Source: Escherichia phage vB_Ec-M-J. Taken from it: a DNA stretch of 64,000 nucleotides. Location of the stretch: the sequence record OQ718158.1. One strand, given 5' to 3'. Every line of letters starts with the position of its first letter. Within the stretch, counting starts at the first letter, position 1. Under the pieces are notes generated by a model. It did no database searches. It saw only the letters and a program-made list of their open reading frames with translations, and was not told where the DNA came from. A program made the position numbers and the translations under genes. This document shows positions 1 through 64,000 of this stretch, one piece after another.

Positions 1-70
1 AGTAGGCAGAGGAAGTCTGCCGTACTTTGTAGTTTCCAAGCTCCTTTTCCATTTTGCAAATTACATCAAA

Positions 71-98
71 TGTAATCAAAAGTAATCAAAAGTAATCA
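71..98. repeat. tandem ~10-bp direct repeat (A)AGTAATCA(A) x3
   Basis: tgtaatcaaa/agtaatcaaa/agtaatcacg read directly. Confidence 0.6.
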
Positions 99-375
99 CG
101 CAATGATTAGTACTGAATTATTACTTTCACCTTAATTTCAATTACCCCTTTACCCTTCGGGGTAAAATTCCATTACCCCTTGAGGCTCCAGCAAAAAGTT
201 GGTTAGTACTCCATCCTAAATCTCGATCCTAAAAATTTTGGAGTACCTATGAAATAAAAGTTGGATCTTCGAAATTTGAAATTTACGTTGGGACGTTTAT
301 GATTTGTGGGATATAATGATGTTTGTAGTCGGGTAGTTTTCAAGAATATCAGCACTGAATAATGAAAGAAAGCTA

Positions 376-403
376 TTGACATTATGATTCAGTACTGTAT
401 AAT
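376..403 (+). promoter_or_regulatory. sigma70-like promoter in left non-coding region
   Basis: TTGACA-16-TATAAT followed by GTTCTACATAGGG (same downstream box as early promoters). Confidence 0.5.
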
Positions 404-731
404 GTTCTACATAGGGTGATGAGTTGCTGCGAACAATTCATTTACTCTACCTCCTGTCGTGAGACAGTACAGAAAAGATAGTTCCTCCTGTGGTGGTACA
501 TCTTTTTGAACCTCATATGAAAATCGTAATAACAGTACTGATATTAACAGAATGGTGTCAGTACTGATTTTAATCTAAAGCATTATGCCACCAGCACAAG
601 CTGGTGGATTCCCTCTAACAGTATTCAGTACTACATGATGGTCTTCATCCTCCTAGGGTAACATAGTGAGGGCTATGATGGCAGTACTGAATACTCCCTT
701 TCAAAAGATAGATCTATGGTATAGTACTGAC

Positions 732-920
732 GGATTTTGGGCGTAGTTACCCTGGATGGATTTTGGACGTAGATATGTCTAGCCCTCCAGAAGTCTGGAA
801 GTAAAGATGGCTATCCATCTAGACGGCTAAACGGCTAGATTTCTGGATGGCTAGATGGCTAGACGTTTGGACGGCTAAACGGCTAGATGGTTACACGTCT
901 GGAAGTATAGACGGCTAAAT
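732..920. repeat. iteron-like cluster of short direct repeats
   Basis: GGATTTTGG(G/A)CGTAG x2; GTCTGGAAGTA x2; ACGGCTAAACGGCTAGAT x2; GGCTAGATGGCTAGACG. Confidence 0.6.
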
Positions 921-1355
921 CAAAATTTTATTTTGTTTTTCCAATAGTTCCCCTACCGCGTGGGGATAGTTTCCCCGCAGTATCTGGAGTTAGATTTTTC
1001 TGAATCTGGAATCATTATCTTATAAACTGGGGGCAATGTCAACGACCTGGACGGATATTTTTAAAAATTTTTTCAGTACTGAATTTTGGGCGTAACTATG
1101 CACCCGGTGGGCTTGAGTCTTTCTCGACTTGATGGAACTATTATACAGTACTGAAAAAATAAAGCAATACCCTGGAAGCAAAAAAGTTTTAATTAATTTG
1201 CTTGCTATCCTGGGCCGGACTATGGTACTATATTTCAGTACTGAGAAAGTGCGTTTACCTGCTAGGGTGCGGGAGTGTATCCTTTTTTTATATCTTGAAT
1301 TTTGGGCGTAATTCCGCACCCTCTGGGGTTTCCGCTTTCTCGCGTCTATGTAGTA

Positions 1356-1383
1356 ATTATACGCTTTTTCAGGATCAAGTCAA
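1356..1383 (-). promoter_or_regulatory. candidate leftward promoter
   Basis: minus strand TTGACT-16-TATAAT; transcribes toward a GCACCC..GGG box. Confidence 0.35.
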
Positions 1384-1676
1384 TACCTAAAAACAAAATA
1401 ATTGAAAATAATTTAACGCGTTTAAACGGCCCGTAAAGCCCTGGAATGATTGGAATGGTGCAAATGTATAGCTTAGGTGTATTAATGCGTTAGAATGCGT
1501 CTGAGGCCGTTTTACGGGGTATAGGGATGATTTGGTGGATTGATTCAGTACTGAATGATAGTACTACTATATAGAAAGATAGTTCCCCTGGATGGTTGCA
1601 GTACTGAATGATAGTACTGAATAATAGTTCCCCTATATAGAAAGAAAACTATTTTAAAAGTATTTGTAGAAAGTAC

Positions 1677-1734
1677 TTGCAAACTAAGTTTAACGGCGTA
1701 TAATGTTTTACATCGAGAGCGGGAACACTTCCCG
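1677..1734 (+). promoter_or_regulatory. early promoter + 5' stem-loop
   Basis: AAAGTACTTGCAA-16-TATAAT-GTTTTACATC then hairpin GCGGGAAcacTTCCCGC. Confidence 0.65.
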
Positions 1735-1759
1735 CTACATATTACGAGAGATTAAAACG

Positions 1760-2122
1760 ATGGCGACTCAAATCACTAAAATTATTGCTAACCTGGTTAA
1801 CTTTCGCGACGAGATGAAAGATCTTCCGGCAGAAACGGTAAAAATTCACATTTCAGCTTATCGGGAACTTATTGCAATGTTACCGCTTAAGCGTGAACAA
1901 TACGCCGCGACCGTGATGCTTGATGCGATGATCCATAAGATGATCGCCAGTGATTTAACGATGGTTTATCAGTATATGGGCGAAAATTTCGCGGTGTATA
2001 GTAAACCAGTACCAGGAATGGAAAGTACAGAAGTATTACACGGTTTAAATTTAAAACAAGATGCATGGGATAATATGCCTCGTTTCCTGGTATGGGCTGA
2101 CAGTGGCAAGATTTACGAATAA
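1760..2122 (+). CDS. hypothetical early protein (120 aa)
   Basis: ORF in track frame; start moved to ATG after RBS GAGAG; track start 1703 lies in promoter -10. Confidence 0.65.
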   Translation: MATQITKIIANLVNFRDEMKDLPAETVKIHISAYRELIAMLPLKREQYAATVMLDAMIHKMIASDLTMVYQYMGENFAVYSKPVPGMESTEVLHGLNLKQDAWDNMPRFLVWADSGKIYE

Positions 2123-2136
2123 GTTTTAAAAAGTAC

Positions 2137-2196
2137 TTGCAAACTAAGTTTAAAAGCGTATAATGTTTTACATCAGGTGGGGAATAGTTCCCCACT
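2137..2196 (+). promoter_or_regulatory. early promoter + 5' stem-loop
   Basis: TTGCAA-16-TATAAT-GTTTTACATC; hairpin GTGGGGAAtagTTCCCCAC. Confidence 0.65.
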
Positions 2197-2216
2197 ATAA
2201 TTAAGAGATTAATTTC

Positions 2217-2450
2217 ATGAGTACTATTTTAACTGTTTCTCAATCCGTTGCACTGACTGACCTATTAAACGCTTTAAGCCGTTGCACTGAGGTTGGCTTG
2301 TTTGATGTGGTAGACGTTGCACCGGACGTTATTAATCATTTTTGTGATGCGATGGAAGAATGTAAGGAAGATGATAGCCGTATGATGGCGGTCGCCTTTG
2401 AGGAAGTACAACCAGGTGAGATCAAAGGTTTACCAGTACTGAAAAAATAG
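2217..2450 (+). CDS. hypothetical early protein (77 aa)
   Basis: track ORF; own promoter and RBS. Confidence 0.65.
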   Translation: MSTILTVSQSVALTDLLNALSRCTEVGLFDVVDVAPDVINHFCDAMEECKEDDSRMMAVAFEEVQPGEIKGLPVLKK

Positions 2451-2453
2451 TAC

Positions 2454-2512
2454 TTGCAAACTAAGTTTAAAAGCGTATAATACTTTCTATCAGGTGGGGA
2501 ATAGTTCCCCAC
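2454..2512 (+). promoter_or_regulatory. early promoter + 5' stem-loop
   Basis: TTGCAA-16-TATAAT; hairpin GGTGGGGAAtagTTCCCCACT. Confidence 0.65.
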
Positions 2513-2532
2513 TATATAAGAGGATTTAAAAA

Positions 2533-2772
2533 ATGGCTAAATCAAAAATGTTCTTAGGTCACAAAAACAAAACTCATTGGAATGTAAGCCTTTGGATTAA
2601 TAACGATGAGTCATTGTACCGGTTGGCCCAGGACTTTATTAACGATAGCACTAATCGCAATGATGCGGCCCGTCATATGATGTTATTTTTAGAACAGACT
2701 GGACAAGATAAAACACCGGACGGATTCAAATATAGCACTACTGCGATCCGTGCGGCGATGGTTGGAATGTAA
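2533..2772 (+). CDS. hypothetical early protein; paralog of 4636..4875
   Basis: track ORF; shares HKNKTHWNVSLWINN...TPDGFKYSTTAIRAAMVGM with 4636 gene. Confidence 0.7.
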   Translation: MAKSKMFLGHKNKTHWNVSLWINNDESLYRLAQDFINDSTNRNDAARHMMLFLEQTGQDKTPDGFKYSTTAIRAAMVGM

Positions 2773-2798
2773 TAGAATAGAATTTATTTAAAGTACTA

Positions 2799-2823
2799 TT
2801 GCACGGGGATAGTACTTTATAAT
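2799..2823 (+). promoter_or_regulatory. degenerate promoter (short spacer)
   Basis: TTGCAC-13-TATAAT; the homologous element at 15302 has an intact 17-bp spacer. Confidence 0.3.
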
Positions 2824-2860
2824 AGTGTTTTATTCATACACCAACGATAAGGGCAACAGC

Positions 2861-3127
2861 ATGAATATTAAGTATTTTGCGACGCGTGAACAAGCTCGGA
2901 TCGCCGCACGGCAGGACGGGGCAACGTTTAAAGATATGGGCGTACAATCGGAACGTGGTAAACGTTGGGCCATTGTAAAGCGTAGTACCGCCAGATCATT
3001 ACAGTACTGGTTAGCGGCCTTAAAAAGTCCCGATAGTGTATCGCGTCGAGTGGTAGAAATAAAGCTCGACCGAAAGGGCAACCGCGTGACTGTGTACCGT
3101 ACTAAAAAGATTGCAGTACTTGAATAA
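2861..3127 (+). CDS. hypothetical early protein; paralog of 15375..15770
   Basis: start moved to ATG after RBS AAGGG; shares KYFATREQARIAAR...RKGNRVTVY with 15375 gene. Confidence 0.6.
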   Translation: MNIKYFATREQARIAARQDGATFKDMGVQSERGKRWAIVKRSTARSLQYWLAALKSPDSVSRRVVEIKLDRKGNRVTVYRTKKIAVLE

Positions 3128-3134
3128 AAAGTAC

Positions 3135-3193
3135 TTGCAAACTATGTTTAATGGCGTATAATGTTTTACATCGAGAGCGGGAACACTTCCCGC
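3135..3193 (+). promoter_or_regulatory. early promoter + 5' stem-loop
   Basis: TTGCAA-16-TATAAT-GTTTTACATC; hairpin GCGGGAAcacTTCCCGC. Confidence 0.65.
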
Positions 3194-3214
3194 CTATAAC
3201 CTGGAGTAATAAAA

Positions 3215-3445
3215 ATGACTAATATGTATATGACTGAAGTTAAAACCGTAAAAGATACTACCACGAATAAAACTACTTACTTACAGCGGATCTGCGGTGT
3301 ATGGCAACGTATCAGCAAATCAAAGTACTTTAAATTAACATCATATGCAAACCGTTCGGATTCATTCAGTACTGAAATAAAAGGTAATAAAGTACACCAA
3401 TACGGCACTTATTATTATTATAGCCTGGACGCGATTGCAGTCTAA
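3215..3445 (+). CDS. hypothetical early protein (76 aa)
   Basis: track ORF; promoter + RBS GGAG. Confidence 0.6.
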   Translation: MTNMYMTEVKTVKDTTTNKTTYLQRICGVWQRISKSKYFKLTSYANRSDSFSTEIKGNKVHQYGTYYYYSLDAIAV

Positions 3446-3475
3446 GCAGTTTACAAATCTTTACAATTGCCGGTA

Positions 3476-3504
3476 TTGACTTATTTTGTCAGTACTGGCA
3501 TAAT
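3476..3504 (+). promoter_or_regulatory. sigma70-like promoter upstream of conserved box
   Basis: TTGACT-17-CATAAT. Confidence 0.5.
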
Positions 3505-3536
3505 GTATTCATTGGCAGATAAGCCGTAGCCCATAG

Positions 3537-3565
3537 GGTGCGGGAGTGTATCTATAGAAAAATTA
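3537..3565 (+). promoter_or_regulatory. conserved ~29-bp box (TAGCCCAyAGGGTGC..GTGTATCTAT)
   Basis: one of about 10 copies in the window, always 25-50 bp downstream of a promoter. Confidence 0.5.
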
Positions 3566-3567
3566 GT

Positions 3568-3600
3568 TTAGTACAGTTACAATTGTGCACCCGGTGGGTT
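3568..3600 (-). promoter_or_regulatory. inverted copy of conserved box
   Basis: reverse complement of GTGCACCCGGTGGGTTAGC matches the box. Confidence 0.45.
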
Positions 3601-3619
3601 AGCTGTTGTCATGGGGTAT

Positions 3620-3648
3620 ATTATGCCAGTACTTGATAATGCTGTCAA
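3620..3648 (-). promoter_or_regulatory. leftward promoter convergent with 3476 promoter
   Basis: minus strand TTGACA-17-CATAAT. Confidence 0.45.
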
Positions 3649-3693
3649 TACTTTTTTAATATTCAGTACTGAAAACTATTTTTAAAAAGTACT

Positions 3694-3720
3694 TGCAAAC
3701 TATGTTTAAAGGCGTATAAT
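3694..3720 (+). promoter_or_regulatory. early promoter (no immediate hairpin; long leader)
   Basis: TTGCAA-15-TATAAT-GTTTTACATC. Confidence 0.6.
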
Positions 3721-3810
3721 GTTTTACATCAGGACGGGGAACGAAATAAGTAACTTCCCGTTAAGTAGCCCAGGAGTAAGGCACACGAAAAACTCCCCTG
3801 ATAAAATAGT
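3721..3810 (+). promoter_or_regulatory. structured ~90-nt leader, duplicated at 14175..14262
   Basis: CAGGACGGGGAACGAAA.AAGTAAC..CCCGTTAAGTAG.CCAGGAGTAAG...AAAAACTCCCCTGATAAAATAG nearly identical in both copies. Confidence 0.5.
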
Positions 3811-3838
3811 TTGACAATTGTTTTTAAAAGCGTATAAT
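3811..3838 (+). promoter_or_regulatory. second (tandem) promoter before 3871 gene
   Basis: TTGACA-16-TATAAT. Confidence 0.5.
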
Positions 3839-3870
3839 ACTTACATCAACTACTGAATGAGGGTTACAAA

Positions 3871-4545
3871 ATGAAAACTATCACTACTACTACTTTCGTT
3901 ATGGATTTTTCTGAATTGAATGAGGGTTGCAAAGCGAAAACTGTCACTAATACTACTTTCGTTATGGATTTTTCTGAATTGAACGCAGAACAAAAAACGT
4001 CAGCTATCGAACTGGTTCGGGAACGTGAAAAAAACTTAAACGATGATTATTTTTCTGAAAGTGAAATTGAATACTATAAAGAAACAGTACTACCGGAATA
4101 TGGCATTAATGACGCTGAAATACAATTCAGTGGTTTTTGGTCCCAGGGTGACGGTGCATCAATCAGTACTGACCACGTTGACGCAGTGAAGTTTTTACGC
4201 AAGGTAAGAGCATTAACTAAATATCGCTCAATCCGTCACTTGCTGAATGAAGATGATTTGGCGATGAGTGTAAAGCGTTCTCACTCCCACTACTCGCATG
4301 AGAATACTGTAAGCGGGTACATTGAATCGGCTTACACTGATTTAACCGCAAAACAAGAAACGTTAGTTAATGAGCTTGAGGAACTACTCACTGAAACTAT
4401 TCGTGAATTATCCCGCAAGTTGTACCGTGATTTAGAGAATGCATATGAGGATCAATTCACTACTGAAAACATTACGGCACTGATTGAGGGTAACGAATAT
4501 CAATTCAATGTTATTAATGGCGTAGTAGAATCAATCGAATATTAA
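3871..4545 (+). CDS. hypothetical protein (224 aa) with N-terminal tandem duplication
   Basis: track ORF; TTTFVMDFSELN(E/A) repeated twice near N-terminus. Confidence 0.7.
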   Translation: MKTITTTTFVMDFSELNEGCKAKTVTNTTFVMDFSELNAEQKTSAIELVREREKNLNDDYFSESEIEYYKETVLPEYGINDAEIQFSGFWSQGDGASISTDHVDAVKFLRKVRALTKYRSIRHLLNEDDLAMSVKRSHSHYSHENTVSGYIESAYTDLTAKQETLVNELEELLTETIRELSRKLYRDLENAYEDQFTTENITALIEGNEYQFNVINGVVESIEY

Positions 4546-4557
4546 TTTAAAAAGTAC

Positions 4558-4619
4558 TTGCAAACTAAGTTTAAAGGCGTATAATACTTTATATCGAGGC
4601 GGGGAGTGGTTCCCCGCTC
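4558..4619 (+). promoter_or_regulatory. early promoter + 5' stem-loop
   Basis: TTGCAA-16-TATAAT; hairpin GAGGCGGGGAgtggTTCCCCGCTC. Confidence 0.65.
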
Positions 4620-4635
4620 AAACGAGGATTAAAAA

Positions 4636-4875
4636 ATGGCTAGTACTAAAACTTACAACGGGCACAAAAACAAAACTCATTGGAATGTTTCCTTATGGAT
4701 TAATAACGGTGAGTCATTGTATCGGCTTGCTCAAAGTTGCATCGCACAAAGTAGAACTAAAGATATTGCTGCGGAATGTATGTACCGCAGATTAAAAGCC
4801 AACGGTACTACTACAACGCCGGACGGATTCAAGTATAGCACTACGGCGATCCGTGCTGCAATGGTTGGAATGTAA
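4636..4875 (+). CDS. hypothetical early protein; paralog of 2533..2772
   Basis: track ORF; conserved N- and C-terminal blocks with 2533 gene. Confidence 0.7.
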   Translation: MASTKTYNGHKNKTHWNVSLWINNGESLYRLAQSCIAQSRTKDIAAECMYRRLKANGTTTTPDGFKYSTTAIRAAMVGM

Positions 4876-4895
4876 TATTCAGTACTGTAACAATG

Positions 4896-4920
4896 GCGGG
4901 GAATGGTTCCCGCCTTTATT
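4896..4920 (+). terminator. hairpin + T-rich tail (terminator or 5' stabiliser)
   Basis: GGCGGGGAAtggTTCCCGCC then TTTATT. Confidence 0.45.
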
Positions 4921-4933
4921 GAGGGTTTATCTA

Positions 4934-5194
4934 ATGAGTAAAGTAATTAGCTATACAGTACTAAGCAAGTCATTATCTATTAGCCAGTGCACCGATGGTT
5001 ATTGGCTATTTGATGAAACGCGTGGAATGAATTTAGCTATGCGTGCAAAAACTGCTGAGGCGGCGTATCTTGAGGCACTGGAATACTACCAGGAACGTTT
5101 AACGGAAGTAGAAGAAGATTATAAAAGCCTCAAAGCGAAAGTAGATCATTTCGTCGGTCAATTCATCGAGGAAGACGACGACAAACAATATTGA
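4934..5194 (+). CDS. hypothetical early protein (86 aa)
   Basis: start moved to ATG after RBS GAGGG; track start 4853 runs through the hairpin. Confidence 0.55.
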   Translation: MSKVISYTVLSKSLSISQCTDGYWLFDETRGMNLAMRAKTAEAAYLEALEYYQERLTEVEEDYKSLKAKVDHFVGQFIEEDDDKQY

Positions 5195-5203
5195 AAAAGT
5201 ACT

Positions 5204-5261
5204 TGCAATTAGTTTTAAGTACTGTATAATGGTTTACATCAAAGGGAGAAATGGTTCTCCC
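5204..5261 (+). promoter_or_regulatory. early promoter + 5' stem-loop
   Basis: TTGCAA-15-TATAAT; hairpin GGGAGAAatggTTCTCCC. Confidence 0.65.
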
Positions 5262-5280
5262 TGGTAATGAGGAAAATAAA

Positions 5281-5502
5281 ATGGCTAATATCACTACTCT
5301 TTCCCAACTGGAAGCACTGGTTAAATCTATGCGGGAACATGCCGACAAAATCGGCGTACAAGATCCAGCCGTTTGCTTCTGCGACGAATTGAATGATGAT
5401 ACCCTGGTAATAGCAGAAGTCCAGGACGTTTCTAACTATTCCTCGCGTTACACTGGCGGCGTAGCAAATAAAGGTGACTTCTGTTTATACCTTACAAAAT
5501 AA
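5281..5502 (+). CDS. hypothetical early protein (73 aa)
   Basis: start moved to ATG after RBS GAGG; track start 5251 lies in hairpin. Confidence 0.6.
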   Translation: MANITTLSQLEALVKSMREHADKIGVQDPAVCFCDELNDDTLVIAEVQDVSNYSSRYTGGVANKGDFCLYLTK

Positions 5503-5505
5503 CAA

Positions 5506-5537
5506 CGCGGGGAGATAATAACTCCCCGTTACTTTTT
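5506..5537 (+). terminator. rho-independent terminator candidate
   Basis: CGGGGAGataataaCTCCCCG then TTACTTTTT. Confidence 0.5.
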
Positions 5538-5608
5538 CAGTACTGAATCATTTAATAGACGGATCTCGGCACCCGGTGGGTTAGTGACTGTTTCGTCTTG
5601 ATGTAGTA

Positions 5609-5637
5609 ATTATGCCAGTACTGGATGCACTTGTCAA
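5609..5637 (-). promoter_or_regulatory. leftward promoter reading into inverted box copy
   Basis: minus strand TTGACA-17-CATAAT; GCACCCGGTGGGTTAG downstream. Confidence 0.4.
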
Positions 5638-5670
5638 CAATTATTTTTCAAATACTTTTTATTAAAATAC

Positions 5671-5725
5671 TTGCAATTAGTTTTTAAACGCGTATAATGT
5701 TTTGCATAGGGGGAGCGGTTCCCCT
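5671..5725 (+). promoter_or_regulatory. early promoter + 5' stem-loop
   Basis: TTGCAA-16-TATAAT; hairpin GGGGGAGcggTTCCCC. Confidence 0.6.
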
Positions 5726-5745
5726 GGTAACTAAGGAATAAGAAA

Positions 5746-5982
5746 ATGGTCGAACAAATCAAATCAACGTCTTCGAATGTAACGGGAACGGTAGCACACT
5801 TTACTAGTGATGAATCGCGGGGCGTTCCCTATTGTGCTGTACATGTAAACACTGAGGGTAACTACTGGTTTACGGTTTACGGATCATATTCATTTGGACG
5901 GCCAGGGCATCAAAAAATTCTGGATAAAGTACAACCAACGGGTAAAAATATCACTGCCGAAATGTTTTATAAAAAATCATAA
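5746..5982 (+). CDS. hypothetical early protein (78 aa)
   Basis: track ORF; RBS AAGGAA. Confidence 0.6.
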   Translation: MVEQIKSTSSNVTGTVAHFTSDESRGVPYCAVHVNTEGNYWFTVYGSYSFGRPGHQKILDKVQPTGKNITAEMFYKKS

Positions 5983-5987
5983 AGTAC

Positions 5988-6046
5988 TTGCAATTAGTTT
6001 TTAGTACTGTATAATATTTTACATCGCAAGGGGGAGCGGTTCCCCC
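5988..6046 (+). promoter_or_regulatory. early promoter + 5' stem-loop
   Basis: TTGCAA-16-TATAAT; hairpin GGGGGAGcggTTCCCCC. Confidence 0.6.
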
Positions 6047-6066
6047 TGGTAACTAAGGATAATCAA

Positions 6067-6366
6067 ATGAAAATTGCAATCATCGCCCTGGCTTTATCTG
6101 TTTCCTCTTTCGCTGTTAATGCGTCATTAGATGTAAGTAGTGAAAAATTCATTCAGTGCACTGTTGCAATGACCGATGAAAGAACTGGCGAGATTGTATT
6201 AAAGGATTTAGAGATCCAGCCGGAAGCATTTAAAAACGGGCCGTTCCATGAAGAAGACGAAAAAGGTAGCACGACAATTTATTACGATGCCAGTACTAAA
6301 CGCGGTTCGGTCACTGTAATGGATACTGAGAAAGTAACTCATACTGGCGTTATTAATTGCCGTTGA
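6067..6366 (+). CDS. secreted/periplasmic small protein (signal peptide)
   Basis: N-terminus MKIAIIALALSVSSFAVNA-S looks like a Sec signal peptide. Confidence 0.65.
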   Translation: MKIAIIALALSVSSFAVNASLDVSSEKFIQCTVAMTDERTGEIVLKDLEIQPEAFKNGPFHEEDEKGSTTIYYDASTKRGSVTVMDTEKVTHTGVINCR

Positions 6367-6387
6367 TAGATACTACGGGGTAACATC

Positions 6388-6618
6388 ATGACTAAGCGAA
6401 TTGTTTTACTTAACGAAAGCAGTACTACACAACTACTTAACGCCGTGCATTATGATATTGAAACGAGCGTTAATCTTATCAGTACTGTCGTACTGTTGGA
6501 CACTGGAAAGGTCGCCAATGATAAAGCGATTGCAGGTATATTAACGGATCTTGAGCCTGGTAGCAGTGCACCCATAACGTTAAATGGTAAAGTGTTTAAT
6601 ATTTTACTCACTGATTAA
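6388..6618 (+). CDS. hypothetical protein (76 aa)
   Basis: track ORF directly after 6067 gene; RBS GGGG. Confidence 0.55.
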   Translation: MTKRIVLLNESSTTQLLNAVHYDIETSVNLISTVVLLDTGKVANDKAIAGILTDLEPGSSAPITLNGKVFNILLTD

Positions 6619-6624
6619 GTACAT

Positions 6625-6650
6625 AGCCCACCTGGTGGGCTTTTTTTGTT
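6625..6650 (+). terminator. rho-independent terminator
   Basis: AGCCCACctgGTGGGCT then TTTTTTTG. Confidence 0.7.
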
Positions 6651-6701
6651 TTTGTAGTATCGTAGTACTGAGATACTTTGAAAATAGTTTTAAAAAAGTA
6701 G

Positions 6702-6729
6702 TTGACATTACCGCAGAAAAGCGTAGAAT
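6702..6729 (+). promoter_or_regulatory. sigma70-like promoter with long leader
   Basis: TTGACA-16-TAGAAT. Confidence 0.5.
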
Positions 6730-6852
6730 GTATTACATCAAGACGGGGAGCACTAAGTAGACCGCCAGTAAGTCGAACGAAAAACTGGACACGTCGAGAA
6801 AACTTTGATACACTAATAAACGTAAACTAAACTTTAATTGAGGATTTATAAA

Positions 6853-7335
6853 ATGGCTAATGTAAAATCATTCATCAAAGCACTGGTAGCAAATGAAACT
6901 AACGTCGCGGCTGAGATCCTGGCTGAACTGGATAACGATACCATGAAAGCGGTACGCAATAATTTTAACATCGCGTACAGTACTGCGAAAGAACTACAAG
7001 CAAATAAAGCGGCAGAAATTGAAGCGGCAAAGGCTGCCCGTGAAGCAGAACTACAAGCAACAATCGAAAGTATTCAGGCGGCAGTAGTTGGATTGGATCT
7101 GGAAGTAGTTACAGAGATGGCACAAAAAGCCCTGGCGGTTAAGTATGGGGAAGACAAGCCAGAAGTAAAAGCCAAAAAATGGATTCAGGAACGCGTAGCG
7201 GTAGTACTGGATAATGGGGAAGAATATCTGATTCCGGTGCGTGGTAACTGTATTGCGGTAGTACTGGACGCGATTAACGCCAGCGGTATGACTCGCGAGG
7301 AATGGATCGAATCTCATCGCAAAGTTGAAGCATAA
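6853..7335 (+). CDS. hypothetical protein, Ala/Glu/Lys-rich helical N-terminus (160 aa)
   Basis: track ORF; start moved from TTG to ATG after RBS GAGG. Confidence 0.65.
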   Translation: MANVKSFIKALVANETNVAAEILAELDNDTMKAVRNNFNIAYSTAKELQANKAAEIEAAKAAREAELQATIESIQAAVVGLDLEVVTEMAQKALAVKYGEDKPEVKAKKWIQERVAVVLDNGEEYLIPVRGNCIAVVLDAINASGMTREEWIESHRKVEA

Positions 7336-7356
7336 CAATTAAAGTACTGAATCACT

Positions 7357-7386
7357 AGCCCACTGTATAAGTGGGCTTTTTTGTGT
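7357..7386 (+). terminator. rho-independent terminator
   Basis: AGCCCACtgtataaGTGGGCT then TTTTTTG. Confidence 0.7.
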
Positions 7387-7393
7387 TTATCGT

Positions 7394-7500
7394 TTACCAG
7401 GCCACCAGCACCGCCTAGAAACGATTCTAACGTATTAAACTGTTTATCTGATGCATTGCCCTAGCTGGTGGCGTGAAGGTCGTTAGAATGCGATTGAGAG
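7394..7500. repeat. long imperfect inverted repeat
   Basis: CCACCAGC..GCTGGTGG and CGATTCTAACG..CGTTAGAATGCG arms; CGTTAGAATGCG also at ~1486 and ~11794. Confidence 0.45.
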
Positions 7501-7536
7501 CGTTTAAAGTATTTTGCAAAAAGTAATAAAAAGTAC

Positions 7537-7597
7537 TTGCACGATTAAGAGATTAGCGTATAATGTTTTACATCGAGAGGGGGAAACGGTTCTCCTT
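7537..7597 (+). promoter_or_regulatory. early promoter + 5' stem-loop
   Basis: TTGCAC-16-TATAAT-GTTTTACATC; hairpin GGGGGAAacggTTCTCC. Confidence 0.6.
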
Positions 7598-7619
7598 CCA
7601 AATCAAAGGAATCAAAACA

Positions 7620-7847
7620 ATGGCTATCGTAATCACTCGCGTAACTGGTACTACTGGCAATTCTTCTACTGTTGCTGTAATTACTAATAAGAAAGGTGCG
7701 GAATTGCATTTTGCAATGGATAAATGGGCCGTTAATGAGTTCGGTCAGTGGGCAAGTGTAGCATACATTGAAACCTATCAAGTGCCGTCGATTAGTTTAA
7801 CTGATTTGGGCGTTGAGCGTATCCTTTGCCTTGATGAATTAAATTAA
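7620..7847 (+). CDS. hypothetical early protein (75 aa)
   Basis: start moved to ATG after RBS AAGGA; track start 7563 lies in promoter. Confidence 0.65.
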   Translation: MAIVITRVTGTTGNSSTVAVITNKKGAELHFAMDKWAVNEFGQWASVAYIETYQVPSISLTDLGVERILCLDELN

Positions 7848-7853
7848 AAAAGT

Positions 7854-7914
7854 ACTTGCAAAGTAAATCGAATAAAGTATAATACATTACATCAAGGGGA
7901 GAAATGGTTCTCCC
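7854..7914 (+). promoter_or_regulatory. early promoter + 5' stem-loop
   Basis: TTGCAA-18-TATAAT; hairpin GGGGAGAAatggTTCTCCCC. Confidence 0.6.
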
Positions 7915-7932
7915 CACTACAAGGAAACTAAA

Positions 7933-8076
7933 ATGAAAACTTGTCAATGTGGTCAGAAATCTATTACGGGTTTAAAGCGGGGCGTTGCTCTTTGCCAGTA
8001 CCATTATAATTTACAAGTATGGGGTAAAGAATGGGCCGACCAGGTGGAAGCAGCAAAGAAAGCAAAAAGTAAGTAA
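7933..8076 (+). CDS. small Cys/His-containing protein (47 aa), not in ORF track
   Basis: ATG after RBS AAGGAA; CQCG...LCQYH could bind metal. Confidence 0.5.
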   Translation: MKTCQCGQKSITGLKRGVALCQYHYNLQVWGKEWADQVEAAKKAKSK

Positions 8077-8094
8077 AATATTATCACAGTACTA

Positions 8095-8123
8095 TTGACA
8101 TAGTTTGATAGTACTGGCATAAT
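8095..8123 (+). promoter_or_regulatory. class-B early promoter
   Basis: ATTATCACAGTACTATTGACA-17-CATAAT; same cassette at 8389, 11231, 11502, 19423. Confidence 0.6.
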
Positions 8124-8156
8124 AGATTTTATCAAGACAACTAAGAGGAAACAATA

Positions 8157-8369
8157 ATGGCTATCATCACAAAAATCAAAGTTAACAAATCACTGGTTAA
8201 ACTTGAACAAGTGAAAGCAGGTTATAAAGTATCGTGGTGCGGTATGTATCGGATGTTCACCGATATAGACAATGCAATCAAGTACTACACTGACACCGTT
8301 GCCTCATTCGTTCGTGCTGATGTGGTTATGGCAGTGGCAACGCACAAAGCAGCGAAAGAAAGTAAGTAA
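8157..8369 (+). CDS. hypothetical early protein (70 aa)
   Basis: track ORF; RBS AAGAGGAAA. Confidence 0.65.
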   Translation: MAIITKIKVNKSLVKLEQVKAGYKVSWCGMYRMFTDIDNAIKYYTDTVASFVRADVVMAVATHKAAKESK

Positions 8370-8388
8370 AAATATTATCACAGTACTA

Positions 8389-8417
8389 TTGACATAGTTT
8401 GATAGTACTGGCATAAT
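8389..8417 (+). promoter_or_regulatory. class-B early promoter
   Basis: TTGACA-17-CATAAT, near-identical to 8095 copy. Confidence 0.6.
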
Positions 8418-8458
8418 AGATTTTATCAAGACAACATATTAATTTAAGGAATACAAAA

Positions 8459-8782
8459 ATGGCTAAAACTATCATTAACACCGTTTCCCTGGCTGCAATC
8501 CGTGCAATCAATGTTGACGGTAAACGTTGGACTGATTCATATGGCAATACTTATCATTCTTGTCATGTAAGCGTTGAACTGGATAACGGTTTGAATGATC
8601 TGGCGGTTGAATCATTTACTTATGGCTATGAAGATGCATATCAACAAACGGCGTTATCTCTCTTAAAGGAATCAGTAGACGGGCTTAATACTGATGAAAC
8701 CTCCCTTACTCGTGTGTGCAATGATCTTAATATCCCGTTGCATTGTACTGTACAGAATGTTAAACGCAAAAAAGATCTTTAA
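8459..8782 (+). CDS. hypothetical early protein; paralog of 14956..15279
   Basis: track ORF; shares RWTDS(Y/H)GNTYHSC.VS...FTYGY...KRKKD with 14956 gene. Confidence 0.7.
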   Translation: MAKTIINTVSLAAIRAINVDGKRWTDSYGNTYHSCHVSVELDNGLNDLAVESFTYGYEDAYQQTALSLLKESVDGLNTDETSLTRVCNDLNIPLHCTVQNVKRKKDL

Positions 8783-8861
8783 TTAGCTTTACTTTATGCA
8801 GATACTTTGATATAGTGTCTGCATAGGGGAAAGAAATTAAACTACTTAAGAGGATCGTATA

Positions 8862-9131
8862 ATGAAAAATATCAGTACTTTAATCGATGCAGGTACTCAT
8901 GTTCGTCGGTCTATGGTTGCAACCAGTACTACAAAACAAGTAGCGAGCGGTTATCTTGTATTTGTGCACGATGGTAAACTCCTGGAACGTTCAATCAATT
9001 TTGATGTTAAAAACAATTGCCGTTTTATTATCTTTAAGCGTGAGCAATATAAAATTGATTTACCAGCAAAGCCCATTAGTGGGGCGTACAACGTGCAATC
9101 ATTGTTTGAACGTCAACCATACACCTATTAA
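8862..9131 (+). CDS. hypothetical protein (89 aa)
   Basis: track ORF; RBS AAGAGGA. Confidence 0.55.
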   Translation: MKNISTLIDAGTHVRRSMVATSTTKQVASGYLVFVHDGKLLERSINFDVKNNCRFIIFKREQYKIDLPAKPISGAYNVQSLFERQPYTY

Positions 9132-9182
9132 TCAAAACATCGTTAGCGGTCGATTCAGGCCGCTTATATTGGGGATTATACC

Positions 9183-9455
9183 ATGAACGTTAATCAAGTA
9201 CTGAATGAGATCGAAAGCATCATTAAACCGATGAAGCGTACTGATGCTATGTTAACACCGGAAGAATGCCGCCTTTATGAGCGTTACAGCGTCGAACAAG
9301 TCCAGGCAATGGCTATGGCTACCCCAGCCGTTAAACCGCCTGAGAATGCGTTACAGGACGTTACAGGGGATTATATCATCAATCCAGTACTAGGGAAGAT
9401 GGCTGCAATCACCGAAGATCAACAAGACTACTTAAGCCAGTACTTAAAAGGTTAA
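9183..9455 (+). CDS. hypothetical protein (90 aa)
   Basis: track ORF; RBS GGGGA. Confidence 0.55.
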   Translation: MNVNQVLNEIESIIKPMKRTDAMLTPEECRLYERYSVEQVQAMAMATPAVKPPENALQDVTGDYIINPVLGKMAAITEDQQDYLSQYLKG

Positions 9456-9460
9456 TTAAT

Positions 9461-9670
9461 ATGCTTACTGTACAGGATAAGATCGACATCTTAAAGGTTA
9501 ATATGTATGTGATTGATGCAGTACCTGGTAAAGTATTTGCCTACGATGACACCACTGTAAGCGATTTCTACTATAGCCAGGCCGTGGGGGATCTTTCTGT
9601 ACAGTCGGTTATTGAAAACGTAGTTAATGCAGCGTATGAGCATTTACTTTCAAATAGTACTTGCAATTAG
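9461..9670 (+). CDS. hypothetical protein (69 aa)
   Basis: track ORF; 3' end runs into next promoter -35. Confidence 0.5.
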   Translation: MLTVQDKIDILKVNMYVIDAVPGKVFAYDDTTVSDFYYSQAVGDLSVQSVIENVVNAAYEHLLSNSTCN

Positions 9671-9720
9671 TTTTTAAACGCGTATAATGTTTTACATGAA
9701 GGGGAGAAATGATTCTCCCC
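9661..9720 (+). promoter_or_regulatory. early promoter + 5' stem-loop
   Basis: TTGCAA-16-TATAAT; hairpin GGGGAGAAatgaTTCTCCCC. Confidence 0.6.
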
Positions 9721-9739
9721 ACTAATTAAGGAATATGAA

Positions 9740-9886
9740 ATGAAAGCATCAAAAAAGAGTACTAACAAGAAAGCACGTTCAACCTTAGATGGGGTATTCC
9801 CTTTACGTTTCGTTGATGAAGTGGTTTCCTACCCGCCTGGCCTTACTCCTGAGATGGTAGAAAGTTTGCGTAAATCTAAAAAATAG
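9740..9886 (+). CDS. small basic protein (48 aa), not in ORF track
   Basis: ATG after RBS AAGGAA following promoter-hairpin. Confidence 0.5.
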   Translation: MKASKKSTNKKARSTLDGVFPLRFVDEVVSYPPGLTPEMVESLRKSKK

Positions 9887-9889
9887 TAC

Positions 9890-9949
9890 TTGCAATTAGT
9901 TTTTAGTACTGTATAATGTTTTACATGAAGGGGAGAAATGATTCTCCCC
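9890..9949 (+). promoter_or_regulatory. early promoter + 5' stem-loop
   Basis: TTGCAA-16-TATAAT; hairpin GGGGAGAAatgaTTCTCCCC. Confidence 0.6.
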
Positions 9950-9967
9950 AATAACAGGAGAAACAAA

Positions 9968-10120
9968 ATGAAACAATACAACGCTCGGTTTGATGTTACT
10001 ATCGGTAACGGCAAAGGTCAATTCTCTTTCAGTACTCGCAAAAGTTATACAGAAAACTTCCTGCGTAATTGTGCACTGACCGCCGCACAAATTAAACATT
10101 ACTTTCAGGCTAAAAAATGA
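9968..10120 (+). CDS. hypothetical small protein (50 aa)
   Basis: start moved to ATG after RBS AGGAG. Confidence 0.55.
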   Translation: MKQYNARFDVTIGNGKGQFSFSTRKSYTENFLRNCALTAAQIKHYFQAKK

Positions 10121-10206
10121 AATCATTAGCTTACTATAGTTCTGCGGTGATCGGTGCATTGATCGCGGCGTTGTTAGTAACCTATCTATTCTTTATGGTG
10201 ATTTAA
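10117..10206 (+). CDS. small hydrophobic peptide (29 aa, one predicted TM helix)
   Basis: ATGA overlap with upstream stop; MKSLAYYSSAVIGALIAALLVTYLFFMVI. Confidence 0.4.
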   Translation: MKSLAYYSSAVIGALIAALLVTYLFFMVI

Positions 10207-10350
10207 ATGAATCCAACAGGTTTAAACTATAAAAGTTGTTCGGCGTTTACGAAAGCAAATAAAGCGAATGCACGTAAAGCGAAAGTACAGGAATACATCA
10301 AGCAAGGCATGACGCGAAAAGCGGCGATTATAAAAGCTAAAAATAAATGA
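10207..10350 (+). CDS. small Lys/Ala-rich basic protein (47 aa)
   Basis: ATG immediately after upstream TAA. Confidence 0.4.
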   Translation: MNPTGLNYKSCSAFTKANKANARKAKVQEYIKQGMTRKAAIIKAKNK

Positions 10351-10440
10351 AAAAAGTGGTTGACTCCGGTCAGCCATTTTGCTATTATATATTCATTGAG
10401 AGATAGCTCACTAGCCCACAGGGTGCATAAGTGTATCTAT
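10351..10440 (+). promoter_or_regulatory. composite element: terminator-like hairpin overlapping promoter, then conserved box
   Basis: AAAAAGTGGTTGACtccgGTCAGCC; TTGACT-17-TATTAT; TAGCCCACAGGGTGCATAAGTGTATCTAT. Confidence 0.55.
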
Positions 10441-10481
10441 TATATGAGTATTGAGTACTGAAAACTATTTTTAAAAAGTAC

Positions 10482-10541
10482 TTGCAAACTATCTCAATAA
10501 GCGTATAATGTTTTACATCGAGAGGGGGAAACGGTTTCCCC
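10482..10541 (+). promoter_or_regulatory. early promoter + 5' stem-loop
   Basis: TTGCAA-16-TATAAT-GTTTTACATC; hairpin GGGGGAAacggTTTCCCC. Confidence 0.65.
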
Positions 10542-10561
10542 TGGTAATAAGGAAACAAATC

Positions 10562-10903
10562 ATGACTATCTCAATTGCTCAATCTAACTTTGAAAATGAA
10601 ATCATCGCCCAGGCACTGCGTTTAAATGATGGTCGGGCCGAAATTAATTACGGTTTCAATTCAGGCGGTTGCGAAAACTATCAGTACTTTGTAACGGCTG
10701 ATGGCGGTGTCCTGGGTATCAATACAGTTATTGTAAACATCCAAAAAATTAATTTCAATGATCCAGACGATAGCCAGTTTTACATCACTGGCGTAGACGT
10801 GAACTATGAGGATGACTCACTAACTGATGATCACACTGGCGAGCGGTTAGAAAGTGCATACGGTGAAGATGATTATCAGTCCGGTCCAGAAGATTTCGAA
10901 TAA
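10562..10903 (+). CDS. hypothetical acidic protein (113 aa)
   Basis: start moved to ATG after RBS AAGGAA. Confidence 0.65.
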   Translation: MTISIAQSNFENEIIAQALRLNDGRAEINYGFNSGGCENYQYFVTADGGVLGINTVIVNIQKINFNDPDDSQFYITGVDVNYEDDSLTDDHTGERLESAYGEDDYQSGPEDFE

Positions 10904-10916
10904 TATAAAAAATAGT

Positions 10917-10976
10917 TTGACAATAGATTATAGTACTGTATAATTAATTACATCAAGGGGAGAAAAACTTCTCCCC
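10917..10976 (+). promoter_or_regulatory. early promoter + 5' stem-loop
   Basis: TTGACA-16-TATAAT; hairpin GGGGAGAAaaacTTCTCCCC. Confidence 0.65.
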
Positions 10977-10998
10977 ACTAACAGAGAGAGAAAACAAA

Positions 10999-11211
10999 AT
11001 GGCTAATATCCGGTCGAAATTAAAAAATGCAAAACAAGTTTTATTTTCAGATCATGAATACTTTAATAAAGATATTACAGGAGTTACAAGTATCAAGGAA
11101 GTAAAAGAAAAAACCGGCGTTTTGTGTGATGTGCGATTAGTTGGGACATTTGGGAATAACGTGCTATATCGCTGCGGTGATTACAATTTTACACTGACTA
11201 TCATTAACTAA
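10999..11211 (+). CDS. hypothetical early protein (70 aa)
   Basis: track ORF; RBS GAGAGAGA. Confidence 0.6.
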   Translation: MANIRSKLKNAKQVLFSDHEYFNKDITGVTSIKEVKEKTGVLCDVRLVGTFGNNVLYRCGDYNFTLTIIN

Positions 11212-11230
11212 AAATATTATCACAGTACTA

Positions 11231-11259
11231 TTGACATAGTTTGATAGTACTGACATAAT
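11231..11259 (+). promoter_or_regulatory. class-B early promoter
   Basis: TTGACA-17-CATAAT. Confidence 0.55.
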
Positions 11260-11294
11260 AACTTTTATCAACTACACTACTAAGGAATTAAAAA

Positions 11295-11474
11295 ATGGCT
11301 ATCATCGCAAAAACTGAAATCGTTGGTCTGGATTCTATCATCATGACGTTTGAAGATCAAAAAGGTATGTATGTAGTTTCCTATGGTGATTATGTTCGGG
11401 AGTATGAAACGGTAGACGAAGCCTTTGAAAGTTATATTCGCCAGGTGAATAAAGCATACGACGACTACCGCTAA
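11295..11474 (+). CDS. small protein (59 aa), not in ORF track
   Basis: ATG after RBS AAGGAA downstream of class-B promoter. Confidence 0.5.
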   Translation: MAIIAKTEIVGLDSIIMTFEDQKGMYVVSYGDYVREYETVDEAFESYIRQVNKAYDDYR

Positions 11475-11501
11475 AATATATTACCAGTACTATTAAATCT
11501 A

Positions 11502-11529
11502 TTGACAACGTTTGATAGTACTGTATAAT
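11502..11529 (+). promoter_or_regulatory. class-B early promoter
   Basis: TTGACA-16-TATAAT. Confidence 0.55.
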
Positions 11530-11573
11530 AAGTTTTATAAACAGTAGTTAACTTAACCTAAGAGAGAAACAAA

Positions 11574-11717
11574 ATGATCGCACTGGATTCATTCATCGAC
11601 GCAGTACTGGCAAAAACTGGCGAGGATCTGACCGCAGAACAATACGCGATGATCGAGCAATGTCAGCAAAACGGTAAATCGGTGAAAGATACTGTTAAGA
11701 TTATCCGCAAGATGTAA
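11574..11717 (+). CDS. small protein (47 aa), not in ORF track
   Basis: ATG after RBS AAGAGAGAAA. Confidence 0.5.
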   Translation: MIALDSFIDAVLAKTGEDLTAEQYAMIEQCQQNGKSVKDTVKIIRKM

Positions 11718-11723
11718 TATTAT

Positions 11724-11752
11724 AGCCCACTGGTTAACGCTGGTGGGCTTTA
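11724..11752 (+). terminator. terminator-like hairpin
   Basis: AGCCCACtggttaacgctgGTGGGCT then TTTAAT. Confidence 0.45.
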
Positions 11753-11816
11753 ATCATTTACCCTATACAATGCCAGTACTAAACCGTTTATCTCGTTAGA
11801 ATGCGTTACAGGACGT

Positions 11817-12020
11817 TTGACAATGATTAGCATGAAATCAGTACAAAAACAAATAGAAACATTATCAAAAATTAAACGTAAACAATACTCGTTAGAATAT
11901 ACAATCAATGGTAACTATCATCTAATGAAAGAAAATAATTTTATAGTCATTGATGAATCATTGCAAGTTATTAGTATAGTACTGAAAGCATTAATTAATG
12001 ATAGAAAAAAATTAAAATAA
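11817..12020 (+). CDS. hypothetical protein (67 aa), AT-rich
   Basis: track ORF; no clear RBS or promoter. Confidence 0.4.
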   Translation: MTMISMKSVQKQIETLSKIKRKQYSLEYTINGNYHLMKENNFIVIDESLQVISIVLKALINDRKKLK

Positions 12021-12023
12021 TTG

Positions 12024-12052
12024 TTGACATACAATGCCAGTACTGGCATAAT
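12024..12052 (+). promoter_or_regulatory. sigma70-like promoter upstream of box and GATC cluster
   Basis: TTGACA-17-CATAAT. Confidence 0.5.
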
Positions 12053-12077
12053 ACTTACATCAAGACGAGAACGTCAC

Positions 12078-12106
12078 TAACCCATAGGGTGCACAAATGT
12101 AACTAT
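12078..12106 (+). promoter_or_regulatory. conserved box copy
   Basis: TAACCCATAGGGTGCACAAATGTAACTAT. Confidence 0.45.
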
Positions 12107-12110
12107 ATAA

Positions 12111-12190
12111 TATCGATCAATAAATGATCAAAAAAGTACTGGATCAATTTAGCATAAGGAGTATAATTCTGATCAATTCTTGATCAAAGG
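12111..12190. repeat. cluster of five GATCAA repeats
   Basis: cGATCAAtaaatGATCAAaaaagtactgGATCAAttt..ctGATCAAttcttGATCAAagg. Confidence 0.6.
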
Positions 12191-12348
12191 CAATATACGC
12201 AGTTGAATTTATATAGACAGTACAAAGGCGTTACTATCCGTGGTAATGCTGATGGATATGTAGTATCATACGGTTTGAATAAGATAAGCACTAGTAGTAT
12301 TATTGTAGCATTACAGTACTATAGTATTTTTATAATGAGGTTAAAATA

Positions 12349-12606
12349 ATGGCTGTTGGATTCGCGAAGGACGGGGCCGAGCAAGACGAGATTAACGCAG
12401 TTATTCAGGCCGCTGTAAACCACGCTAGAACGCAAATTAACGCACAAATAGAATCACTGATACATTGCCTCGACTGTGGCGATAAAATCCCTGAGAATCG
12501 CCGCCAGGTCGTTAAGGGGTGTAAGTACTGTATCACTTGCCAGGAGGATCATGATAGTACTTTTAAACGTCAACCGCGTAATTGTTGGCATAGATCTATG
12601 AGATAA
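12349..12606 (+). CDS. TraR/DksA-family C4 zinc-finger protein
   Basis: C-x2-C-x15-C-x2-C-x2-C (HCLDCGDKIPENRRQVVKGCKYCITCQ), typical of TraR/DksA zinc fingers. Confidence 0.7.
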   Translation: MAVGFAKDGAEQDEINAVIQAAVNHARTQINAQIESLIHCLDCGDKIPENRRQVVKGCKYCITCQEDHDSTFKRQPRNCWHRSMR

Positions 12607-12612
12607 AAAGTA

Positions 12613-12640
12613 TTGACAGTACTATCCAGTAGTGTATAAT
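12613..12640 (+). promoter_or_regulatory. early promoter
   Basis: TTGACA-16-TATAAT-GTTTTATATC. Confidence 0.55.
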
Positions 12641-12669
12641 GTTTTATATCTTAACTGAGGATAGAAATC

Positions 12670-13026
12670 ATGGGAATACAACATATCACGCGTACTACTG
12701 ACAATGGCGAGATCACTGGCTATCAAGTACAGGGCAAAGTAGCACAATTGCAGTACTGGTTTGTTAAACGTGGAATCATTGCACCGGATCTTGATTATGA
12801 CCGTGTAGCGTTTATTGATTCTCTTTATGTTGATCCTGATAGTCGGGGGAATGGTGAAGGTAACGAATTAATGAATGCCTTTATTGATGCCGCCGATGAT
12901 TCAGATTGTATCATCTTAGAATGCGATACGGGAGAAGATAACGCCTTTAATCTTAAAGAATGGTATGAAGGTTTCGGATTCGAGGTACTGATCGATAGTG
13001 AATATCCTATCATGATTTTATCATAG
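12670..13026 (+). CDS. GNAT-like acetyltransferase (putative)
   Basis: acetyl-CoA motif A-like VDPDSRGNGEGNELMNAF (R-x-x-G-x-G) and C-terminal Y..GFGFE. Confidence 0.5.
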   Translation: MGIQHITRTTDNGEITGYQVQGKVAQLQYWFVKRGIIAPDLDYDRVAFIDSLYVDPDSRGNGEGNELMNAFIDAADDSDCIILECDTGEDNAFNLKEWYEGFGFEVLIDSEYPIMILS

Positions 13027-13028
13027 TA

Positions 13029-13089
13029 CTTGCATTTAGTTTTCAGTACTGTATAATAGTTTACATGAAGGGGAGAATAGTTCTCCCCA
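13029..13089 (+). promoter_or_regulatory. early promoter + 5' stem-loop
   Basis: TTGCAT-17-TATAAT; hairpin GGGGAGAAtagTTCTCCCC. Confidence 0.6.
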
Positions 13090-13105
13090 CTACAAGGAAA
13101 GACAA

Positions 13106-13294
13106 ATGGAAAACTTATCAAGTATTTTAGTACAAGATGATTTCGGTAATCCTGGAAGTGCTATCATTGTTCGGGGTAATAAAGCAACGTTTGTTATTGC
13201 TGGTGGACCCGTACAGCGTAGCATTAAAAATAATGCTGTTACCATTAATAATGTACGCTATCGCTTAGATAAAGAATTAATTCATAAACTGTAA
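13106..13294 (+). CDS. hypothetical early protein (62 aa)
   Basis: track ORF; RBS AAGGAAAGA. Confidence 0.6.
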   Translation: MENLSSILVQDDFGNPGSAIIVRGNKATFVIAGGPVQRSIKNNAVTINNVRYRLDKELIHKL

Positions 13295-13302
13295 AAAAGT
13301 AC

Positions 13303-13363
13303 TGGACAATAGATTATAGTACTGTATAATAAGTTACATGAAGGGGAGAAAATGATTCTCCCC
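13303..13363 (+). promoter_or_regulatory. early promoter + 5' stem-loop
   Basis: TGGACA-16-TATAAT; hairpin GGGGAGAAaatgaTTCTCCCC. Confidence 0.55.
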
Positions 13364-13380
13364 ACTAAGAGGAAAGAAAA

Positions 13381-13593
13381 ATGCAAGGTCAACTAATCGT
13401 TCGTAAATGGTCTGATACTAACGCTAAACCGTGGGATGTACAATACATCGCCCCCAATGGTGAATCCAGATATCAACCAGGTGTAACGCATAGTACTGAG
13501 CAATTCGCCGCCGCTCATCGTGAACGTCTGTTACAATCAATGCAGCAAGGTTTCGGTGAAAAATTCATTCAGGATCATTGGCTGAAAGATTAA
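13381..13593 (+). CDS. hypothetical early protein (70 aa)
   Basis: track ORF; RBS AAGAGGAAAG. Confidence 0.6.
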   Translation: MQGQLIVRKWSDTNAKPWDVQYIAPNGESRYQPGVTHSTEQFAAAHRERLLQSMQQGFGEKFIQDHWLKD

Positions 13594-13600
13594 AAAGTTC

Positions 13601-13660
13601 TTGCACAGTACTGAATAAAGTGTATAATGTTTTATATCGAGAGGGGAATAGTTCCCCTCC
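13601..13660 (+). promoter_or_regulatory. early promoter + 5' stem-loop
   Basis: TTGCAC-16-TATAAT; hairpin GAGGGGAAtagTTCCCCTC. Confidence 0.6.
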
Positions 13661-13679
13661 TAACAAAAAGGAAAGTATA

Positions 13680-13853
13680 ATGATCCAAGTAGAATTATCA
13701 GTACTGAAAGATCTATTTTATCGGTTAGGTACTAATGGCGAGTATCCTAAAAGTGATACCGCAAAACTTTTTGTATCACTCGACTTATGGCAACGCGAAC
13801 AATTAGTAATGTCGTGGCGTAAAGGTAAAGCAGATCGCGAGGTGAAAGCATGA
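13680..13853 (+). CDS. hypothetical early protein (57 aa)
   Basis: start moved to ATG after RBS AAGGAAAG; track start 13578 is a TTG in the promoter. Confidence 0.55.
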   Translation: MIQVELSVLKDLFYRLGTNGEYPKSDTAKLFVSLDLWQREQLVMSWRKGKADREVKA

Positions 13854-13999
13854 AAGAATTCTTATTTGAAGTAGTGTTTCAAGGTGTCGGTAGTAACCAA
13901 CTGATTCGCTCAAGTGGTTACAATGTTAACCAGGCATGGAATAACATTAAACAAATGTACCCGAACGCTATCACATATCGCAACCCGAAAGAAGTTTAA
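13850..13999 (+). CDS. small protein (49 aa), not in ORF track
   Basis: ATGA overlap with upstream stop; coordinates +/-1. Confidence 0.4.
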   Translation: MKEFLFEVVFQGVGSNQLIRSSGYNVNQAWNNIKQMYPNAITYRNPKEV

Positions 14000-14005
14000 A
14001 AATAA

Positions 14006-14092
14006 TTGAAAAAGGGATTGACTCCGGTCAGTCCCTTTGCTATTATATACGCATAGAAACAAATTAGCCCACCGGGTGCATAAATGTATCTA
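14006..14092 (+). promoter_or_regulatory. composite element: hairpin/promoter + conserved box
   Basis: AAAAAGGGATTGACtccgGTCAGTCCC; TTGACT-17-TATTAT; TAGCCCACCGGGTGCATAAATGTATCTAT. Confidence 0.55.
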
Positions 14093-14146
14093 TTGTTTGC
14101 TGGTGGCTAGTACTATCAAGTACTGAAAACTATTTTTAAAAAGTAC

Positions 14147-14174
14147 TTGCAAAGTATCACGATAAGCGTATAAT
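14147..14174 (+). promoter_or_regulatory. early promoter (long leader)
   Basis: TTGCAA-16-TATAAT-GTTTTACATC. Confidence 0.6.
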
Positions 14175-14262
14175 GTTTTACATCAGGACGGGGAACGAAA
14201 CAAGTAACCCCGTTAAGTAGTCCAGGAGTAAGACATACGAAAAACTCCCCTGATAAAATAGT
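14175..14262 (+). promoter_or_regulatory. structured leader, second copy of 3721..3810
   Basis: near-identical sequence to 3721..3810. Confidence 0.5.
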
Positions 14263-14290
14263 TTGACAATAGAAAGTAAACGAGTATAAT
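14263..14290 (+). promoter_or_regulatory. second (tandem) promoter before 14324 gene
   Basis: TTGACA-16-TATAAT. Confidence 0.5.
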
Positions 14291-14323
14291 ACTTACATCA
14301 ACCACTGATAAGGAAACATTAAA

Positions 14324-14599
14324 ATGCGGATTCTACTGACAGCTAACGAAATCGAACAAGTACTGACTACTAACCTGGAAGACTGGAAACGTGAAGCAGA
14401 TATCCAGGCGGTTCAATGGCTTAATGATAAGTTAACGCCGGATGATTTAAGTAAGATTGTAGATCCTCAATTCTACGAAGATATTCACGACACCGCGTTA
14501 AGCGTCGAGGATGTACTTGATAAGCACTACATTGATACTGATTTACATGTTTACGGTCGTAAAAACTTTATCACTATTCACGACATTTACAATACTTAA
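14324..14599 (+). CDS. hypothetical early protein (91 aa)
   Basis: track ORF; RBS AAGGAAA. Confidence 0.65.
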   Translation: MRILLTANEIEQVLTTNLEDWKREADIQAVQWLNDKLTPDDLSKIVDPQFYEDIHDTALSVEDVLDKHYIDTDLHVYGRKNFITIHDIYNT

Positions 14600-14602
14600 G
14601 TA

Positions 14603-14662
14603 TTGACAAAGTATCTTAGTACTGTATAATAGTTTACATCGAGAGGGGAAACGGTTCCCCTC
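14603..14662 (+). promoter_or_regulatory. early promoter + 5' stem-loop
   Basis: TTGACA-16-TATAAT; hairpin GAGGGGAAacggTTCCCCTC. Confidence 0.65.
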
Positions 14663-14685
14663 CTAACAAAGAGAGAGAAATAAAA

Positions 14686-14868
14686 ATGGCTAAGTGCACT
14701 ATCTGCAAGAAAGAAATAGTATTAGTTCCAAGTGCCCGTGAACGTGCCGCTCGGTTTGGTGGCAAAGCGTCAGACTATACAAAAATGTTTACTGCCCATA
14801 CAGCTTGCCAGGTAGCAAAACGTTCACAAGAAAGCGTAGAATTAATGCGTAAACTTTCCAAAAAATAA
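14686..14868 (+). CDS. small basic protein with CxxC..C (60 aa)
   Basis: track ORF; MAKCTICKK...HTACQ. Confidence 0.6.
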   Translation: MAKCTICKKEIVLVPSARERAARFGGKASDYTKMFTAHTACQVAKRSQESVELMRKLSKK

Positions 14869-14871
14869 GTA

Positions 14872-14931
14872 TTGACAAAGTATCTTAGTACTGTATAATA
14901 GTTTACATCAAGCGAGGGGAATGGTTCCCCT
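14872..14931 (+). promoter_or_regulatory. early promoter + 5' stem-loop
   Basis: TTGACA-16-TATAAT; hairpin GAGGGGAAtggTTCCCCTC. Confidence 0.65.
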
Positions 14932-14955
14932 CCTAACAAAGAGAGAGAAATAAAA

Positions 14956-15279
14956 ATGGCTATGATCCTTACCCAGAAAGTAGAACTGAAAATTGTAACC
15001 TCCTTTGACATTAACGTTAATCGGTGGACTGATTCACACGGCAATACTTACCACTCTTGCTACGTGTCTGCGTTAATTGGCGACCGCTGGGAAGACCTGG
15101 GACACGAAACCTTTACATACGGTTACGGTACACAAGGCGAATACACGGGCTTGGAGATCATTAAAGAAACCGTTATAGGTTTCAACCCGAAAGAAAAAGT
15201 TATTCACCGCATCGAGGAAGAGATCAACAAAGAAATAACAGTTCGATACAACGATGTAAAACGTAAGAAAGACATGTAA
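14956..15279 (+). CDS. hypothetical early protein; paralog of 8459..8782
   Basis: track ORF; conserved RWTDSHGNTYHSC block. Confidence 0.7.
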   Translation: MAMILTQKVELKIVTSFDINVNRWTDSHGNTYHSCYVSALIGDRWEDLGHETFTYGYGTQGEYTGLEIIKETVIGFNPKEKVIHRIEEEINKEITVRYNDVKRKKDM

Positions 15280-15301
15280 TAGAATCCATTTAAAGTACTA
15301 T

Positions 15302-15330
15302 TTGACATTGCCCAGATAGTACTTTATAAT
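15302..15330 (+). promoter_or_regulatory. sigma70-like promoter
   Basis: TTGACA-17-TATAAT. Confidence 0.55.
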
Positions 15331-15374
15331 AGACTCTAACTTGTAGTACTAACTCAACTAATAGGATGTATACC

Positions 15375-15770
15375 ATGATTACTAAATTCTACGCTACCCG
15401 TGAAGCTGCCCGTATTGTTGCACGCGAGGAAGGAGCAGCATTTAAAGACATGGGCAAAGATGCACCGAAAGGTCAACGCTGGGCCGTACAGTTCAAAGAA
15501 ATCTCTGATATTGTGAATTCACCTGAGCCAGTACTGACAGCAGCAGAACTAAAACGAGCGGATATGCTGGCGGCAATACTTGACGCACAAGATGAGTTTA
15601 TCGCTGATTCTGATATCAAAGTACAGGTAAACCACACCGCATGGACTCACGCGGATCACCTGGCAAACCTTAAGCGTCCAAGTGAACTGATTCGCAACCA
15701 GAAAGAGATCCGACACGACCGTAAGGGTAATCGTGTAACAGTATACAGTAAACGCCGCCAGGTTATCTAA
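15375..15770 (+). CDS. hypothetical early protein; paralog of 2861..3127
   Basis: start moved to ATG aligning with paralog (MITKFYATRE); track start 15366 is also possible. Confidence 0.6.
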   Translation: MITKFYATREAARIVAREEGAAFKDMGKDAPKGQRWAVQFKEISDIVNSPEPVLTAAELKRADMLAAILDAQDEFIADSDIKVQVNHTAWTHADHLANLKRPSELIRNQKEIRHDRKGNRVTVYSKRRQVI

Positions 15771-15800
15771 TAACTTGCAGTACTAACAACACGGCGGGAT

Positions 15801-15826
15801 CAGTTCCCGCCTTTTTTATAGGACAA
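15801..15826 (+). terminator. rho-independent terminator
   Basis: GGCGGGAtcagtTCCCGCC then TTTTTTAT. Confidence 0.7.
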
Positions 15827-15831
15827 ACAAC

Positions 15832-16086
15832 ATGATTAAGGTTCAACTATCAAACGATAATGTATTACGGGTACACTATAAAGCACCTCAGAGAATCATC
15901 ACAAAGGCCGTACAGCTTGCTAATGAGTTTATTAATGGTAACCTATTACCTAGGAAGTTAAGCAACGGGAAACTGCGTGTAATCGACGTGGACACTAACA
16001 ACAGGATAGTAATCGAGAACACAGGAAAGATAAACCTTTATGAGCATCAACAATACAATAAGAAAATAAAACTAATATCACGTTGA
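15832..16086 (+). CDS. hypothetical protein (84 aa)
   Basis: track ORF; RBS AGGA. Confidence 0.55.
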   Translation: MIKVQLSNDNVLRVHYKAPQRIITKAVQLANEFINGNLLPRKLSNGKLRVIDVDTNNRIVIENTGKINLYEHQQYNKKIKLISR

Positions 16087-16112
16087 CAGTACTCAATTGT
16101 TTTAGTACTATG
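16084..16112 (+). promoter_or_regulatory. promoter (leader duplicated at 16359)
   Basis: TTGACA-17-TACTAT; GTACTCAA.TGTTTTAGTACTAT conserved in both copies. Confidence 0.45.
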
Positions 16113-16139
16113 TACACATACCAACACGGGAGAAACAAA

Positions 16140-16358
16140 ATGAAATTATCTAAAATCGAAAAGAAAACTATTGATGAAGCAGTTAAGCACGGTTATACCT
16201 TTCGTAATGATTCACATTTTACCAATTTTCAACAAGGGTATCGTACTATTAAAAAACTAATTGACAAAGGTTTATTAGTTGAAGTCAATAACGGTAACGG
16301 TATCGAGTATCAACCAACACAGGACGCATTTTATTTTAAGAAATATAATATTATCTAA
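16140..16358 (+). CDS. hypothetical protein (72 aa)
   Basis: start moved to ATG after RBS GGGAGAAA; track start 16083 is the TTG of the -35. Confidence 0.6.
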   Translation: MKLSKIEKKTIDEAVKHGYTFRNDSHFTNFQQGYRTIKKLIDKGLLVEVNNGNGIEYQPTQDAFYFKKYNII

Positions 16359-16387
16359 TTGACAGTACTCAAATGTTTTAGTACTAT
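16359..16387 (+). promoter_or_regulatory. promoter, duplicate of 16084
   Basis: TTGACA-17-TACTAT. Confidence 0.45.
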
Positions 16388-16415
16388 ATGTACATACCAA
16401 CACGGGGGAAACAAA

Positions 16416-16658
16416 ATGATTACTTTAGAAAAACGTATCAAAGAAACTACATCGCTGGTGGAACTGTTAACAGTACTCAAATGTAAAACAACACCATTCA
16501 GCACGCCGGACTTTATTAATATGGTTGATGTTAATGGTCGCTATCGTATCACGGTCGAACAAGGAGCGGCGAAAGTATTCAGTACTAAAAACACTAAGGA
16601 AGTGATCCACGCCGTTAATGTTAAAAAAGTAGTTGCCATTGATAGTAAAGTACTGTAA
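16416..16658 (+). CDS. hypothetical protein (80 aa)
   Basis: start moved to ATG after RBS GGGGGAAA. Confidence 0.6.
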   Translation: MITLEKRIKETTSLVELLTVLKCKTTPFSTPDFINMVDVNGRYRITVEQGAAKVFSTKNTKEVIHAVNVKKVVAIDSKVL

Positions 16659-16689
16659 TATAGTTTCATTAACTCAAGGAGAACATGCA

Positions 16690-17274
16690 ATGCGTAATTA
16701 TACTAAATTCATCCGTACACTGTCAGAAATGGAAACCAACAAAGAGATCCTTTCAGCTTGTCGGTTAGCTGGACTGGAGATCATCGGTGCTGGTTCTTCC
16801 CGTATAGTATTCGCTTTAAATGATCGGTTAGTGATTAAGGTCGCGAATTGTGATGCGGGTGTAGAACAAAATGAAACTGAATGTAAGGTATGGAATTTTT
16901 TAGACTATGACCGCCCTCAGTTGAAACAGTACTTTGCAAAGGTGCATATGCATTTATGCGATCCTGATAATATGTTTATCGTTATGGATCGGTTGAGTAC
17001 TGCAAGTAAAGGCAGTGTGAAGCACGTTAACGCGTGCAATGAATTAAAGTACAATATTAAACGTAATGCAATTGAACGCCAGCACCGCTTTGCTGATGCA
17101 CTACAACACGTCGATGATACATTATCAACACTAACGATAAGAGATATCAGAAAACAGAATATCGGCCAGGATCGTAATGGCCTTATTAAAGTACTTGATT
17201 ACGGTTTAACCTGCAATATCTGGAATCAGTACTATAAAAAGCGTGATGTGGCAGCAAGTAAGGTAACACGATAA
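16690..17274 (+). CDS. putative protein kinase-like protein (Hanks-type motifs)
   Basis: IIGAGSSRIV (G-x-G loop), VIKVA (Lys), IRDIRKQN (catalytic loop), VLDYGL (DFG-like) in canonical order and spacing; RBS AAGGAG. Confidence 0.5.
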   Translation: MRNYTKFIRTLSEMETNKEILSACRLAGLEIIGAGSSRIVFALNDRLVIKVANCDAGVEQNETECKVWNFLDYDRPQLKQYFAKVHMHLCDPDNMFIVMDRLSTASKGSVKHVNACNELKYNIKRNAIERQHRFADALQHVDDTLSTLTIRDIRKQNIGQDRNGLIKVLDYGLTCNIWNQYYKKRDVAASKVTR

Positions 17275-17280
17275 AAAAGA

Positions 17281-17370
17281 TTAAAAAAGGGATTGACTCC
17301 GGTCAGTCCCTTTGCTATTATATATTCATTGAGAGATAACTCACTGACCCATAGGGTGCGGAAGTGTATC
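17281..17370 (+). promoter_or_regulatory. composite element: hairpin/promoter + conserved box
   Basis: AAAAAAGGGATTGACtccgGTCAGTCCC; TTGACT-17-TATTAT; TGACCCATAGGGTGCGGAAGTGTATCTAT. Confidence 0.55.
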
Positions 17371-17416
17371 TATTATATAAGTATTCAGTACTGAAAACTA
17401 TTTTAAAAAAAAGTAC

Positions 17417-17476
17417 TTGCATTGTACTTAGAATCAAGTATAATGTTTTATATCGAGAGGGGGAAATGGTTCTCCC
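17417..17476 (+). promoter_or_regulatory. early promoter + 5' stem-loop
   Basis: TTGCAT-16-TATAAT; hairpin GGGGGAAatggTTCTCCC. Confidence 0.6.
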
Positions 17477-17498
17477 TGGTATATTAAGGAATAAAATC

Positions 17499-17720
17499 AT
17501 GACTACAATGACTTGCATTTACGCTTCCAATCTTCTGAATGATGCGGCCTTTAATGTTGATTCAGAATATCAATGTTATCGGGATGAAAATAAAAAAGTT
17601 TTTGTAGTTGATAATAATGGTTTCCATATTGAATTACAATCCGGCTTCACTGGCGTTGATGGTAAATCAGTATGGGGCGTACAGGATGATAAAGGTACAT
17701 ATCATTTTAAACGTAATTAA
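17499..17720 (+). CDS. hypothetical early protein (73 aa)
   Basis: start moved to ATG after RBS AAGGAATAA. Confidence 0.6.
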   Translation: MTTMTCIYASNLLNDAAFNVDSEYQCYRDENKKVFVVDNNGFHIELQSGFTGVDGKSVWGVQDDKGTYHFKRN

Positions 17721-17723
17721 GTA

Positions 17724-17782
17724 TTGACAAAGTATCTTAGTACTGTATAATAGTTTACATCAAGGGGAGAATAGTTCTCCCC
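17724..17782 (+). promoter_or_regulatory. early promoter + 5' stem-loop
   Basis: TTGACA-16-TATAAT; hairpin GGGGAGAAtagTTCTCCCC. Confidence 0.65.
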
Positions 17783-17803
17783 GATACTAAAAGGAATAAA
17801 ATC

Positions 17804-18211
17804 ATGACTACTACTAATCAAGCTCGGTCCATCGCCAACGATAAAAATCATGCTGAAATGGTCGCTGGTTACATTGAAGCTATGCAATTCAGTACTGTAC
17901 ACAATGAGAACGGCGAATACCTGGAAGATTATGAATTATCAGAGCAAGCCCATCAAGCGGCAGTGATTGCATGTTCACGTTTCCTTGCTGTACATGGTGA
18001 AGATATGGAAACAGTACAAAAACACCATAATCCTGATTATACTTATAGTCATGCGGGTCATGATCTCTTTCTTACTCGCGAAGGTCACGGCACTGGTTTT
18101 TGGGATCGTGATATCGGTCACTATGATGATATATTCACTAAGTACTGCGAAGAAATCAACGTTTGCGATCCCTATGTAGGCGATGATAATCTAATCTATA
18201 TGGGCGAATAA
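17804..18211 (+). CDS. hypothetical early protein, His-rich (135 aa)
   Basis: track ORF; RBS AAGGAATAA. Confidence 0.65.
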   Translation: MTTTNQARSIANDKNHAEMVAGYIEAMQFSTVHNENGEYLEDYELSEQAHQAAVIACSRFLAVHGEDMETVQKHHNPDYTYSHAGHDLFLTREGHGTGFWDRDIGHYDDIFTKYCEEINVCDPYVGDDNLIYMGE

Positions 18212-18217
18212 AAGTAT

Positions 18218-18276
18218 TTGACAAAGTATATCAGTACTGTATAATAGTTTACATCAAGGGGAGAATAGTTCTCCCC
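18218..18276 (+). promoter_or_regulatory. early promoter + 5' stem-loop
   Basis: TTGACA-16-TATAAT; hairpin GGGGAGAAtagTTCTCCCC. Confidence 0.65.
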
Positions 18277-18298
18277 ACCAATAAAAGGAAACAAAATT

Positions 18299-18571
18299 AT
18301 GTCCAGCTACTCCGCTACTATGATCATTAAAGATATGAACGGTAATCCTACTTCTGCTGGTGGATCATTTGGAAACATTAATTTAGATGGTCGGTTATCC
18401 ATGCAATCAGCCATCGATGCAGCGAAAGAAGTTTTTAAGAATGAATGTACTGTAAGTAAGCTGGATTATATGGGATTCGCTATCGAAAAAACTAATCGTT
18501 TTGTGAACTACAAAAATCCACTGATGATCGATACTAACCTGAAAGCAAACGAAGTGGGGTACTTATTATGA
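18299..18571 (+). CDS. hypothetical early protein (90 aa)
   Basis: track ORF; RBS AAGGAAAC. Confidence 0.65.
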   Translation: MSSYSATMIIKDMNGNPTSAGGSFGNINLDGRLSMQSAIDAAKEVFKNECTVSKLDYMGFAIEKTNRFVNYKNPLMIDTNLKANEVGYLL

Positions 18572-18759
18572 CAGTAGAAGAAGTTAAAAAAGTACTGGCA
18601 GTACTACGCTATCATAATCATTGCAAGGTGAAGAATGATCCTGATTATCTCGATTCATCCCTGGAAGAGGATACACTACAAGCAATAAGCCATATGCAAA
18701 AAATGCTTAAGCGTATGACCGAAAAGAATAGGCCGGACTATATCGGAAATAAAATTTAA
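18568..18759 (+). CDS. hypothetical protein (63 aa)
   Basis: track ORF; ATGA overlap with upstream gene. Confidence 0.55.
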   Translation: MTVEEVKKVLAVLRYHNHCKVKNDPDYLDSSLEEDTLQAISHMQKMLKRMTEKNRPDYIGNKI

Positions 18760-18766
18760 AAAGTAC

Positions 18767-18826
18767 TTGCATTGTAGTTAGATTAACGTATAATGTTTTA
18801 TATCGAGAGGGGGAAATGGTTTCCCC
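18767..18826 (+). promoter_or_regulatory. early promoter + 5' stem-loop
   Basis: TTGCAT-16-TATAAT; hairpin GAGGGGGAAatggTTTCCCCTC. Confidence 0.6.
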
Positions 18827-18846
18827 TCAAGTCCAGGAGATACACC

Positions 18847-19110
18847 ATGAACACTATCGAAATCACTATCAATGCACACGTATACGACAACGTAGTACTG
18901 CAAACTACTATGACCGCTAATGATACCAGTACTTTGCGGAATACTGTTATTAGTGCCGTATGTGCTGCAATCGGTGATGTCGCCCTGGAAAATGCAGAAC
19001 ACATCAACAACGGTTTCACTATGTGCAAACGTGATAACGCAAAACATATCATCGTAGAAGGTTACGGCGGTGTAGAATTTAATGTTTATATGAAAAAAGT
19101 ACTTGCATAA
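18847..19110 (+). CDS. hypothetical early protein (87 aa)
   Basis: start moved to ATG after RBS CAGGAGA. Confidence 0.6.
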   Translation: MNTIEITINAHVYDNVVLQTTMTANDTSTLRNTVISAVCAAIGDVALENAEHINNGFTMCKRDNAKHIIVEGYGGVEFNVYMKKVLA

Positions 19111-19159
19111 TAACTAAAACAAAGTATAATGTTTTGCATAGGGGGAGATATCCTCCCCC
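19104..19159 (+). promoter_or_regulatory. early promoter + 5' stem-loop
   Basis: TTGCAT-15-TATAAT; hairpin GGGGGAGAtatcCTCCCCC. Confidence 0.6.
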
Positions 19160-19177
19160 ACTAAAAGGAGTAATAAA

Positions 19178-19402
19178 ATGGCTAACTTTGATGAACTGAT
19201 GCGGGAAGTAGCTAACCTGGCAGAAGAGAAGAAATCATTCGATTCTATCTATAACACCGCTCACCGTGATTCAGTACTGGCATGTAACCAGGATCAAAAA
19301 GATGAACTAATCGCCACCTATCATGAAGCATGGAAGTACTACCGACAATGGGAGAAAGAAGAAAGTGAGTCTACCATCGAAGGTATCAATAATCTAATCT
19401 AA
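19178..19402 (+). CDS. hypothetical early protein (74 aa)
   Basis: track ORF; RBS AAGGAG. Confidence 0.65.
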   Translation: MANFDELMREVANLAEEKKSFDSIYNTAHRDSVLACNQDQKDELIATYHEAWKYYRQWEKEESESTIEGINNLI

Positions 19403-19422
19403 AAGTTTTATTTCAGTACTAT

Positions 19423-19450
19423 TGACATAGCTTGATAGTACTGATGTAAT
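19423..19450 (+). promoter_or_regulatory. class-B early promoter
   Basis: TTGACA-16-TGTAAT. Confidence 0.5.
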
Positions 19451-19478
19451 AACTTTACTAACTACAAGGGGAAACATA

Positions 19479-19736
19479 ATGGATCAATTCACACAATATC
19501 GGGTAAATCCTCAATCTATGGCCTACGTAGAAGACCATAAAACGTTACCAGTACTGCAACCAGTTAAAGGCCGTATCTATCGTGGCCTTGCCTGGGATAC
19601 GGCCCAGGATGGATATAAAACCGTCGCCGTGGGGATGTATTGCGGGAATGGTGAATGGTTTGATCCTAACAATCCGATTGCACTTGACAGTACTGAAAAA
19701 ATGAAATGGGCCGACTACATCGAAGATATTTCATAA
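19479..19736 (+). CDS. hypothetical early protein (85 aa)
   Basis: track ORF; RBS AAGGGGAAA. Confidence 0.6.
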   Translation: MDQFTQYRVNPQSMAYVEDHKTLPVLQPVKGRIYRGLAWDTAQDGYKTVAVGMYCGNGEWFDPNNPIALDSTEKMKWADYIEDIS

Positions 19737-19743
19737 AAACTAT

Positions 19744-19806
19744 TTGACAGTACTAACCAGTAATGTATAATGTTTTACATAGAGCGGGGGAATAGTTCTC
19801 CCGCCA
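19744..19806 (+). promoter_or_regulatory. early promoter + 5' stem-loop
   Basis: TTGACA-16-TATAAT-GTTTTACAT; hairpin GAGCGGGGGAAtagTTCTCCCGCC. Confidence 0.6.
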
Positions 19807-19826
19807 ATAGTTTGGAGTTAAACATT

Positions 19827-20027
19827 ATGTCTATCGCTATCGCCCTGGTTGAAGTACTGAAAGAAGCTAAAGCCAACCTTATCGATGTACAGATTAAGGA
19901 ATTGCAAAACGGCTTAATCGGCTGTACTTGTACCGCTGGTGGAGCGGCAGACTATCGAGAACACGAATCACTCGAATCACTGGTTCGGTATCTTACCATG
20001 ATCGTTGATGATTGGAGAATCATCTAA
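19827..20027 (+). CDS. hypothetical early protein (66 aa)
   Basis: start moved to ATG after RBS GGAG. Confidence 0.6.
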   Translation: MSIAIALVEVLKEAKANLIDVQIKELQNGLIGCTCTAGGAADYREHESLESLVRYLTMIVDDWRII

Positions 20028-20036
20028 CAAAAAAGA

Positions 20037-20126
20037 ATAAAAAAGGGATTGACTCCGGTCAGTCCCTTTGCTATTATATACGCATAGACAAAAACTAGCC
20101 CACAGGGTGCATAAGTGTATCCAAAA
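20037..20126 (+). promoter_or_regulatory. composite element: hairpin/promoter + conserved box
   Basis: AAAAAAGGGATTGACtccgGTCAGTCCC; TTGACT-17-TATTAT; TAGCCCACAGGGTGCATAAGTGTATCC. Confidence 0.55.
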
Positions 20127-20189
20127 TATATAGTTAATAACGGTGAGTAACTATCTGCTGGTGGAGTGAAAACTATTAATAAAAAAGTA

Positions 20190-20218
20190 TTGACAAAGTA
20201 TATCAGTACTGCAATAAT
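20190..20218 (+). promoter_or_regulatory. sigma70-like promoter
   Basis: TTGACA-16-CAATAAT. Confidence 0.45.
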
Positions 20219-20271
20219 GTATCTCGTAGGGCGGCAATGGTGCGACGGCCCACAAAGTTAGGAGCTTCAAA

Positions 20272-20604
20272 ATGACTACTTCAATCGCTATCGTTAAAGC
20301 TTTCATCCGTACTAATGTTTCCTCTGTATTCATCGACGGCCTCGACCGTAACGTAGAATACTCAATCATTATCGCACAAACGGCAAACGGTTCTCGGTAC
20401 ATCCTGAATGATAGTGAAGCAAATCACTACTACTTCACTAAAGCCACTGGCTTTAAACGCATCGATGCTGATGTAGTATACGCTAAGATGAATAAGCTGG
20501 TAGATAAGATTAACGCTAAAGGTACTATAGATTTACAGTACTGGACCGAAACCGATCCAGAATATGGATCTCACCGCTACCTGAATCCAGGTATTAAAAT
20601 GTAA
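20272..20604 (+). CDS. hypothetical protein (110 aa)
   Basis: track ORF; RBS TTAGGAG. Confidence 0.65.
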   Translation: MTTSIAIVKAFIRTNVSSVFIDGLDRNVEYSIIIAQTANGSRYILNDSEANHYYFTKATGFKRIDADVVYAKMNKLVDKINAKGTIDLQYWTETDPEYGSHRYLNPGIKM

Positions 20605-20611
20605 AAAGTAC

Positions 20612-20672
20612 TTGCATAGTACTTAGATTCATGTATAATGTTTTACATAGAGAGGGGGAAATGGTTCTCCCT
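20612..20672 (+). promoter_or_regulatory. early promoter + 5' stem-loop
   Basis: TTGCAT-16-TATAAT-GTTTTACAT; hairpin GAGGGGGAAatggTTCTCCCTC. Confidence 0.6.
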
Positions 20673-20693
20673 CCTAAATTAAGGAGTTTTATC

Positions 20694-21095
20694 ATGACCT
20701 TCTCAATCACTTCCTTCGCTGACGTTTTAGTACTGGCTCGGACTTTTGGTAAAGATGCACTGGAGTACGCTGTAAGTAATGGCACTATCCAACCGGAACA
20801 GTGCCGCATCATTGGAAACTGCAAACGTTGGGCGGTATCCAATACTATTGCACTGGAAAACTTCAACGATGGCAACAATGAATATTCTGTTGATGCAGTA
20901 TTCGAAGCCGTAGACCTGGGCGGTATCTATAACACTAACCTGAATGATGTGCGTATCGTTCGCACGGGGTTCGGTGCTTATGATGTATCTATCCGTGAAG
21001 CTATGGACAATGGATACATTAGCAAGGACTTACTTGCTCACATCATGCAGCTATGGACGGAACGTAACGAAGCACGCACTATCTTAGGGCTGTAA
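20694..21095 (+). CDS. hypothetical protein (133 aa)
   Basis: start moved to ATG after RBS AAGGAG. Confidence 0.65.
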   Translation: MTFSITSFADVLVLARTFGKDALEYAVSNGTIQPEQCRIIGNCKRWAVSNTIALENFNDGNNEYSVDAVFEAVDLGGIYNTNLNDVRIVRTGFGAYDVSIREAMDNGYISKDLLAHIMQLWTERNEARTILGL

Positions 21096-21120
21096 GCGTT
21101 ACACATCACTAAACATCATA

Positions 21121-21140
21121 GGCCGCTCTCTAGCGGCCTT
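21121..21140 (+). terminator. GC hairpin (weak terminator candidate)
   Basis: GGCCGCTctctAGCGGCC, no clean T-run. Confidence 0.3.
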
Positions 21141-21163
21141 AACTATATCAGGAGGGCATACAT

Positions 21164-21373
21164 ATGTTCTATACAGTATATAGCGTTATAGGCACTATTG
21201 CAGGCGTACATGATAACGTCGATAGTGCTATGCGTACAGTACTGCAACAGGTTCCACTTAAGCCTAAGACCATTAAGCAGATGACAGCACGACTAACCAG
21301 GGCGACGGCTGGCGTGGAAGTATGGCAGGACTATGGGGATACACAGATAATCGTAAGCGTAACGAAGGATTAA
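21164..21373 (+). CDS. hypothetical protein (69 aa); last gene before composition shift
   Basis: track ORF; strong RBS AGGAGG. Confidence 0.6.
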   Translation: MFYTVYSVIGTIAGVHDNVDSAMRTVLQQVPLKPKTIKQMTARLTRATAGVEVWQDYGDTQIIVSVTKD

Positions 21374-21565
21374 TGCGTAAAAGGATTTAGTACTGAATCA
21401 TAAAAAAGTCAAGGTATTTTTAAACTTCAGCGTTAAAAAAATGCATAGGTAATCCCTTGACTTTTATGAATAAAAAGGGATTGGACTATGGCAAAATGCG
21501 TAGGGGGCTAAAGGGCGGGTAACCTTTAGCGACTTCGATAAAGGGGTATTACTAATAAAATGTTA

Positions 21566-21594
21566 TTGACTTTTTATATGAATTGTATATTATA
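21566..21594 (+). promoter_or_regulatory. promoter at head of F1 array
   Basis: TTGACT-17-ATTATA. Confidence 0.5.
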
Positions 21595-21623
21595 TGATTG
21601 ATATTATTTTTAATGGAGTCCCT

Positions 21624-21821
21624 ATGCGTATTTTAACTCAAGAAGAGCACAACGACACACTCATATCCAACATGGCATATATCCTACATATGTCACATAT
21701 CCGTGGTATTGCATATAAGCGTGAATTGGTTATGAAACTTTTCATAGGAACTAACTATCAAGAAAAGTATATCGAACTATACTTACAAGAATTACGAAGG
21801 GACATAAAAGGAAGACGATGA
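21624..21821 (+). CDS. F1 paralog (small GTNYQ-motif protein)
   Basis: start moved to ATG after RBS GGAG; C-terminal FIGTNYQEKYIELYL. Confidence 0.55.
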   Translation: MRILTQEEHNDTLISNMAYILHMSHIRGIAYKRELVMKLFIGTNYQEKYIELYLQELRRDIKGRR

Positions 21822-22018
21822 AAATGCGTATTTTAAATAAAGAAGATTATCAAGAACTGTTACGTAAAAACATGGTAAAGATTTATAACACAGACACAAA
21901 CTTAGAACGAATTGAGTTATACCTTTTGATTACATTGGGAACAAGCTATCAGGGAAGATGGGTGATTCAATATATTGATGCATTGAAAAATGAAATATTG
22001 TCCACGAGGAAACAATGA
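21818..22018 (+). CDS. F1 paralog
   Basis: ATGA overlap; LGTSYQGRWVIQYI. Confidence 0.55.
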   Translation: MKMRILNKEDYQELLRKNMVKIYNTDTNLERIELYLLITLGTSYQGRWVIQYIDALKNEILSTRKQ

Positions 22019-22224
22019 AAACTATAACACGAACCCAATCATTCGGTCTTATCTTGAAATACATGGACTTAATGTTTGATATCAGCAAAGACCTTTCTAA
22101 AACTGAAATCCAAGTTGCAAGAGCAGAGATCCGCATGTTGGCTGTACTGAACACAAACCATCAGGAAGAGTATGTTGACGATTGGATTCATTTTTTAATA
22201 GAAGATATTAAGAGTAAACTATGA
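22015..22224 (+). CDS. F1 paralog
   Basis: ATGA overlap; LNTNHQEEYVDDWI. Confidence 0.55.
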   Translation: MKTITRTQSFGLILKYMDLMFDISKDLSKTEIQVARAEIRMLAVLNTNHQEEYVDDWIHFLIEDIKSKL

Positions 22225-22436
22225 TTTTTTTAACACCAGAAGAATATAAGATACGTTTTGTTTCTGTCCAGAATAAAATCTTACTGATATATGCTTCTTT
22301 AAATGTAGACCTTAACTTATCAAGGGCAATGGAGAAGGATTTACTCATGGGTGCATTTTTGGATACAGACTTTCAGGAGTATTATGTAGGGGAATACTTA
22401 ATTGCACTCAAGAATTATATTAAGAGTAAACTATGA
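22221..22436 (+). CDS. F1 paralog
   Basis: ATGA overlap; FLDTDFQEYYVGEY. Confidence 0.55.
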   Translation: MIFLTPEEYKIRFVSVQNKILLIYASLNVDLNLSRAMEKDLLMGAFLDTDFQEYYVGEYLIALKNYIKSKL

Positions 22437-22648
22437 ATATCATTGCAAACTCAAATCAATATACCGAACGCGTCGCTGCCAGACAACTTGAAATTCTCAT
22501 AGTATATGAAGAGACTGATGATTTGAACTTAGCATTAGTATTGGAAAATGATATACTATTGGGTGCATTCCTCGGCACAGACTATCAGGAGCATTTCTTG
22601 AATGAGTATATAATTGCACTCCAGAAATACATTAAGAGCAAACTATGA
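22433..22648 (+). CDS. F1 paralog
   Basis: ATGA overlap; LGTDYQEHFLNEYI. Confidence 0.55.
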   Translation: MNIIANSNQYTERVAARQLEILIVYEETDDLNLALVLENDILLGAFLGTDYQEHFLNEYIIALQKYIKSKL

Positions 22649-22863
22649 AACATTTAAGTAATTCCGAGAAGAATAAAATTATCATTGCTGCAATAAACAA
22701 ATATTTTACACTTCCTCACACAGAAGGTTTATGTGTAAGAGAACACAGGATAAACACCACCGATATACGCATGATGGCTGTACTGGGGACTAACTTTCAG
22801 GAAGAGTATGTTGTTGCACACATAGTTGCCCTCACTGATCTAATAAGGGACAAATGTAAATGA
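22645..22863 (+). CDS. F1 paralog
   Basis: ATGA overlap; LGTNFQEEYVVAHI. Confidence 0.55.
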   Translation: MKHLSNSEKNKIIIAAINKYFTLPHTEGLCVREHRINTTDIRMMAVLGTNFQEEYVVAHIVALTDLIRDKCK

Positions 22864-23117
22864 AACACTTAACACTAGATGAATATGAAACTATAGTCCG
22901 TAAACTAACCCCTATAGCAAGGATAGTCTACGATGACCCCAGCCTTACATGGAACCAAATGCGAGCTAAAGTTAATGAGCTATGGTTGCTGTACTTTATG
23001 GGAACGCAATATCAAGATAAGTTTTGCACAGAATATGTCGAACAATTAATGAATGTTATACAGGATAAACTAGATGATTATTGGCTCACAAAACATGAAG
23101 ACTTTATCAGGAGTTGA
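22860..23117 (+). CDS. F1 paralog
   Basis: ATGA overlap; MGTQYQDKFCTEYV. Confidence 0.55.
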   Translation: MKHLTLDEYETIVRKLTPIARIVYDDPSLTWNQMRAKVNELWLLYFMGTQYQDKFCTEYVEQLMNVIQDKLDDYWLTKHEDFIRS

Positions 23118-23346
23118 GTATCAAACTGCCCTATTCTCTTTAATCCATACCCTTAGAAAAAACAATGCCTTACATGGTGCACCTGAAGTGGATGTTATCA
23201 ACGGTGAACTTTATCTTATGAAATTCATTGGAACAAACTATCAAGATCTGTTCATTCAACGATACCTATCAGCATTAAGAAACCAAATCCAATATAAAAC
23301 CATCAAGGCCAAAAAAGAATGGAATAAACAATGCGACACAGACTAA
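23095..23346 (+). CDS. F1 paralog
   Basis: in-frame ATG chosen (track 23074); FIGTNYQDLFIQRYL. Confidence 0.5.
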   Translation: MKTLSGVEYQTALFSLIHTLRKNNALHGAPEVDVINGELYLMKFIGTNYQDLFIQRYLSALRNQIQYKTIKAKKEWNKQCDTD

Positions 23347-23582
23347 ATCACAAAATGTATTGTAAACTATTACAGACACTGGCACAGAAACACTATGACA
23401 CGGTATCTGAAATATTACCCTATGATATCATGCGTTTACTTCACTGTGAGGCCGAGATGCTTGTACTGATGACAGGCACTGATAAAAAAGCAATTGCCAA
23501 ATCAATAGATATGTTCATCGAAGCACAATGTCAACACATTAGAACCGAGATATGGAGACGAGAGAATGATAACACTAAATGA
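23331..23582 (+). CDS. F1 paralog (divergent, MTGTD)
   Basis: track ORF; LMTGTDKKAIAKSI. Confidence 0.45.
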   Translation: MRHRLNHKMYCKLLQTLAQKHYDTVSEILPYDIMRLLHCEAEMLVLMTGTDKKAIAKSIDMFIEAQCQHIRTEIWRRENDNTK

Positions 23583-23781
23583 GTTTCAGTATCATTGGAG
23601 GTTACAAGCTATAAGAAGGAAAGTTGTTAGTATTTCTTTAGACAAGTCTATTGCACAAGAGGACAAATGTGTTATAATAGCTGAAATGAAGTTGGGTGTA
23701 TTCGTAGGAACAAACTATCAAAACATCTACACTGACGTATTGTTAAGTGCCTTACGTAACAAGGTGATATCAAAAGAATGA
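23566..23781 (+). CDS. F1 paralog
   Basis: track ORF; FVGTNYQNIYTDVLL. Confidence 0.55.
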   Translation: MITLNEFQYHWRLQAIRRKVVSISLDKSIAQEDKCVIIAEMKLGVFVGTNYQNIYTDVLLSALRNKVISKE

Positions 23782-23996
23782 GAAAATTAATAGGTTACGA
23801 ATATGTTAAGCTTCTGAAAACATGTGCCAACAGAAGAGTAAAGATTCAATCTGATAAGAGCATCCCTGCCAACCTAAAACATGCAATGGTAGCTGAACTC
23901 TATGCAGGGGCACTCATAGGGACAAACTATCAACAAATGTATATAGACATGTGGGTTGATGCATTAGTCAAGGAGATCCAAAGTAAATGCAAATGA
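23778..23996 (+). CDS. F1 paralog
   Basis: ATGA overlap; LIGTNYQQMYIDMWV. Confidence 0.55.
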   Translation: MRKLIGYEYVKLLKTCANRRVKIQSDKSIPANLKHAMVAELYAGALIGTNYQQMYIDMWVDALVKEIQSKCK

Positions 23997-24205
23997 TTAA
24001 TTTAAGTAAAGATGAATATTATGTTCGTCTTGCAAAAACTTATCCAGCACGTAACGCCGTTTATAATAGTAACATTATTGAACGCTCAAAGAAGTTGATT
24101 GTAGTAAATGAGATTAAGATGCTTTCAGTCTTAGGAACAAACTATCAAGAGAATGCTGTACTGTTGTTAATTGATGCCCTCAAGAGAGAGATACAAAGTA
24201 AATGA
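23987..24205 (+). CDS. F1 paralog
   Basis: track ORF; LGTNYQENAVLLLI. Confidence 0.55.
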   Translation: MQMINLSKDEYYVRLAKTYPARNAVYNSNIIERSKKLIVVNEIKMLSVLGTNYQENAVLLLIDALKREIQSK

Positions 24206-24441
24206 TTAATTTATCTTTCCATGAATATCAAAAACGTTTAAATGCATCAAGGGATATAAGGATTCAAATCTTCAATAACAAAAAATTGAAACCTGACACC
24301 AGAAGAATCAAAATAATAGAAGCAGAGTTATGCAACTTCCTGGGGACGAACCATCAGGAAGGTAAGATAAAAAACTATCTTAGAGAACTAATGATTTGTA
24401 TCGAAAATAAATGTGATGCTTTGGAGAATAAAAATGATTAA
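24202..24441 (+). CDS. F1 paralog
   Basis: ATGA overlap; LGTNHQEGKIKNYL. Confidence 0.55.
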   Translation: MINLSFHEYQKRLNASRDIRIQIFNNKKLKPDTRRIKIIEAELCNFLGTNHQEGKIKNYLRELMICIENKCDALENKND

Positions 24442-24691
24442 TTTAAGTAAAGATGAATATACCGAGCGTATGACAAAAATTACGCACAAACGTAATACAA
24501 TCTATCACAACCCAGAAATTCAACACAGTAAGAAAATGATTATGATGCGTGAGTTAAAGATGGGTGTATTCTTGGGAACAAACTATCAAGAGCCAGAAGT
24601 AAATCGATTAATTGATGAGTTACTATTGGAAATCAAAGGTAAGCTGTACTTTCATCAAATGACCCAACCACTGAGGTGTACTGATCGATGA
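24434..24691 (+). CDS. F1 paralog
   Basis: start moved to ATG after RBS GGAG (track 24413); LGTNYQEPEVNRLI. Confidence 0.55.
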   Translation: MINLSKDEYTERMTKITHKRNTIYHNPEIQHSKKMIMMRELKMGVFLGTNYQEPEVNRLIDELLLEIKGKLYFHQMTQPLRCTDR

Positions 24692-24939
24692 ATGCGATGA
24701 ATATTGTGAATAACATCAGATTAGCAGAAAGATTTGATAGAATTGGGGAAGCACTGAGAAGATACGATAAAGAATATGGTCATTTGAGCTTTTCTATAGA
24801 AAAGAGATATGAACTTGAAGCAGAGTTTAAAATGCAGAGTCTCTTAGGCACACAGTATCAAAACCAATATATTCAAACTTGGATTGATTGTTTAATCCAG
24901 ACAATTTACGTAAGAAACATTAAATGCAAAATGAAATGA
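24688..24939 (+). CDS. F1 paralog
   Basis: ATGA overlap; LGTQYQNQYIQTWI. Confidence 0.55.
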   Translation: MNAMNIVNNIRLAERFDRIGEALRRYDKEYGHLSFSIEKRYELEAEFKMQSLLGTQYQNQYIQTWIDCLIQTIYVRNIKCKMK

Positions 24940-25184
24940 TATACTTAACCTATAATGAATACGTCGAGAGATTAGTTCGTGCCAAGAGATATACCAATAA
25001 ACGTCCAATTGACCTAAACCAAACCCCAGCAGAAAGGAGTGCAGAAGTATTATTCCAATCACTACCATATCTTCTGGGAACTGATAGACAAGAGGAATAT
25101 GTTGCACGTATGATTAGATATCTTAAAATCACTATTAAGGAAAAAGTAAATGCAAATGCAAATGAAATACTTAACAGACGATGA
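24924..25184 (+). CDS. F1 paralog
   Basis: track ORF; LGTDRQEEYVARMI. Confidence 0.5.
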   Translation: MQNEMIYLTYNEYVERLVRAKRYTNKRPIDLNQTPAERSAEVLFQSLPYLLGTDRQEEYVARMIRYLKITIKEKVNANANEILNRR

Positions 25185-25407
25185 GTTAAAAGAACGATTA
25201 ATTAAATCCAGAAAACTTACAAATCAACTTCCAAACGACACAAACAAGTCACATGCCGAAAGGAGTGCAGAAGTTTTATACATTCAACTCCTGTACTTTC
25301 TTGGAACTGACAGACAAGAGTATTACATTGAAAGTATGCTTCGATATCTTAAATTCTCTATAAAGGAAAAGGTACATGCTCAAGAATTTAAAAATCCTAA
25401 CAGTTAA
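25150..25407 (+). CDS. F1 paralog
   Basis: track ORF; LGTDRQEYYIESML; close paralog of 24924 gene. Confidence 0.5.
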   Translation: MQMQMKYLTDDELKERLIKSRKLTNQLPNDTNKSHAERSAEVLYIQLLYFLGTDRQEYYIESMLRYLKFSIKEKVHAQEFKNPNS

Positions 25408-25618
25408 TGAATATCATAAGATTGTAATGAAAACTAATAGTGCAATTTCTAAAAAATCAAACCCAAAGTACATACTGGAACACACATTTGAAGAACGTCA
25501 ATTAGCTTTAGTTGAAGCAAAACTTCTTGCACTATTAGGAACAAACTATCAGGAAGAATACATCAGAAAACTAATATACCTTTTAACTAAACACATCAGG
25601 AAAAGAAAAAAAGCATGA
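25376..25618 (+). CDS. F1 paralog
   Basis: track ORF; LGTNYQEEYIRKLI. Confidence 0.5.
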   Translation: MLKNLKILTVNEYHKIVMKTNSAISKKSNPKYILEHTFEERQLALVEAKLLALLGTNYQEEYIRKLIYLLTKHIRKRKKA

Positions 25619-25845
25619 AGCACTTGACAGATGATGAACATGGGCTTATAGTAATGGATGTAATCAACATCGAATACAAAAAGTTGATACGCTACCGTTG
25701 TTATGAAGATAAGCAACTCGTTCTAGCAGAACAGAAGTTGTTTCGACTCTTAAACACAAACTTCCAAGCACAATACGAAGAATCGTATATGTACCTTTTG
25801 GCGAGGAAAGCAAAAAGAGATTATGAAAATTTTAAGCCACAGTGA
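25615..25845 (+). CDS. F1 paralog
   Basis: ATGA overlap; LNTNFQAQYEESYM. Confidence 0.5.
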   Translation: MKHLTDDEHGLIVMDVINIEYKKLIRYRCYEDKQLVLAEQKLFRLLNTNFQAQYEESYMYLLARKAKRDYENFKPQ

Positions 25846-26038
25846 ACAAACAGAATTGTTAATCTTTAATACAAGTAAATTCTTAAACATAACATTGTCT
25901 GATATAGATGATGATGAAAAAGAGTTACTTAGAGCAGATTTAAGAGTTCTTTTATATATTGGAACTAACTTCCAAGAGCAATTCGTTGAGGACTACATCG
26001 ATGAACTTAAAGAATCTGTACTGAGAACATGCAAATGA
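25823..26038 (+). CDS. F1 paralog
   Basis: track ORF; IGTNFQEQFVEDYI. Confidence 0.5.
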   Translation: MKILSHSEQTELLIFNTSKFLNITLSDIDDDEKELLRADLRVLLYIGTNFQEQFVEDYIDELKESVLRTCK

Positions 26039-26262
26039 AAATCCTTTCACCAAGTGAATACCACGAACTATTAAGTAGTTTAATTCTAAAATTGTATATA
26101 GCAAAGACCACAGATTTACCTGATGAAGAAAAAAATATTCTAATGAGTGAAATCTATGTTAATTCTACCCTAGGGACTAACTATCAAGAATGCAATATTA
26201 ATGATTACATCAATGAACTAAAAAGGTTTATCCAATGCAAATGCGAATCATTACCGAAGTAG
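26029..26262 (+). CDS. F1 paralog
   Basis: track ORF; LGTNYQECNINDYI. Confidence 0.5.
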   Translation: MQMKILSPSEYHELLSSLILKLYIAKTTDLPDEEKNILMSEIYVNSTLGTNYQECNINDYINELKRFIQCKCESLPK

Positions 26263-26477
26263 AATACCTAACAATCATAAATGGACTGTTTTCGAAGTTA
26301 TTTGCCATTAACACATCAAAACTTCCAGATACTGATAAAATTATTAAGTTAAATGAAATCTACGTTCAAGCTACTCTAGGAACAAACTATCAAGAAGCCA
26401 ATGTGTATAATTACATTAATACACTCAAAAGGGTAATACAATTAAAATGCACAGACAGCACACACACAAACCCCTAG
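26235..26477 (+). CDS. F1 paralog
   Basis: track ORF; LGTNYQEANVYNYI; close paralog of 26029 gene. Confidence 0.5.
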   Translation: MQMRIITEVEYLTIINGLFSKLFAINTSKLPDTDKIIKLNEIYVQATLGTNYQEANVYNYINTLKRVIQLKCTDSTHTNP

Positions 26478-26677
26478 GAACAGCAGAATACATTGAACTA
26501 ATGGCTGCAAACTTCTCATCCTTTAAGAAACTGATGCAAGAATCAAATAATGATTTAGAATATCATATCAAAAGTTCAGATTTAAGATTGCTACTCACTC
26601 TAGGAACAGACAGTCAGTACAAATTCGTACAGGAGCATATTAGAGCACTTTTAAATGGCATCAGGGATAAACTATGA
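26447..26677 (+). CDS. F1 paralog
   Basis: track ORF; LGTDSQYKFVQEHI. Confidence 0.5.
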   Translation: MHRQHTHKPLGTAEYIELMAANFSSFKKLMQESNNDLEYHIKSSDLRLLLTLGTDSQYKFVQEHIRALLNGIRDKL

Positions 26678-26889
26678 AGGAAATATCAAATCAAGAGTAC
26701 TTGGCACTGTTCAGAAAAAATAGTCAAGAATTTCTGAATATTGATACAAGGACTGATATAAGTGAACTTCAGAAAAATCTTTTGCGTTCAGAGATGATAG
26801 TACTGACACTCTTAGGAACACAGCATCAAGAGAGAACTGTTAATTCACACATAGGTATTCTTATACAGATAGTACAGGAAAAGATATGA
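26674..26889 (+). CDS. F1 paralog
   Basis: ATGA overlap; LGTQHQERTVNSHI. Confidence 0.5.
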   Translation: MKEISNQEYLALFRKNSQEFLNIDTRTDISELQKNLLRSEMIVLTLLGTQHQERTVNSHIGILIQIVQEKI

Positions 26890-27107
26890 GAATCATAACA
26901 CAAAAAGATATTTTTAAGTACGCAAGGGTTCATGCATCTGAAATGAATGCTATATTATCAAAAAGTTACAATGACCCTTATACACAAGATGTACTGTATC
27001 AGGAATTATGGTTGAATATACTTATAGGTACTAACTACCAAGATGAGTGCGTTCAGAGGTATTTGACAGCTTTACGTGATGCTACAGCTAATGGAGTACG
27101 TGTTTAA
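26886..27107 (+). CDS. F1 paralog
   Basis: ATGA overlap; IGTNYQDECVQRYL. Confidence 0.5.
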   Translation: MRIITQKDIFKYARVHASEMNAILSKSYNDPYTQDVLYQELWLNILIGTNYQDECVQRYLTALRDATANGVRV

Positions 27108-27108
27108 T

Positions 27109-27360
27109 ATGAAAGTACTGAGTGAATTAGAAATGCATAATAGATTATACAAGTACTACCATTTACTTAAACCTATACAGAGGATTAAGTGTCCCTTTGA
27201 AGTGAAACAGGTTTTGATTTATGAGCATAAGTTCTTTGTATCATTAGGTACTAATCATCAAGAGTACTTTTTGAAGTTGTACTTGATTACATTAATAGAT
27301 TTAATTCACTATAAAACCACACAATCTAAACAAGCTAATAAAGAGAAATATGAAAACTAA
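27109..27360 (+). CDS. F1 paralog
   Basis: ATG 1 nt after upstream stop (track 27076); LGTNHQEYFLKLYL. Confidence 0.5.
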   Translation: MKVLSELEMHNRLYKYYHLLKPIQRIKCPFEVKQVLIYEHKFFVSLGTNHQEYFLKLYLITLIDLIHYKTTQSKQANKEKYEN

Positions 27361-27688
27361 TATAAAACTCAAGGTATATAAATCATTTGCAAGTACATAC
27401 ATCAAATGCCATACATGTAACTCTGTAATGGACTACAAAGGTAAGCCATTTGCACTTACTTACGATAATACAAGAGGTTTTTATATATCTTTTGCTGATT
27501 ACAAATATAACATATACGAACACATTGACATTGAAGATTTAAGTACTTTATCTGAAGAGGAATACTTTCAAGAATCATTAGTATGGGATTTGGAGTTTCC
27601 TATGTCATTGGTACATAAGATGATAGTACTAATAAAAGAAACTAAGCCTGTACCTAATGGTTATGAAGATCACATTATTGAGTATTAA
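27350..27688 (+). CDS. F2 paralog (EExxFQ-S motif protein)
   Basis: track ORF; SEEEYFQESL; N-terminal C-x-x-C. Confidence 0.6.
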   Translation: MKTNIKLKVYKSFASTYIKCHTCNSVMDYKGKPFALTYDNTRGFYISFADYKYNIYEHIDIEDLSTLSEEEYFQESLVWDLEFPMSLVHKMIVLIKETKPVPNGYEDHIIEY

Positions 27689-27702
27689 TATATAAGGTAA
27701 CT

Positions 27703-28044
27703 ATGAAAACTAATATACAACTCAATGTATACAGTTCAGAAGAACATACATATATCAAATGCAGTCTATGTAAAGATGTAATGGACTACAAAGGTAAGCC
27801 ATTCACAATTACCTATGATTCTGATGTTAATGATTTATATATATCATTTCTTAATTACGAAAATAAAATATACAAGCACGTTGATATTAAAGATTTAAGT
27901 ACTTTATCAGCAGAGGAATACTTTCAGGAATCATTAGTATGGGATTTAGAGTTTCCTATGCCATTAGTACATAAGATGGTAGTACTAATGAAAGAAGCTA
28001 AACCAGAGTTTAACGGTTATGAAGAACACACAATTGAGTATTAA
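27703..28044 (+). CDS. F2 paralog
   Basis: track ORF; SAEEYFQESL; close paralog of 27350 gene. Confidence 0.6.
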   Translation: MKTNIQLNVYSSEEHTYIKCSLCKDVMDYKGKPFTITYDSDVNDLYISFLNYENKIYKHVDIKDLSTLSAEEYFQESLVWDLEFPMPLVHKMVVLMKEAKPEFNGYEEHTIEY

Positions 28045-28260
28045 ATGAAAAGATTATCATACAAAGATTACACCAATCTTATCAGGACTTTACAACCAGA
28101 AATTAAAAGAATTAATTCTCTTCCTATATCTCCTACAGATTGTGCAGTACTGAAAGATGAGTTAATCTTAAAACACACAGTAGGAACAAACTATCAAGCT
28201 GATAGTGTTCGATATTTAATTTGGGGGTTGATGTGTCAAATAAAGTCCAAATGCAAATGA
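28045..28260 (+). CDS. F1 paralog
   Basis: ATG adjacent to upstream stop; VGTNYQADSVRYLI. Confidence 0.55.
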   Translation: MKRLSYKDYTNLIRTLQPEIKRINSLPISPTDCAVLKDELILKHTVGTNYQADSVRYLIWGLMCQIKSKCK

Positions 28261-28266
28261 CAGTAC

Positions 28267-28295
28267 TTGACAGTACTTTTCATTACTGATATAGT
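28267..28295 (+). promoter_or_regulatory. internal array promoter
   Basis: TTGACA-17-TATAGT. Confidence 0.45.
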
Positions 28296-28326
28296 ACCTG
28301 TACGTTAATCATTAGGGTAGAAAATT

Positions 28327-28572
28327 ATGTTGAATTTTTTAAATTTCCTTATCGTCTTGTGTATTGTTCTTGGGATTGCACCATTTGTATTGTATTTCAT
28401 GGAGTCCGATGAAATGCAAAAGATGAATTGCACAAGGACAGGACAGAGTAGAGAAGAGACGATTCTTATGCCTGTTACGGTTATTGTTAATAATATGCCC
28501 ATTACAAACATGGTCCCTACCCTAACGACAACGTACCAGTACTCTTGTACAGACGGAGAGAGGTGGAGATGA
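28327..28572 (+). CDS. small membrane protein (N-terminal TM helix)
   Basis: track ORF; MLNFLNFLIVLCIVLGIAPFVLYF hydrophobic. Confidence 0.5.
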   Translation: MLNFLNFLIVLCIVLGIAPFVLYFMESDEMQKMNCTRTGQSREETILMPVTVIVNNMPITNMVPTLTTTYQYSCTDGERWR

Positions 28573-28895
28573 CACGTAAATTCAATTGTATTGTACGTAA
28601 GAATTCATGTTACATTGTAGTAGCTGATTTTAATACAGGTGCTGGGTTGAAGATATTTGAGTACAGAAAATGCAATAATTCTTTTCATTGGAAATTGGGT
28701 GCAAGAAAAGCAAAAACAATTTCAGTACCGAATTTATGTTCTATCTCTGAAGAAGAAGAGTTTCAGTACTTGTTAGTACATGATGATTCTTTAGGATTTA
28801 CATTCGAAGACATGAAGGAAGTACAAAAGCAGATGATTGCACATTGTCATCTTCCAAAGAATTTTGTTCAACGCGTATGTGAATTCTACATATAA
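28569..28895 (+). CDS. F2 paralog
   Basis: ATGA overlap after RBS GGAGGTGGAG (track 28545); SEEEEFQYLL. Confidence 0.55.
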   Translation: MTRKFNCIVRKNSCYIVVADFNTGAGLKIFEYRKCNNSFHWKLGARKAKTISVPNLCSISEEEEFQYLLVHDDSLGFTFEDMKEVQKQMIAHCHLPKNFVQRVCEFYI

Positions 28896-28904
28896 GAGAA
28901 GAAT

Positions 28905-29216
28905 ATGAAATTTAATATAGCAAAAACATCGAGTATATGTATTTTTGGTTATGCCGAAGAGTTGGGTGATATTGACATTCTTTTGTACAAAAAGGATGGT
29001 GTTATGCATTTCAAGTACCAGGATGAAGAGGCAGACAATTATCTTTTACCTAATTTAGTACAAATGCAGGAAGAGGAATTATTCCAGTACAGCTTAATAT
29101 ACGACATTGATATTTGCACGATGCCAGTATTAATTAATATACAAAAAGTTATGCTCGATATGTATGATAAGCTAATACAAGGTATGTCAGGGAGGATCAT
29201 TGAAATCGATATATAA
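28905..29216 (+). CDS. F2 paralog
   Basis: track ORF; QEEELFQYSL. Confidence 0.55.
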   Translation: MKFNIAKTSSICIFGYAEELGDIDILLYKKDGVMHFKYQDEEADNYLLPNLVQMQEEELFQYSLIYDIDICTMPVLINIQKVMLDMYDKLIQGMSGRIIEIDI

Positions 29217-29412
29217 GAATTTACCTAATGAATATATGTTGAAGTACAAAGAGTTTATTAAAGATGTATATGTAGATCCTTTCAATATCAAATTTGCAGA
29301 GTTCGAAGTATCATTTTATCTAGGGACAATAGTACAGGACCAATACGTTGATAATCTAATAAGGTGTTTGAAAAAGGAGATACAATGCAGACCCAAAGGT
29401 ATAAAAAGGTAG
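29200..29412 (+). CDS. F1-like paralog
   Basis: track ORF; FYLGTIVQDQYVDNLI. Confidence 0.45.
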   Translation: MKSIYKNLPNEYMLKYKEFIKDVYVDPFNIKFAEFEVSFYLGTIVQDQYVDNLIRCLKKEIQCRPKGIKR

Positions 29413-29657
29413 ATTCTTTATTGTACGCTTCAAAGTACAGGGATTTTTGTTTACGCGGTTCTGGAGGGGGAGAGGAAGATTTCGCTCTGAGATTATCAGA
29501 ATTCAATATGTTATTTTATCTTGGTACAAAAGAACAAGAAGATACAGTACAGAAATTTATCAATCACCTTGTACAAAAAATTAATATGCAAATTTTGATG
29601 CTTGAGTTACAGAATGAGATAAATGAATATGAATCCAGAAATAGTTCAGGATCTTAA
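29385..29657 (+). CDS. F1-like paralog
   Basis: start moved to ATG after RBS AAGGAG (track 29364); FYLGTKEQEDTVQKFI. Confidence 0.45.
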   Translation: MQTQRYKKVDSLLYASKYRDFCLRGSGGGEEDFALRLSEFNMLFYLGTKEQEDTVQKFINHLVQKINMQILMLELQNEINEYESRNSSGS

Positions 29658-30033
29658 AAAAGTAATATTTCTTTTGAATACAAGAAGTTCTTTATATAAG
29701 GAGTTCAAGGATATTAAAACATCGTGTAATATAGATTTTTTTGAAACCATACATGCGGAGTTTCGTGATTTAATTATAGATGTATTGTTTGAATTTTCCG
29801 AGAAATATCAAGGTACAGTCTTCGGTGTTAAGAATGTTCTTCGTCCAAGTACAGGTACAAGGAAGATTGAGTTATCACATTTTACAATTGGTAACAACGA
29901 TTTATTCAGTTATAACCCCAGTACATCTTTATATTTTATTCCTAAAGGAGAAAAGAATAGTCCTATTCATTACGGATGGATTATATCTTATACAATAAAT
30001 GGAACGGAGTATCCTATCAAATGGCACGATTAG
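29623..30033 (+). CDS. hypothetical protein (136 aa)
   Basis: track ORF; no family motif. Confidence 0.5.
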   Translation: MNMNPEIVQDLKKVIFLLNTRSSLYKEFKDIKTSCNIDFFETIHAEFRDLIIDVLFEFSEKYQGTVFGVKNVLRPSTGTRKIELSHFTIGNNDLFSYNPSTSLYFIPKGEKNSPIHYGWIISYTINGTEYPIKWHD

Positions 30034-30173
30034 GGTGTGAAGATTATAATATGAATATATTATTAAGAAATATTAATGCAGATTATTGTGTATGGGTTAA
30101 GAATAGAGATATGATGTATTATGATTTTTATTTAGATTGTGCCATTAAGCGTTTTTTAAGAGAAGAACATTAA
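29976..30173 (+). CDS. hypothetical small protein (start uncertain)
   Basis: track ORF overlapping upstream gene end. Confidence 0.3.
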   Translation: MDYILYNKWNGVSYQMARLGCEDYNMNILLRNINADYCVWVKNRDMMYYDFYLDCAIKRFLREEH

Positions 30174-30355
30174 TGAAAACCGTTAATACAAAAGCAATAA
30201 ATGATTTAAATGATTCTTTATTAGTAAGTATCAAGATGTATTACAATATACATTTAAAGGGTGGTATAGATAATTACAATTATTATCTTTCATTAGTTAC
30301 AATAGAACATTTAAATTATATAGATCAGTTATTACATCCAAATCCACCAAATTAA
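30173..30355 (+). CDS. hypothetical small protein (60 aa)
   Basis: track ORF; start overlaps upstream stop. Confidence 0.35.
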   Translation: MKTVNTKAINDLNDSLLVSIKMYYNIHLKGGIDNYNYYLSLVTIEHLNYIDQLLHPNPPN

Positions 30356-30366
30356 GGAATACCAAT

Positions 30367-30927
30367 ATGAATGATATTGAGTTATTGGTACATAAGATTT
30401 GCACAATATCGTTAGTGCTGAACAATGCGAATACAGTACAGAGTTCCCTTTTAAGAATTAATAAAGTTGGGAGTAGTTTATATTTGGAAGTAAAAGCTGG
30501 TTTTGCAGGACAGTACAATGATAAAATCAAAGAAGAAGTTAAGGGAAATGAAGATGCTTTCATTGAGGTTTGTGCAACAGTTGGTTCAAATCCAATTTCA
30601 GTATCACCTTTAATGCGAAATGAAAATTCAGAATTTGATTCCAGTTTTGAAGGTTATTTGTGGTACAATGCTGGTGATGATTATTTTATATATCAGAATT
30701 CCAAAACGGATTATAGTGAAGAAGGTATAAAATTCATTGATCCTTACAATGAAGCAGAAGTATTTCAGACATCCCTAATATACAATGCAAATCAAATGAA
30801 GTATCTTATGTTGTTTAGTACAATGCATTTGAATCCATTGAAAGATAATTTAAAATTTTTCATTCGTTTAGAATTAGTTGATATTGCTTATGATCTTTTA
30901 ATGCAAGGATACAGTTATGAAGTATAA
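30367..30927 (+). CDS. F2 paralog (LLMQGYSYEV C-terminus)
   Basis: track ORF; EAEVFQTSL; C-terminal 60 aa near-identical to 31004 gene. Confidence 0.6.
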   Translation: MNDIELLVHKICTISLVLNNANTVQSSLLRINKVGSSLYLEVKAGFAGQYNDKIKEEVKGNEDAFIEVCATVGSNPISVSPLMRNENSEFDSSFEGYLWYNAGDDYFIYQNSKTDYSEEGIKFIDPYNEAEVFQTSLIYNANQMKYLMLFSTMHLNPLKDNLKFFIRLELVDIAYDLLMQGYSYEV

Positions 30928-30928
30928 A

Positions 30929-30997
30929 ATGCTGTATACAAAAGATATGATTTATGTTGAATTAGAAGTCAATGACGATGTATCCATCAATAGGTAA
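30929..30997 (+). pseudogene. 22-codon remnant of an MLYT-type F2 gene
   Basis: MLYTKDMIYVELEVNDD matches N-termini of 31512 and 31844 genes, then stops. Confidence 0.5.
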
Positions 30998-31003
30998 TAA
31001 TAT

Positions 31004-31510
31004 ATGAATGAGATAGAATTATTAGCACACAAGATTAGTACAGTAATGCTTATGCTCAAGAATAATCATTCTATGCATAAGTACATTTTTATAGGTGATT
31101 TACGCATAGAAGATAGATATGATAAATTATCGTTTATGTTTAAAGATGAAAGTAATGCAAAAGTTTGTTTTGCAGCATTTGCCCAAGGCAATCCAGAACA
31201 AGCATCTCCTGTTATATACGAAAATAGTGAAGGGTATTTGTGGGTCAACACAAACGATTATTTCTTTTATGTTTTGAAACAAGATGATGAAGTAGAAGCA
31301 CGAATTGATTTAATTGATATTAGTTCAGATTGTAGTGCTGAATTATTTCAGAAATCGTTATTATACAGTCCTCGTCAAATACATTATCTAAAGTTATTCA
31401 GTTCATTGTACGCGAATCCTTTAATTAAGGGTTTTAAATTTTATATCAAAATTCCGCACCTTTCAAACGTTTATGATTTATTAATGCAAGGATATAGTTA
31501 TGAAGTATAA
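31004..31510 (+). CDS. F2 paralog (LLMQGYSYEV C-terminus)
   Basis: track ORF; SAELFQKSL. Confidence 0.6.
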   Translation: MNEIELLAHKISTVMLMLKNNHSMHKYIFIGDLRIEDRYDKLSFMFKDESNAKVCFAAFAQGNPEQASPVIYENSEGYLWVNTNDYFFYVLKQDDEVEARIDLIDISSDCSAELFQKSLLYSPRQIHYLKLFSSLYANPLIKGFKFYIKIPHLSNVYDLLMQGYSYEV

Positions 31511-31511
31511 A

Positions 31512-31811
31512 ATGCTGTATACATTAACATTAATATATGTAGAATTAGAATCCGATTCAGATGCATGGAATTTGGTTAAAGAGGTCGATACCAATCAATG
31601 GTACATGGCAAATTTAGACGCACAGGTTGTTACGGATTATTTTATAGATTTTAATACATTATCTGAAGAAGAATTTTTCCAAATGCAATTGGTGGTTGAC
31701 ATGTACGGACATGACATGGTAACATTAAGAAATATACAGAAAGCCGTTAATGAATTCCAAAGCAAGAAAGATTATGAGGTAGGAGCGTATTATGACATCG
31801 ACGTACAGTGA
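31512..31811 (+). CDS. F2 paralog (MLYT type)
   Basis: ATG 1 nt after upstream stop (track 31500 in frame); SEEEFFQMQL. Confidence 0.55.
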   Translation: MLYTLTLIYVELESDSDAWNLVKEVDTNQWYMANLDAQVVTDYFIDFNTLSEEEFFQMQLVVDMYGHDMVTLRNIQKAVNEFQSKKDYEVGAYYDIDVQ

Positions 31812-31843
31812 AAGCAATGAGTACAATAGTTATGAAGTATAAA

Positions 31844-32149
31844 ATGCTTTATACATTATCAGGGATATATGTAGAATTAGAACCCGATTATCCAGATGGA
31901 TGGAATTTTATCAAACGCTCCGAAAGAAATACATGGTACATGGCACATTTGGATAATGACGTAATATTAGACAATTTTGTGGATTTTAATACATTATCAG
32001 AAGAAGAATTCTTCCAAATGCAATGTGTGCTTGACACAAAAGGATTTGATGTGCTATTATTAAAGAATATACAGAAAGCTGTTAACGAATTAATATCCAA
32101 TGACGAGTTAGGCAAAGTGAGGCTGTTCCATGATCTCGAAGTACAATGA
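31844..32149 (+). CDS. F2 paralog (MLYT type)
   Basis: start at MLYT ATG (track 31808 is GTG); preceded by fossil ...agttatgaagtataaa; SEEEFFQMQC. Confidence 0.5.
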   Translation: MLYTLSGIYVELEPDYPDGWNFIKRSERNTWYMAHLDNDVILDNFVDFNTLSEEEFFQMQCVLDTKGFDVLLLKNIQKAVNELISNDELGKVRLFHDLEVQ

Positions 32150-32705
32150 AAGCAATGAGTACAATGAAATTCAGTACACCTACGCTAATGCAATCCTTAT
32201 GGGACAAAAGTTAGCTTGTATTGTTGCAGCCTTATATAATGCACAGAAAGATTACAAGCGTCACATCCACAAATGTATTGGTATTATTCCATCGAAGTAC
32301 AATACATATATTGCGTGCACGAGACATTTTGATAAACGATTCAATACACCTGATACCCCAAATGCCCATAGTGTTATTGGTCTTTTGGATTTTGCCCCTG
32401 GTGCTGTTATTGGAAAGAATGATTTAGAGTACGCATGGTATAATAAAAATGCCCCGTTAGTAATGGTAAAATATGATACAGAAACGAACAAAGCAATAGA
32501 GTACAATACATATAAATCAGAGGAAGAATTTTTCCAAGGTTCATTGCTTGTGCCAGTGCGTTTGTTATTTTATAATGTCATAATGAGTACAGTACACGAT
32601 AGTCCATTACACAAGAATCACAAAATTAATTTCAATTTTTGTGCTTATGCGATTGATGGTGTTTATGAGTGCTTAATGGAGGTATTGAGTTATGAAGCTG
32701 AATAA
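32130..32705 (+). CDS. F2 paralog
   Basis: track ORF (start uncertain); SEEEFFQGSL. Confidence 0.5.
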   Translation: MISKYNESNEYNEIQYTYANAILMGQKLACIVAALYNAQKDYKRHIHKCIGIIPSKYNTYIACTRHFDKRFNTPDTPNAHSVIGLLDFAPGAVIGKNDLEYAWYNKNAPLVMVKYDTETNKAIEYNTYKSEEEFFQGSLLVPVRLLFYNVIMSTVHDSPLHKNHKINFNFCAYAIDGVYECLMEVLSYEAE

Positions 32706-33033
32706 TACATTTGATATTAAGAAGTTAAGAGAATGGTTTAATAGTATTGAAATTGACGCCATTCCTTATCATACATATGAACAAAGTGATTTACAAAGTA
32801 TTGATATCAGTGAGTTGTACAAATATTATCAGAGTGCATTAGAGATGCATAAGTTATTTTTGAGTACAAATTTCATTCTAAATTACAATTTTGAGGAATT
32901 TAATAATTATAATTTAGTACAGAAATATGTAGTAGCAAAGTACATGTACAATCAAGGAATTAAAGATTGCCTCGAATTCAATACCGTTCTTATTTTAGTT
33001 GAGGTAATTTTATGCACCGCATGTCTGATTTAG
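32692..33033 (+). CDS. hypothetical protein (113 aa)
   Basis: track ORF; no clear family motif. Confidence 0.4.
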   Translation: MKLNNTFDIKKLREWFNSIEIDAIPYHTYEQSDLQSIDISELYKYYQSALEMHKLFLSTNFILNYNFEEFNNYNLVQKYVVAKYMYNQGIKDCLEFNTVLILVEVILCTACLI

Positions 33034-33509
33034 AGTTCAGTTTAGATGCAGCCTTTAAATTTGTTCACAAAATAGAAACAATATATCGTACATTATGTGC
33101 AATAACATCAGTATCAAAAGAGTTTGATGTTGGTGAAAGGTATCAGGTGTGGAATAATTCATTTTATAATAAAGAACATTCTGCGACGGCATTTTATATT
33201 TTAGCATTTAATCCCAGCAATTGTTACCCAGAGAAGCATGAACGTTATCCAAATGACGACATGTGGTTTGAGTACAAAGAAGATGCTGATATGTCGTCAA
33301 TTGTAGTTCCTGATGATTTTAATGCACAAGATTTAACAGAAGAGTGGTGGTTCCAGCAGAATTTAGTACATGATGATATTGATTTATTTTTCTATATTGC
33401 ATTTAAAATGCTTTATCACAACAATATAGTTAAAGAAAGTTTATCGTTTTCATGTCTATATATTGATGATTTGTACAATGAAATTCAAATAAACATGCCT
33501 GTATCGTAA
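33012..33509 (+). CDS. F2 paralog
   Basis: track ORF; TEEWWFQQNL. Confidence 0.55.
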   Translation: MHRMSDLEFSLDAAFKFVHKIETIYRTLCAITSVSKEFDVGERYQVWNNSFYNKEHSATAFYILAFNPSNCYPEKHERYPNDDMWFEYKEDADMSSIVVPDDFNAQDLTEEWWFQQNLVHDDIDLFFYIAFKMLYHNNIVKESLSFSCLYIDDLYNEIQINMPVS

Positions 33510-33527
33510 GATATGGGCTTTTTTTGT

Positions 33528-33556
33528 TTGACACGAGTACAAATGCATGGTACAAT
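33528..33556 (+). promoter_or_regulatory. internal array promoter
   Basis: TTGACA-17-TACAAT, preceded by T-run. Confidence 0.5.
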
Positions 33557-33581
33557 GTGTAATCATTTTAAGGAGATACCT

Positions 33582-34157
33582 ATGGAAAATTTTAAAATAC
33601 CAGATGATTTCAATTCAGTACAAGAGATTGTACACAAGGTTCATTATATTTTTAATGAATTAATTATTGCCAATTCATCCGGTATGCAAATTGAGTTAAA
33701 GGATATTGATAGAGAAGAAGTTTTTTTGGGTTCCCCAAATTCAATCATTCCTTTTTATGGTCAGGACCGTTTATGGTTCATGAGAGATACCCCAATTGAC
33801 AAATACAAAATACAAACAAAATCAGAGTTTTATTCTATTTTTGAATATCTTAATATTACATTACAAACACAAGATATAAATGCAATAAGTGCCATGAGTG
33901 CTGAGGAATATTTTCAGTACAGTACATTGCATAGTCCAGAAGAAATCTTTGTTGTTATGCTCGTTGCAAAATTGAGTACAGTTGATTTTGGGACGTACCC
34001 AAATAAATCATTCAAGATTATTATTCCTGCATTCGTTGATCTTTATGATTTCATTGTGCACAAGAAAGAAAGTACAGTGTACGATATGTATCGTTCAAAT
34101 ATCAGTTTATTTGCATCAAGTGCAGTAAATGCAGTGATTACAGGGGAATTAAAATGA
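33582..34157 (+). CDS. F2 paralog
   Basis: start moved to ATG after RBS AAGGAG (track 33513 overlaps promoter); SAEEYFQYST. Confidence 0.6.
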   Translation: MENFKIPDDFNSVQEIVHKVHYIFNELIIANSSGMQIELKDIDREEVFLGSPNSIIPFYGQDRLWFMRDTPIDKYKIQTKSEFYSIFEYLNITLQTQDINAISAMSAEEYFQYSTLHSPEEIFVVMLVAKLSTVDFGTYPNKSFKIIIPAFVDLYDFIVHKKESTVYDMYRSNISLFASSAVNAVITGELK

Positions 34158-34762
34158 ACATAGATCAATTAATGAAGTACAGTACAAATACAATTCCAGT
34201 GCTAAGTAAAGCATTAGATGCATTCAATGCTAAGTACCCTGAAGGTTCAGAGTTAAATATTCCTTTTACCACAGAAGGGATTGTTGATACGTACATTGTA
34301 AACATCAGTAGTACAGGTATTGTTTTGAAGCAAAAGTACGGCGAAAGTGAATATTATGGATTGAAGCTGGATAATATTTCAGGAGAGAAGACACCTTATG
34401 AGTTTTGGGTTCCGAATAACATTGAGTCATGGAAAACAAATATTAATAAGAGAGACGAAAGAAATTTACCTCTTGTACAAAATAATGAAAAAAGAATTGA
34501 TGTATTTTATTATTACAGTACAGCCCAGTTTCCAGAAGAGATTTATTTAAATTCAGAGGTGCATGAAGATATTGAATCATTTTTCTTTCAGTTATCATTG
34601 GTACAGGATATCATGCCTGTGCAAATGTTCAGGGATGAAATAAATTTAGCGAAAGAGATTTCGGATATGTTACCTGAATTTAGTGTTCTTTATGGTAGTA
34701 GAGCTTTACCTGAAAATGTTTACAAAGAATTTATTTCCATTGTTAAAGGGTTGAATATATAA
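34154..34762 (+). CDS. F2 paralog
   Basis: ATGA overlap; ESFFFQLSL. Confidence 0.55.
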   Translation: MNIDQLMKYSTNTIPVLSKALDAFNAKYPEGSELNIPFTTEGIVDTYIVNISSTGIVLKQKYGESEYYGLKLDNISGEKTPYEFWVPNNIESWKTNINKRDERNLPLVQNNEKRIDVFYYYSTAQFPEEIYLNSEVHEDIESFFFQLSLVQDIMPVQMFRDEINLAKEISDMLPEFSVLYGSRALPENVYKEFISIVKGLNI

Positions 34763-34763
34763 T

Positions 34764-34958
34764 ATGACCGCCTATGATATCAAACAAAGGCATACGAAGT
34801 TTGATTTGTTCACATACCAATTCCACAATGATATAGTGAATTTTAACATCAATGCGTCCTTGCATCCTACATCACAAGATGATTTTGACAACAGAGTGCT
34901 TAACATCGTGGTGCTTTTGTGTTATAATCATTTCAGTGAATATTTTAACGCCAAATGA
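34764..34958 (+). CDS. hypothetical small protein (64 aa)
   Basis: track ORF; no family motif. Confidence 0.35.
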   Translation: MTAYDIKQRHTKFDLFTYQFHNDIVNFNINASLHPTSQDDFDNRVLNIVVLLCYNHFSEYFNAK

Positions 34959-34965
34959 GGCACAC

Positions 34966-35484
34966 ATGTATCAGGCCAAGTACAATACATCATATGCATT
35001 TGCACACAACATTTTGAAGATCATCAAAGCGTTAGAGGGTGGATTGCTTAGTCATAAGTACACCAAAGTAGGTGACAATTGGTTCAGAAATGATGATGAG
35101 TTCAGAAGTCATAAGATTGTTTACAGCAATAATTACAGTGCCAATTACCTTCAGGATGTTGCTATGTGCTTCGAATACGTGTTACAGTTCAGGGGTTCCA
35201 TCAGTCCTGATCTAAGAGAACACATGTACATTCGATACCTACCAATGCTTAAGGATGAGAAATCAATATTCAATTCAGTACACCACAGAGTACGAGAGAG
35301 AACATTCAGGGATATTTTAGAAGATGAAGCTGCATATTTCCAGCAATCATTGATTGATGCTCCTGATGTGTTACAGATGCAGAATTTGTATAATGTATTA
35401 GATGCGAACATCGATACGGATATCTTTTTTTCCTTAAGTGATTATGAAACATTTTTGGAAGATTTAAAGGAAATAGGATTATGA
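34966..35484 (+). CDS. F2 paralog
   Basis: start moved to ATG after RBS TGAGG (track 34852); DEAAYFQQSL. Confidence 0.55.
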   Translation: MYQAKYNTSYAFAHNILKIIKALEGGLLSHKYTKVGDNWFRNDDEFRSHKIVYSNNYSANYLQDVAMCFEYVLQFRGSISPDLREHMYIRYLPMLKDEKSIFNSVHHRVRERTFRDILEDEAAYFQQSLIDAPDVLQMQNLYNVLDANIDTDIFFSLSDYETFLEDLKEIGL

Positions 35485-35825
35485 GTAGATTTTCAGTTTA
35501 TATAGTAAACGTCAGTAAAGATGGTAGTTTAATTGAATTTGATGTAGTTGATAACAATGATAATTCATATGGTATTAAGGTACAGGACAATGATGTACAG
35601 TTCAGTACAAGGACAAATTTTGAGAATCCAGTCCAAGTTCCGAATTTCATAGAAGATGAAGCTGCACGATTCCAACACGAAACGGCCTTTGATAATTTAG
35701 CGATGCATATTATTATGCAACAGAGTTTAGTTCAATTGCTTCAGGTATTCAGACAAAATATATATGTACATGAAGTGTCGATTAATGGCATTCAAAGTTC
35801 CGTTTTGTTCGGTACAAATATGTAA
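35481..35825 (+). CDS. F2 paralog
   Basis: ATGA overlap; DEAARFQHET. Confidence 0.5.
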   Translation: MSRFSVYIVNVSKDGSLIEFDVVDNNDNSYGIKVQDNDVQFSTRTNFENPVQVPNFIEDEAARFQHETAFDNLAMHIIMQQSLVQLLQVFRQNIYVHEVSINGIQSSVLFGTNM

Positions 35826-35835
35826 GGAAAGTACA

Positions 35836-36390
35836 ATGAGTTCAATGAGTTTATTAGATACATTAGAAAAAGACAGAAGTGCCATTAAGAGATTAAAAAA
35901 TCTTGTCCAGAGCATTGCGAACAACGCTGAGAAGTTCAGTGACAATCTTAGTATAGGTGATATAACCAGTACAGGAATAAAAACCCTGAAGTCAGATTTA
36001 TTAATTCATAAGGAAGATAAATTATTATTTGTATTGAGTTCAGATTTAATGGTTGCAAGTAATGGTTTCAATTCGATATCAACACAAGATGGTAGCACAG
36101 GATTATATCTATCACAGGGTGTCCAGACGAACGAACAAAAGTGTTTTAGTTCAGGAGTACAGAATCCCTTTAAGTTCAGTACAGAACAAGCTACAGAGCT
36201 TTTAGATGCTTCAGAAGAGATGTTATTTCAGTACAAAACGGTTCATACAGATTTTGAATTACGATGCATGTACGCTGTTAAGCATTATGTTCAGGAGTTC
36301 GAGAATTTAAGTTATCTTTTAGTTCGAACGAATACAAAGAACATTGGTGCATTAGAAGATTACATTTCAAAAGTTGTTAAAGGGTGCTAA
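35836..36390 (+). CDS. F2 paralog
   Basis: start moved to ATG after RBS AAGGA (track 35764); EEMLFQYKT. Confidence 0.55.
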   Translation: MSSMSLLDTLEKDRSAIKRLKNLVQSIANNAEKFSDNLSIGDITSTGIKTLKSDLLIHKEDKLLFVLSSDLMVASNGFNSISTQDGSTGLYLSQGVQTNEQKCFSSGVQNPFKFSTEQATELLDASEEMLFQYKTVHTDFELRCMYAVKHYVQEFENLSYLLVRTNTKNIGALEDYISKVVKGC

Positions 36391-36553
36391 AGGGTGCTGA
36401 TGAAAGAGTTATTTGAAGAACAGTTCGATACATATGTGGATAATATTCTTTATTCTAGTCGTGCTAGTCAACGAGGAAATCGTGCTTACAACATAGATTA
36501 CCTATTAACGGTGCTGAGTTCACAGTACACCTACGCTGTGCAGAGGACATATT

Positions 36554-36757
36554 ATGGATAATTTTAGAGATGTTGCAAAGGAGAAGTTCAAGTGCAGTTT
36601 AGATTACGGTTTAAATGATTTTCTTACATGCACAATGTACAGGAATGATGATTATGAGCAATCCGTAATTTCGTTGCACAGATATTTCGAAATAATTTAC
36701 GCAAGATATCTTAGAAGGTTAGATGGGACAGGGGATTGGAATTATGATTACGTTTGA
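36554..36757 (+). CDS. hypothetical small protein (67 aa)
   Basis: track ORF. Confidence 0.35.
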   Translation: MDNFRDVAKEKFKCSLDYGLNDFLTCTMYRNDDYEQSVISLHRYFEIIYARYLRRLDGTGDWNYDYV

Positions 36758-36968
36758 AGAGCCGGAAGTGGTATATTGCTTTAGTGTGAAAGGTTTTGAA
36801 TACATGATGGATTCGATTTTGAAGGATACATATTTGGTTCAGATTGAAGTTACAGATAATACAGATAATGCATTACAGCGAGTATTGAATATATACGAGA
36901 GGACGAGTCGAAGGCTTTGTGCGATGAAAAGGATTGAAGAAATCAAGCTTTCTAGGCTGAATAAATAG
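36744..36968 (+). CDS. hypothetical small protein
   Basis: in-frame ATG after RBS GGGGA (track 36723). Confidence 0.35.
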   Translation: MITFEEPEVVYCFSVKGFEYMMDSILKDTYLVQIEVTDNTDNALQRVLNIYERTSRRLCAMKRIEEIKLSRLNK

Positions 36969-37174
36969 AGACGTTTCATTTTCACAGGCCGCAGGAGGGG
37001 GGGTCAAAAAAATTTTCGCTGAAAAACATGTTAAGGTATATGTTTAATATAAAGTTTTAAAATGTGTTCACAGAGTACAGTTCATGTTTCCTTAAACAAA
37101 AAAATACCCAGCCGCCGAACGTGCTCCTTATATTGGAGTTTACCTTATTAATTACAGTAGAGATTACAATTGAA

Positions 37175-37558
37175 ATGAAGATGCAAATAAAATATAATGA
37201 ATTTTGTGCAAGGACATTCATGTACACTGGTGAATTAGTTACGCACTGTAACTTATACAAGGGTGATTTAAACTACACAAGGGACAAGCTTATAAAATAC
37301 GAAAATGCTGACTTTTATTTGATGGATTTTAGTACTGGGTTTCATGGGATATCTATCGAGATGCCGGACTATACCGTACTTGATGATGCTGCACTGTTTC
37401 AGGAGGCATTAGTATTTGATAAGAAGTACATCTGTACATTAGAAGAGATAGTTGAAATCCAGCGTAGAATTAAATGTATTCACAGGGAATGTATAGATAT
37501 CTGGTGCAGGACTGGTGAGGCTGATTTCTGGAAATTTTTTAATCTAGGGGAAGAGTGA
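37175..37558 (+). CDS. F2 paralog (CNL.KGD subfamily)
   Basis: start chosen by alignment with 37555 and 37911 paralogs (track 37064); DAALFQEAL. Confidence 0.5.
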   Translation: MKMQIKYNEFCARTFMYTGELVTHCNLYKGDLNYTRDKLIKYENADFYLMDFSTGFHGISIEMPDYTVLDDAALFQEALVFDKKYICTLEEIVEIQRRIKCIHRECIDIWCRTGEADFWKFFNLGEE

Positions 37559-37914
37559 TGGAATTTGATTTTGTAATATCAGTACATTCTTTTAAGAACA
37601 GTTTTCAGTACTTTTGTAATTTAAACAAAGGTGATTTAATGCACAGTGCAAATGAGTATATTCATTACACTCAGGGTAAATTTACATTCATTGATTACAA
37701 TTCATTACAGTATCCACATCAAGATATGCCGGACTATACAGTAATGGATGCCGCTGAACTATTTCAGGAGTCATTAGTATTTGATAAGAAGTACTTGTGT
37801 ACATTTGAAGAAGTAATTGCAATACAAAATGAAATGAAAGAGTATGACTCTTTGAATAAAGGCAATGTCAGTATTAATCAAGAATACAAATTCAATATAG
37901 GAATTCCAGAATGA
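37555..37914 (+). CDS. F2 paralog (CNL.KGD subfamily)
   Basis: ATGA overlap; AAELFQESLVFDKKYLCT. Confidence 0.6.
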   Translation: MMEFDFVISVHSFKNSFQYFCNLNKGDLMHSANEYIHYTQGKFTFIDYNSLQYPHQDMPDYTVMDAAELFQESLVFDKKYLCTFEEVIAIQNEMKEYDSLNKGNVSINQEYKFNIGIPE

Positions 37915-38255
37915 CATTTGATTTTTCTATGTTTATACCTAAGATTAGTACTTCACTGGAAGTGTATTGCAATCTTAACAAAGGTGATTATGAACACAAA
38001 ATGGATCAGTACATTAAATTTAATGGTTCTTACTTTAGCTTCATTGATTATCAGGCCAAAGGAACAGTTGTAGAAAATATGAAAGACTATGCAACTGTAC
38101 ATGGTGAGGCTGAAATATTTCAAGAGTCATTAATATTTGACAAGAAGTACTTGTGTACACTAGAGGAAGTTATTGAACTCCAACAGAAGATGAAAGAATA
38201 TAGAAGAATCTGCATAGAGACTGATTCCAAAGATAGGTATTGTTTTAAGCTATGA
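37911..38255 (+). CDS. F2 paralog (CNL.KGD subfamily)
   Basis: ATGA overlap; EAEIFQESLIFDKKYLCT. Confidence 0.6.
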   Translation: MTFDFSMFIPKISTSLEVYCNLNKGDYEHKMDQYIKFNGSYFSFIDYQAKGTVVENMKDYATVHGEAEIFQESLIFDKKYLCTLEEVIELQQKMKEYRRICIETDSKDRYCFKL

Positions 38256-38437
38256 ATAAAAAAGAACAAATGGAATCATTCATGAATACAATACTTCGAC
38301 GATTCGTAATTGATATTAGACATAACAACAGCATTAGGAATGATATGTACTTCGGTACATATGATATTAGTGAATTGTATATAGCTAATATTCACATGGT
38401 GTACCGAGATTATATCAAGACACAACACAGGAGTTGA
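38252..38437 (+). CDS. F1-like divergent paralog
   Basis: ATGA overlap; YFGTYDISELYIANI. Confidence 0.4.
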   Translation: MNKKEQMESFMNTILRRFVIDIRHNNSIRNDMYFGTYDISELYIANIHMVYRDYIKTQHRS

Positions 38438-38438
38438 T

Positions 38439-38909
38439 ATGAGTTTTTCAAGAGCATTAGAAATTGCTAAGTTAATTGATTTATGTAAAAAGGAAATAGT
38501 ACTCAATCGTCTCAATGGGTATCTATTCAAGGAAGGTAAAGCTTATTGTCGAATGATATACGATGACAGTAGTGAGTACATTCACATGTACGAAGAAAAC
38601 TTAGATTCTTCTGAAACAACACTCACTGGGTGTGATGTTAATCTGGAAGATAATTACATGTACTTCTGTCGTGATGCTGATATTTTAATACAATATACTG
38701 ACATTATAACTGGTGCAGCAGAAAAACATCTTCCGTATTCAGTACTGGATAATGACTGGGGAAGTGAAGAGTTCTACTTCCAGCAGAATACTATCTACGA
38801 GGAATATGTGCTTGACAAGCTTGTCATTCTGTGGTACTTTAATAATACCGATTGTCCTAGCTTCTATCTGGACTTGGATCTACTACGAGTTATTAAAGAG
38901 GATATATGA
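38439..38909 (+). CDS. F2 paralog (WG.EE.YFQ / WYF subfamily)
   Basis: track ORF; DNDWGSEEFYFQQNT...VILWYF. Confidence 0.6.
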   Translation: MSFSRALEIAKLIDLCKKEIVLNRLNGYLFKEGKAYCRMIYDDSSEYIHMYEENLDSSETTLTGCDVNLEDNYMYFCRDADILIQYTDIITGAAEKHLPYSVLDNDWGSEEFYFQQNTIYEEYVLDKLVILWYFNNTDCPSFYLDLDLLRVIKEDI

Positions 38910-39346
38910 GTTTAGCAAGTGCACTTAAACTGGCACACAAAATACATCACTTCCACGATAACATAAAAAGTGGTTTCTATGGTGATAAAGTAAGTGCATT
39001 TGGTAATGAGTATTATCTATCAGGTATAAAGACATACTCTGATGATATTTTACTTATGGGCCATGATAAAGACAATACTATACAGTACTCTTCATGTAGT
39101 CAATATACTAGTTTTTTTGTATATATTCCAGGTACTAAGATTACTTTTGACACATCAAATACACCTGTTGACTTCGGGATACTTGATGGGCCGTGGGGTA
39201 CTGAAGAGTATTACTTCCAACAGAGTCTTATTTTTAACCAAGAAATGCTTGATTCCTTGGTTGTTTTGTGGTACTTTAAGGAATTGAATTTTGAACCCTT
39301 CTTCCTTGACTGGGGAGCATGTGAATATTTAAGTACAGGGGATTAG
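38906..39346 (+). CDS. F2 paralog (WYF subfamily)
   Basis: ATGA overlap; GPWGTEEYYFQQSL. Confidence 0.6.
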   Translation: MSLASALKLAHKIHHFHDNIKSGFYGDKVSAFGNEYYLSGIKTYSDDILLMGHDKDNTIQYSSCSQYTSFFVYIPGTKITFDTSNTPVDFGILDGPWGTEEYYFQQSLIFNQEMLDSLVVLWYFKELNFEPFFLDWGACEYLSTGD

Positions 39347-39348
39347 TA

Positions 39349-39837
39349 ATGTCATTACAAAGTGCATTGAAAGAAGCAAAGAAGATTCATGAGTACATGA
39401 TTATGGTACAAGAAGGTTCAGTGCCTGGTGTGTATAAAACATCTGATACTGAATTTTTTGTAAAAGACCGCGACGATTATGATGAGTCAGAGATACATGC
39501 AGAAACGTTAGTACTACACACTGATACGGGTGATACTGATGACTGTGAATATCATATGTACAATCAATACATTAGTTATTGTAGAGATGAAGATATTATA
39601 ATTTACAGCCCTGATTACGATGATTATGACACAATCATTCCGTATTCAGTACTGGAAGGTCCGTGGGACAGTGAGGAATATTACTTCCAGAACAGTACTG
39701 TGTACAATGAAGAAGAATTAGATGTTATTGTAATTATGTGGTACTTTAAAAGTATTGGTTCTGGTAGTTTCTATTTCGATTATGAATACGTAGAGAATAC
39801 TGTAGGGGAAGATAATGTCATTACGAAGTGCTCTTGA
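39349..39837 (+). CDS. F2 paralog (WYF subfamily)
   Basis: track ORF; GPWDSEEYYFQNST. Confidence 0.6.
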   Translation: MSLQSALKEAKKIHEYMIMVQEGSVPGVYKTSDTEFFVKDRDDYDESEIHAETLVLHTDTGDTDDCEYHMYNQYISYCRDEDIIIYSPDYDDYDTIIPYSVLEGPWDSEEYYFQNSTVYNEEELDVIVIMWYFKSIGSGSFYFDYEYVENTVGEDNVITKCS

Positions 39838-40258
39838 TAAAGCAAAAGAACTACAGGCATATATTGAAGATATTAAGGCTGGGAAGTTCGAAGAAGTATA
39901 CAAAGCCGAGAATGGTAACTACTACAAGGATTGTGATTTTGCTACAACTACAGTTATTCTTGGGTTGAATTCCAAAAGTCCCGCAGATTTTTCACAATAC
40001 AATCCAGATGCAGAATTTATCAGTTATGCTTATGGTGGTGAAATCCGTTTTTATAATCGCAGCAGACCTTTAAAATTGAACTTTGAAGTACTGAAAGGTC
40101 CGTGGGATAGTGAAGAGTATTACTTTCAGAATAGTACTTTGTATGATGATGAAGTACTAGATACTTTAGTTATTATGTGGTACTTTAAAAGTATTGATAG
40201 CACAAGATTTTATTTGGATTATGAATATGTACGTGCAGCACATAAGGGTAAACGATGA
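39815..40258 (+). CDS. F2 paralog (WYF subfamily)
   Basis: track ORF; GPWDSEEYYFQNST. Confidence 0.6.
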   Translation: MSLRSALDKAKELQAYIEDIKAGKFEEVYKAENGNYYKDCDFATTTVILGLNSKSPADFSQYNPDAEFISYAYGGEIRFYNRSRPLKLNFEVLKGPWDSEEYYFQNSTLYDDEVLDTLVIMWYFKSIDSTRFYLDYEYVRAAHKGKR

Positions 40259-40569
40259 AATTCTTATACAGTATTCAGTACATTCCAGGTACAATTAGTT
40301 TAATGTATTTCTTCGATCATGATAATTTCCAGCACCTTGCCGTTAGAAGATGTAATGAATCTTTAATGATTGAATATCTTCACGATTGTGATTATATTCC
40401 CGACTTTCTTGAATGTGATTACAGAGATGATCATGAAACATTTCTTTTTCAGGAATCACTTATATGGGATAAGAGAATTAATTTTCATGCCTTAATTGAG
40501 ATACAAAAACAAGTGAAGTACTACTGGGATTACTTAATTACCCAAGAATATATAGAGATTGAAATATAA
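40255..40569 (+). CDS. F2 paralog
   Basis: ATGA overlap; HETFLFQESL. Confidence 0.55.
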   Translation: MKFLYSIQYIPGTISLMYFFDHDNFQHLAVRRCNESLMIEYLHDCDYIPDFLECDYRDDHETFLFQESLIWDKRINFHALIEIQKQVKYYWDYLITQEYIEIEI

Positions 40570-41012
40570 TGTACGAAAGTGATCTTAAGCACGCTGAAGA
40601 ATTAGTTAATATAGTAAAGTTCTTTCAAAATAATATAAAGTACTTAGACTATAAAGGGGCATATATTAGTACTATAAGTGTTGGTACTGATATTCTAGGA
40701 TTAGGTAATGAATATAAGTACGAGTCACATGATTATGATTTGGAATTCAAGTACTTCGTATGGGATTCTGGAACTTTCTATTATATAGAGGAAGGTGGAA
40801 AATATTTTGAATTCACAGAAGAAGAAGTACTATTTTTAAATTCAGAAGATGCTTACTTCCAGTACAGTACTATATACCCAAATGGGGCGTTAAGAGCTTT
40901 AGTAGTTTTTAATGCATTCCTGAAAGAGAACTTTAATAATTCTATATTCATTGATTTAGATTATGTATATGAACTAAATCAGGTGATATATATGGAGTCC
41001 AGAGAAAAATGA
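40569..41012 (+). CDS. F2 paralog
   Basis: track ORF; EDAYFQYST. Confidence 0.55.
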   Translation: MYESDLKHAEELVNIVKFFQNNIKYLDYKGAYISTISVGTDILGLGNEYKYESHDYDLEFKYFVWDSGTFYYIEEGGKYFEFTEEEVLFLNSEDAYFQYSTIYPNGALRALVVFNAFLKENFNNSIFIDLDYVYELNQVIYMESREK

Positions 41013-41455
41013 GTTATGAAAGTGCACTAAAAAAGGCTAATGATATTCTACGCGTTGTTCAGTTCTTAAAGGACTATCCTGATTATGTAGATGATGAACG
41101 AAGAGAAGTTTCTAATGGCACGAAGATTACAATTGATTCTTTATTTGACACTAGCAACGACAACTGTAGTACTATTGAATTAGCATACGATTATATTTCA
41201 TTGAACAGAAAATATGATGAAGTTACGATAGAGCGTCATGAGAATGAAGAATCTTTTAAAATTTCTGATATTTTATCTCTGAGTACAGAAGAAGGGTACT
41301 TCCAGGGAAGTACTGTTTATAATGAAGGAACACTTGACAATCTATGTACATTTAGTGTACTATATCAGAAGTCAGTACTGGATATATTTTATCTAGACAC
41401 TGAAAAACTTGATAGGTTAGTTGATTTCGTTACTATAGAAGAGGCATCCTTTTGA
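41009..41455 (+). CDS. F2 paralog
   Basis: ATGA overlap; TEEGYFQGST. Confidence 0.55.
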   Translation: MSYESALKKANDILRVVQFLKDYPDYVDDERREVSNGTKITIDSLFDTSNDNCSTIELAYDYISLNRKYDEVTIERHENEESFKISDILSLSTEEGYFQGSTVYNEGTLDNLCTFSVLYQKSVLDIFYLDTEKLDRLVDFVTIEEASF

Positions 41456-41985
41456 GAAAAATTAACATTAATGATTATGATGCATTACAAGATTTATCAA
41501 AAAAGATTCGCACTATCGTACCAGTACTGAAAAAATGCAGTACTGGATTAATTGATCCTAGTACAGTTATTAGTGAGAAGTACGATTTCCATAAACTGTT
41601 ACAAGGGAATGGTGCATTCCAGAAGTGTGAGATACGTGAGAAACACGTCATTGATACATCATTGCTTTCAATTGGTTCAGCCGTTCATAAGAATGTTGTA
41701 TACCTTGAATCCAGATCTGAAACTATTCGACAGATGACTTTTAAGAAAAAGTGTACTGAAATTGACGTGTACACTATGATATGGGGTTATCCAGAGTTAT
41801 ATCGTACTATTAATATTCCTAAGTACAATTACAATTCATTTGAAGAACAGTGCTTTCAACTATCTTGTACTGATCCTGACTATGCTATTATTCAGTTCTA
41901 TATGGAATTACAGATGGCATTTAACAGTAATTTAAATATCAATTTATTAAAGGTTGATTTCGATGAAGTATTCAAAAACATTTAA
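41452..41985 (+). CDS. F2 paralog
   Basis: ATGA overlap; FEEQCFQLSC. Confidence 0.5.
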   Translation: MRKININDYDALQDLSKKIRTIVPVLKKCSTGLIDPSTVISEKYDFHKLLQGNGAFQKCEIREKHVIDTSLLSIGSAVHKNVVYLESRSETIRQMTFKKKCTEIDVYTMIWGYPELYRTINIPKYNYNSFEEQCFQLSCTDPDYAIIQFYMELQMAFNSNLNINLLKVDFDEVFKNI

Positions 41986-42181
41986 TCGAATTGAATACAT
42001 GAGAACTGTGAGTGCAGTGTGGGACATATGGTTCACTACTAAACCAAAAATGGATTACCATGACTTTAAGCTATTGTTCTTCGTTGGCTCTAACAAACAG
42101 GATGTTGCAATGAAGGGTTATATTCAGCACTTACAGGAACTAATCCAGAAGAGAATATATGAAAATAATAGACCAAGATGA
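41954..42181 (+). CDS. F1 paralog (embedded in F2 array)
   Basis: track ORF; FVGSNKQDVAMKGYI. Confidence 0.45.
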   Translation: MISMKYSKTFNRIEYMRTVSAVWDIWFTTKPKMDYHDFKLLFFVGSNKQDVAMKGYIQHLQELIQKRIYENNRPR

Positions 42182-42350
42182 TATTGCTAAACTATTCAAT
42201 ATATATTCTTCTAAAATGATGCAAACCGACTCATATAGTACTGAATTCAAAGAATTAAAAGTACTGATGTATTTGGGCACACAGTATCAGGAACAAGTTG
42301 TTAAAGAATATATTGATTCTTTACAGAAGGATATCCGTTATGTACAATGA
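42159..42350 (+). CDS. F1 paralog (embedded in F2 array)
   Basis: track ORF; LGTQYQEQVVKEYI. Confidence 0.5.
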   Translation: MKIIDQDDIAKLFNIYSSKMMQTDSYSTEFKELKVLMYLGTQYQEQVVKEYIDSLQKDIRYVQ

Positions 42351-42894
42351 ACTTGACTTAGCATTTGAGCGTGTAAAAATCTTCATTGAAACTTATCTTA
42401 TGCATGAAACTATACTGAAAACAAAAGGAATATGGTTCACTGATAAATTTCTTACTATGGCTATGAGAGGTGGAATGAAACATCTGTACTGCACAGATAA
42501 TGCAAGAATTTCAGTACTGAATTATGATGAAAGTGTAGCATCCAGTACCAGTTTAATTTCTACATACAATGATAATGTTATTAGTATTATGTGCAATATG
42601 AATGTCCCATCTATTTCTGTATATAAAAACTGTGATAGTTCATTGGAGTACAAGATTGAGCAGTACTTATATCCTAACACAGAAGAAAACATCTTTCAAA
42701 ATAGTCTTATGTGGGATGATACATCTACTAAGTGCATATATCTTTATAATAAATTAAAAGAGTACATTGTTGATAGTTCAATTAGTACTGCTGTATTCAG
42801 TGTTACTGTTTTTAATGATAATCGTGAAGATATGAGTTATTACAGAGACATTGTAAGAATACATGCAATGTATAAGGATCTACTATGTTATTAA
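42340..42894 (+). CDS. F2 paralog
   Basis: start moved to ATG after RBS GAAGG (track 42298); EENIFQNSL. Confidence 0.5.
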   Translation: MYNELDLAFERVKIFIETYLMHETILKTKGIWFTDKFLTMAMRGGMKHLYCTDNARISVLNYDESVASSTSLISTYNDNVISIMCNMNVPSISVYKNCDSSLEYKIEQYLYPNTEENIFQNSLMWDDTSTKCIYLYNKLKEYIVDSSISTAVFSVTVFNDNREDMSYYRDIVRIHAMYKDLLCY

Positions 42895-43487
42895 ATGCAA
42901 ATAAATGTTGTAGTACTGAGGTTCATTTGTATTTTAAGAAATTAGTAAATGATATTATCTATATGCAAGAAATCATTTATCACAAAAGAATGGACTTAGA
43001 AAAAGCATTAGTTCAGTTCTCTTTTAATCTCGATGGTGATATATCGTTAGATGGTGATGGATTGCGTATAGCATTTGACGGTAATACAAATAGGGTTTTC
43101 TTTTGGATAGATAATAAATTATGTTCATCAATATGTCGTACTTTTTATAACCCTATTTCGGACTTATATCAATTGGTGTATTCTAAAGGTGCAGTTGAAG
43201 CATCATACGGTGATAGCTTTGCACTAGGGAAGAGTATCCCATATATGCAATCATTTGATATTGAATTAGTCAGTACTGATGAAGATGCAATGTTCACAAA
43301 TGATATAACAATGCAGCGTGAATCTGCAATGAGATATATTACAAATTCTATGCATACATTCTTCGAAAGAGCAGAATTTGATAATGTGTACATAGCAAAT
43401 GTAAATATTTTTACTGACCTTTGTCAGTTCTTGAGAAGTATTTTTGATTTCGATGAAAGCTATTGTAAGCTTTATACTGAGGTTTAA
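42885..43487 (+). CDS. hypothetical protein (200 aa), weak F2-like
   Basis: track ORF; motif degenerate (DEDAMFTND). Confidence 0.45.
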   Translation: MLLNANKCCSTEVHLYFKKLVNDIIYMQEIIYHKRMDLEKALVQFSFNLDGDISLDGDGLRIAFDGNTNRVFFWIDNKLCSSICRTFYNPISDLYQLVYSKGAVEASYGDSFALGKSIPYMQSFDIELVSTDEDAMFTNDITMQRESAMRYITNSMHTFFERAEFDNVYIANVNIFTDLCQFLRSIFDFDESYCKLYTEV

Positions 43488-43492
43488 ATGCC

Positions 43493-43852
43493 ATGAATAC
43501 CATTAGTATTACGTACTACACAACGAAAAAATACGTTTGTTGTTTACTTTCATTAAAGACAAATGATGATATGTTTGAAATGGCGGCATATACATTAGGA
43601 TTATCCGAGGATGGTTTTCAATGTCATGAAGCGTACTCAAATACACGTGAAGATACAATTGATACTACTTTAATGCAAGAAGATGAGTTGTTTCAAGAAA
43701 GTTTAGTATGGGATAAAAAATACTATTGTGATTTTGATTTTCTTTGTTTAATCCAGAAAGAAATGAAAAGGATCTTCGACAATTATCCGGTGAAGAGATT
43801 GAGTACTAAGCCGGAGCAGTACAGGAGAATTTTATTCCGTTATGAAGACTGA
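43493..43852 (+). CDS. F2 paralog
   Basis: track ORF; EDELFQESLVWDKKYYC. Confidence 0.55.
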   Translation: MNTISITYYTTKKYVCCLLSLKTNDDMFEMAAYTLGLSEDGFQCHEAYSNTREDTIDTTLMQEDELFQESLVWDKKYYCDFDFLCLIQKEMKRIFDNYPVKRLSTKPEQYRRILFRYED

Positions 43853-44180
43853 ATTAGTAAAAATAATGTACGCAACTCACACCAAGTTATTATTGGTTAA
43901 AATGGATTACAACAGAAAACATAATGAATTCTGTACATTAATCCGAAATGAGGAATCATTTACATTGCGTACAAATGATAAGCCAATGCTAACTATAAAT
44001 GATTTTTCAGGTTTAGATACAGGTGAATTGTTTCAGGAGTCATTAGTACTGGATAGTAGTATACATTTGGAAATTGAAGTACTACAACAGTACCAGATAC
44101 TTTTGAATCGTATTATGGAAAATTATCCATGTGAAGTTGGTGGACCAATGCAATTCAAATCAAAGATGTATGAACTATGA
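43842..44180 (+). CDS. F2 paralog
   Basis: track ORF; TGELFQESL. Confidence 0.55.
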   Translation: MKTELVKIMYATHTKLLLVKMDYNRKHNEFCTLIRNEESFTLRTNDKPMLTINDFSGLDTGELFQESLVLDSSIHLEIEVLQQYQILLNRIMENYPCEVGGPMQFKSKMYEL

Positions 44181-44187
44181 GGTTAGT

Positions 44188-44721
44188 ATGTTAGATAAAA
44201 TAAAGAACGAGGGAACTCTATACAATCATCTTAAGTTGGATACGTTCGAGGCAGCAATCAGTACTGCACAAGATATAATTGATATTATCAAGTACATTAA
44301 AGAAAATAAGTTAAAATGTGTGAAAACGCCAGAACGTACAATGTACAAAGATGACGACCTTCACGTATCAGTTGTTAAGCCAAAAGATAAGGATGGTAAT
44401 AGAGATTTCTATAATAACAGTGCACAGTATGAATGTGAATATGATCCCGAATTTAGAGGTGGATTCATGTGCTTCAGTAAAACAGATACTTCACATGTTG
44501 AGATACGTACATTAAAAGGTCTAGGTAGATTTGAGTTCATGGATATAGAACTAAATGAAGAAAACTACTTCCAACAATCATTACTTAATACTGAATACAA
44601 TTTAGGTGTACTATTCATGTACAAGTACTTATATGAGCACTTAAATGAAGACTTCTATCTGGACTTAGAAGATTACCATTTAGTATGGAAAGAAATGGTA
44701 GAACTTCGTGAGAACTCTTGA
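44188..44721 (+). CDS. F2 paralog
   Basis: start moved to ATG after RBS GAGG (track 44131); EENYFQQSL. Confidence 0.55.
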   Translation: MLDKIKNEGTLYNHLKLDTFEAAISTAQDIIDIIKYIKENKLKCVKTPERTMYKDDDLHVSVVKPKDKDGNRDFYNNSAQYECEYDPEFRGGFMCFSKTDTSHVEIRTLKGLGRFEFMDIELNEENYFQQSLLNTEYNLGVLFMYKYLYEHLNEDFYLDLEDYHLVWKEMVELRENS

Positions 44722-44747
44722 CACCCTCCAAATCTTTGTGATATAAT
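44718..44747 (+). promoter_or_regulatory. internal array promoter
   Basis: TTGACA-18-TATAAT with TG extended -10. Confidence 0.5.
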
Positions 44748-44780
44748 CTCTTTATATTAATTGTAAAGGGTTATATCACA

Positions 44781-45263
44781 ATGTCCAAAGACCTATCATT
44801 TAGCAATGCACAAAAAATCGCACAAAATATCATTAAACTTCATAAGTTCCTTTTAACAGTTAAAGAGAATATAATTCTCCCACGATGCACACTTTATGCG
44901 TACAAAAATTATTTGTCAATGAATAGCAATTTGTTGCATACTACAGATGAGAATTTCTGTGGTATTCGTGTACTTGACGATGCACCAACAGGGGATTTTA
45001 TCTCATATTGTTTCCATACATCTGATAGTTTTAAGTACTATCATCCTAGATTTAATGATGATGAATATGAATATGACACATTTAATGTTAGATCAGAAGA
45101 AGAATTCTTCCAGTACAGTACTTTGTACAATGAGAGAATCGTGTTTAGTTCTACAATTTTTACAGTACTTAAAGATGAACTCAATGACGCAGATGATAGA
45201 TTCTATATGGATTTAAACTTCGTAGATGAAATCATTGAGTACATGGAGAAAAATGGTCTATGA
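44781..45263 (+). CDS. F2 paralog
   Basis: track ORF; SEEEFFQYST. Confidence 0.6.
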   Translation: MSKDLSFSNAQKIAQNIIKLHKFLLTVKENIILPRCTLYAYKNYLSMNSNLLHTTDENFCGIRVLDDAPTGDFISYCFHTSDSFKYYHPRFNDDEYEYDTFNVRSEEEFFQYSTLYNERIVFSSTIFTVLKDELNDADDRFYMDLNFVDEIIEYMEKNGL

Positions 45264-45742
45264 TTACAACAGAATATGATTACGATGGTGTTTTAGAATT
45301 TGCATCTAACATTCATCGCATTGCAAAGGAGTTCAGAAGTCCCCAACCTTTCGGTGGAATGCCTTTTGGTGGAATGTTCCAATATGACCAATTCAGTTCA
45401 ACCAAAGGAAGACTTGCCTTTAAAAATAATAAGGGCAATCAAGTATATGCTGAGTTCTTTGACGATAATGACTTTCACTACAGAGCTGAATATATTTCAT
45501 ATTGCCAAGGGTCTGATTTGAAGATTAACATTGATACATTTAGAGATTCAGTGTTTATCCCTTATAGTGAGTTAGTTTTCATGACAGAAGAAATGTACTT
45601 CCAAGGGTCTTGTATTCATGATGCAAAAGTACTTAATGCTATATTACTTTATGGTGCACTACTTCATCATTACAAATACAAACAACGATTCTTTATAGAT
45701 TTAGTTGTATACCATCAATGCGTGGATTATTTGAATGCATAA
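45260..45742 (+). CDS. F2 paralog
   Basis: ATGA overlap; TEEMYFQGSC. Confidence 0.6.
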   Translation: MITTEYDYDGVLEFASNIHRIAKEFRSPQPFGGMPFGGMFQYDQFSSTKGRLAFKNNKGNQVYAEFFDDNDFHYRAEYISYCQGSDLKINIDTFRDSVFIPYSELVFMTEEMYFQGSCIHDAKVLNAILLYGALLHHYKYKQRFFIDLVVYHQCVDYLNA

Positions 45743-46097
45743 TACAACAACAATTCAGTACATGACGGATGGCAATGATTGCTTTGCTTCAAGATATGAA
45801 TTCATCAAGAACCATTTTGTAACCTATATCCCTGAATATAATCAGTTTTATCTACAGATTTACCAAAATGATTCATATATGAATGAGATATATTCTGAAA
45901 TAAAAATCCCTGATTATAGTACTTTATCAGAAGAGGAATTGTTTCAGGAGAGCACTGTCAATACTGAAGATGTGTACGAACTAATGGAATACCAGAAGGT
46001 ACTTAAATATTTCCATGAAGTTCAGGATATACAAATGGATAGTGTTAAAACGTGGAATTATAACACATACGAGGTAAATTATGTTCGAAATGATTAA
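45735..46097 (+). CDS. F2 paralog
   Basis: track ORF; SEEELFQEST. Confidence 0.55.
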   Translation: MHNTTTIQYMTDGNDCFASRYEFIKNHFVTYIPEYNQFYLQIYQNDSYMNEIYSEIKIPDYSTLSEEELFQESTVNTEDVYELMEYQKVLKYFHEVQDIQMDSVKTWNYNTYEVNYVRND

Positions 46098-46494
46098 AAT
46101 TATGCAACGATGCATTGTTGACCAACATGGAATATATGGATATAGTTTAAGTGCAGCTATTGACAAAAACAAAACAACCTATGTAAGCTATAATTCAGTA
46201 CTTGGATTTGATATATTCATTGATGCCAACAATAAAATCAAACAAGCCAAGGATGTATCTATAATGACCCCTGATGAGCTATTTCAGTACAGCTTAGTTC
46301 TGCCCACCTGTATTGATTTACAACGCCTAGGAGCTATACAGAAGGTTTTACGCGAACATAAAGTACAACCAAATAAAATTACACACATTCCAGAAACATT
46401 CTACAAACCCATAGAAGTAGAAACACCTGATTATATGTTAAGTGATGATGAGTTCTACAAGAAACACTTCCCTGGTAAAGTTTGGAGAGATTAA
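46081..46494 (+). CDS. F2 paralog
   Basis: track ORF; PDELFQYSL. Confidence 0.55.
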   Translation: MFEMIKIMQRCIVDQHGIYGYSLSAAIDKNKTTYVSYNSVLGFDIFIDANNKIKQAKDVSIMTPDELFQYSLVLPTCIDLQRLGAIQKVLREHKVQPNKITHIPETFYKPIEVETPDYMLSDDEFYKKHFPGKVWRD

Positions 46495-46976
46495 TGAACC
46501 GAAAGTACAGAGAAACTATGAAGTTCGCTAAGGAGTGTTTAGAGACAGTTGATTTCATTTTCGATAACAAAGACTCATTGGGTCGCCACTTCGTAATTAC
46601 AAAGAAAGAAGATAAGAGATACAAATGTCAACGATTAGGATACAGTATTGAGTTCTCCTTAATGATTGATGGCATGATAAACTCCTTATATGAATGTGGT
46701 AAGACTGATTACATTTCATTTAGATCTTGGAGTGAACGTGTCATGTTCTTGACTCCAAATGGAGTTGTATATCCTTTTCTTGATGATTTATCAGAAGAAA
46801 GTTACTTTCAAAATAGTTTAATTTACACAGAAAAAGAACTCAAAATGCTATTCATTATGTCGTACTTTAAAAAGTACTGCAATTTTAAATCATTATCTTT
46901 TGAGATCTCTGCAATGAAAGTATTCATTAAAAATGTAAAAGAATTAAAGAGGATTTACGATGTACATAGAAAATGA
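46482..46976 (+). CDS. F2 paralog
   Basis: track ORF; SEESYFQNSL. Confidence 0.55.
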   Translation: MERLMNRKYRETMKFAKECLETVDFIFDNKDSLGRHFVITKKEDKRYKCQRLGYSIEFSLMIDGMINSLYECGKTDYISFRSWSERVMFLTPNGVVYPFLDDLSEESYFQNSLIYTEKELKMLFIMSYFKKYCNFKSLSFEISAMKVFIKNVKELKRIYDVHRK

Positions 46977-47502
46977 TAATGTAAAATGCATTGCCGACAT
47001 TTGTATAAAATTAATGAAAATTTTCATTAACCCAAAATACAAGACTCGTTCTTTACGTCATAATATTGATGATCATTGTGTAATTACTATTCTAGGTAGT
47101 ATGCTTGATGTAAAGTACGATGGTAAATTGTTATTCGGTGTCCGAGAAGAGAAGATAGATGATGTCTTCTTTTCTCCTAAAGATAAGTTTGAACCTTCTG
47201 ATTATAAAGTAATTATTCGTGATGATAGTATCTACATTAGTAGTGACTATTCAAATTACGTCGAACAGATATACACTGAAAATGTTGACTACAACCATGA
47301 ACTACTAGATTTACCAACATCAGACATAGATATGGAGAGAATCAAATTTTCATTATCAAATAATGAGTACTTAGGTATACAAACATATTATGCACTTCAG
47401 GGAAAGATTCCACCTGCGATGTATATAAGAATTGAGATTGGTAATGTATTCAGTGATACGGTTATATCAATTGCTGATAAAATATTGAAGGTACAATTAT
47501 GA
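46960..47502 (+). CDS. hypothetical protein (180 aa)
   Basis: track ORF; no clear family motif. Confidence 0.45.
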   Translation: MYIENDNVKCIADICIKLMKIFINPKYKTRSLRHNIDDHCVITILGSMLDVKYDGKLLFGVREEKIDDVFFSPKDKFEPSDYKVIIRDDSIYISSDYSNYVEQIYTENVDYNHELLDLPTSDIDMERIKFSLSNNEYLGIQTYYALQGKIPPAMYIRIEIGNVFSDTVISIADKILKVQL

Positions 47503-48056
47503 ATTTTACTAATTATAATTTACATAGACTTGAATTACGTCATTGTATTGCATTTGCAAAAACATTAATGTGCATCATTGATACACTATCATCTAAAACT
47601 TTTCGAAAGGATAATGATTTATGCCTTAAAAAAGGTAAAGTACAAAAATACGATTATACAGATGAAACGTATTTTGATATCTTTTTGGGAACAAATGATA
47701 GTACAAGAGTAGGATGTTTGGGAACAGTTGGAACACATTGCTTTACATGGAATCCAAATTCAAGTAAAGTACGAATTGACACCAACGATACATGTTATGC
47801 TGACCTTAGTACTGAATCTGATTTAGAATCAGTTATGTTCCAACACATGTTAATTCATAAACCAAATGAAATTCTTTATCTTGTTGCTTTTAGTTATCTC
47901 TTACAAAATTATAAATCAGGTTTTACTATTGAAACTGATATCGATGAGATTATGGATGAGATTCCTAGTTTAAAAGATATTCTTGAAGAAAAAGATTTCT
48001 ATCAGGACTTTAGAGATTTATACAACATGCACAGGGAGTTATCTGATAATGAATAA
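47499..48056 (+). CDS. F2 paralog
   Basis: ATGA overlap; ESVMFQHML. Confidence 0.5.
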   Translation: MNFTNYNLHRLELRHCIAFAKTLMCIIDTLSSKTFRKDNDLCLKKGKVQKYDYTDETYFDIFLGTNDSTRVGCLGTVGTHCFTWNPNSSKVRIDTNDTCYADLSTESDLESVMFQHMLIHKPNEILYLVAFSYLLQNYKSGFTIETDIDEIMDEIPSLKDILEEKDFYQDFRDLYNMHRELSDNE

Positions 48057-48567
48057 AGATGATATTCTAATCAGACTAATCAACAGTCTGTTAAAATTCG
48101 TGAATAGTGATAGTGATACACACAATGTAGGTGACATTGAATTCAAATCATTTGGAATGTACGGTGAGGACAAAACATATTATGCATCAATGAAATTCCA
48201 AGATTATTATGAAATGTTAATTGCGTTAACATACGAAGATGTGGACCCAAGATGGAGTTCCAGTATTTCTCTGTCGAGAATGGTAATTCGTAGTAAACAT
48301 CGTTACATTTCGTCAAAGAATACTCCTAATTTGTTTGATATTGTTTTGAATGAAAATACCAACCCCCCATCTAAACATGATATCGTACCTTTAACTGATG
48401 AAGTACAGTTTCAATTGAGTACCATTTGTGATGAAGATGTGATATCATGTATGAAAATTTACGAGAAGATTGGTAGTGATATCCCTAAGAACTATTACAT
48501 AACAATAGATGGAACGTACCTCCGAGATGAGGCTCTAGCGTACATTGACAGCGTTTTACCAAAATAA
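48049..48567 (+). CDS. F2 paralog
   Basis: start moved to ATG after RBS AGGGAG (track 47983); DEVQFQLST. Confidence 0.5.
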   Translation: MNKDDILIRLINSLLKFVNSDSDTHNVGDIEFKSFGMYGEDKTYYASMKFQDYYEMLIALTYEDVDPRWSSSISLSRMVIRSKHRYISSKNTPNLFDIVLNENTNPPSKHDIVPLTDEVQFQLSTICDEDVISCMKIYEKIGSDIPKNYYITIDGTYLRDEALAYIDSVLPK

Positions 48568-48590
48568 AGACCCTTATGGGTCTTTTTGTG
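48568..48590 (+). terminator. rho-independent terminator
   Basis: AGACCCttatGGGTCT then TTTTTG. Confidence 0.7.
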
Positions 48591-48598
48591 TTTAGTGC

Positions 48599-48627
48599 TT
48601 TACATGAGCATTCAGGTGTGTTATAAT
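48599..48627 (+). promoter_or_regulatory. internal array promoter
   Basis: TTTACA-17-TATAAT. Confidence 0.5.
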
Positions 48628-48654
48628 CGCTTTTAACAGAGTACAGGAGAAGAT

Positions 48655-49218
48655 ATGAGTACTGAATTAATTAAAGAAATCACATTGTTGGTAAAGCATT
48701 GTTTTAAGTTCATTGATGATAATGGTTCACGCCAGTACATTAAAGTTAATGAGAAATATAACATTAACGTCCTAAAGAATGAAACCGTTAACAGTTATGC
48801 AAACATTGAGTTAGATGTTGAGGACAAATACACAGCATTACACATCATTTCGTCCGGCGATAGAAAACAAGATTATCGTTCTACATTTTATGATGATAGT
48901 GTTACTGTTGGTTATAAATTTCATAAAAATAAAATTGCCTATAAGAATACATACACACATGAAGTAATTGAAGAGTACAATTATAAAATTAAAAAAGACG
49001 AGTACGATGTACTTTTATTCAATGCGAACCTCATACACAACGCTGGTACTGTTCGCAATCTTATGTTAGCATATGAAATTCCAAAGATTATAGAAAGAAA
49101 TGAATTGATAATCTTTAAAACTATATTAAAATTCAGTACAGAAGAATTAGAAGATCTAGTACTGGCTCTTAAGACGTTCATCAATGAACATGTACCTGTT
49201 AAATTAGAGGACTTATAA
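48655..49218 (+). CDS. hypothetical protein (187 aa)
   Basis: track ORF; RBS CAGGAGAAG; motif absent. Confidence 0.5.
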   Translation: MSTELIKEITLLVKHCFKFIDDNGSRQYIKVNEKYNINVLKNETVNSYANIELDVEDKYTALHIISSGDRKQDYRSTFYDDSVTVGYKFHKNKIAYKNTYTHEVIEEYNYKIKKDEYDVLLFNANLIHNAGTVRNLMLAYEIPKIIERNELIIFKTILKFSTEELEDLVLALKTFINEHVPVKLEDL

Positions 49219-49802
49219 TGCAAGCTGAACACATTCAAATTATGAAATTGATGCATGACATTGCAGAACTATCTGAAAAGCACAACATTACTGAACATGA
49301 GCCTATTGGAAATTATCGTCTTAAAGTTGAATGCAAATCACCATATCGTTTTGGTTCAGTAGTACTGGAGTCTTATAAAGTTTACGATTATGGAACGACG
49401 AAAAAAGGTTCATGGGATACTATGGCAATGTATATCCGAACATCAAGGCATAGTGAGCAAATCGGTTCCATTACTCCAAACATGATATTTGTCAATGCTT
49501 TACACGAAGATATTAATCGAATTGTTGAATCTAATTTTGATGACGTAGAGAATGATACATATTTGGAAATTCCACCAGAACTAGATCAAAGTGAAGACAT
49601 TCGTGAAGCATACATTTTCCAGAGATCAGTACTTGACAACTTCAAGGAGTTTGAGTACATGATGCTTTGCTATGAAACTGCAAAAGCTATTGACACTGGT
49701 GAATTGGTAATGTATAGTAAGTTCATTAACTGTGAATCCGATACATTAAAAGAGCTACACACGGCAATCAAAAACATCAAGGATACATATGAACGCTTAT
49801 AG
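49218..49802 (+). CDS. F2 paralog
   Basis: track ORF; REAYIFQRSV. Confidence 0.5.
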   Translation: MQAEHIQIMKLMHDIAELSEKHNITEHEPIGNYRLKVECKSPYRFGSVVLESYKVYDYGTTKKGSWDTMAMYIRTSRHSEQIGSITPNMIFVNALHEDINRIVESNFDDVENDTYLEIPPELDQSEDIREAYIFQRSVLDNFKEFEYMMLCYETAKAIDTGELVMYSKFINCESDTLKELHTAIKNIKDTYERL

Positions 49803-50367
49803 TTATATGACAGCCCGACACCAACAGCTATATGATATCAGTACAAAGATGCTACACATTGTTGGTAGTGCCAAAGAAATTAACAAACATTACCTCATTC
49901 GTGATGTGTCATTTTCATCTAAATGTATGTCCAAAGAATATTACGATCACGGTATTCTTACTATTTCTGGTGCCAGGAATATTTGTATTGTAAAAAATAA
50001 TAGTAAAAGTAATGAAGAGTGCGAGATTAGATCCGATATCCAAATTAATGATGATGGAAGTTTTTCACACCATCCATTTCATATTAGTACTGTTGGTGTT
50101 TTATATAATATTAAAGTACTATTCGGTGATAAAGAGTATGAGTTAAAAGCTATCAATCCAGAATCAAGTACAGTTGATGAAGAACTGTTTCAGATGAGCA
50201 CCGTTATACCTGAAGAGGTTCTTAGTACTGTTATTTTTTGTAGTTTAATTTATCACACATACAAAAAGTTCCAGTTCGATTTCCACATTTTAGGAACGTA
50301 CATCTTCAATACTTTGAATGTTGATCGTTTAAAAGCATTAAATGCAGCAATGGATAAGGTGCTATAA
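49789..50367 (+). CDS. F2 paralog
   Basis: track ORF (start could be 49807); DEELFQMST. Confidence 0.5.
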   Translation: MNAYSYMTARHQQLYDISTKMLHIVGSAKEINKHYLIRDVSFSSKCMSKEYYDHGILTISGARNICIVKNNSKSNEECEIRSDIQINDDGSFSHHPFHISTVGVLYNIKVLFGDKEYELKAINPESSTVDEELFQMSTVIPEEVLSTVIFCSLIYHTYKKFQFDFHILGTYIFNTLNVDRLKALNAAMDKVL

Positions 50368-50795
50368 TGACAAGAGATGAATGCTTATACATATGGGATA
50401 TAATTGAAACTACACTTTCAAATCCAGAAAATTATAAAACAAAAAAAAGACAACGACACAAAATATGGATAGATTTGTTCGTTGAGGGCATACACGCAGT
50501 GACTATTTGGGATTCACCGAGGGCATCATCATCTACTCTGTTGGACAATGAATGCATTGATTGCATTAATTCCAATTTTCATCTCCACGGTACTACATAT
50601 TTCGGCACATTTCTGGATATTGAAAGTAAAGATGATATTGATTCACTTGCGTTACAATACCAAGTACTGTATGATACTAAATTAATTTACGATTTAGTAC
50701 TAGCTTCTTATGTGTATAAATTAATGATGAAATATAATCATATTTCAGTTTCAGTTTATACTAAGGATATTCTTTCATTAAGAGACAAAACATGA
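50367..50795 (+). CDS. hypothetical protein (142 aa)
   Basis: track ORF; motif degenerate. Confidence 0.45.
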   Translation: MTRDECLYIWDIIETTLSNPENYKTKKRQRHKIWIDLFVEGIHAVTIWDSPRASSSTLLDNECIDCINSNFHLHGTTYFGTFLDIESKDDIDSLALQYQVLYDTKLIYDLVLASYVYKLMMKYNHISVSVYTKDILSLRDKT

Positions 50796-51298
50796 GTTTA
50801 TTAAATGCACGAGAATTAGTTGAGATGTATGAGATCTTATCTTCATATAAAAATTCCCCAAAAGATGTAATTCTCAACAAAAAGTTCCATGTCAATGTTG
50901 ATCATATGAAAAATATAGATATGATTTCTTTAGTGGAAAGTCGTAAATCGGGTCTTGAGCGTGATATCATGCGTTTGATTTATATTAACAAACCATCATA
51001 TACTAATGATAGTTCAATTAGTAATGAGACGTTTTTGTACACTCCTTATACTGATTGTACTTTAGTTTCAATGTCTAATCAGAAACAAGATACTATCCAA
51101 TTCATCAATACCAGTACTGATAACATTGAAGAAAATGAATTCCAAAACAATACATTAAGTTCATGTAGTAGTGTTATAACCTTTATGTCATATCTGTGGT
51201 CAATCAAATCAAATGCAATTGTATATAGTTCTAATTACACACAAGATAGTATTGTTGAATCATTTAAAGTTCTAAAGGAATACTATGAAAATAACTAA
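50792..51298 (+). CDS. F2 paralog
   Basis: ATGA overlap; EENEFQNNT. Confidence 0.5.
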   Translation: MSLLNARELVEMYEILSSYKNSPKDVILNKKFHVNVDHMKNIDMISLVESRKSGLERDIMRLIYINKPSYTNDSSISNETFLYTPYTDCTLVSMSNQKQDTIQFINTSTDNIEENEFQNNTLSSCSSVITFMSYLWSIKSNAIVYSSNYTQDSIVESFKVLKEYYENN

Positions 51299-51866
51299 TG
51301 ATTTTATTAGAAGCTTAGTGCACCCTATGCTTGGTGTTATGAAAAAACTACAGACTCTACCTGAAGACAACGATTACAAGTTTAATCGTTTTGATTCGGA
51401 TGTGTTTTGTATTGAAATGGAAATTAATAACAATCGTTATTTTCATTTAAAATTCAAAGAATCGTCGAGTTCGCACTACAACTTTGACATGAATTTTAAA
51501 ATAAGCAATGATATTGAAGAAAACGCAATATCAAATCATATTAGCAGAAATGGTTTCATGCATAGAACTAATATGTTCAATAATAAAAACAGTATTATAT
51601 CTAAATGGAATCATCAATTCACTAAAATTTGTGATATTGATTGCAGTACATTTGGTGAAGAACAATACTTTCAGTTAAGTACAATACATGAACTTCCACC
51701 ATATGATTGTGTAAAAACATGGTTTGATATTCATAATATAATTGATGATGCAATCGTACTTCCATTTGGGTTGTCAATATCATATACTGCACCTAAAACG
51801 TTTGTTTTTACTGAAGATATGATTATGAAAAAGATATGGGCGATGATGCCACTTATGCTTGATTAA
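51285..51866 (+). CDS. F2 paralog
   Basis: track ORF; GEEQYFQLSTIHEL. Confidence 0.55.
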   Translation: MKITNDFIRSLVHPMLGVMKKLQTLPEDNDYKFNRFDSDVFCIEMEINNNRYFHLKFKESSSSHYNFDMNFKISNDIEENAISNHISRNGFMHRTNMFNNKNSIISKWNHQFTKICDIDCSTFGEEQYFQLSTIHELPPYDCVKTWFDIHNIIDDAIVLPFGLSISYTAPKTFVFTEDMIMKKIWAMMPLMLD

Positions 51867-51877
51867 CGGAGAACTAC

Positions 51878-52429
51878 ATGAATCAAAGTCATGATCTTTT
51901 TAAATTATGTGCATCCAAAGATGTGGAAGGATGGGCAGATAAAATCAATACAATTATTAACCGTTATCTTGGCTTCTGTGCACGATCACGAAGTGAAGGT
52001 TCAATGCGTTTCCAAATAACCATGACAATCGATGGTGTTACGATTTATGTCAACGAAGAACGTCTTGGTATTAATCTCTATGATAGTTGTGTCTTTGCTA
52101 TTCACCAGAAAATGGGGGCAGGTTGGGGTTGTAATAATATGAACACCAATGCATTTTTCTGGGTAGGTCATAGCAACACAGTACTTGATCCTTCAAAGAA
52201 ATCAAACCTTTTAGATGATAATTTGGTATATGATTTAGCTTACTCTGAAGAACAACATTTCCAGTTAAGTACAATACATAGCTTAGTTCAATATGACGAT
52301 TGTATCAAAGCATTAGAATTATGCCATTCACTTGAACTTAAAGAAAAATTGATACAAATTTACCCATTGTTCTTCCATGAAGAAGTACAATGCACACTAG
52401 ATCATATTTTATATGGGTACGACAAATGA
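51878..52429 (+). CDS. F2 paralog
   Basis: track ORF; SEEQHFQLSTIHSL; paralog of 51285 gene. Confidence 0.55.
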   Translation: MNQSHDLFKLCASKDVEGWADKINTIINRYLGFCARSRSEGSMRFQITMTIDGVTIYVNEERLGINLYDSCVFAIHQKMGAGWGCNNMNTNAFFWVGHSNTVLDPSKKSNLLDDNLVYDLAYSEEQHFQLSTIHSLVQYDDCIKALELCHSLELKEKLIQIYPLFFHEEVQCTLDHILYGYDK

Positions 52430-53028
52430 GAAAAAGTTATCAAGAAGCTATTGACCTAATTCGAGAAGTTATTAAGGCGGCTCCAGGTGCGATAGCATTC
52501 AAGAAGTCCCTATATAAAAAGTATGGTCCCATGTCAAGTATGTGCTGTCAAAAGAAACGTAGTAAATTTACTACGCAGTACTGGCATGATTCTATTATCC
52601 TGAGTAATGAACATCAGCGTATTTTAACAATCGAATCAGTAGATAATCAATATGGTGAAGGAATGATTTGTGTTCCTGACTATGATGAAATTAATTTCAA
52701 TTGTGGAGATTATGAGACAACATTATTATTACACGAGGGTTACCCTGAAGGTGATGTAATGGCAGAGTATAATCCAAAAACCAAAATACTGAAACGTGGT
52801 ATGCAGTTCAAAATCAATAACAAAGATGATGTGGAAGCAGCACTAATGCAACTTAGTACTAGTGAACCTATCACTATTGATGTAGAAGAGTTATGGGGCA
52901 TCATTTCAGTACTTAATGAGTGTTATAAAATTAAATCATTACATAAGTACTCTATCATTTTACATACTAATTGTGCAATGATAAAATGCAAGAACATACA
53001 AGAGATGGTGGTTCCAGATGAACTTTAA
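52426..53028 (+). CDS. F2-like paralog
   Basis: ATGA overlap (track 52390); variant motif EAALMQLST. Confidence 0.45.
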   Translation: MRKSYQEAIDLIREVIKAAPGAIAFKKSLYKKYGPMSSMCCQKKRSKFTTQYWHDSIILSNEHQRILTIESVDNQYGEGMICVPDYDEINFNCGDYETTLLLHEGYPEGDVMAEYNPKTKILKRGMQFKINNKDDVEAALMQLSTSEPITIDVEELWGIISVLNECYKIKSLHKYSIILHTNCAMIKCKNIQEMVVPDEL

Positions 53029-53602
53029 AGAAATAGAAAGTAAAATTAAGTACTTCAAAGATATTAAAAAACTTTGGGAAAAGTATAAAATTGATTATCA
53101 GTTCCAAGATGATGATACTGTTCAAAACATTGATATTAATATTCGTGTGAAGTTCAAGAATGGTAGTTATGGTGAAGTTAAATTGAATGCTATTGGTGTA
53201 TTCCTTAAAGATTATGATGGTTCTTCACTTGCTCAATTCGATTTCACACCTGATCCTGATGATATGTTACTGAGTGAAATCAATGCATATGACCTTGAGA
53301 TGTTTAGTGGGAAGCCTTTACTATTCCGCTTATCAGATGAATGGGATGAGGTTTACTACACATACAAAGATGGAGTGATTCGAGACGTGAATGATGAAGT
53401 AGTAAATGATATGGAAGAACGTCTATTTCAAGAATCATGTGTGTCATCGGAGTCATATACATATCAATATCTTCTTGACATGTTCGATTTGTATAGTAAA
53501 ATAGATTCAGAAATGAGTACTTTAAGTATTCAATACCTTACAATCAACGACTATGCACAACTTGAAACAGTAGTGAAAGCTCTGGTCAAAGTACTGAAAT
53601 AG
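53018..53602 (+). CDS. F2 paralog
   Basis: track ORF; EERLFQESC. Confidence 0.5.
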   Translation: MNFKEIESKIKYFKDIKKLWEKYKIDYQFQDDDTVQNIDINIRVKFKNGSYGEVKLNAIGVFLKDYDGSSLAQFDFTPDPDDMLLSEINAYDLEMFSGKPLLFRLSDEWDEVYYTYKDGVIRDVNDEVVNDMEERLFQESCVSSESYTYQYLLDMFDLYSKIDSEMSTLSIQYLTINDYAQLETVVKALVKVLK

Positions 53603-53611
53603 GAATGAATT

Positions 53612-54025
53612 ATGAAACTGTATCATGCGAGTACTGTAAAAATTGATAACTTTTATATCCCGTATGGTGGCCTTCATATGGGAGGCAAACACAGTGCTCT
53701 AGAAGCTGCATTACGCAAGCTGAGAAGCCCACTAAACGTCGTTGACGCTGATACAGTATACTTGCATACCTTAGAAGTTGATGTTGATAACGTGCTTCTA
53801 TGGGAAGATTTAGGTAGTGATGATGAGTGGCGTGGGCTGATTGAACATTGTAATTCTAAAGGTTACGATGCTGTTCAGTACACAAATGAATACGAGCCGG
53901 ATAATGTTCCTAGTTATATGATTTGGGATACATCTAAAATTCGTATTATTGAAGTTGATGCGATGCATATGGATGATGCAGAAATGATCATCGAAGATTT
54001 CCTTGATGAATATGAAGGTGTATAA
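53612..54025 (+). CDS. hypothetical acidic protein (137 aa)
   Basis: track ORF; RBS AGGAATGAA; no family motif. Confidence 0.5.
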   Translation: MKLYHASTVKIDNFYIPYGGLHMGGKHSALEAALRKLRSPLNVVDADTVYLHTLEVDVDNVLLWEDLGSDDEWRGLIEHCNSKGYDAVQYTNEYEPDNVPSYMIWDTSKIRIIEVDAMHMDDAEMIIEDFLDEYEGV

Positions 54026-54543
54026 TGATTGAACCTATGACAGTACTAGCACGTACTAAACTATTATTGAAGATTGCTGAGATATTCACTGTTCTTATGT
54101 ACAAAAATAAAGACATAACTGACTTAGGTATTAAGCAACCTTGGTCTGTGTCAAGGTTCTCTGCATTCTACAGATTATCATATAATGGTGAAACTGTTCT
54201 TGATTTTAATCCAAAAGCCAAGTTTATGAATTACGCTGCATTATATGAATGTAATGGTGGATTAACAAATGACTTCACTGAAATAAAAGTACAATCAGAA
54301 TCATTAGAATTTAATGACTTACTATATCCAGAATTTAAGTTAACTGAAGAAATACTTTTCCAGTACTCTCTGATTCTCAAAGATACCAAAAGTCTTGAGT
54401 ACTACAAAGAGTTAGTAGATATTTTTAAGAATACTCGATTTACAAAAGATATTGTGATATTCTGGTATGCAGAGCATGTTACTGAGGAATTGCTTGAAGA
54501 ATTTCTTCTAAATATGACAGCAATCAAGGAGAAGTTATGTTAG
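54025..54543 (+). CDS. F2 paralog
   Basis: track ORF; TEEILFQYSL. Confidence 0.55.
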   Translation: MIEPMTVLARTKLLLKIAEIFTVLMYKNKDITDLGIKQPWSVSRFSAFYRLSYNGETVLDFNPKAKFMNYAALYECNGGLTNDFTEIKVQSESLEFNDLLYPEFKLTEEILFQYSLILKDTKSLEYYKELVDIFKNTRFTKDIVIFWYAEHVTEELLEEFLLNMTAIKEKLC

Positions 54544-55010
54544 ACATTTTAGGAAACATCGATACAGCAAATTATTTTATTCAAGATGCACTGTTCAATA
54601 CAGTACAGAAAGGGTTGGATGTACGATGTAATATCCATCAGGGAGATGGGTATTTTGTTGATATCACTGAAACACGCAAGAACGTGTTCAATTTAAACAT
54701 TACCACATTGACACGTCAGAACATTGCACGTATTTTGGTCAATAAAGATGAAGTAGTTCTTCGTTATAATTCCAAATTCCTGTTCACATACAAGAAGAAG
54801 ACTGACATGTTCAGTACTAATTTGTTTGATGAACCCTTCAATCTGGAAGACTTAGAAGCAACATTCTTTACACAGAATACTATGCTGAAATTCAATGATG
54901 TTGAATTTTCATCAGAAGTAATGTCTGAAACACTACAAATGGTTAAGGTAGTATTCTATGCTTTTCAACAGTTTAACGAAGAACGAAACAAGGTTAACAA
55001 CAACAGATGA
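54537..55010 (+). CDS. F2-like paralog
   Basis: track ORF; variant EATFFTQNT. Confidence 0.45.
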   Translation: MLDILGNIDTANYFIQDALFNTVQKGLDVRCNIHQGDGYFVDITETRKNVFNLNITTLTRQNIARILVNKDEVVLRYNSKFLFTYKKKTDMFSTNLFDEPFNLEDLEATFFTQNTMLKFNDVEFSSEVMSETLQMVKVVFYAFQQFNEERNKVNNNR

Positions 55011-55023
55011 ACTAATCGCGGCG

Positions 55024-55371
55024 ATGGGAGCCAATGAGAAATACTTCAATGGGATTCATTTTTTTAAAACGTATCTTAGTGAAAGTAAAGTACTATATGT
55101 ATACGGTTCCCAGTACTGCATTGTCGCAAAGCACCCAGATTCGATTTCACTAAAATTTAACACTTATTCAAAAAACTTCTTGACGATTAATAAAAGCAAT
55201 GTTACTATGTCTGGTATAGGGAATCAGGTTGTTGAGATTCCTTTGGACTCAATTGATTCTATTGAGTTCTTTCAATACGAGTGCTTAGGTGTTGATTTTG
55301 GTACTGTCAGTACTGAATCTATGCGAACATTAATTAATTTACTTAAAGGTAAAGTTCATGCTTTTAACTAA
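55024..55371 (+). CDS. F2-like paralog
   Basis: first in-frame ATG after upstream stop (track 54958); IEFFQYEC. Confidence 0.45.
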   Translation: MGANEKYFNGIHFFKTYLSESKVLYVYGSQYCIVAKHPDSISLKFNTYSKNFLTINKSNVTMSGIGNQVVEIPLDSIDSIEFFQYECLGVDFGTVSTESMRTLINLLKGKVHAFN

Positions 55372-55858
55372 TTCGATGAAGAATTCATTTAAAATTATCA
55401 AAGAAATACTAAATGGGTCTAAAACTTCTAGTGGGTCTTCCTTTACTAGTGACCAGATCCAACACAGTACAAAGGATTGTACTGTAATCTTTGGGTTACA
55501 TAGTCTGCGTTTGACAATAGTAAATAATATTGATAACACAGCAATTGTAATCACCCCATGTCATATTCAGAATGAAACAGGTGCATACTTACACCACATG
55601 GGGACTGTATTCTACATCTTCAATACTGAAGAAAACATTGTTAAAGAATACAACACACTCAATGTTGATGCAGGTGAGTTATTCCAATTGAGTACTGTCA
55701 ATGATTGTAACTTCAGTGACAATGCAGAAGTACTTCCATTGTTTCTAAGTCTTCTCAATAACATGGAAAAACTAACCACTGCATACAACAAAAGTGACGT
55801 ACCGCAAGCAGTATTGAATATCACCGAAGCAATGGAGAAATACAAAGCTGTGACCTAA
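55358..55858 (+). CDS. F2 paralog
   Basis: track ORF; AGELFQLST. Confidence 0.5.
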   Translation: MLLTNSMKNSFKIIKEILNGSKTSSGSSFTSDQIQHSTKDCTVIFGLHSLRLTIVNNIDNTAIVITPCHIQNETGAYLHHMGTVFYIFNTEENIVKEYNTLNVDAGELFQLSTVNDCNFSDNAEVLPLFLSLLNNMEKLTTAYNKSDVPQAVLNITEAMEKYKAVT

Positions 55859-55900
55859 TATATGTGCACATGGAGTGCCTTTGAAGATCAAGGATAGATC

Positions 55901-56374
55901 ATGGAGATTAAAACTGTTGAGAATGGAAAGATAGATGACATTTTAGAGTTGGACGCATTCAAAGTTCATGATATAATGTTCAATGTAAAGGACATAATTC
56001 AGTGCTTGTTTTTATGCAGTAAAACTATGCACGACTTCTTTCACAATCCAAATACTAATGTTTTCATACTAACAATCAGTACTAGCAATTCGTTTATCAT
56101 GGGTATGCCTATGAGTACAAATGACGAGTACATTGATTGTGTTATTCGTAACAATGATAATATTACCCCACAATCTGAAGTACGTAAGAAAAAGAATACA
56201 TACACTATCAAAGATGATAAAATCATGATGTGTTGTAGTAAAGGGTTTATTTTGGATAATTTTAAAGTGAAAGATAGTTATCATGATTTTAAAGTATCAG
56301 AGACACAAACTAATGTAGTTCTTTACGCAAGTGATATTGAAAGCCTAACAGTTAAAGATCCCGATTTGGAGTAA
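55901..56374 (+). CDS. hypothetical protein (157 aa)
   Basis: track ORF. Confidence 0.5.
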   Translation: MEIKTVENGKIDDILELDAFKVHDIMFNVKDIIQCLFLCSKTMHDFFHNPNTNVFILTISTSNSFIMGMPMSTNDEYIDCVIRNNDNITPQSEVRKKKNTYTIKDDKIMMCCSKGFILDNFKVKDSYHDFKVSETQTNVVLYASDIESLTVKDPDLE

Positions 56375-56376
56375 GT

Positions 56377-56508
56377 ATGGCTAAAAATGTAAACAACTTT
56401 GTACAAAAGCATATGAATGAGTTTAATAAACCTCAAACACATGTGGACCGTAAAAAAGCAATGAAGAATGGTAAAGTAAAACACAAGTCGAGATTTATTC
56501 TCGACTAA
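56377..56508 (+). CDS. small Lys-rich basic protein (43 aa), not in ORF track
   Basis: ATG 2 nt after upstream stop; MAKNVNNFVQKHMNEFNKPQTHVDRKKAMKNGKVKHK. Confidence 0.35.
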   Translation: MAKNVNNFVQKHMNEFNKPQTHVDRKKAMKNGKVKHKSRFILD

Positions 56509-56541
56509 TTTTTTATCCGAAATTTAGGAGATTGTATTACT

Positions 56542-57390
56542 ATGGATACAACAGATTTTCGTAATTTCAAAAAGTATTCAGTACTTGAACATATCAACGA
56601 ATTTCTGAATTCCCCAACACCATTTGGTATCAGTACATCAGATACATACGATGGATATAGAATCTTCCCATGCAATGACTTTCAAATTTCTGTCAAAAAA
56701 GGTACTTCAAAAGAAGTTGCAATTCGTGATGTAGTACTGTATAGCGATTCTTCTATTTCTTACTGTCATGATGTGAACAATTTTGAATCTCTTTCAACAC
56801 CTAATTGTTCATACTACAAATCCAATGACACAATGATGTACAAAGAAGAACACATCAATGGGGTTTCGTTTTATAAAACCGCCAGCGATAAATCATATAC
56901 ATCTAGAGATGATTTTGGAAAATATACATGCACTATGTATACGGATGATGAAAAATCAAATCGTATTCATTCATTCGAATCCAAATTCAAAGAGAGTGAA
57001 GTTTCAAATATCACTATACAAGAAAAGGTTACCGAAGATGGTGTTGTGTATCGTAGTACTGCATTCTTCCGAATGAAAGATATTGCAACTGGTCGCCCAA
57101 TGATGTATAATATTGACATATTCATGAAAGGTGAATCATCGGAAGTGGTGATTAGTACTGGTTATCGTGCCAACTACACATTTACAATGGAATCACCTGA
57201 TGCATCGTTGGTACATCTATTCAACAATTTATATACTTTCCAATTCGAACTTGGTTTCGAAACAAATGAATATCAAATATTTGAGATATTAAAAAGTAAT
57301 ATTATTAATAAATTGGAATATTACTTCAAGTTAGGCGGGAAGATGAACATAGTTAATACTATGTTACGCAACATAAAAGAAACAATGTAA
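56542..57390 (+). CDS. hypothetical protein (282 aa)
   Basis: track ORF; RBS AGGAG. Confidence 0.65.
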   Translation: MDTTDFRNFKKYSVLEHINEFLNSPTPFGISTSDTYDGYRIFPCNDFQISVKKGTSKEVAIRDVVLYSDSSISYCHDVNNFESLSTPNCSYYKSNDTMMYKEEHINGVSFYKTASDKSYTSRDDFGKYTCTMYTDDEKSNRIHSFESKFKESEVSNITIQEKVTEDGVVYRSTAFFRMKDIATGRPMMYNIDIFMKGESSEVVISTGYRANYTFTMESPDASLVHLFNNLYTFQFELGFETNEYQIFEILKSNIINKLEYYFKLGGKMNIVNTMLRNIKETM

Positions 57391-57406
57391 TTATGGAGGA
57401 TTTGGT

Positions 57407-57700
57407 ATGGATACTAAATTCAAACTTATGTTCAAAACAGAGCCGTATATCCCTTATACTGGTGAACGTTTTATTCCACCTGGTGCAGTGGAGATTGAGC
57501 ATCCTGATGGAACAAAATTGTATCTCAGCCCATGTTCGTATGAACGTGCAGTTGAAATGCTAATTATGAATAGTAAACATTGTAGTAATAAGTACATTAG
57601 CTACTTATACAATGAACATATTCTAGAATTTAATGATGAGAATATGTTCATGCTGGCTATTAACGATTTCAATAACTGGCACGAAAGTTTGACTATTTGA
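57407..57700 (+). CDS. hypothetical protein (97 aa)
   Basis: track ORF; RBS GGAGGA. Confidence 0.6.
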   Translation: MDTKFKLMFKTEPYIPYTGERFIPPGAVEIEHPDGTKLYLSPCSYERAVEMLIMNSKHCSNKYISYLYNEHILEFNDENMFMLAINDFNNWHESLTI

Positions 57701-57707
57701 TAAAATA

Positions 57708-57738
57708 TTGTGGACATGACAATTCCTTGTGATATAAT
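57708..57738 (+). promoter_or_regulatory. extended -10 promoter
   Basis: TTGTGG ... TGTGATATAAT (TGn-TATAAT). Confidence 0.45.
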
Positions 57739-57771
57739 GTTCACATCTTTTTTTGATAAATGGAGATATAG

Positions 57772-58158
57772 ATGAATACAAGTTCTGTTCTAAAAGCTAT
57801 TGGTGGTGTACTTCTGATTGAAGTCCAGGGTGAACCTAAGCTATGTTGCTTAGAAGACATGAAGAATACTAAACACTTCAGTACTGGACAGATTTTCAAT
57901 GCTATTCGTGTTCTTAACGACAAATCAGTACAAGACTATGGAAAGGTATGGCCTTCGTATGTAAATCCTGAAGGTGAAATTAGTGCTGATTGGAAAACAA
58001 TTGAAGCAGTACGTGTGAGTTGTGAGAGCGATTGGGATTTCATCGTTGAAGTATGTGACCAACTGCAAGAAGATGTGCCAGAGATTGTCGAACGTAAAGA
58101 AGTTCTAGCACAACTTGATAAATTCCGTCACGGTACTCTACCGTATGACGTAATCTAA
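57772..58158 (+). CDS. hypothetical protein (128 aa)
   Basis: track ORF; RBS TGGAGA. Confidence 0.6.
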   Translation: MNTSSVLKAIGGVLLIEVQGEPKLCCLEDMKNTKHFSTGQIFNAIRVLNDKSVQDYGKVWPSYVNPEGEISADWKTIEAVRVSCESDWDFIVEVCDQLQEDVPEIVERKEVLAQLDKFRHGTLPYDVI

Positions 58159-58209
58159 TCTGATTTATTAAAAACTATCTAACTAACATTATATAAAAAG
58201 GAATTTAAA

Positions 58210-58515
58210 ATGGAAGACAACGGAATGAAATTTGATATGTTTGAAGGTGTACCAGAGTTCGATTTCAATAAACTTGAAAATGGTGAAGAATCAGAACTAG
58301 TAAGTGTTACACTAAAATCAGATACCAAAAAGAAATATTCCCCATCAGTTCGTGCTCGTTCTCAAGAAGAATATGAAACCTTCATTGAGAGTATTCATTA
58401 CGAAACGTTCCATCATGCAGATGGTACTCCGTATGAAGTTCGTGTTACAGTACTGAAGCCTGAAGTAAACCCAATGGAAAATCTACGTCCTGTTTACTGC
58501 TGGGCAAGCCACTAA
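58210..58515 (+). CDS. hypothetical protein (101 aa)
   Basis: track ORF; RBS AAAGGAA. Confidence 0.6.
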   Translation: MEDNGMKFDMFEGVPEFDFNKLENGEESELVSVTLKSDTKKKYSPSVRARSQEEYETFIESIHYETFHHADGTPYEVRVTVLKPEVNPMENLRPVYCWASH

Positions 58516-58524
58516 TAAACCAAA

Positions 58525-58555
58525 GGACGGGATATAATATCTCGTCCTTTTTTTG
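58525..58555 (+). terminator. rho-independent terminator
   Basis: GGACGGGATataatATCTCGTCC then TTTTTTTG. Confidence 0.7.
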
Positions 58556-58566
58556 TCGGGAGATAT

Positions 58567-59415
58567 ATGAAACTTTATCTAATCGTTGACTACAGTAAGG
58601 GTTATTATGACTACGCAGAAGAATCTGAAGGGTATTGCTCGTCTACTAATGTCAATGTACGCACAAGTAATACACATGAGCATGAATCTATTACAAGCCT
58701 AAAAGATTTCATCGCATATCGAGCATTTGAAAAGAATTTCTGTCGTAGTAGATATTCGAAGTTTGAGTACCCGTTAATTGATGTTCCTGATGAATTGATG
58801 TTCCAGTTAATGCTCACTGGAGTACAAGATTATGATTACATCGCGTACAATCACATTACTAAGAAAATTTATATCGGTACGTCAACACATGACATTTCTA
58901 TGTATGCATCATGCCCCGATGATCGAATGAATGATAGAAAATCATACTATAGTGGATCAGTTGGTTCAAATGATTCATTAAATGAAAATTTATTCTTTGA
59001 GTACGAGTTTGATAATCATCGAGGGAATAAAGACCGAGAAGATTATTGTACTGAAATTGATAGTACCAATGGATATGAAGAAGTGAAAGAAGCGTTAATG
59101 CCATATATCCTTGACAAGTACTACAAAGATTTTCAGTACTGTAGTAATTTTCTAATCAGAAATTCTATCATAATAGGTCGTCAAAGTACTGCATTCTCTA
59201 AGTACTACAATGATTCCCCTGTTGCTGAAAATGAAAACTGTAATGTTCTCTCAATCCCACGTGAAGATATGGTATTCATGTTCACATCTTTCATTGAAGA
59301 TGATGAGTTGTATGTAAAAAACAAGCACAGGTTCATGCCAAGTAAGATTGAGGTTATGAGAAGCTTAAGTGCAGATATCTTAACGAATTTCACTGAAAAA
59401 ACAGAATACAACTGA
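58567..59415 (+). CDS. hypothetical protein (282 aa)
   Basis: track ORF; RBS GGGAGA. Confidence 0.65.
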   Translation: MKLYLIVDYSKGYYDYAEESEGYCSSTNVNVRTSNTHEHESITSLKDFIAYRAFEKNFCRSRYSKFEYPLIDVPDELMFQLMLTGVQDYDYIAYNHITKKIYIGTSTHDISMYASCPDDRMNDRKSYYSGSVGSNDSLNENLFFEYEFDNHRGNKDREDYCTEIDSTNGYEEVKEALMPYILDKYYKDFQYCSNFLIRNSIIIGRQSTAFSKYYNDSPVAENENCNVLSIPREDMVFMFTSFIEDDELYVKNKHRFMPSKIEVMRSLSADILTNFTEKTEYN

Positions 59416-59445
59416 GACATACCATAAGTTTATGATATAATGTAA

Positions 59446-59477
59446 GGTGACAGCAGAATATGTTGTCACCTTTTTTT
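59446..59477 (+). terminator. rho-independent terminator
   Basis: GGTGACAgcagaatatgtTGTCACC then TTTTTTT. Confidence 0.7.
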
Positions 59478-59479
59478 AA

Positions 59480-60005
59480 TCCTGAAAGGTTCCATATGGA
59501 AATGATTGAAGCCTAATCCACTCGAAAAGTAGAGGGTAGATGAGTAGTCCTTTCAGTACGAACAGCAAATGAAACCCGTTAGATGATGGCATAGTTTGAA
59601 CCACTCACGGCAATGCGGCTGTATAAAGAACTCCAATAGGATAAAGAGAGTTCCTCGATAGACATATAAGGATCGCACCTTACCAATTATCTAAGGGAGA
59701 TTTCATGAGAAATTTGCGGTCGTAATTTATACAAAATAGTTGCGTCCAAAATTCGTGAAATCAAATACAAGTACTGGTCATATGGTATTTGTATTATGTG
59801 TCGGGATGTTTAAGACCGACGACCGTTGCTACAAGAACCGCGATAGAGAGAAACAGAGCAACCCGCTTTCGCCTCGTAAGAGAATTCGTGATATGAACTA
59901 TGTGAAGGCCACCAGCGTCAAACTTTTTTTGTTCTTTCCCCTGCGGGGGGATGAAATATGCTCAAGCAAACCCCGTCAATATTAATTAAAACAAATCATA
60001 GTACT
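59480..60005. other. ~520-bp GC-richer non-coding island (candidate structured RNA or degraded gene)
   Basis: no RBS-supported ORF; composition differs from flanks; ends with CCCCtgcGGGG hairpin. Confidence 0.3.
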
Positions 60006-60009
60006 TTCG

Positions 60010-60038
60010 TTGAATTAGACATGCGAAGCGTGTATAAT
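60010..60038 (+). promoter_or_regulatory. sigma70-like promoter
   Basis: TTGAAT-17-TATAAT. Confidence 0.5.
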
Positions 60039-60096
60039 TCGACTGGTGTTGATGAAGTCAACGCCATGTACAGTCATTGATGTTTCCATAGGAATA

Positions 60097-60642
60097 ATGA
60101 TGTCATTTATTAAAAAATCTAAAAGCGTCACTTATAAAACACTAGAATTTGTTGATTCAGACAATCAGAACCAAGACCAGGAGAATTTTACTGGTTTTGT
60201 TGTGATTAAAGAAAAGGGATGTATTTCGTACATCAAAGAGTTGCAGTGCGGTTTTGAATTAACTTCCATTAAGTTATTCCCAACCAAGAAGCCTACAATT
60301 CTTAAAGCTCGTTATGGGAACTACTACGAAGAGCGTTATAGTAATAATCTAATCAGTGCGAAAGCACATATCGTCAATGGTGAACTAGAAGGAGAATATA
60401 GAAAATTCAACCCACAAGGAAAATGTGTTTGGGTTAAATACTTCAATTCAGGAAATGATGTAACATCAGAAATTATTGAGTTTTTAGGTTTAACATGTAC
60501 CCTTGAAACTCTTCATGATTACAAATTTAATACTGAAGAAGAGTTTAATCTGATGATGCGTTATGGATCACATTTTAAATTTTTATATGAATACAACATT
60601 GACAGTAGTACTTTTGATGACATAGTACTTAACTGTCTATAA
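60097..60642 (+). CDS. hypothetical protein (start uncertain: 60049, 60097 or 60100)
   Basis: track ORF 60046 (GTG) begins at predicted TSS; RBS-like AGGA before ATGATG. Confidence 0.5.
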   Translation: MMSFIKKSKSVTYKTLEFVDSDNQNQDQENFTGFVVIKEKGCISYIKELQCGFELTSIKLFPTKKPTILKARYGNYYEERYSNNLISAKAHIVNGELEGEYRKFNPQGKCVWVKYFNSGNDVTSEIIEFLGLTCTLETLHDYKFNTEEEFNLMMRYGSHFKFLYEYNIDSSTFDDIVLNCL

Positions 60643-60658
60643 TCAAAGGAAATTATGT

Positions 60659-61183
60659 ATGTCGAAGAAGGATGCTTCGAAGAAAAAACAATCAGTACAT
60701 TTCAGTACTGGAAAAGATAACTGGACTACTCCAAAGGATTTCTTTGAAGATTTGGATGAACTCTGGGAATTTACACTAGATGCAGCGTGTGTCAAAGAAA
60801 CTGCATTGTGTGATAAGTTCTTTACACCAGAAGACAATTCACTTGAACAGGACTGGGGAAACAATATCGTGTGGCTCAACCCACCGTACAGTGATTTGAA
60901 AACGTGGTTATCTAAGGCAGTTGATGCATATAATAACGGGGCAACTGTAGTTATTCTTGTACCCTCAAGAACCGATACAATTGCTTTTCAGGATTATGCT
61001 GCTAAAATATGTGATTGTATTTGTTTTATAAAAGGTCGCTTAAAGTTCGGCATTCCTGAAGAACCAGATAAAAAGACGGACAGTGCACCATTCCCTAGTT
61101 GTTTAATAGTACTTGATAAGTATTTGACTCCAGCTAAAATCAACTATCTTAAATCTCTTGGTCAGGTGATGAAGAACATATGA
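60659..61183 (+). CDS. DNA N6-adenine methyltransferase (phage Dam-like family)
   Basis: WTTPKDFFEDLDELWEFTLDAAC ... IVWLNPPYS: NPPY catalytic motif in the arrangement of small phage Dam-type MTases. Confidence 0.7.
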   Translation: MSKKDASKKKQSVHFSTGKDNWTTPKDFFEDLDELWEFTLDAACVKETALCDKFFTPEDNSLEQDWGNNIVWLNPPYSDLKTWLSKAVDAYNNGATVVILVPSRTDTIAFQDYAAKICDCICFIKGRLKFGIPEEPDKKTDSAPFPSCLIVLDKYLTPAKINYLKSLGQVMKNI

Positions 61184-61713
61184 AAGAAACATGTATATTA
61201 TCATTTATGCGATGTAACCCAATACATCACGGACATGGTTTAGTGTTTGAAAAAGCTCAAGCACTACAAGAACAGTACAATGCGGATTTGAAAATATTCC
61301 TTAGTACCAGTACTGATGCCGTCAAAAACCCATTACCTCCTGAACTGAAAATGTACTATACAGAAGGATTTTACCCATCTGTACAAGAAAATATCTATAC
61401 AGAAGATAATCTGTTTGATATAATGAGAGAACTGGATGGAAAGTACTTAGATGTTCTTTTCATATGTGGTTCAGATAGACTTGAACCATTCCAAAAAACA
61501 CTTGACACGTACAATGGGAAGTTATATAATTTTTGTTCAATCAAGGCAGTTCAAGCTGGAATTGACCGAAATGTAAGTCGCTACAGTTCCACACAGATGC
61601 GTGAGTTTGCCAAGAATGAAGATTTTAATAGCTTCAGTACTTTTCTACCTGGTAATGATGATGCACTGAAAATTAAACTATTTGAAGATGTAATAAAATA
61701 CATGAGGAAATAA
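61180..61713 (+). CDS. HxGH-motif nucleotidyltransferase (NMN/NaMN adenylyltransferase-like)
   Basis: FMRCNPIHHGH near N-terminus and SSTQMR near C-terminus (ISSTxxR-like); ATGA overlap with MTase gene. Confidence 0.55.
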   Translation: MKETCILSFMRCNPIHHGHGLVFEKAQALQEQYNADLKIFLSTSTDAVKNPLPPELKMYYTEGFYPSVQENIYTEDNLFDIMRELDGKYLDVLFICGSDRLEPFQKTLDTYNGKLYNFCSIKAVQAGIDRNVSRYSSTQMREFAKNEDFNSFSTFLPGNDDALKIKLFEDVIKYMRK

Positions 61714-61715
61714 CT

Positions 61716-62009
61716 ATGTCAGTACTGTTTAAAACTAACCCAGTACTTTGGGATCAGAATGAGGATTCGGGTTTCCGTTCAATCCATGTTGAATTCAAAG
61801 GTAATACGGTGGTTGCAATCATTGCAAACAAAACTTTAGGAAACTGGACTGCACAAGTTGTTCCTATGGGATATTCTTATACATCTGATGAAGTTGCGTT
61901 TCTGGCTGAATTATATAGTCAAACACCATTCATCATCAATGTTCTAGAGCGTAGTGATAAGTTAACACATGACGAAGTAATTGACTTCCTGGCGAACTTA
62001 CATGTCTGA
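61716..62009 (+). CDS. hypothetical protein (97 aa)
   Basis: track ORF; start 2 nt after upstream stop. Confidence 0.55.
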   Translation: MSVLFKTNPVLWDQNEDSGFRSIHVEFKGNTVVAIIANKTLGNWTAQVVPMGYSYTSDEVAFLAELYSQTPFIINVLERSDKLTHDEVIDFLANLHV

Positions 62010-62289
62010 TGATTCGAATCTAACAGGTTATTTTTTGCAAGAATCAATGATCAAATTCAGTGAACATTTTCCAGTACTAGATGGTGTGGAGATGTGGCAT
62101 GTAAAACCACTCTTCCACACTTTCAGTAAAGAGCACAAAATGTTATTGACTGAGGCTTGTAAATCGAATAAAATATGCCAAATCAAGATTGGTGTAAATG
62201 TCTACAAAGGATTAGTCATCTTTTTTGACAACAACAGCAACTACTTTTATATTGTTAAGGAGCATTACGTTGACAAATACAAATACTAA
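61981..62289 (+). CDS. hypothetical protein (102 aa)
   Basis: track ORF. Confidence 0.5.
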   Translation: MTSWRTYMSDDSNLTGYFLQESMIKFSEHFPVLDGVEMWHVKPLFHTFSKEHKMLLTEACKSNKICQIKIGVNVYKGLVIFFDNNSNYFYIVKEHYVDKYKY

Positions 62290-62887
62290 TACATACTTTC
62301 GTTATCTTCGCCTAGGGCTTTCCCTACGCCCAATCCGTGGTAAGTGTGATTCACTTGCTGATTTGGATTATGCATATGCATTACATTGTGATGGTGTTCA
62401 ATATGTATTAGGTGACTATGGCACATTCGAAGAATCCAATGACAGTTCAGAAATTATTGCTGGTGTTGCTAACCTTAACAACATTGCCAATAGTTCTCGT
62501 CATGAAATCGTTCTTGAAATTCAGAACTTCATTGAGAAAAATACTGGCAAGCGTACATGGTCATATGTCGGTACTGATGCACAAATGTCAATCGCATTTG
62601 GTAACGAAGATGGTTATGTAGCACAACTTATTATGGATTTCGAATCAGAAGAGAAGTTCCTAGAATACAAGGAAAAAATCATCCAATCCTTGTTGCAAAT
62701 GGGTATTCCTGAAGATCGTATGCCTGAAATTCAAAGCATTGATGAGTTTGTTCTTATCCCATCTGATGAAAAATATGATGCGATGTTTACAGCACTGAAC
62801 ATTCCTGGTGTAGTTGTTGAGTACTTCGATGATGGTGATGCTGACATTTACCTAGATCTCGACGACGATGATGACGATGATGAATAA
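62270..62887 (+). CDS. hypothetical protein with poly-Asp C-terminal tail
   Basis: in-frame TTG after RBS AAGGAG (track 62225 is also TTG); ends DLDDDDDDDE. Confidence 0.5.
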   Translation: MTNTNTNTYFRYLRLGLSLRPIRGKCDSLADLDYAYALHCDGVQYVLGDYGTFEESNDSSEIIAGVANLNNIANSSRHEIVLEIQNFIEKNTGKRTWSYVGTDAQMSIAFGNEDGYVAQLIMDFESEEKFLEYKEKIIQSLLQMGIPEDRMPEIQSIDEFVLIPSDEKYDAMFTALNIPGVVVEYFDDGDADIYLDLDDDDDDDE

Positions 62888-62894
62888 TACATAT

Positions 62895-62923
62895 AGCCCG
62901 ACATAAGTTCGGGCTATTTTTTT
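62895..62923 (+). terminator. rho-independent terminator
   Basis: AGCCCGacataagttCGGGCT then ATTTTTTT. Confidence 0.7.
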
Positions 62924-62933
62924 AAGGGGAAAT

Positions 62934-63203
62934 ATGAATTACAAACATATACAATTCACTTATATGGAATTATTTAAATTACACCATAATCACAGAAGTA
63001 CTAACACAATTAATAAAAATGCGTTTACTCATAAATTATGGTCAAATTACCTAGAAGAATTACGTGAGTATTTTATTGATACTGAAATTTTCATTAATGG
63101 AAAAAAACGAAAGATACTTAGAGTCGATAGTTTTGGTGGTAGATTAGTACTTTCATATAAATTTGATAACGACTTATTCTCTGTTGATTTGGTGAATATA
63201 TGA
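62934..63203 (+). CDS. F3 paralog (MNYK..QFTY family)
   Basis: track ORF; N-terminus MNYKHIQFTYMELF. Confidence 0.55.
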   Translation: MNYKHIQFTYMELFKLHHNHRSTNTINKNAFTHKLWSNYLEELREYFIDTEIFINGKKRKILRVDSFGGRLVLSYKFDNDLFSVDLVNI

Positions 63204-63460
63204 ATTATAAAGATTTCCAATTAACATTCAAGTGCATTCGTGACCTAGCAAATAAAAATAATAGTATATTTTTAGAAGATACATGTATTGAAATGATTAA
63301 TATTGTGCGTGAGAGGATTAAAGAAAAATTCAGTACTGTAATTATCAACAACGATCATGCAGAATTTTCAGATATAATCATTAAGCTCGATGGTAAAGTA
63401 GAGGTACAGTTCTACACTGATTTTGGATTTACGAGTGTTCCTCTGGAGATATTCCCTTGA
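63200..63460 (+). CDS. F3 paralog
   Basis: ATGA overlap; MNYKDFQLTFKCI. Confidence 0.55.
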   Translation: MNYKDFQLTFKCIRDLANKNNSIFLEDTCIEMINIVRERIKEKFSTVIINNDHAEFSDIIIKLDGKVEVQFYTDFGFTSVPLEIFP

Positions 63461-63768
63461 AATTAAATTTGAATGATGTTCAATTCACGTATAAAAATAT
63501 ATATGGTTTGTATGACATGTATCTTTTTAGTGGGAAGATTGGTGAACATGTCGAATCAAAAGAATCACCATTTATTAATAATTACTATGATTACTTAGAT
63601 TCTATTGCTGAATATATAAAAAAGAATTACAGTACTTACACTGATGGAGATGACATATTTGAATATTCAGGTGTAAAATCTTATCAAGGTATTATCCATG
63701 TAGAATTTCTTGAAAAAACTGATAGGGAATTTATGGAGATTAAAGTTATGAAGTTAACGGACCTATAA
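63457..63768 (+). CDS. F3 paralog
   Basis: ATGA overlap; MKLNLNDVQFTYKNIYGLY. Confidence 0.55.
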   Translation: MKLNLNDVQFTYKNIYGLYDMYLFSGKIGEHVESKESPFINNYYDYLDSIAEYIKKNYSTYTDGDDIFEYSGVKSYQGIIHVEFLEKTDREFMEIKVMKLTDL

Positions 63769-63778
63769 GAGTTGACAT

Positions 63779-64000
63779 ATGAATATTAATGATATACAAT
63801 TCACATACAAATTTTTGTATATCCAATACGCTACGGTTGATGCTGGAGAATATCTCTACGGTGAAATCTATCGTTCGGTATGGATAAAGTTTTTGGATGA
63901 ATTACATGAATATTACCATGATTTGTGTATAGTTCGTGATAATAAAATATACAAATTCCGCGATATTGTTAGTCATAGCGGTAAGCTACGATTGGAATTA
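63779..64000 (+). CDS. F3 paralog (3'-truncated by window end)
   Basis: ATG after RBS AAGAG; MNINDIQFTYKFLYIQY; no stop before window end. Confidence 0.5.
   Translation, partial: MNINDIQFTYKFLYIQYATVDAGEYLYGEIYRSVWIKFLDELHEYYHDLCIVRDNKIYKFRDIVSHSGKLRLEL

Follow-up and report, generated by a model that had tools for sequence, protein, structure and literature searches.

Among the closest described systems are the PeSL cassettes, the promoter-early stem-loops of T4-type phages, which drive an adjacent ORF and carry no conserved transcribed RNA (Arbiol et al. 2010, PMC2839356; Comeau et al. 2014, PMC4122927). The family of units reported here resembles the PeSLs in that both are repeated intergenic cassettes in which a near-consensus sigma-70 early promoter is combined with a stem-loop, and both lie in variable small-ORF regions with gene gain and loss between close relatives. 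The phage units differ in having no following gene, in carrying a predicted transcribed element of ~46 nt whose core is invariant and whose hairpin covaries, and in forming tail-to-tail pairs. The promoter of a PeSL was found in them, whereas an adjacent ORF that could be driven was left, after inspection, for only 1 of 78 distinct units. In the window, by which we mean the whole stretch of 64,000 nucleotides that was analysed, the ordinary gene promoters (AAAAGTACTTGCAA...TATAAT with a GC stem-loop and an SD) are a better PeSL analogue.

In coliphage 186, the promoters pR and pL each drive an operon, and the interference between them chooses between lysis and lysogeny. The present locus shares with pR/pL strong convergent promoters that are separated by roughly 60-100 bp and lack an intervening terminator; it differs in that the phage pair has no downstream gene, is repeated several times per genome and exists alongside solitary copies. 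The facing, unterminated promoters of an interference switch were thereby seen, but not the gene output that such a switch would control. The sponge RNAs CsrB/CsrC and RsmX/Y/Z, as well as RNA anti-CRISPRs, use repeated short hairpins with a conserved motif at high dosage and act stoichiometrically. Our units share with them the repeated hairpin modules and the conserved motif, and may also share the dosage and the stoichiometric action. In contrast to these RNAs, no GGA/CsrA-type motif is conserved in the units, GGA being present in the 6-nt loop of some copies only; the phage modules would be separate genes and not repeats within one RNA; and nothing in E. coli, including its CRISPR repeats, resembles the unit in sequence. 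The SPO1 terminal repeat and the T5 pre-early region are host-takeover modules that have been described as protein-coding, and the likeness here lies in strong host-polymerase promoters and small genes within a long terminal repeat, the first DNA to be expressed. To our knowledge, no non-coding RNA gene family has been described in such a terminal-repeat module, and none was found in the literature searched. Rfam, GenBank annotation and the literature searched likewise yielded no description of the present family, and its confinement to the terminal repeat, its invariant two-state core and its tail-to-tail pairs of fixed spacing stand out.

We propose that the feature at 3476-3648 is probably a tail-to-tail pair of separate small non-coding RNA genes, belonging to a family of the ~20-kb early, terminal-repeat region, for which the sequence suggests a role as stoichiometric decoys. 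The two parts of this proposal are not equally firm: that the units are independent small-RNA genes is very likely, and a ligand or decoy function for a protein that reads the core is put forward tentatively, as rather doubtful.

The source of the window is an Asteriusvirus-type jumbo coliphage with 98% identity to PBECO4/G17. Its bases 2800-4600 are 96-98% identical to PBECO4, G17, Sharanji and other Asteriusvirus coliphages (348-384 kb), and in these relatives the intergenic stretch with the promoter pair is without annotation. All credible genes of the window are carried by the + strand, and the region from 1 to 20 kb consists of small ORFs with individual promoters each. Separate promoters at 3693 and 3811 serve the next ORF beyond the pair (3871-4545). 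The features of the pair itself are the following:

3476..3504, + strand: sigma-70-type promoter of the + unit (10/12 in the consensus scan, TG present).
3511..3557, + strand: + unit, predicted small RNA (covariance-model match 3513-3557, 46 bits, E 3e-10).
3554..3574, no strand: A/T-rich 21-bp spacer between the 3' ends of the units (atagaaaaattagtttagtac), taken from the sequence.
3571..3613, - strand: - unit, predicted small RNA with its start near A3612 (covariance model 17 bits, E 0.019; also a pattern match).
3648..3620, - strand: sigma-70-type promoter of the - unit (11/12 in the consensus scan, TG present).

Both convergent promoters named in the first-pass annotation were recovered by the consensus scan with the scores listed above, and the leftward promoters it had placed at 1356 and 5609 were found as 1383..1356 and 5637..5609 (11/12 each). 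The + promoter has the -35 hexamer TTGACT (3476-3481), a 17-bp spacer with CAGTACTG and the extended -10 TGgCATAAT, the hexamer of which lies at 3499-3504; transcription is predicted to start at A3511, and the distance from the -10 to the first hairpin of the unit (P1, described below) matches the family mode of 8 nt. The - promoter has TTGACA (3648-3643), a 17-bp spacer with AGTACTG and again the extended -10 TGgCATAAT (hexamer 3625-3620). The two promoter regions together form an inverted repeat, with arms at 3473-3507 and 3617-3651 that are 74% complementary, and the start sites of the facing promoters are ~100 bp apart. No terminator was called between them in the scan, neither a hairpin nor a T-run terminator was found in the 3554-3574 spacer, and neither promoter was found to lead to an SD-bearing ORF, whether within the pair or past it.

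A unit of the family is ~46 nt long, starts at the A of a CAU, and is built in the order P1, linker, CCC, loop, GGGUGC, six variable bases and YRYCY. P1 is a hairpin of 3-5 bp with a purine-rich loop of 6-8 nt (AGAUAA, GAGAAA, GCGAAA, AGAACAA), and it is joined to CCC by a linker of 3-4 nt, usually YUAR. By eye, the P1 loops GAGAAA and GCGAAA bear a loose resemblance to boxB loops. The interval between CCC and GGG, which is the loop of the second helix (P2), measures 3 nt (AYN), and 4 nt in a few members. Since the same GGG is used by P2 and by a third helix (P3, GGGUG with YRYCY), the two are mutually exclusive, and according to the model the core module could form either hairpin. In the + unit, P1 pairs 3513-3516 with 3523-3526 around the loop AGAUAA and is followed by the linker UAG (3527-3529); P2 is formed by G3529-CCC (3530-3532), the loop AUA and GGGU (3536-3539), and the alternative helix P3 by GGGUGC (3536-3541) and GUAUCU (3548-3553) around the loop GGGAGU (3542-3547). 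The + copy of the conserved box accordingly has CCC at 3530-3532, GGGTGC at 3536-3541 and its end at 3553. The 5' part of the - unit is the A/C-rich AUGACAACAGCUAA, with no P1 hairpin; it is followed by a core of CCC (3598-3596), loop ACC and GGGUGC (3592-3587), and by a 3' part with the loop ACAAUU (3586-3581) and GUAACU (3580-3575), where the copy ends. Because the P1 hairpin is missing, the - copy is the most degenerate full-length member in the window, and its membership of the P1-less subclass is the reason why it scores only 17 bits.

Each promoter does read into a copy of the box, as had been claimed, but the box is not an element that the two share, since the copies are separate and 21 bp lie between them; the + copy exists, and the coordinate of 3568 that had been assigned to the - copy is only roughly its left edge. 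When searched with up to 3 mismatches, GGGTGCGGGAGTGTATC occurred 5 times against 0.03 expected, and CAGTACTGGCATAAT with up to 2 mismatches occurred 18 times against 0.17 expected. Single-sequence folds of the units were unexceptional (z of -1.7 and +0.5 for the + and the - unit, respectively).

To collect further copies, the pattern CCC-N2-5-GGGTGC was used, and ten copies were obtained in the window, six on the + and four on the - strand, each preceded at a distance of ~30 nt by a strong promoter; the sequences of these promoters vary. A covariance model built on 17 seeds, the E-values of which are only roughly calibrated, returned from the 64 kb the same ten units and a 3' half copy at 1263-1282, with nothing else below E=1. 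All ten units and the degenerate copy fall within 1-20 kb; those outside the pair are listed here with their covariance-model scores:

1084..1129, - strand: solitary, leftward family member (45.1 bits).
1263..1282, + strand: degenerate member, 3' half only, GGGTGCGGGAGTGTATCC then T7 (16.4 bits, model positions 23-42).
1300..1383, - strand: family member (1300-1345) with its promoter TTGACT-16-TATAAT at 1383-1356 (31.1 bits).
5500..5637, - strand: family member (5553-5598) with its promoter TTGACA-17-CATAAT at 5637-5609 (51.3 bits).
10397..10442, + strand: family member (55.6 bits).
12063..12108, + strand: family member with the promoter TTGACA-17-CATAAT (40.6 bits).
14054..14095, + strand: family member of the P1-less subclass (34.1 bits).
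17330..17375, + strand: family member with the top score in the window (61.9 bits).
20085..20126, + strand: family member of the P1-less subclass (35.7 bits).

Solitary copies make up 7 of the 11 in the window. The degenerate copy at 1263-1282 is terminator-like (call at 1264-1283) and forms, together with 1300-1345, the second tail-to-tail pair of the window, with a gap of 17 nt. The unit at 5553-5598 is followed, 25 nt downstream, by a G+C-rich bidirectional terminator hairpin (5528-5508); having both promoter and terminator, it is predicted to be a complete small-RNA gene of ~100 nt. Upstream of the unit at 10397..10442 there is a combined terminator/promoter in which the -35 TTGACT lies within the hairpin. 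The copy at 12063..12108 is absent from the close relative ECO103 4-12-1, and that at 20085..20126 is the last one before a shift in composition at ~20-21 kb. A Chi site was seen 4 nt downstream of the unit at 14054..14095, and a dense Chi-site cluster adjoins the units.

The arrangement of neighbouring units was then compared across the family. Units within 300 bp of each other formed 33 distinct convergent pairs, 0 divergent and 3 tandem ones. In 23 distinct pairs, the one at 3476-3648 among them, the gap between the model ends is exactly 13 nt, equal to 21 nt between the last P3 bases, and the sequences of the spacers are unrelated. Gaps of 24, 31 or 34 nt were found only where a Fur-box-like palindrome is present in the spacer, and the 11, 18 or 21 bp added in these pairs do not keep a consistent helical phase. 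Two recurrent types of partner face each other in many phages, one with the P1 GCCAGAACAAAGGC and the other with GGAGGCGAAACUCC. The fixed length of the spacer may reflect the geometry of polymerase collision, a fixed overlap of the RNA 3' ends, or a multimeric DNA binder. As there is no canonical terminator between the promoters, polymerases could collide or could yield complementary read-through RNA.

The first-pass annotation had suggested from the convergent transcription an antisense pair or a transcriptional-interference switch, in which one promoter would block the other, or the two RNAs would pair, and thereby set a state. The convergent geometry on which this was built stood, and its tail-to-tail arrangement and spacing are conserved in the 33 distinct pairs; moreover, the promoters are strong, with start sites ~100 bp apart and no terminator between them, and the read-through RNAs would be fully complementary, with a hairpin of ~100 nt predicted for each (-38.4 and -28.8 kcal/mol, z about -4). 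The remainder of the suggestion did not hold up as well, since there is neither a shared element nor a controlled gene: neither promoter is followed by a gene under its control, and each flanking ORF is served by promoters of its own. Members of the family are, furthermore, mostly solitary, with adjacent members more than 300 bp apart in 100 of 136 comparisons and tail-to-tail units amounting to 30 of 91 (about a quarter to a third) in the first scan. Other pairs hold a Fur-box-like palindrome and one solitary unit is self-terminated, so that the overlap is not required. The 3' stems of partners are less alike than those of random units (2.9 vs 3.55 of 6 positions), a trend opposite to that expected from selection for complementarity between partners, which was rejected on this ground. 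Since most neighbours lie more than 300 bp apart and 7 of 11 copies in the window are solitary, antisense pairing is not the basic function of the family, and we regard a switch of this kind as fairly unlikely.

The reading as separate small-RNA genes was examined at the level of RNA structure. The core CCC..GGGTG was kept in 171 of 174 distinct sequences, an invariance that is partly ascertainment, as most of the remote members were retrieved with patterns requiring the core; the regions that were fully scanned (the window, the ECO103 genome and the CBB repeat) showed equal core invariance. Two independent members carry CCU...AGG, and a one-sided change of CCC or GGG was found in none. In P1, double-sided changes were observed at all 4 pairs (117 cells), and in P3 96.5% of cells pair, these pair counts being taken from model-fitted alignments and so biased towards the structure that was modelled. 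The covariation score of P1 was 0.479, compared with 0.240 for shuffled alignments (reached in 0 of 500 shuffles) and at most 0.124 with a slid partner. The 3' side of P3 showed only transitions, which preserve G-C/G-U or U-A/U-G, and the RNAalifold consensus consisted of P1 and a 4-bp P2 (R-CCC / GGG-U). Conserved bases lie in the helices, and the loops drift, even between 98%-identical phages. The P1-less subclass, in which an unstructured A/C-rich stretch takes the place of the hairpin, accounted for 15 of 56 distinct 5' regions.

Two further structures were tried and set aside. For a long-range helix closing the 5' and 3' ends (AUAG with CUAU), cognate ends gave -3.87 and non-cognate ends -3.50 kcal/mol, with a permutation p of about 0.02 in which relatedness is uncontrolled; for a three-way junction, in which the linker UAG would pair with CUA after P3, no covariation of the linker and the 3' stem was seen by eye.

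Another idea is that the box acts as DNA, as a site of protein binding or recombination comparable to the promoter/stem-loop cassettes by which genes are shuffled in T4-like phages, with its transcription being incidental. The units do lie in the variable small-ORF early region, and close relatives differ by the replacement of half a unit (121Q has a different 5' half) or by a whole one (ECO103 is without the 12063 copy); CCC-N3-GGG is also an inverted repeat at the DNA level, and the fixed, sequence-independent spacing of the partner boxes is typical of a site for a multimeric protein. However, the compensatory changes in P1, at a fixed distance from the promoter, point to selection on a single-stranded transcript, an interval of 3 or 4 nt suits a hairpin loop and not the recognition of a rigid duplex, and the added 11, 18 or 21 bp are out of consistent helical phase. 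We consider a DNA-level element to be distinctly unlikely.

The reading as small-RNA genes also concerns the relation of the units to promoters and genes. A promoter of at least 9/12 was present directly upstream of 79 of 81 distinct units (97.5%), compared with 7% at random positions, and the -10 hexamer ended 7-10 nt (mode 8) before the first base of P1, a spacing that places P1 1-3 nt from the predicted RNA 5' end. An ORF start was found within 160 nt of 23 of 78 distinct units, and an SD-bearing ORF with no intervening promoter was flagged for 2 of 78, one of which, when inspected, does have a promoter. A recognisable terminator is missing in most units; ~23% have a T-rich tail, defined as at least 4 T among the 6 nt after the model end, and the exceptions are 1263-1289 and the unit at 5553-5598 with its hairpin at 5528-5508. 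The unit is non-coding, because the core interval is 3 or 4 nt, the length of P1 is variable, and a start codon and SD are unconserved.

Several known classes of element were compared with the unit and rejected. A gene for a small protein or peptide was rejected in view of the lack of a conserved start codon or SD, most units having no ATG; the - unit contains an 11-codon ATG...TAA without an SD. Peptide coding, like leaderless translation and the in-frame stop codons of the linker, was not consistent from member to member. The terminator and U-tail of an Hfq-dependent enterobacterial sRNA were not seen in most units, nor in the pair. For an antitermination RNA of the lambda nut or HK022 put type, which would stand at the head of a long operon and override its terminators, no operon was found downstream, and no boxA-like CGCUCUUUA was seen by eye in the unit alignments.

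A leader or attenuator acting in cis was also considered, with P2 as the anti-terminator and P3 as the terminator, gating or stabilising read-through into the next gene. It would make use of the mutual exclusion of P2 and P3 and of the T-run that follows P3 in some copies (1263-1289; ~23% of units); the + strand units of the window all sit just upstream of the promoter of the next gene, and the metagenomic copy L034:12603 leads straight into an ORF. A hairpin located 1-3 nt from the 5' end is, in addition, a stabiliser of mRNA, which we counted in favour of a leader. Nevertheless, no directly linked ORF was found for 76 of 78 units, the genes of the window all run on the + strand and its four full - strand units lead away from them, and paired units face one another; a leader function is in our view highly improbable.

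For the small-RNA gene family that we favour, the distribution among phages was determined by pattern scans of viral and metagenome sequences followed by the covariance model, which gave 237 matches representing 174 distinct sequences. BLAST with the consensus unit gave matches in 67 GenBank jumbo-phage records, and the hosts belong to eight genera (Escherichia, Klebsiella, Salmonella, Erwinia, Yersinia, Cronobacter, Pectobacterium and Serratia); among the matches listed, all were to phages of 320-386 kb, save one 52-kb Klebsiella record. The number of copies per genome is ~10-12. In OR844650.1 (complete, 351,992 bp), nine copies and a half copy are all located at 302.4-321.2 kb, a stretch of 19 kb. 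When 26 kb of Pectobacterium phage CBB was scanned, 12 of 12 matches lay inside the annotated 22,456-bp terminal repeat and none in the 3.5 kb past it, and for Klebsiella phage Muenster PhageTerm predicts a terminal repeat of 20,030 bp that includes a unit. Matching places are twice as numerous in Asteriusvirus records of 366-386 kb as in those of 348-356 kb, which we read as the presence of the region at both genome ends. The ~20-kb early region is a direct terminal repeat in the related jumbo phages of the RaK2/GAP32/CBB/PBECO4 type.

It is extremely unlikely that the units serve as replication origins or recombination primers, with transcripts whose stable RNA-DNA hybrids in the terminal repeat would start DNA synthesis or promote recombination of the repeats. 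In favour of this reading, the GGGUGCGGGAG stretch of the RNA is rich in G and A/T-rich DNA comes after it, the units occur only within the terminal repeat, near the dense Chi-site cluster, and T4-type origins consist of a promoter and an unwinding element. Against it, a cluster of 10-12 origins within 20 kb would be unusual, transcription from facing promoters would generate positive and not negative supercoiling between them, and the selection on the P1 hairpin would be left without explanation.

Relatives of the family were also sought in bacteria and in databases. When 185,579 bacterial species genomes were scanned with the pattern, 9 matches were obtained, about the estimated chance number, and all nine were in unrelated G+C-rich or coding contexts. 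The + unit was also compared by blastn with 5,426 complete E. coli genomes; no match was obtained at E up to 10, and with no similarity to E. coli genomes the mimicry of a host sequence (CRISPR repeat, rRNA/tRNA fragment or host sRNA) was rejected. EcoKI/EcoBI restriction sites, a Chi mimic, the RfaH ops element and a CsrA GGA-hairpin mimic were compared and discarded owing to a mismatch in spacing or consensus. With Rfam 15, no match at the gathering score was obtained for the whole window; for 900-6000 at E up to 10, 4 weak matches were returned with nothing relevant, and the only one overlapping a unit, IS102 RNA at 3263-3513 (21 bits vs 46 needed, E=2), merely touches the start of the + unit. 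ARAGORN found no tRNA or tmRNA in the window. No description of the unit family was found in the literature searched (CBB, RaK2, PA5oct, PeSL, EJP2 and phage-sRNA reviews), and in the GenBank records examined none of the copies carries an RNA-gene annotation; in at least one record, that of CBB, an ORF (CBB_7) has been called across a pair of units.

If the units are small-RNA genes, as we favour, host polymerase would transcribe them immediately after entry of the DNA, in the first minutes of infection, and the products would be short stable RNAs. These RNAs may function in trans, where, present in abundance, they would serve as ligands or decoys of a protein recognising the invariant core, and in the unterminated pairs the facing arrangement would probably set the 3' ends through polymerase collision or mutual occlusion. 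A stoichiometric binder is favoured over an antisense seed because the helices are conserved, the loops are free to change and the gene copies are many, 10-12 per genome and doubled by the terminal repeat. A decoy is also preferred since the terminator and U-tail typical of Hfq-dependent antisense regulators are missing in most units.

A bolder version, which we hold to be unlikely, is that the units represent a new class of immediate-early RNA, the CCC/GGGUGC core of which would toggle between two helices and the 3' tails of which would, in the pairs of fixed spacing, overlap by ~21 nt, with a host protein being sequestered or misled. In that case the RNAs would be made from the terminal repeat before any phage protein, the ~21-nt overlap would form a defined RNA heterodimer or double-stranded RNA, and the target might be a conserved protein of enterobacteria, for instance a nuclease, an immune sensor or a component of RNA processing or transcription.

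The RaK2/PBECO4/GAP32/CBB jumbo phages are candidates for phage therapy, and their ~20-kb terminal repeats have so far been annotated only as hypothetical small proteins. These terminal repeats also carry at least 10 strongly promoted, predicted non-coding RNA genes of one family, which is maintained in phages of at least eight host genera and which, being short and having an invariant core and natural variants, is easy to test. If expressed as predicted, the RNAs would probably rank with the earliest and most plentiful phage products of the infected cell, and they would be candidates for RNA-based host takeover or counter-defence, an area that is poorly explored. Should the immediate-early reading prove true, they would constitute an RNA-only first line of host takeover or anti-defence.

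The AGTACT palindrome was found in 258 copies in the whole window as against 21 expected, with the highest density at 1-20000, and CAGTACTG occurred 57 times where 0.64 copies were expected. Coding DNA was enriched for it in each reading frame (2.8-4.1 per kb), and within the first 21 kb the density in non-coding DNA was higher still, at 11.4 per kb. Both promoters of the tail-to-tail pair of box units carry AGTACT immediately upstream of the -10, and in ordinary gene promoters it is placed immediately upstream of the -35. Furthermore, 53% of the box units were followed by an AGTACT within 30 nt downstream, as compared with 13% of random 30-mers. AGTACT looks like a DNA-level signal.

Some box units are preceded by a combined terminator/promoter element of the form AAAAAGGGATTGACTCCGGTCAGTCCCTTTGCTATTAT, in which the -35 TTGACT lies within a G+C-rich hairpin and the T-tail of the hairpin extends into the -10:
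10352-10390, combined terminator/promoter element
14017-14050, combined terminator/promoter element
17288-17322, combined terminator/promoter element
20043-20078, combined terminator/promoter element
A single 40-bp element thus appears to serve at once as the terminator of the gene upstream and as the start of the box unit.

A second conserved non-coding element, of about 80 nt (AUCAGGACGGGGAACGAAAUAAGUAAC..CCCGUUAAGUAGCCCAGGAGUAAGGCACACGAAAAACUCCCCUGAU), was present in two copies in the window:
3727-3806, second non-coding element
14174-14256, second non-coding element
It has two hairpins and a closing stem and is located after an ordinary gene-type promoter; a further consensus promoter (TTGACA-16-TATAAT) lies between the element and the gene.

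A palindrome, for instance GAGAATGATAATCATTTAC or GCGAATGATAATCATTCGC, is contained in the longer spacers of convergent box-unit pairs from related jumbo phages, as at the following loci:
L003, 8078-8108, palindrome-bearing spacer
L034, 6088-6111, palindrome-bearing spacer
L006, 1276-1306, palindrome-bearing spacer
L009, 334-364, palindrome-bearing spacer
L114, 2262-2295, palindrome-bearing spacer
The consensus of the Fur box is GATAATGATAATCATTATC, and these palindromes closely resemble it; no good copy of the Fur-box-like palindrome was obtained in the window, where the best one had 5 mismatches. In phage CBB, an annotated CDS, CBB_7 (3793-3966), covers a convergent box-unit pair:
3800-3845, + strand, box unit of phage CBB
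3859-3904, - strand, box unit of phage CBB
CBB_7 is the sole minus-strand gene within the CBB terminal repeat and is probably a mis-called ORF.

Repeats of other kinds were also observed in the early region. Just past the end of the 12063-12108 box unit, TGATCAA, which includes a Dam GATC site, occurs five times in about 85 bp (12113-12197), an arrangement that resembles iterons or a SeqA/Dam-sensitive cluster. Imperfect 8-bp periodic repeats (GGCTAGAT / GGCTAAAC / GTCTGGAA) extend over 757-916, close to where the early region begins on the left, and might have to do with packaging or with the boundary of the terminal repeat. A 67-bp promoter segment occurs in two 100% identical copies 294 bp apart (8075-8141 and 8369-8435), each driving a small ORF, and the small-ORF paralogues at 2526-2774 and 4629-4877, 2.1 kb apart, are 80-91% identical; both cases point to cassettes having been duplicated recently in this region.

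The E. coli Chi sequence GCTGGTGG was found in 12 copies in the window (588-20164, plus 59909) as against 0.37 expected. Nine + strand copies lie inside 600-20164, the early/terminal-repeat region that holds the box units, and two copies, at 14099 and 20157, directly follow box units. Across the complete genome of the relative, 9 of the 16 same-orientation Chi sites fell in the single 25-kb bin that includes this region. The Chi cluster may protect the DNA ends against RecBCD or promote recombination between the terminal repeats.

Follow-up and report, generated by a model that had tools for sequence, protein, structure and literature searches.

The element described here is located in the first part of a 64,000-nt stretch of phage DNA (the window), whose identity to Asteriusvirus jumbo coliphages, PBECO4, G17 and Sharanji among them, is ~98%. 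Positions 1-21 kb of the window hold about 25 near-identical early promoter cassettes with a generic layout, AGTACTTGCAA-N17-TATAAT-GTTTTAC-A(+1)UCGAGAGGGG, followed by a GC hairpin, a Shine-Dalgarno (SD) sequence and a small gene. Three copies of a structured domain, called A, B and C, are all found inside this promoter-dense part, where the domain occupies the slot that is held in other cassettes by a simple 5' hairpin. Phage fEgEco12 has a direct terminal repeat of 20,993 bp (PMC13070987). The first ~21 kb of the window correspond to this repeat, and the copies map at 3.4 and 5.9 kb in fEgEco12, with two occurrences per record. The jumbo early region also holds terminator-like hairpins, and some of its promoters are embedded in terminators, for example at 14011-14046.

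In a preliminary description made from the sequence alone, a non-coding segment of ~90 nt was said to be duplicated at 3721..3810 and 14175..14262, each time between an early promoter and a second TTGACA-16-TATAAT promoter, ahead of the open reading frames (ORFs) at 3871 and 14324. Both copies were found where they had been placed, in the sequence as well as by alignment, and the flanking promoters and the ORFs that come next were borne out. The duplication exceeds the extent first given for it, however, since pairwise alignment delimits a longer block in which the RNA domain lies between a first promoter (P1) and a second one (P2) (Table 1). This alignment had been set as a test of whether the similarity is limited to the promoters, which is not the case. 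The RNA domains of copies A and B are 92% identical, as is the whole inter-promoter segment, with a 2-nt indel separating the two copies; the promoter hexamers and the UP-like region reach 97-100%, whereas both promoter spacers are only 56% identical and the flanks ~51%. Because the spacers have fallen to 56% and the RNA segment has kept 92%, the segment is itself conserved and does not owe its similarity to the promoters beside it. Two sub-patterns of the segment, 23-25 nt long, have exactly two matches each in the 64-kb window, against 0 expected (100 shuffles). A third, diverged copy (C) lies between A and B. A covariance model of the core (R1) matches exactly the three copies in the window, at 3760-3802 (A, 51.4 bits), 6752-6794 (C, 51.4 bits) and 14212-14254 (B, 53.6 bits), the three having themselves been part of the model that gives them these scores of 51-54 bits.

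Table 1. Positions of the promoters, RNA domains and structural parts in the window. CM, covariance model; MFE, minimum free energy; S1 and S2, pseudoknot stems; L1 to L3, pseudoknot loops; hp1, optional hairpin.
Feature	Position	Strand	Sequence, basis or remark
Copy A, duplicated block	3664..3857	+	UP-like region, P1, RNA domain, P2 and start of the P2 5' UTR; pairwise alignment
Copy A, promoter P1	3693..3720	+	TTGCAA-16-TATAAT; one of ~25 near-identical early cassettes
Copy A, RNA domain	3728..3802	+	sequence, MFE fold, S1/S2 covariation, CM match
Copy A, outer helix	3728-3733 with 3797-3802	+	AUCAGG with CCUGAU
Copy A, hp1	3734-3761	+	
Copy A, invariant UAA	3762-3764	+	UAA
Copy A, S1 5' strand	3765-3770	+	GUAGCC
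Copy A, L1	3771-3772	+	
Copy A, S2 5' strand	3773-3776	+	GGAG
Copy A, L2	3777-3779	+	UAA
Copy A, S1 3' strand	3780-3786	+	GGCACAC
Copy A, L3	3787-3792	+	GAAAAA
Copy A, S2 3' strand	3793-3796	+	CUCC
Copy A, promoter P2	3811..3838	+	perfect TTGACA-16-TATAAT; drives the gene at 3871 without the RNA domain
Copy C, promoter	6702..6729	+	TTGACA-16-TAGAAT
Copy C, RNA domain (type C)	6737..6809	+	sequence, CM match; same type elsewhere
Copy C, outer helix	6737-6742 with 6803-6809	+	AUCAAG with CUUUGAU
Copy C, second tier	6742-6745 with 6792-6795	+	GACG with CGUC
Copy C, UAA	6754-6756	+	UAA
Copy C, S1 5' strand	6757-6762	+	GUAGAC
Copy C, S2	6765-6768 with 6785-6788	+	CCAG with CUGG
Copy C, S1 3' strand	6772-6778	+	GUCGAAC
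Copy C, L3	6779-6784	+	
Copy B, duplicated block	14118..14311		counterpart of the copy A block; pairwise alignment
Copy B, promoter P1	14147..14174	+	TTGCAA-16-TATAAT
Copy B, RNA domain	14182..14254	+	sequence, fold, covariation, CM match
Copy B, outer helix	14182-14187 with 14249-14254	+	
Copy B, hp1	14188-14213	+	ACGGGG/CCCCGU
Copy B, UAA	14214-14216	+	UAA
Copy B, S1 5' strand	14217-14222	+	GUAGUC
Copy B, S2	14225-14228 with 14245-14248	+	
Copy B, S1 3' strand	14232-14238	+	GACAUAC
Copy B, L3	14239-14244	+	
Copy B, promoter P2	14263..14290	+	perfect TTGACA-16-TATAAT

The genes at 3871 and 14324 belong to different PHROGs of unknown function, and the genes found downstream of the element fall into four unrelated PHROGs, all of unknown function. 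No significant Pfam match was obtained for the neighbouring genes, and a function shared by the downstream genes was rejected on these two grounds. The sole ORF across copy A, a small one at 3719-3814 (31 aa), has its ATG inside the -10 hexamer, upstream of the inferred start site, and it is ruled out because the 2-nt indel in copy B breaks its frame. A possible SD sequence with an ACG-initiated mini-ORF is not kept in copy C or in the T7-type copies and was likewise rejected. Start sites of all the copies are inferred through homology with the annotated start of the T7 A1 promoter, (A)TCGAGAGGG, which places the +1 of copy A at A3728. Copy C has neither hp1 nor P2, so that its domain forms the mRNA 5' end of the gene starting at 6853; this type C is also present in the phages Hallingskeid, LTH01 and EJP2.

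The consensus fold is a domain of ~65-75 nt closed by an outer helix, inside which an invariant UAA is followed by a classical H-type pseudoknot; hp1 is optional. Its core motif is UAAGUAGNC, then a hairpin with the loop (A)UAAGN'C..ACGAAAAA. From 5' to 3', the pseudoknot consists of the S1 5' strand GUAGNC, an L1 of 1-2 nt, an S2 5' strand of 4-5 nt, L2 (A)UAA, the S1 3' strand GN'C.NAC, an A-rich L3 GAAAAA and the S2 3' strand, S1 being made when the linker GUAGNC pairs with GN'C.NAC, which lies in the S2 hairpin loop. All three copies in the window fit the motif UAAGUAG, N-C and an S2 hairpin loop (A)UAAG-N'-C-..-ACGAAARA. Two internal complementarities had been pointed out in the segment. 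The pairing CAGG..CCTG was right, and is the outer helix AUCAGG/CCUGAU of copies A and B, but covariation disagrees with GGGG..CCCC: the GGGG pairs locally with CCC(C)GU to make hp1, and the downstream CUCC-CCUGAU run is divided between the pseudoknot stem S2 (CUCC) and the outer helix (CCUGAU).

Copy C matches T7-like podophages by BLAST at ~nt 550-590, in the A1-A2 interval. In T7, where the untranslated leader in question covers about nt 540-600 of NC_001604, the core at nt ~551-600 reads ATAAGTAGACAGCCTGATAAGTCGCACGAAAAACAGG. It is flanked by the annotated E. coli promoters A1 (498) and A2 (626) and stops 2 nt short of the A2 -35 hexamer; phiA1122 has it likewise, right before the A2 -35. 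The window element is homologous to this T7 element. Both have the core UAAGUAGNC with the S2 hairpin loop (A)UAAGN'C..ACGAAAAA, the H-type pseudoknot and the outer helix, and in T7, as in copies A and B, the domain follows the first sigma70 early promoter and precedes the second. The initial transcribed sequence of the generic cassettes in the window, AUCGAGAGGGG, also matches that of T7 A1, AUCGAGAGGGA. Counterparts of the T7 leader are present in T3, phiYeO3-12, phiA1122, K1F-like and KP32-like phages, CR8 and LIMElight. The two types differ in the surroundings of the core. T7-type domains come after a separate 5' hairpin, have the 5' strand of the outer helix in the hp1 loop (a second pseudoknot) and usually use the A2 -35 hexamer as its 3' strand. 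In copies A and B, the outer helix is formed by the RNA 5' end itself, with hp1 branching off in a three-way junction; copy C differs from T7 in having no hp1. T7-type genomes carry one copy, the jumbo phage three per terminal repeat.

The structure is strongly supported, and this support rests on covariation in relatives, single-sequence folds being modest. In the core alignment of 30 distinct sequences, 94.8% of cells are paired against 19-37% when the strands are slid, many of the aligned sequences being closely related, so that counts of cells are not counts of events. The covariation score of this alignment is 0.329, compared with 0.105 in shuffles, none of 500 being as good. The S1 pair N:N' (10-23) is AU in 22 of the 30 sequences, CG in three, UA in three and GC in one, with one mismatch; in the window it is C:G in copy A, U:A in copy B and A:U in copy C, the difference between A and B at this middle pair of S1 being a compensatory change. 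S2 occurs as CCUG/CAGG, CUUG/CAAG, CCAG/CUGG, GGAG/CUCC and UCCUG/CAGGA. At least 10 different complementary versions of the outer helix were found (GUCAA:UUGAC, GAUUAG:CUAAUC, GUCGGU:ACCGAC, GUCAUC:GAUGAC, GCUAA:UUAGC, GUCAC:GUGAC, AACGAA:UUCGUU, GCGGC:GUCGC, AUCAGG:CCUGAU and AUCAAG:CUUGAU). In the separate T7-type alignment, the four helices (hp1, outer helix, S1 and S2) are 92.6% paired against 21-30% when slid, both sides change in 11 of 21 pairs, and none of 500 shuffles is as good; the count for hp1, 86.5% paired, is conservative because of a 1-nt register slip by MAFFT in a few sequences. RNAalifold independently returns the outer helix and S2.

The strand of the functional molecule can also be read from the pairs. 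G.U pairs include ten at the closing pair of S2, a U.G in L031, a change of ACG to AUG in S1 and CCCUGU in the 121Q copy of hp1. Because these pairs form on the + strand only, their counterparts on the other strand being A.C mismatches, the RNA that functions is the one of the + strand. Near-invariance between unrelated phage families extends to about 25 unpaired or tertiary positions, the invariance of the ~20 positions that were fixed by the collection patterns (UAAGUAG, UAAG and ACGAAA) being partly ascertainment, and unbiased covariation comes from the N positions only. Covariation in many phages and the strand-fixing G.U pairs speak strongly for a conserved, structured non-coding RNA. Single sequences give less: the MFE fold of copy A has the outer helix, hp1 and S2, and single-sequence MFE folding returns the scaffold of copies A and B with hp1 as a branch, but the z-scores reach only modest values (-1.75 and -3.2). 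The structured RNA in the flagged segment is real and not due to chance, and the element is an RNA-level structure under purifying selection. As for a small RNA, which had also been suggested, a discrete species is possible from the sequence, in which a 3' end (terminator or processing site) is not evident.

The element is confined to host-RNA polymerase (RNAP) early leaders of virulent Enterobacterales phages, independently of the gene that follows. The T7-type query returned 510 T7-like phage records with one copy each, all of whose hosts are Enterobacterales. Patterns made from the jumbo copies alone were too specific and gave no matches in IMG/VR viral contigs; generalised after the T7 match, the degenerate pattern worked and found 32 loci there, and 20 loci in metagenome contigs. 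A looser pattern gave many chance loci, which were filtered by the covariance model (L095 and L100 were judged false). Among 185,579 bacterial and archaeal species genomes there was one matching contig, itself T7-like, and the degenerate pattern matched none of 5,426 complete E. coli genomes and none of 72,556 plasmids; on these counts, host origin or mimicry was rejected. Besides the T7-like phages, the element is carried by the Rak2-like jumbo phages Munch and fENko-Kae01, Erwinia phage Hallingskeid, LTH01, A7_1, muut, EmilieFrey, LIMElight and CR8. In an Autographiviridae-like lineage it follows the terminase/lysis end. In all instances that were read, a sigma70-type promoter with the same orientation precedes the element by 20-85 nt.

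Counterparts with ~90% identity to copies A and B occur in 145-kb phages of Justusliebigvirus and Vequintavirinae. In the Justusliebigvirus muut, the unit that begins with the RNA domain and closes with the 14324-type gene shows 97.6% identity to that of copy B, and its flanks are only 52-60% identical, which indicates a recent cassette transfer. In EmilieFrey and outra, what follows the P1-RNA-P2 module is a different gene, itself equipped with a complete standard cassette. Cassettes of this kind have a parallel in the PeSL (promoter-early stem-loop) cassettes of T4-type phages, which are described as composite promoter-terminator motifs (PMC2839356, PMC4122927). As described, PeSL resemble the 1-21 kb region of the window in being repeated early-promoter cassettes beside small variable early genes, shuffled between phages (PMC2839356, PMC4122927), and the movement of the P1-RNA-P2-gene unit of copy B between Asteriusvirus and Justusliebigvirus fits this likeness. 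Unlike PeSL so described, the flagged element is a 75-nt pseudoknotted RNA downstream of a promoter, with no terminator-promoter composite; it is conserved far beyond what recombination homology would need and is common to podophages that have no cassette arrays.

Several known RNA classes were compared with the element. The Rfam scan that had been proposed as a check found no catalogued family in the segment: with Rfam 15 there was no match in the window at the gathering score and none in 3700-3880 at E up to 10, and the T7 leader gave only a chance snoRNA match (E 8.6). ARAGORN found no tRNA or tmRNA gene in the window, and such an identity was rejected. ToxI-like antitoxin RNAs are tandem pseudoknot repeats of ~34-36 nt beside an endoribonuclease toxin gene. 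A type III antitoxin of this kind was rejected, as the units of the element are single and not tandem and the neighbours are only PHROGs of unknown function with no significant Pfam match. Compact H-type pseudoknots with an A-rich third loop are also found in SAM-II and preQ1 aptamers and in the T4 gene 32 leader, as well as in ToxI units. The element belongs to the same topology class, S1-L1-S2-L2-S1'-L3-S2', with a short L1, an A-rich L3 and a leader location; by analogy, its L3 could lie in the minor groove of S1. It differs from these RNAs in having no Rfam match, expression platform seen on reading, tandem repeats or adjacent toxin gene, and the phages that carry it have no common cognate phage protein. 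Apparently it forms a widely distributed RNA family, T7 included, that has not been catalogued.

With regard to function, the compact selected fold with its many invariant unpaired nucleotides, synthesis by host RNAP from the part of the genome that enters first and is expressed earliest, gene independence, confinement to virulent phages of a single host order and mobility lead us to infer a self-contained RNA module that has its own promoter and binds a conserved host component at the onset of infection, a reading for which belief and doubt are about equally balanced. Host RNAP would transcribe the domain from the early promoter P1, P1 giving the RNA and P2 the mRNA. The invariant unpaired nucleotides, held in the compact fold, would be presented to the conserved host component in the first moments of infection, and the RNA might act as a decoy or sequestering RNA or as a modifier. 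Its base-paired 5' end, at the inferred +1 in the jumbo copies, would also give it a long life. Copy C and the EJP2 type C speak against such a module: they have no P2 and are a plain mRNA 5' end, for which a role in cis, stabilisation for example, would be no worse an explanation and perhaps a better one. A broader statement, made tentatively and somewhat more apt to be wrong than right, is that of an undescribed class of pseudoknotted phage RNA, made by host RNAP in the first seconds and common to T7, over 500 of its relatives and unrelated jumbo and 145-kb coliphages, which would specifically bind a conserved Enterobacterales component (inhibiting, hijacking or sensing it) or would be catalytic. 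Under this statement, candidates for the target are RNA polymerase, the machinery of RNA decay and a defence system that senses RNA.

HK022 put and Bacillus EAR are structured cis-acting antitermination RNAs of ~70-120 nt in early or operon leaders, independent of the identity of the downstream gene. An element working in cis in their style, the nascent domain binding its own RNAP, alone or with Nus-type factors, and taking it past the pauses, Rho sites or terminators that the early region holds, is unlikely on balance, although it has to be weighed seriously. Like put and EAR, the element is always just downstream of the first strong host-RNAP promoter with any gene following, and it resembles both in size and degree of structure. 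There are terminator-like hairpins in the jumbo early region, and an rrn-like boxA (GCTCTTTAA) is found 54-431 nt downstream in most T7-type leaders and within ~20-25 nt of the domain end in the L024/L076 lineage. Near the copies in the window, however, no boxA (YGCTCTTTAACAA) was found, its seven two-mismatch matches in the window being all on the minus strand beyond 36 kb and no more than chance, and no jumbo-phage copy has a boxA near it. A lambda nut or rrn boxA-boxB site with an obligatory boxA partnership was rejected, because the jumbo copies are without boxA. The fold also shows no similarity in sequence or shape to put, which is two simple hairpins. Furthermore, the element is bypassed by downstream promoters, as transcripts from P2 (and from T7 A2 and A3) serve the same genes without the domain, and almost all early genes in the window come with a promoter of their own, so that read-through is not obviously needed. 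Transcripts initiated at A1 terminate efficiently at the T7 early terminator in purified systems, which argues against a factor-independent modification of the put type.

A second possibility, which we regard as quite improbable, is that the domain is a 5'-end stabiliser only, an elaborate GC hairpin with no specific partner that shields the transcript from 5'-end-dependent decay by RNase E and RppH. It occupies the same slot as the generic 5' hairpin, its outer helix begins at the inferred +1 in the jumbo copies, and copy C and the EJP2 type C, in which P2 is absent, simply form mRNA 5' ends. Against this, a stem alone would do for such a role, and the element has ~25 near-invariant unpaired or tertiary positions and a pseudoknot kept by covariation. 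T7-type leaders already have their separate 5' hairpin upstream of the domain and, with P2 between, most mRNA of the downstream gene would be without it.

Small ribozymes such as twister, pistol and HDV-like ones have compact pseudoknotted folds and many invariant nucleotides, and are common in phages. The fold, size and number of invariant nucleotides of the element are within their range, yet a new self-cleaving ribozyme or dedicated processing signal that trims P1 transcripts is very unlikely: Rfam 15 gave no match to a ribozyme family even at E up to 10, the helix strand order differs from that of HDV, pistol and hammerhead in our comparison, and there is no candidate cleavage site found or obvious benefit, given P2.

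The main reading of the preliminary description, that of a cis-regulatory RNA, is unsupported, and a riboswitch-like or protein-operated regulator of the downstream gene has a slender chance at best. A structured, aptamer-like core in a 5' leader is what such a regulator would have. The downstream genes are nevertheless unrelated, P2 bypasses the element in copies A and B (two of the three copies), and the first gene of T7 is ~330 nt and two promoters further on. On reading the sequences, no alternative terminator/antiterminator pairing, SD-sequestering helix or other expression platform was seen, and Rfam has no riboswitch match; assignment to the riboswitch or cis-regulatory leader class was rejected for these reasons.

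Least credible, and largely refuted by covariation, is a feature of the DNA only, either an UP element or promoter context for P2 or a recombination cassette copied with promoters: in T7-type phages the A-rich L3 is at about -47 to -43 of A2 and the outer-helix 3' strand is the A2 -35, and the whole P1-RNA-P2-gene cassette moves between phage families, but anything from 0 to >40 nt separates the core from the promoter that comes next, and a second promoter is missing in some copies (on which variable spacing, with covariation, an UP element alone was rejected), compensatory changes and strand-specific G.U pairs would be meaningless for a duplex DNA site, and the adjacent promoter spacers drift freely while the element does not.

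The early promoter region of T7 is textbook material, and A1 with its native downstream sequence has been a workhorse of transcription biochemistry. If the reading as an undescribed class of phage RNA is true, the A1-A2 interval, which is among the best-studied phage DNA, would encode a functional RNA that has so far gone unnoticed. The unpaired positions of the pseudoknot are kept almost unchanged in Autographiviridae, Rak2-like jumbo phages, Justusliebigvirus and Vequintavirinae. Such conservation, together with the exchange of cassettes and the absence of the element from bacterial genomes and plasmids, points to a general RNA-based step of host takeover in virulent Enterobacterales phages, an idea that is directly testable in T7 genetics. 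The element also shows how early-gene cassettes travel, regulatory RNAs included, from one phage to another unrelated one. It matters for phage engineering too, being present, whole or truncated, in refactored T7 genomes and in expression cassettes based on A1. In openly searchable full text, no description of the motif or of the T7 stretch as a structured RNA was found. The motif sequence itself appears incidentally in a T7 CRISPRi paper and in an RNAP-inhibitor paper.

Over the first 21 kb of the window (1-21000), about 25 near-identical early promoter cassettes were found, each made up of AGTACTTGCAA-N17-TATAAT-GTTTTAC-A and, after it, a 5' GC hairpin (examples are listed in the table). The initial transcribed sequence of the cassette, AUCGAGAGGGG, matches its counterpart at the T7 early promoter A1, AUCGAGAGGGA, and on this sequence match the promoter and start region therefore seem to be common to jumbo phages and T7-like phages. 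A 67-nt repeat present in four copies, two of them 100% identical, contains a promoter that differs in type from these main cassettes, TTGACA-17-(TG)CATAAT with an extended -10.

In T7 (NC_001604), a hairpin, GGUCUAACGAAACCUGACC, lies just 5' of the leader boxA, CGCUCUUUAACAA (positions 430-465 of the extracted locus L004, approximately T7 nt 779-814), and carries UAACGAAAC within its loop. In copies A and B of the pseudoknotted leader RNA, the loops of hp1, the extra hairpin 5' of the UAA (3742-3754 and 14194-14207, respectively), both include AACGAAAUAAGUAAC; thus the core words ACGAAA and UAAGU recur in other leader loops. The T7 interval between promoters A2 and A3 is also conserved among T7-like phages, with an A-rich run at its end, before the A3 -35. 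A variant of the motif in Salmonella phage KE18 (L041, 376-437) has an insertion of about 20 nt in the loop of stem S2, and because this insertion holds a small hairpin of its own (CAGUUGAACACUG), the position tolerates an extra helix.

A second non-coding module, repeated in the window, consists of a terminator-like hairpin (AAAGGGATTGACTCCGGTCAGTCCCTTT) with a -35 hexamer inside it, followed by a -10 and a short transcript with the conserved hairpin AGCCCACCGGGTGC / GCCCATAGGGTGCGG. It is located directly upstream of both copy A and copy B, and Salmonella phage Munch has a similar module (L005, 1190-1250) 5' of the leader RNA element. The repeated module may represent a further small RNA, or else a composite of terminator and promoter.

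Other repeats were detected across the window. The gene at 3871, downstream of copy A, begins within a tandem duplication (3854-3983; unit 63 nt, 2.1 copies, 92% identical) that covers its SD, start codon and first ~17 codons, with the ATG changed to GCG in unit two. Among related phages, this region varies in length by ~275 nt, perhaps because the number of repeats differs. Near the left end, 8-nt periodic repeats (GGCTAGAT / GGCTAAAC / GGATGGCT) form an array at 757-916 that looks like an iteron-like or protein-binding array. Beyond the early region, several families of direct repeats (64-85% identical, spaced at 220-470 nt) resemble arrays of small paralogous genes.

Coordinates of promoter and repeat features in the window
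Feature	Positions	Remark
Early promoter cassette (examples)	1663-1713, 2123-2173, 9876-9926, 17403-17453	
67-nt repeat	8075-8141, 8369-8435, 11211-11277, 19402-19468	
Second non-coding module	13998-14090, 17273-17365, 20029-20121, 10340-10477	
Second module, further site	3476-3560	
Second module, relative in reverse orientation	~3588-3648	minus-strand promoter 3648->3620
Direct-repeat families	23650-24592, 24914-25365, 27478-28065, 37358-38195, 38734-40231, 43661-44055

Follow-up and report, generated by a model that had tools for sequence, protein, structure and literature searches.

Tandem duplications and deletions that arise between short direct repeats by slipped-strand mispairing are classic in lacI and in phage T4 rII. 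The locus described here, at the 5′-end of a putative early gene of an Escherichia phage, resembles these events in being a head-to-tail duplication with a unit bounded by a short direct repeat, here the tetranucleotide TGAA, but differs from them in that the unit spans the ribosome-binding site and the start codon and is in frame, the 5′-UTR was turned into coding sequence, and the second start was later lost. The kind of duplication is familiar, and the curious feature is the cluster of changes that followed it, including loss of the internal start.

The nearest described counterparts of the gene are the single-copy orthologues in other Asteriusvirus phages, i.e. PBECO4 (AGC34954.1), 121Q (gp271, AIT14161.1) and G17 (G17_00049, QBO61545.1), in which the locus, the two promoters, the Shine-Dalgarno (SD) sequence and the start are all as in the DNA analysed here. 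This DNA, referred to as the window, is a stretch of 64 kb from Escherichia phage vB_Ec-M-J, which has a genome of 378,573 bp. The phage is listed as Asteriusvirus, and its direct terminal repeat is 21,525 bp long (PMC13070987). Over 1.3 kb, the locus was 97–98% identical to the Asteriusvirus jumbo phages PBECO4, G17, SP27, BF17, fEgEco12 and others, and 86% identical to phage 121Q; nucleotide similarity across the locus thus placed the source phage within Asteriusvirus.

The gene encodes a protein of 224 aa with the N-terminus MKTITTTTFVMDFSELNEGCKAKTVTNTTFVMDFSELNAEQKT, and this exact protein was recorded for one phage only, vB_Ec-M-J, under two locus tags, as expected because the gene lies inside the 21.5-kb terminal repeat. 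Its description in an earlier note as the largest early protein holds in a mechanical sense within positions 1–9000, where the next ORF is of 165 aa. Coordinates of the features at the locus are collected in the table.

Features at the duplicated locus, with positions in the 64-kb window.
Feature	Position	Strand	Description
Convergent promoter, TTGACT-17-CATAAT	3476–3504	+	faces the minus-strand promoter across ~110 nt
Convergent promoter, TTGACA-17-CATAAT	3648–3620	-	faces the plus-strand promoter across ~110 nt
Promoter P1, TTGCAA-16-TATAAT	3693–3720	+	conserved in all relatives
GC-rich hairpin, P1 leader	3733–3762	+	fold z-score -1.8, not significant alone
Promoter P2 (proximal), TTGACA-16-TATAAT	3811–3838	+	perfect consensus (12/12); direct repeat of P1
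Repeat copy 1	3854–3916	+	SD GAGGG 3859–3863, ATG 3871–3873, codons 1–15 and base 1 of codon 16
CDS, phrog_5162 member	3871–4545	+	224 aa; EcMJ_006 / EcMJ_602 of phage vB_Ec-M-J
Repeat copy 2	3917–3979	+	linker tail, residues 22–36 and base 1 of codon 37
Copy-2 substitutions	3929 A>G; 3934–3935 AT>GC; 3943 A>G; 3950 C>A	+	relative to copy 1
TGAA microhomology, 4 nt	3980–3983	+	repeats the first four bases of the unit; marks the duplication junction

The protein had been noted to begin with a unit of about 20 residues repeated twice. On careful translation its N-terminus read exactly as written there, and by direct comparison residues 1–17 and 22–38 were identical at 14 of 17 positions, a match far beyond chance. 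The duplication itself thus stood, and the period was revised to 21 residues, consisting of a 17-residue block and a four-residue linker, EGCK. On the DNA level, Tandem Repeats Finder reported a repeat at 3854–3983 with a period of 63 bp, 2.1 copies, 92% matches and a score of 225, which was the highest tandem repeat score in the window with the exception of one gene-sized tandem of 356 bp. The two copies were identical at 58 of 63 positions, copy 1 having the sequence that most relatives carry once; a few relatives depart from it at one or two bases.

As the unit begins 17 nt upstream of the ATG, the duplication took in the translation-start region beyond coding sequence alone. In copy 1 the spacer between SD and ATG is 7 nt. 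In copy 2 the former SD (3922–3926) now provides codons for Glu-Gly, and the former ATG has become GCG, encoding Ala22 (3934–3936). Since 63 is divisible by three and no in-frame stop occurs in the former 5′-UTR, translation from the first ATG reads through copy 2; the linker EGCK is the translated former 5′-UTR (former SD and spacer), and with the second MKTITTTTFVMDFSELN-like block the product becomes 21 residues longer. Reading of the downstream sequence revealed no in-frame start preceded by an SD: M11 and M32 have none, and the TTG that follows the second GAGGG lies in another frame. With GCG in place of the start codon in copy 2, initiation of the native 203-aa form is lost, and it would appear that only the 224-aa long form can be made.

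The annotated orthologues in the retrieved relatives were 612 bp (203 aa) long. Asteriusvirus single-copy orthologues were 96% identical to the window protein over 203 aa and belonged with it to a common 90% cluster, but they were without the 63-bp duplication, and the change of ATG to GCG at the original start position was found in the window allele only. In a multiple alignment with 11 relatives the duplication stood out as a clean 63-bp insertion confined to the window sequence, only 118 bp of a 181-bp query across the repeat were covered in all 34 related phage records, and the close homologues returned from a search of 5.8 billion proteins were all of 196–205 aa. The 21-mer spanning the junction was found neither in viral and genome contig collections nor in complete E. 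coli genomes, and its single metagenome match was an unrelated plant contig. By these sequence comparisons, the duplication appears to be a small, strain-specific event confined to vB_Ec-M-J. The dN/dS ratio against phage 121Q was 0.12–0.17, which indicates that the gene is under purifying selection and functional within the genus.

The best explanation, and one that we regard as very probable, is that 63 bp around the translation start of a conserved Asteriusvirus early gene were duplicated in tandem and in frame, in a lineage-specific event. Without the duplication, the sequence has TGAAT just upstream of the SD, its TGAA 17 nt before the ATG, and TGAAC at codons 16–17, 63 nt away. The junction falls exactly at TGAA, which points to a slipped-strand or microhomology-mediated origin, and the unit would have been duplicated by slipped-strand mispairing or illegitimate recombination between the two tetranucleotides. 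A longer junction microhomology of 6 nt, CTGAAT, was rejected, as comparison in register gives TGAA (4 nt).

Copies that differ at five positions, and a period that is an exact multiple of three and leaves the frame open, speak against a sequencing or assembly artefact, in which case the phage DNA would have no duplication. Restriction of the duplication to one record would agree with such an error, and a probable artefact in phage BAU.Micro_ELP-22, with a duplication of 77 bp, shows that errors of this type happen in Asteriusvirus relatives; yet 63 is no standard assembler k-mer size, copy 2 has no start codon and so does not represent a co-assembled variant allele of one site, and a single private difference in the surrounding 833 aligned columns argues for a clean consensus. 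An artefact is accordingly considered very unlikely.

The ELP-22 duplication (L005, OR699282.2, positions 1276–1429) is a perfect tandem copy within the orthologous gene, where it breaks the frame, with two CDSs annotated in place of one. As the copy is perfect, its length of 77 bp coincides with a standard assembler k-mer and the junction homology is only 1 nt, the duplication in this public record was probably introduced during assembly. On the same three observations, an independent hot-spot event at the ATTTTTCTGAA repeat was rejected for ELP-22.

The five substitutions that distinguish copy 2 from copy 1 fell within 22 nt, and all were nonsynonymous in comparison to an unmutated duplicate (Y>C, M>A, I>V and T>N), the M>A replacement needing two adjacent base changes. 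At the private substitution rate of the window, i.e. the one substitution in 833 columns outside the duplication, five or more changes in 63 nt have a Poisson P of ~2e-8, whereas with the pairwise dS to the closest relatives (0.024–0.04) as a generous, upper-bound neutral rate, P is 0.02–0.11. The clustering, five changes in 22 nt against one in 833, exceeds what a simple recent neutral duplication predicts. In the single-copy orthologues, the head M-K/N-T-I-T-T-T-T is invariant down to ~83% identity, and even 121Q has almost the same bases from the -10 box to codon 10, which suggests that the translation-initiation region is under nucleotide-level constraint, from which copy 2 would have escaped. 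Three explanations remain for the changes in copy 2: relaxed constraint, selection (for loss of the internal start, or for a repeat less prone to deletion), or a donor outside the sequences sampled. Neither the rest of the 64-kb window, searched with up to three mismatches, nor the N-termini of the homologues contained a donor of the copy-2 variant.

Selection after duplication would have driven the changes in copy 2 by removing the internal start, with the consequence that only the extended protein is produced, and by altering the internalised MKTITTT head or lowering repeat identity against loss by recombination; the phage might in this way evade a host factor by which the native N-terminus is recognised or inhibited. 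The restriction of five nonsynonymous differences to 22 nt of copy 2, with none in copy 1, would fit such adaptive remodelling, as would the P of 2e-8 at the private rate and the placement of I4V and T7N at positions otherwise fixed in the single-copy orthologues. We nevertheless consider it unlikely, since P is only 0.02–0.11 at the upper-bound rate, five nonsynonymous changes out of five would be expected by chance with a probability of roughly 0.2, the private rate is made unreliable by the mosaic recombination of these phages, and the interacting host factor is hypothetical. It is quite improbable that the duplication became fixed because selection favoured a remodelled N-terminus in an early protein of the counter-defence type, the extended form of which escapes or newly engages a host factor; if true, this would be a conversion of 5′-UTR to coding sequence caught in the act, and a driver of phage-host adaptation within a large family of uncharacterised proteins. 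On the preferred reading as a lineage-specific duplication, the locus offers a clean natural case in which duplication of a start region turns a ribosome-binding site into coding sequence and the redundant start is then lost.

Two promoters had been proposed upstream of the gene, together with a duplicated structured leader. Both promoters were recovered as tandem sigma70-like promoters, which form a 28-nt direct repeat with 79% identity and are 118 nt apart. The double-promoter arrangement was conserved base-for-base in 11 of the 11 aligned relatives, none of which has the duplication, and the two promoters are therefore a feature of the genus and locus that is unrelated to the duplicated allele. 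The leader turned out differently: the GC hairpin belongs to the P1 leader only, and the leader of P2, immediately in front of the gene, showed no significant structure (fold z-scores -0.5 to -1.8). A regulatory RNA was rejected, as P2-leader folds with one or two copies were no better than those of shuffled sequences (z-scores -0.5 to -0.9). The Rfam search of positions 1–22000 returned nothing.

After the P1 hairpin there is an SD-like GGAG (~3773–3776) with no ORF behind it. An ORF of 31 aa (3719–3814), annotated in some relatives, starts inside the -10 box. Judged from its sequence, the 3719–3814 stretch looks like a decayed gene cassette that is now the second, upstream promoter.

Upstream of P1, positions 3473–3507 and 3617–3651 form a 35-nt inverted repeat (74% complementary) comprising two convergent sigma70-like promoters with extended -10 boxes. 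Neither a convincing ORF nor an Rfam match was found in this region (3473–3651), in which phage 121Q annotates the 61-aa gp270. The convergent promoters could specify a sense/antisense pair of small RNAs.

The gene is part of a run of small co-directional genes inside the terminal repeat, and almost every small gene is preceded by a near-identical 33-nt promoter cassette (AGTACTTGCAAACTA.GTTTAA.GGCGTATAAT) with a GC hairpin and an SD. At least 11 early-gene promoters of the form TTGCAA-16-TATAAT, P1 among them, were counted in 1500–9000, six of them fitting the full 33-nt cassette pattern; these six are located in 1672–4585, and further TTGCAA-16-TATAAT sites continue to ~7883. The density of strong sigma70-type promoters and the placement of the run inside the terminal repeat suggest early expression of the gene, driven by host RNA polymerase. 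The repeated cassettes would also be ample substrate for recombination and for cassette gain and loss. Two paralogous genes of 79 aa flank the locus (2533–2772 and 4636–4875), with 67% identity and an identical C-terminal TPDGFKYSTTAIRAAMVGM.

The AlphaFold model of the 224-aa form (pLDDT 92.9) places strands at residues 2–11 and 22–33, and the corresponding model of the 203-aa PBECO4 orthologue (pLDDT 94.8) has its first strand at residues 8–12 (TFVMD) with residues 1–7 in coil. Between the two models, the later elements are unchanged, the equivalent strand is lengthened to 22–33, and copy 1 forms the second strand at 2–11. The extension is thus predicted to add a β-hairpin to the N-terminal edge, pairing with the native N-terminal strand and leaving the core undisturbed, where residues 1–21 of the hairpin are a single-sequence prediction of moderate confidence with no alignment depth (pLDDT 72–84). 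The predicted fold of the window protein matched the BFVD model of a homologue from phage vb_EcoM_bov22_2 with TM-scores of 0.81/0.88.

N-terminal extensions, unrelated to the present one, occur naturally in a minority of the family (~6% of the top 150 family representatives), so that an extended N-terminus is not at odds with the fold. Most likely, the extension is tolerated or mildly modulatory and confers no new function. It might also impair the 224-aa protein, and the gene might be dispensable in culture. The allele suggests more generally that the N-terminal edge of the family tolerates an added hairpin.

The protein matched phrog_5162 over its full length (E-value 2.4e-80, 269.8 bits), residues 25–219 aligning to profile positions 3–198 of 201. 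A profile of 65 members collected 10,309 cluster representatives (50% identity) with E-value ≤1e-3, and nearly all of them were stand-alone proteins of 185–240 aa with the domain starting from residue 1. In the window protein the profile match begins at residue 22–25, owing to the duplicated block, and this late start is a variation in architecture and no argument against homology with phrog_5162. From the family with the GFWSQGDGA and HYSHEN motifs, the window member differs by its self-derived N-terminal extension of 21 residues.

In the 65-sequence alignment, including the window protein, G88, F89, Q92, G93, D94, G95, Y141, H143 and Y185 were invariant, and W61, S87, S91, A96, E144, L188, E199 and N208 nearly so (window numbering); the conserved motifs are SGFWSQGDGAS (residues 87–97) and HYSHEN (residues 140–145). 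This pattern suggests a binding or catalytic pocket, and Q92, D94, Y141, H143, E144 and Y185 may form a conserved polar pocket through which the protein would act.

Searches with the window protein yielded only sub-threshold Pfam hits (HVO_A0114 and DUF7247) and no match in NCBIfam or PADLOC, Pfam returned no significant match across all 65 family members, and the profile search of PDB sequences produced no solved-structure match (best E-value 0.33). The concept of polyvalent-protein-associated domains, attributed to Iyer et al. 2017, reportedly concerns domains inside giant multidomain proteins of mobile elements. Among the best 150 family representatives the only fusion was P0177, a metagenomic protein of 1479 aa with an N-terminal Fic/DOC domain and the family domain at 778–960.

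Distant homologues in other large phages were located in arrays of small unannotated ORFs, and homologues on alphaproteobacterial plasmids adjoined genes for ssb, DUF932, RadC, an orphan methyltransferase and a strawberry-notch-like helicase. The plasmid homologue is a true family member (hhalign probability 99.9%, E-value 4e-37). Anti-defence islands have been described in the leading regions of plasmids (PMC11541004), and the plasmid neighbourhoods resemble these islands, with placement judged from the neighbouring genes. Like the early-entry genes ArdA, KlcA and Ocr (PMC11541004), the gene codes for a small acidic protein, has its own strong promoter and lies in the first-entering or terminal-repeat region; unlike them, its product resembled no characterised anti-defence or anti-restriction protein in sequence, fold or PADLOC searches. 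By analogy of context, the product is most likely an early host-takeover or counter-defence protein.

The alphaproteobacterial plasmid homologues are named 'antitoxin of toxin-antitoxin stability system' in RefSeq, and they are true family members, from which it might be supposed that the phage protein is an antitoxin whose stability was altered by the duplication. This is extremely doubtful. No Pfam or NCBIfam antitoxin model matched the window protein or the plasmid homologues tested, no toxin-like partner accompanies the window gene, which is monocistronic and has promoters of its own, and its neighbours, including the next gene (4636–4875), are small ORFs with their own promoter cassettes. 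The MbcA and RES genes next to the homologue at one plasmid locus already make up a full toxin-antitoxin system by themselves, and the invariant polar residues would suit a binding or catalytic pocket better than a labile antitoxin. The plasmid neighbours varied between loci, and no conserved toxin partner was recognised. Two plasmid members, L006 and L007 (positions 6001–6645 in both), bear the antitoxin label and matched no antitoxin model; the label looks like an inherited misannotation. The literature search on this label and on Asteriusvirus early promoters found nothing relevant.

The wider phrog_5162 family (~10,300 clusters at 50% identity in phages and plasmids, with a confidently predicted fold and no solved relative) is the more promising experimental target. 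Its invariant polar residues and its occurrence in first-expressed regions of mobile elements make it a reasonable candidate for anti-defence or host-takeover screening, for which the natural pair of 203-aa and 224-aa alleles is a ready-made comparison.

Two further repeats were observed in the window. The gene-sized tandem at 27349–28044 consists of two 356-bp copies with 80% identity and resembles tandem small paralogous genes. Near the left end of the window (809–917), an 8-nt CTAGACGG-like unit is repeated ~12 times and was scored with periods of 24 nt and 32 nt as well; this array may be connected with the genome terminus or with packaging.
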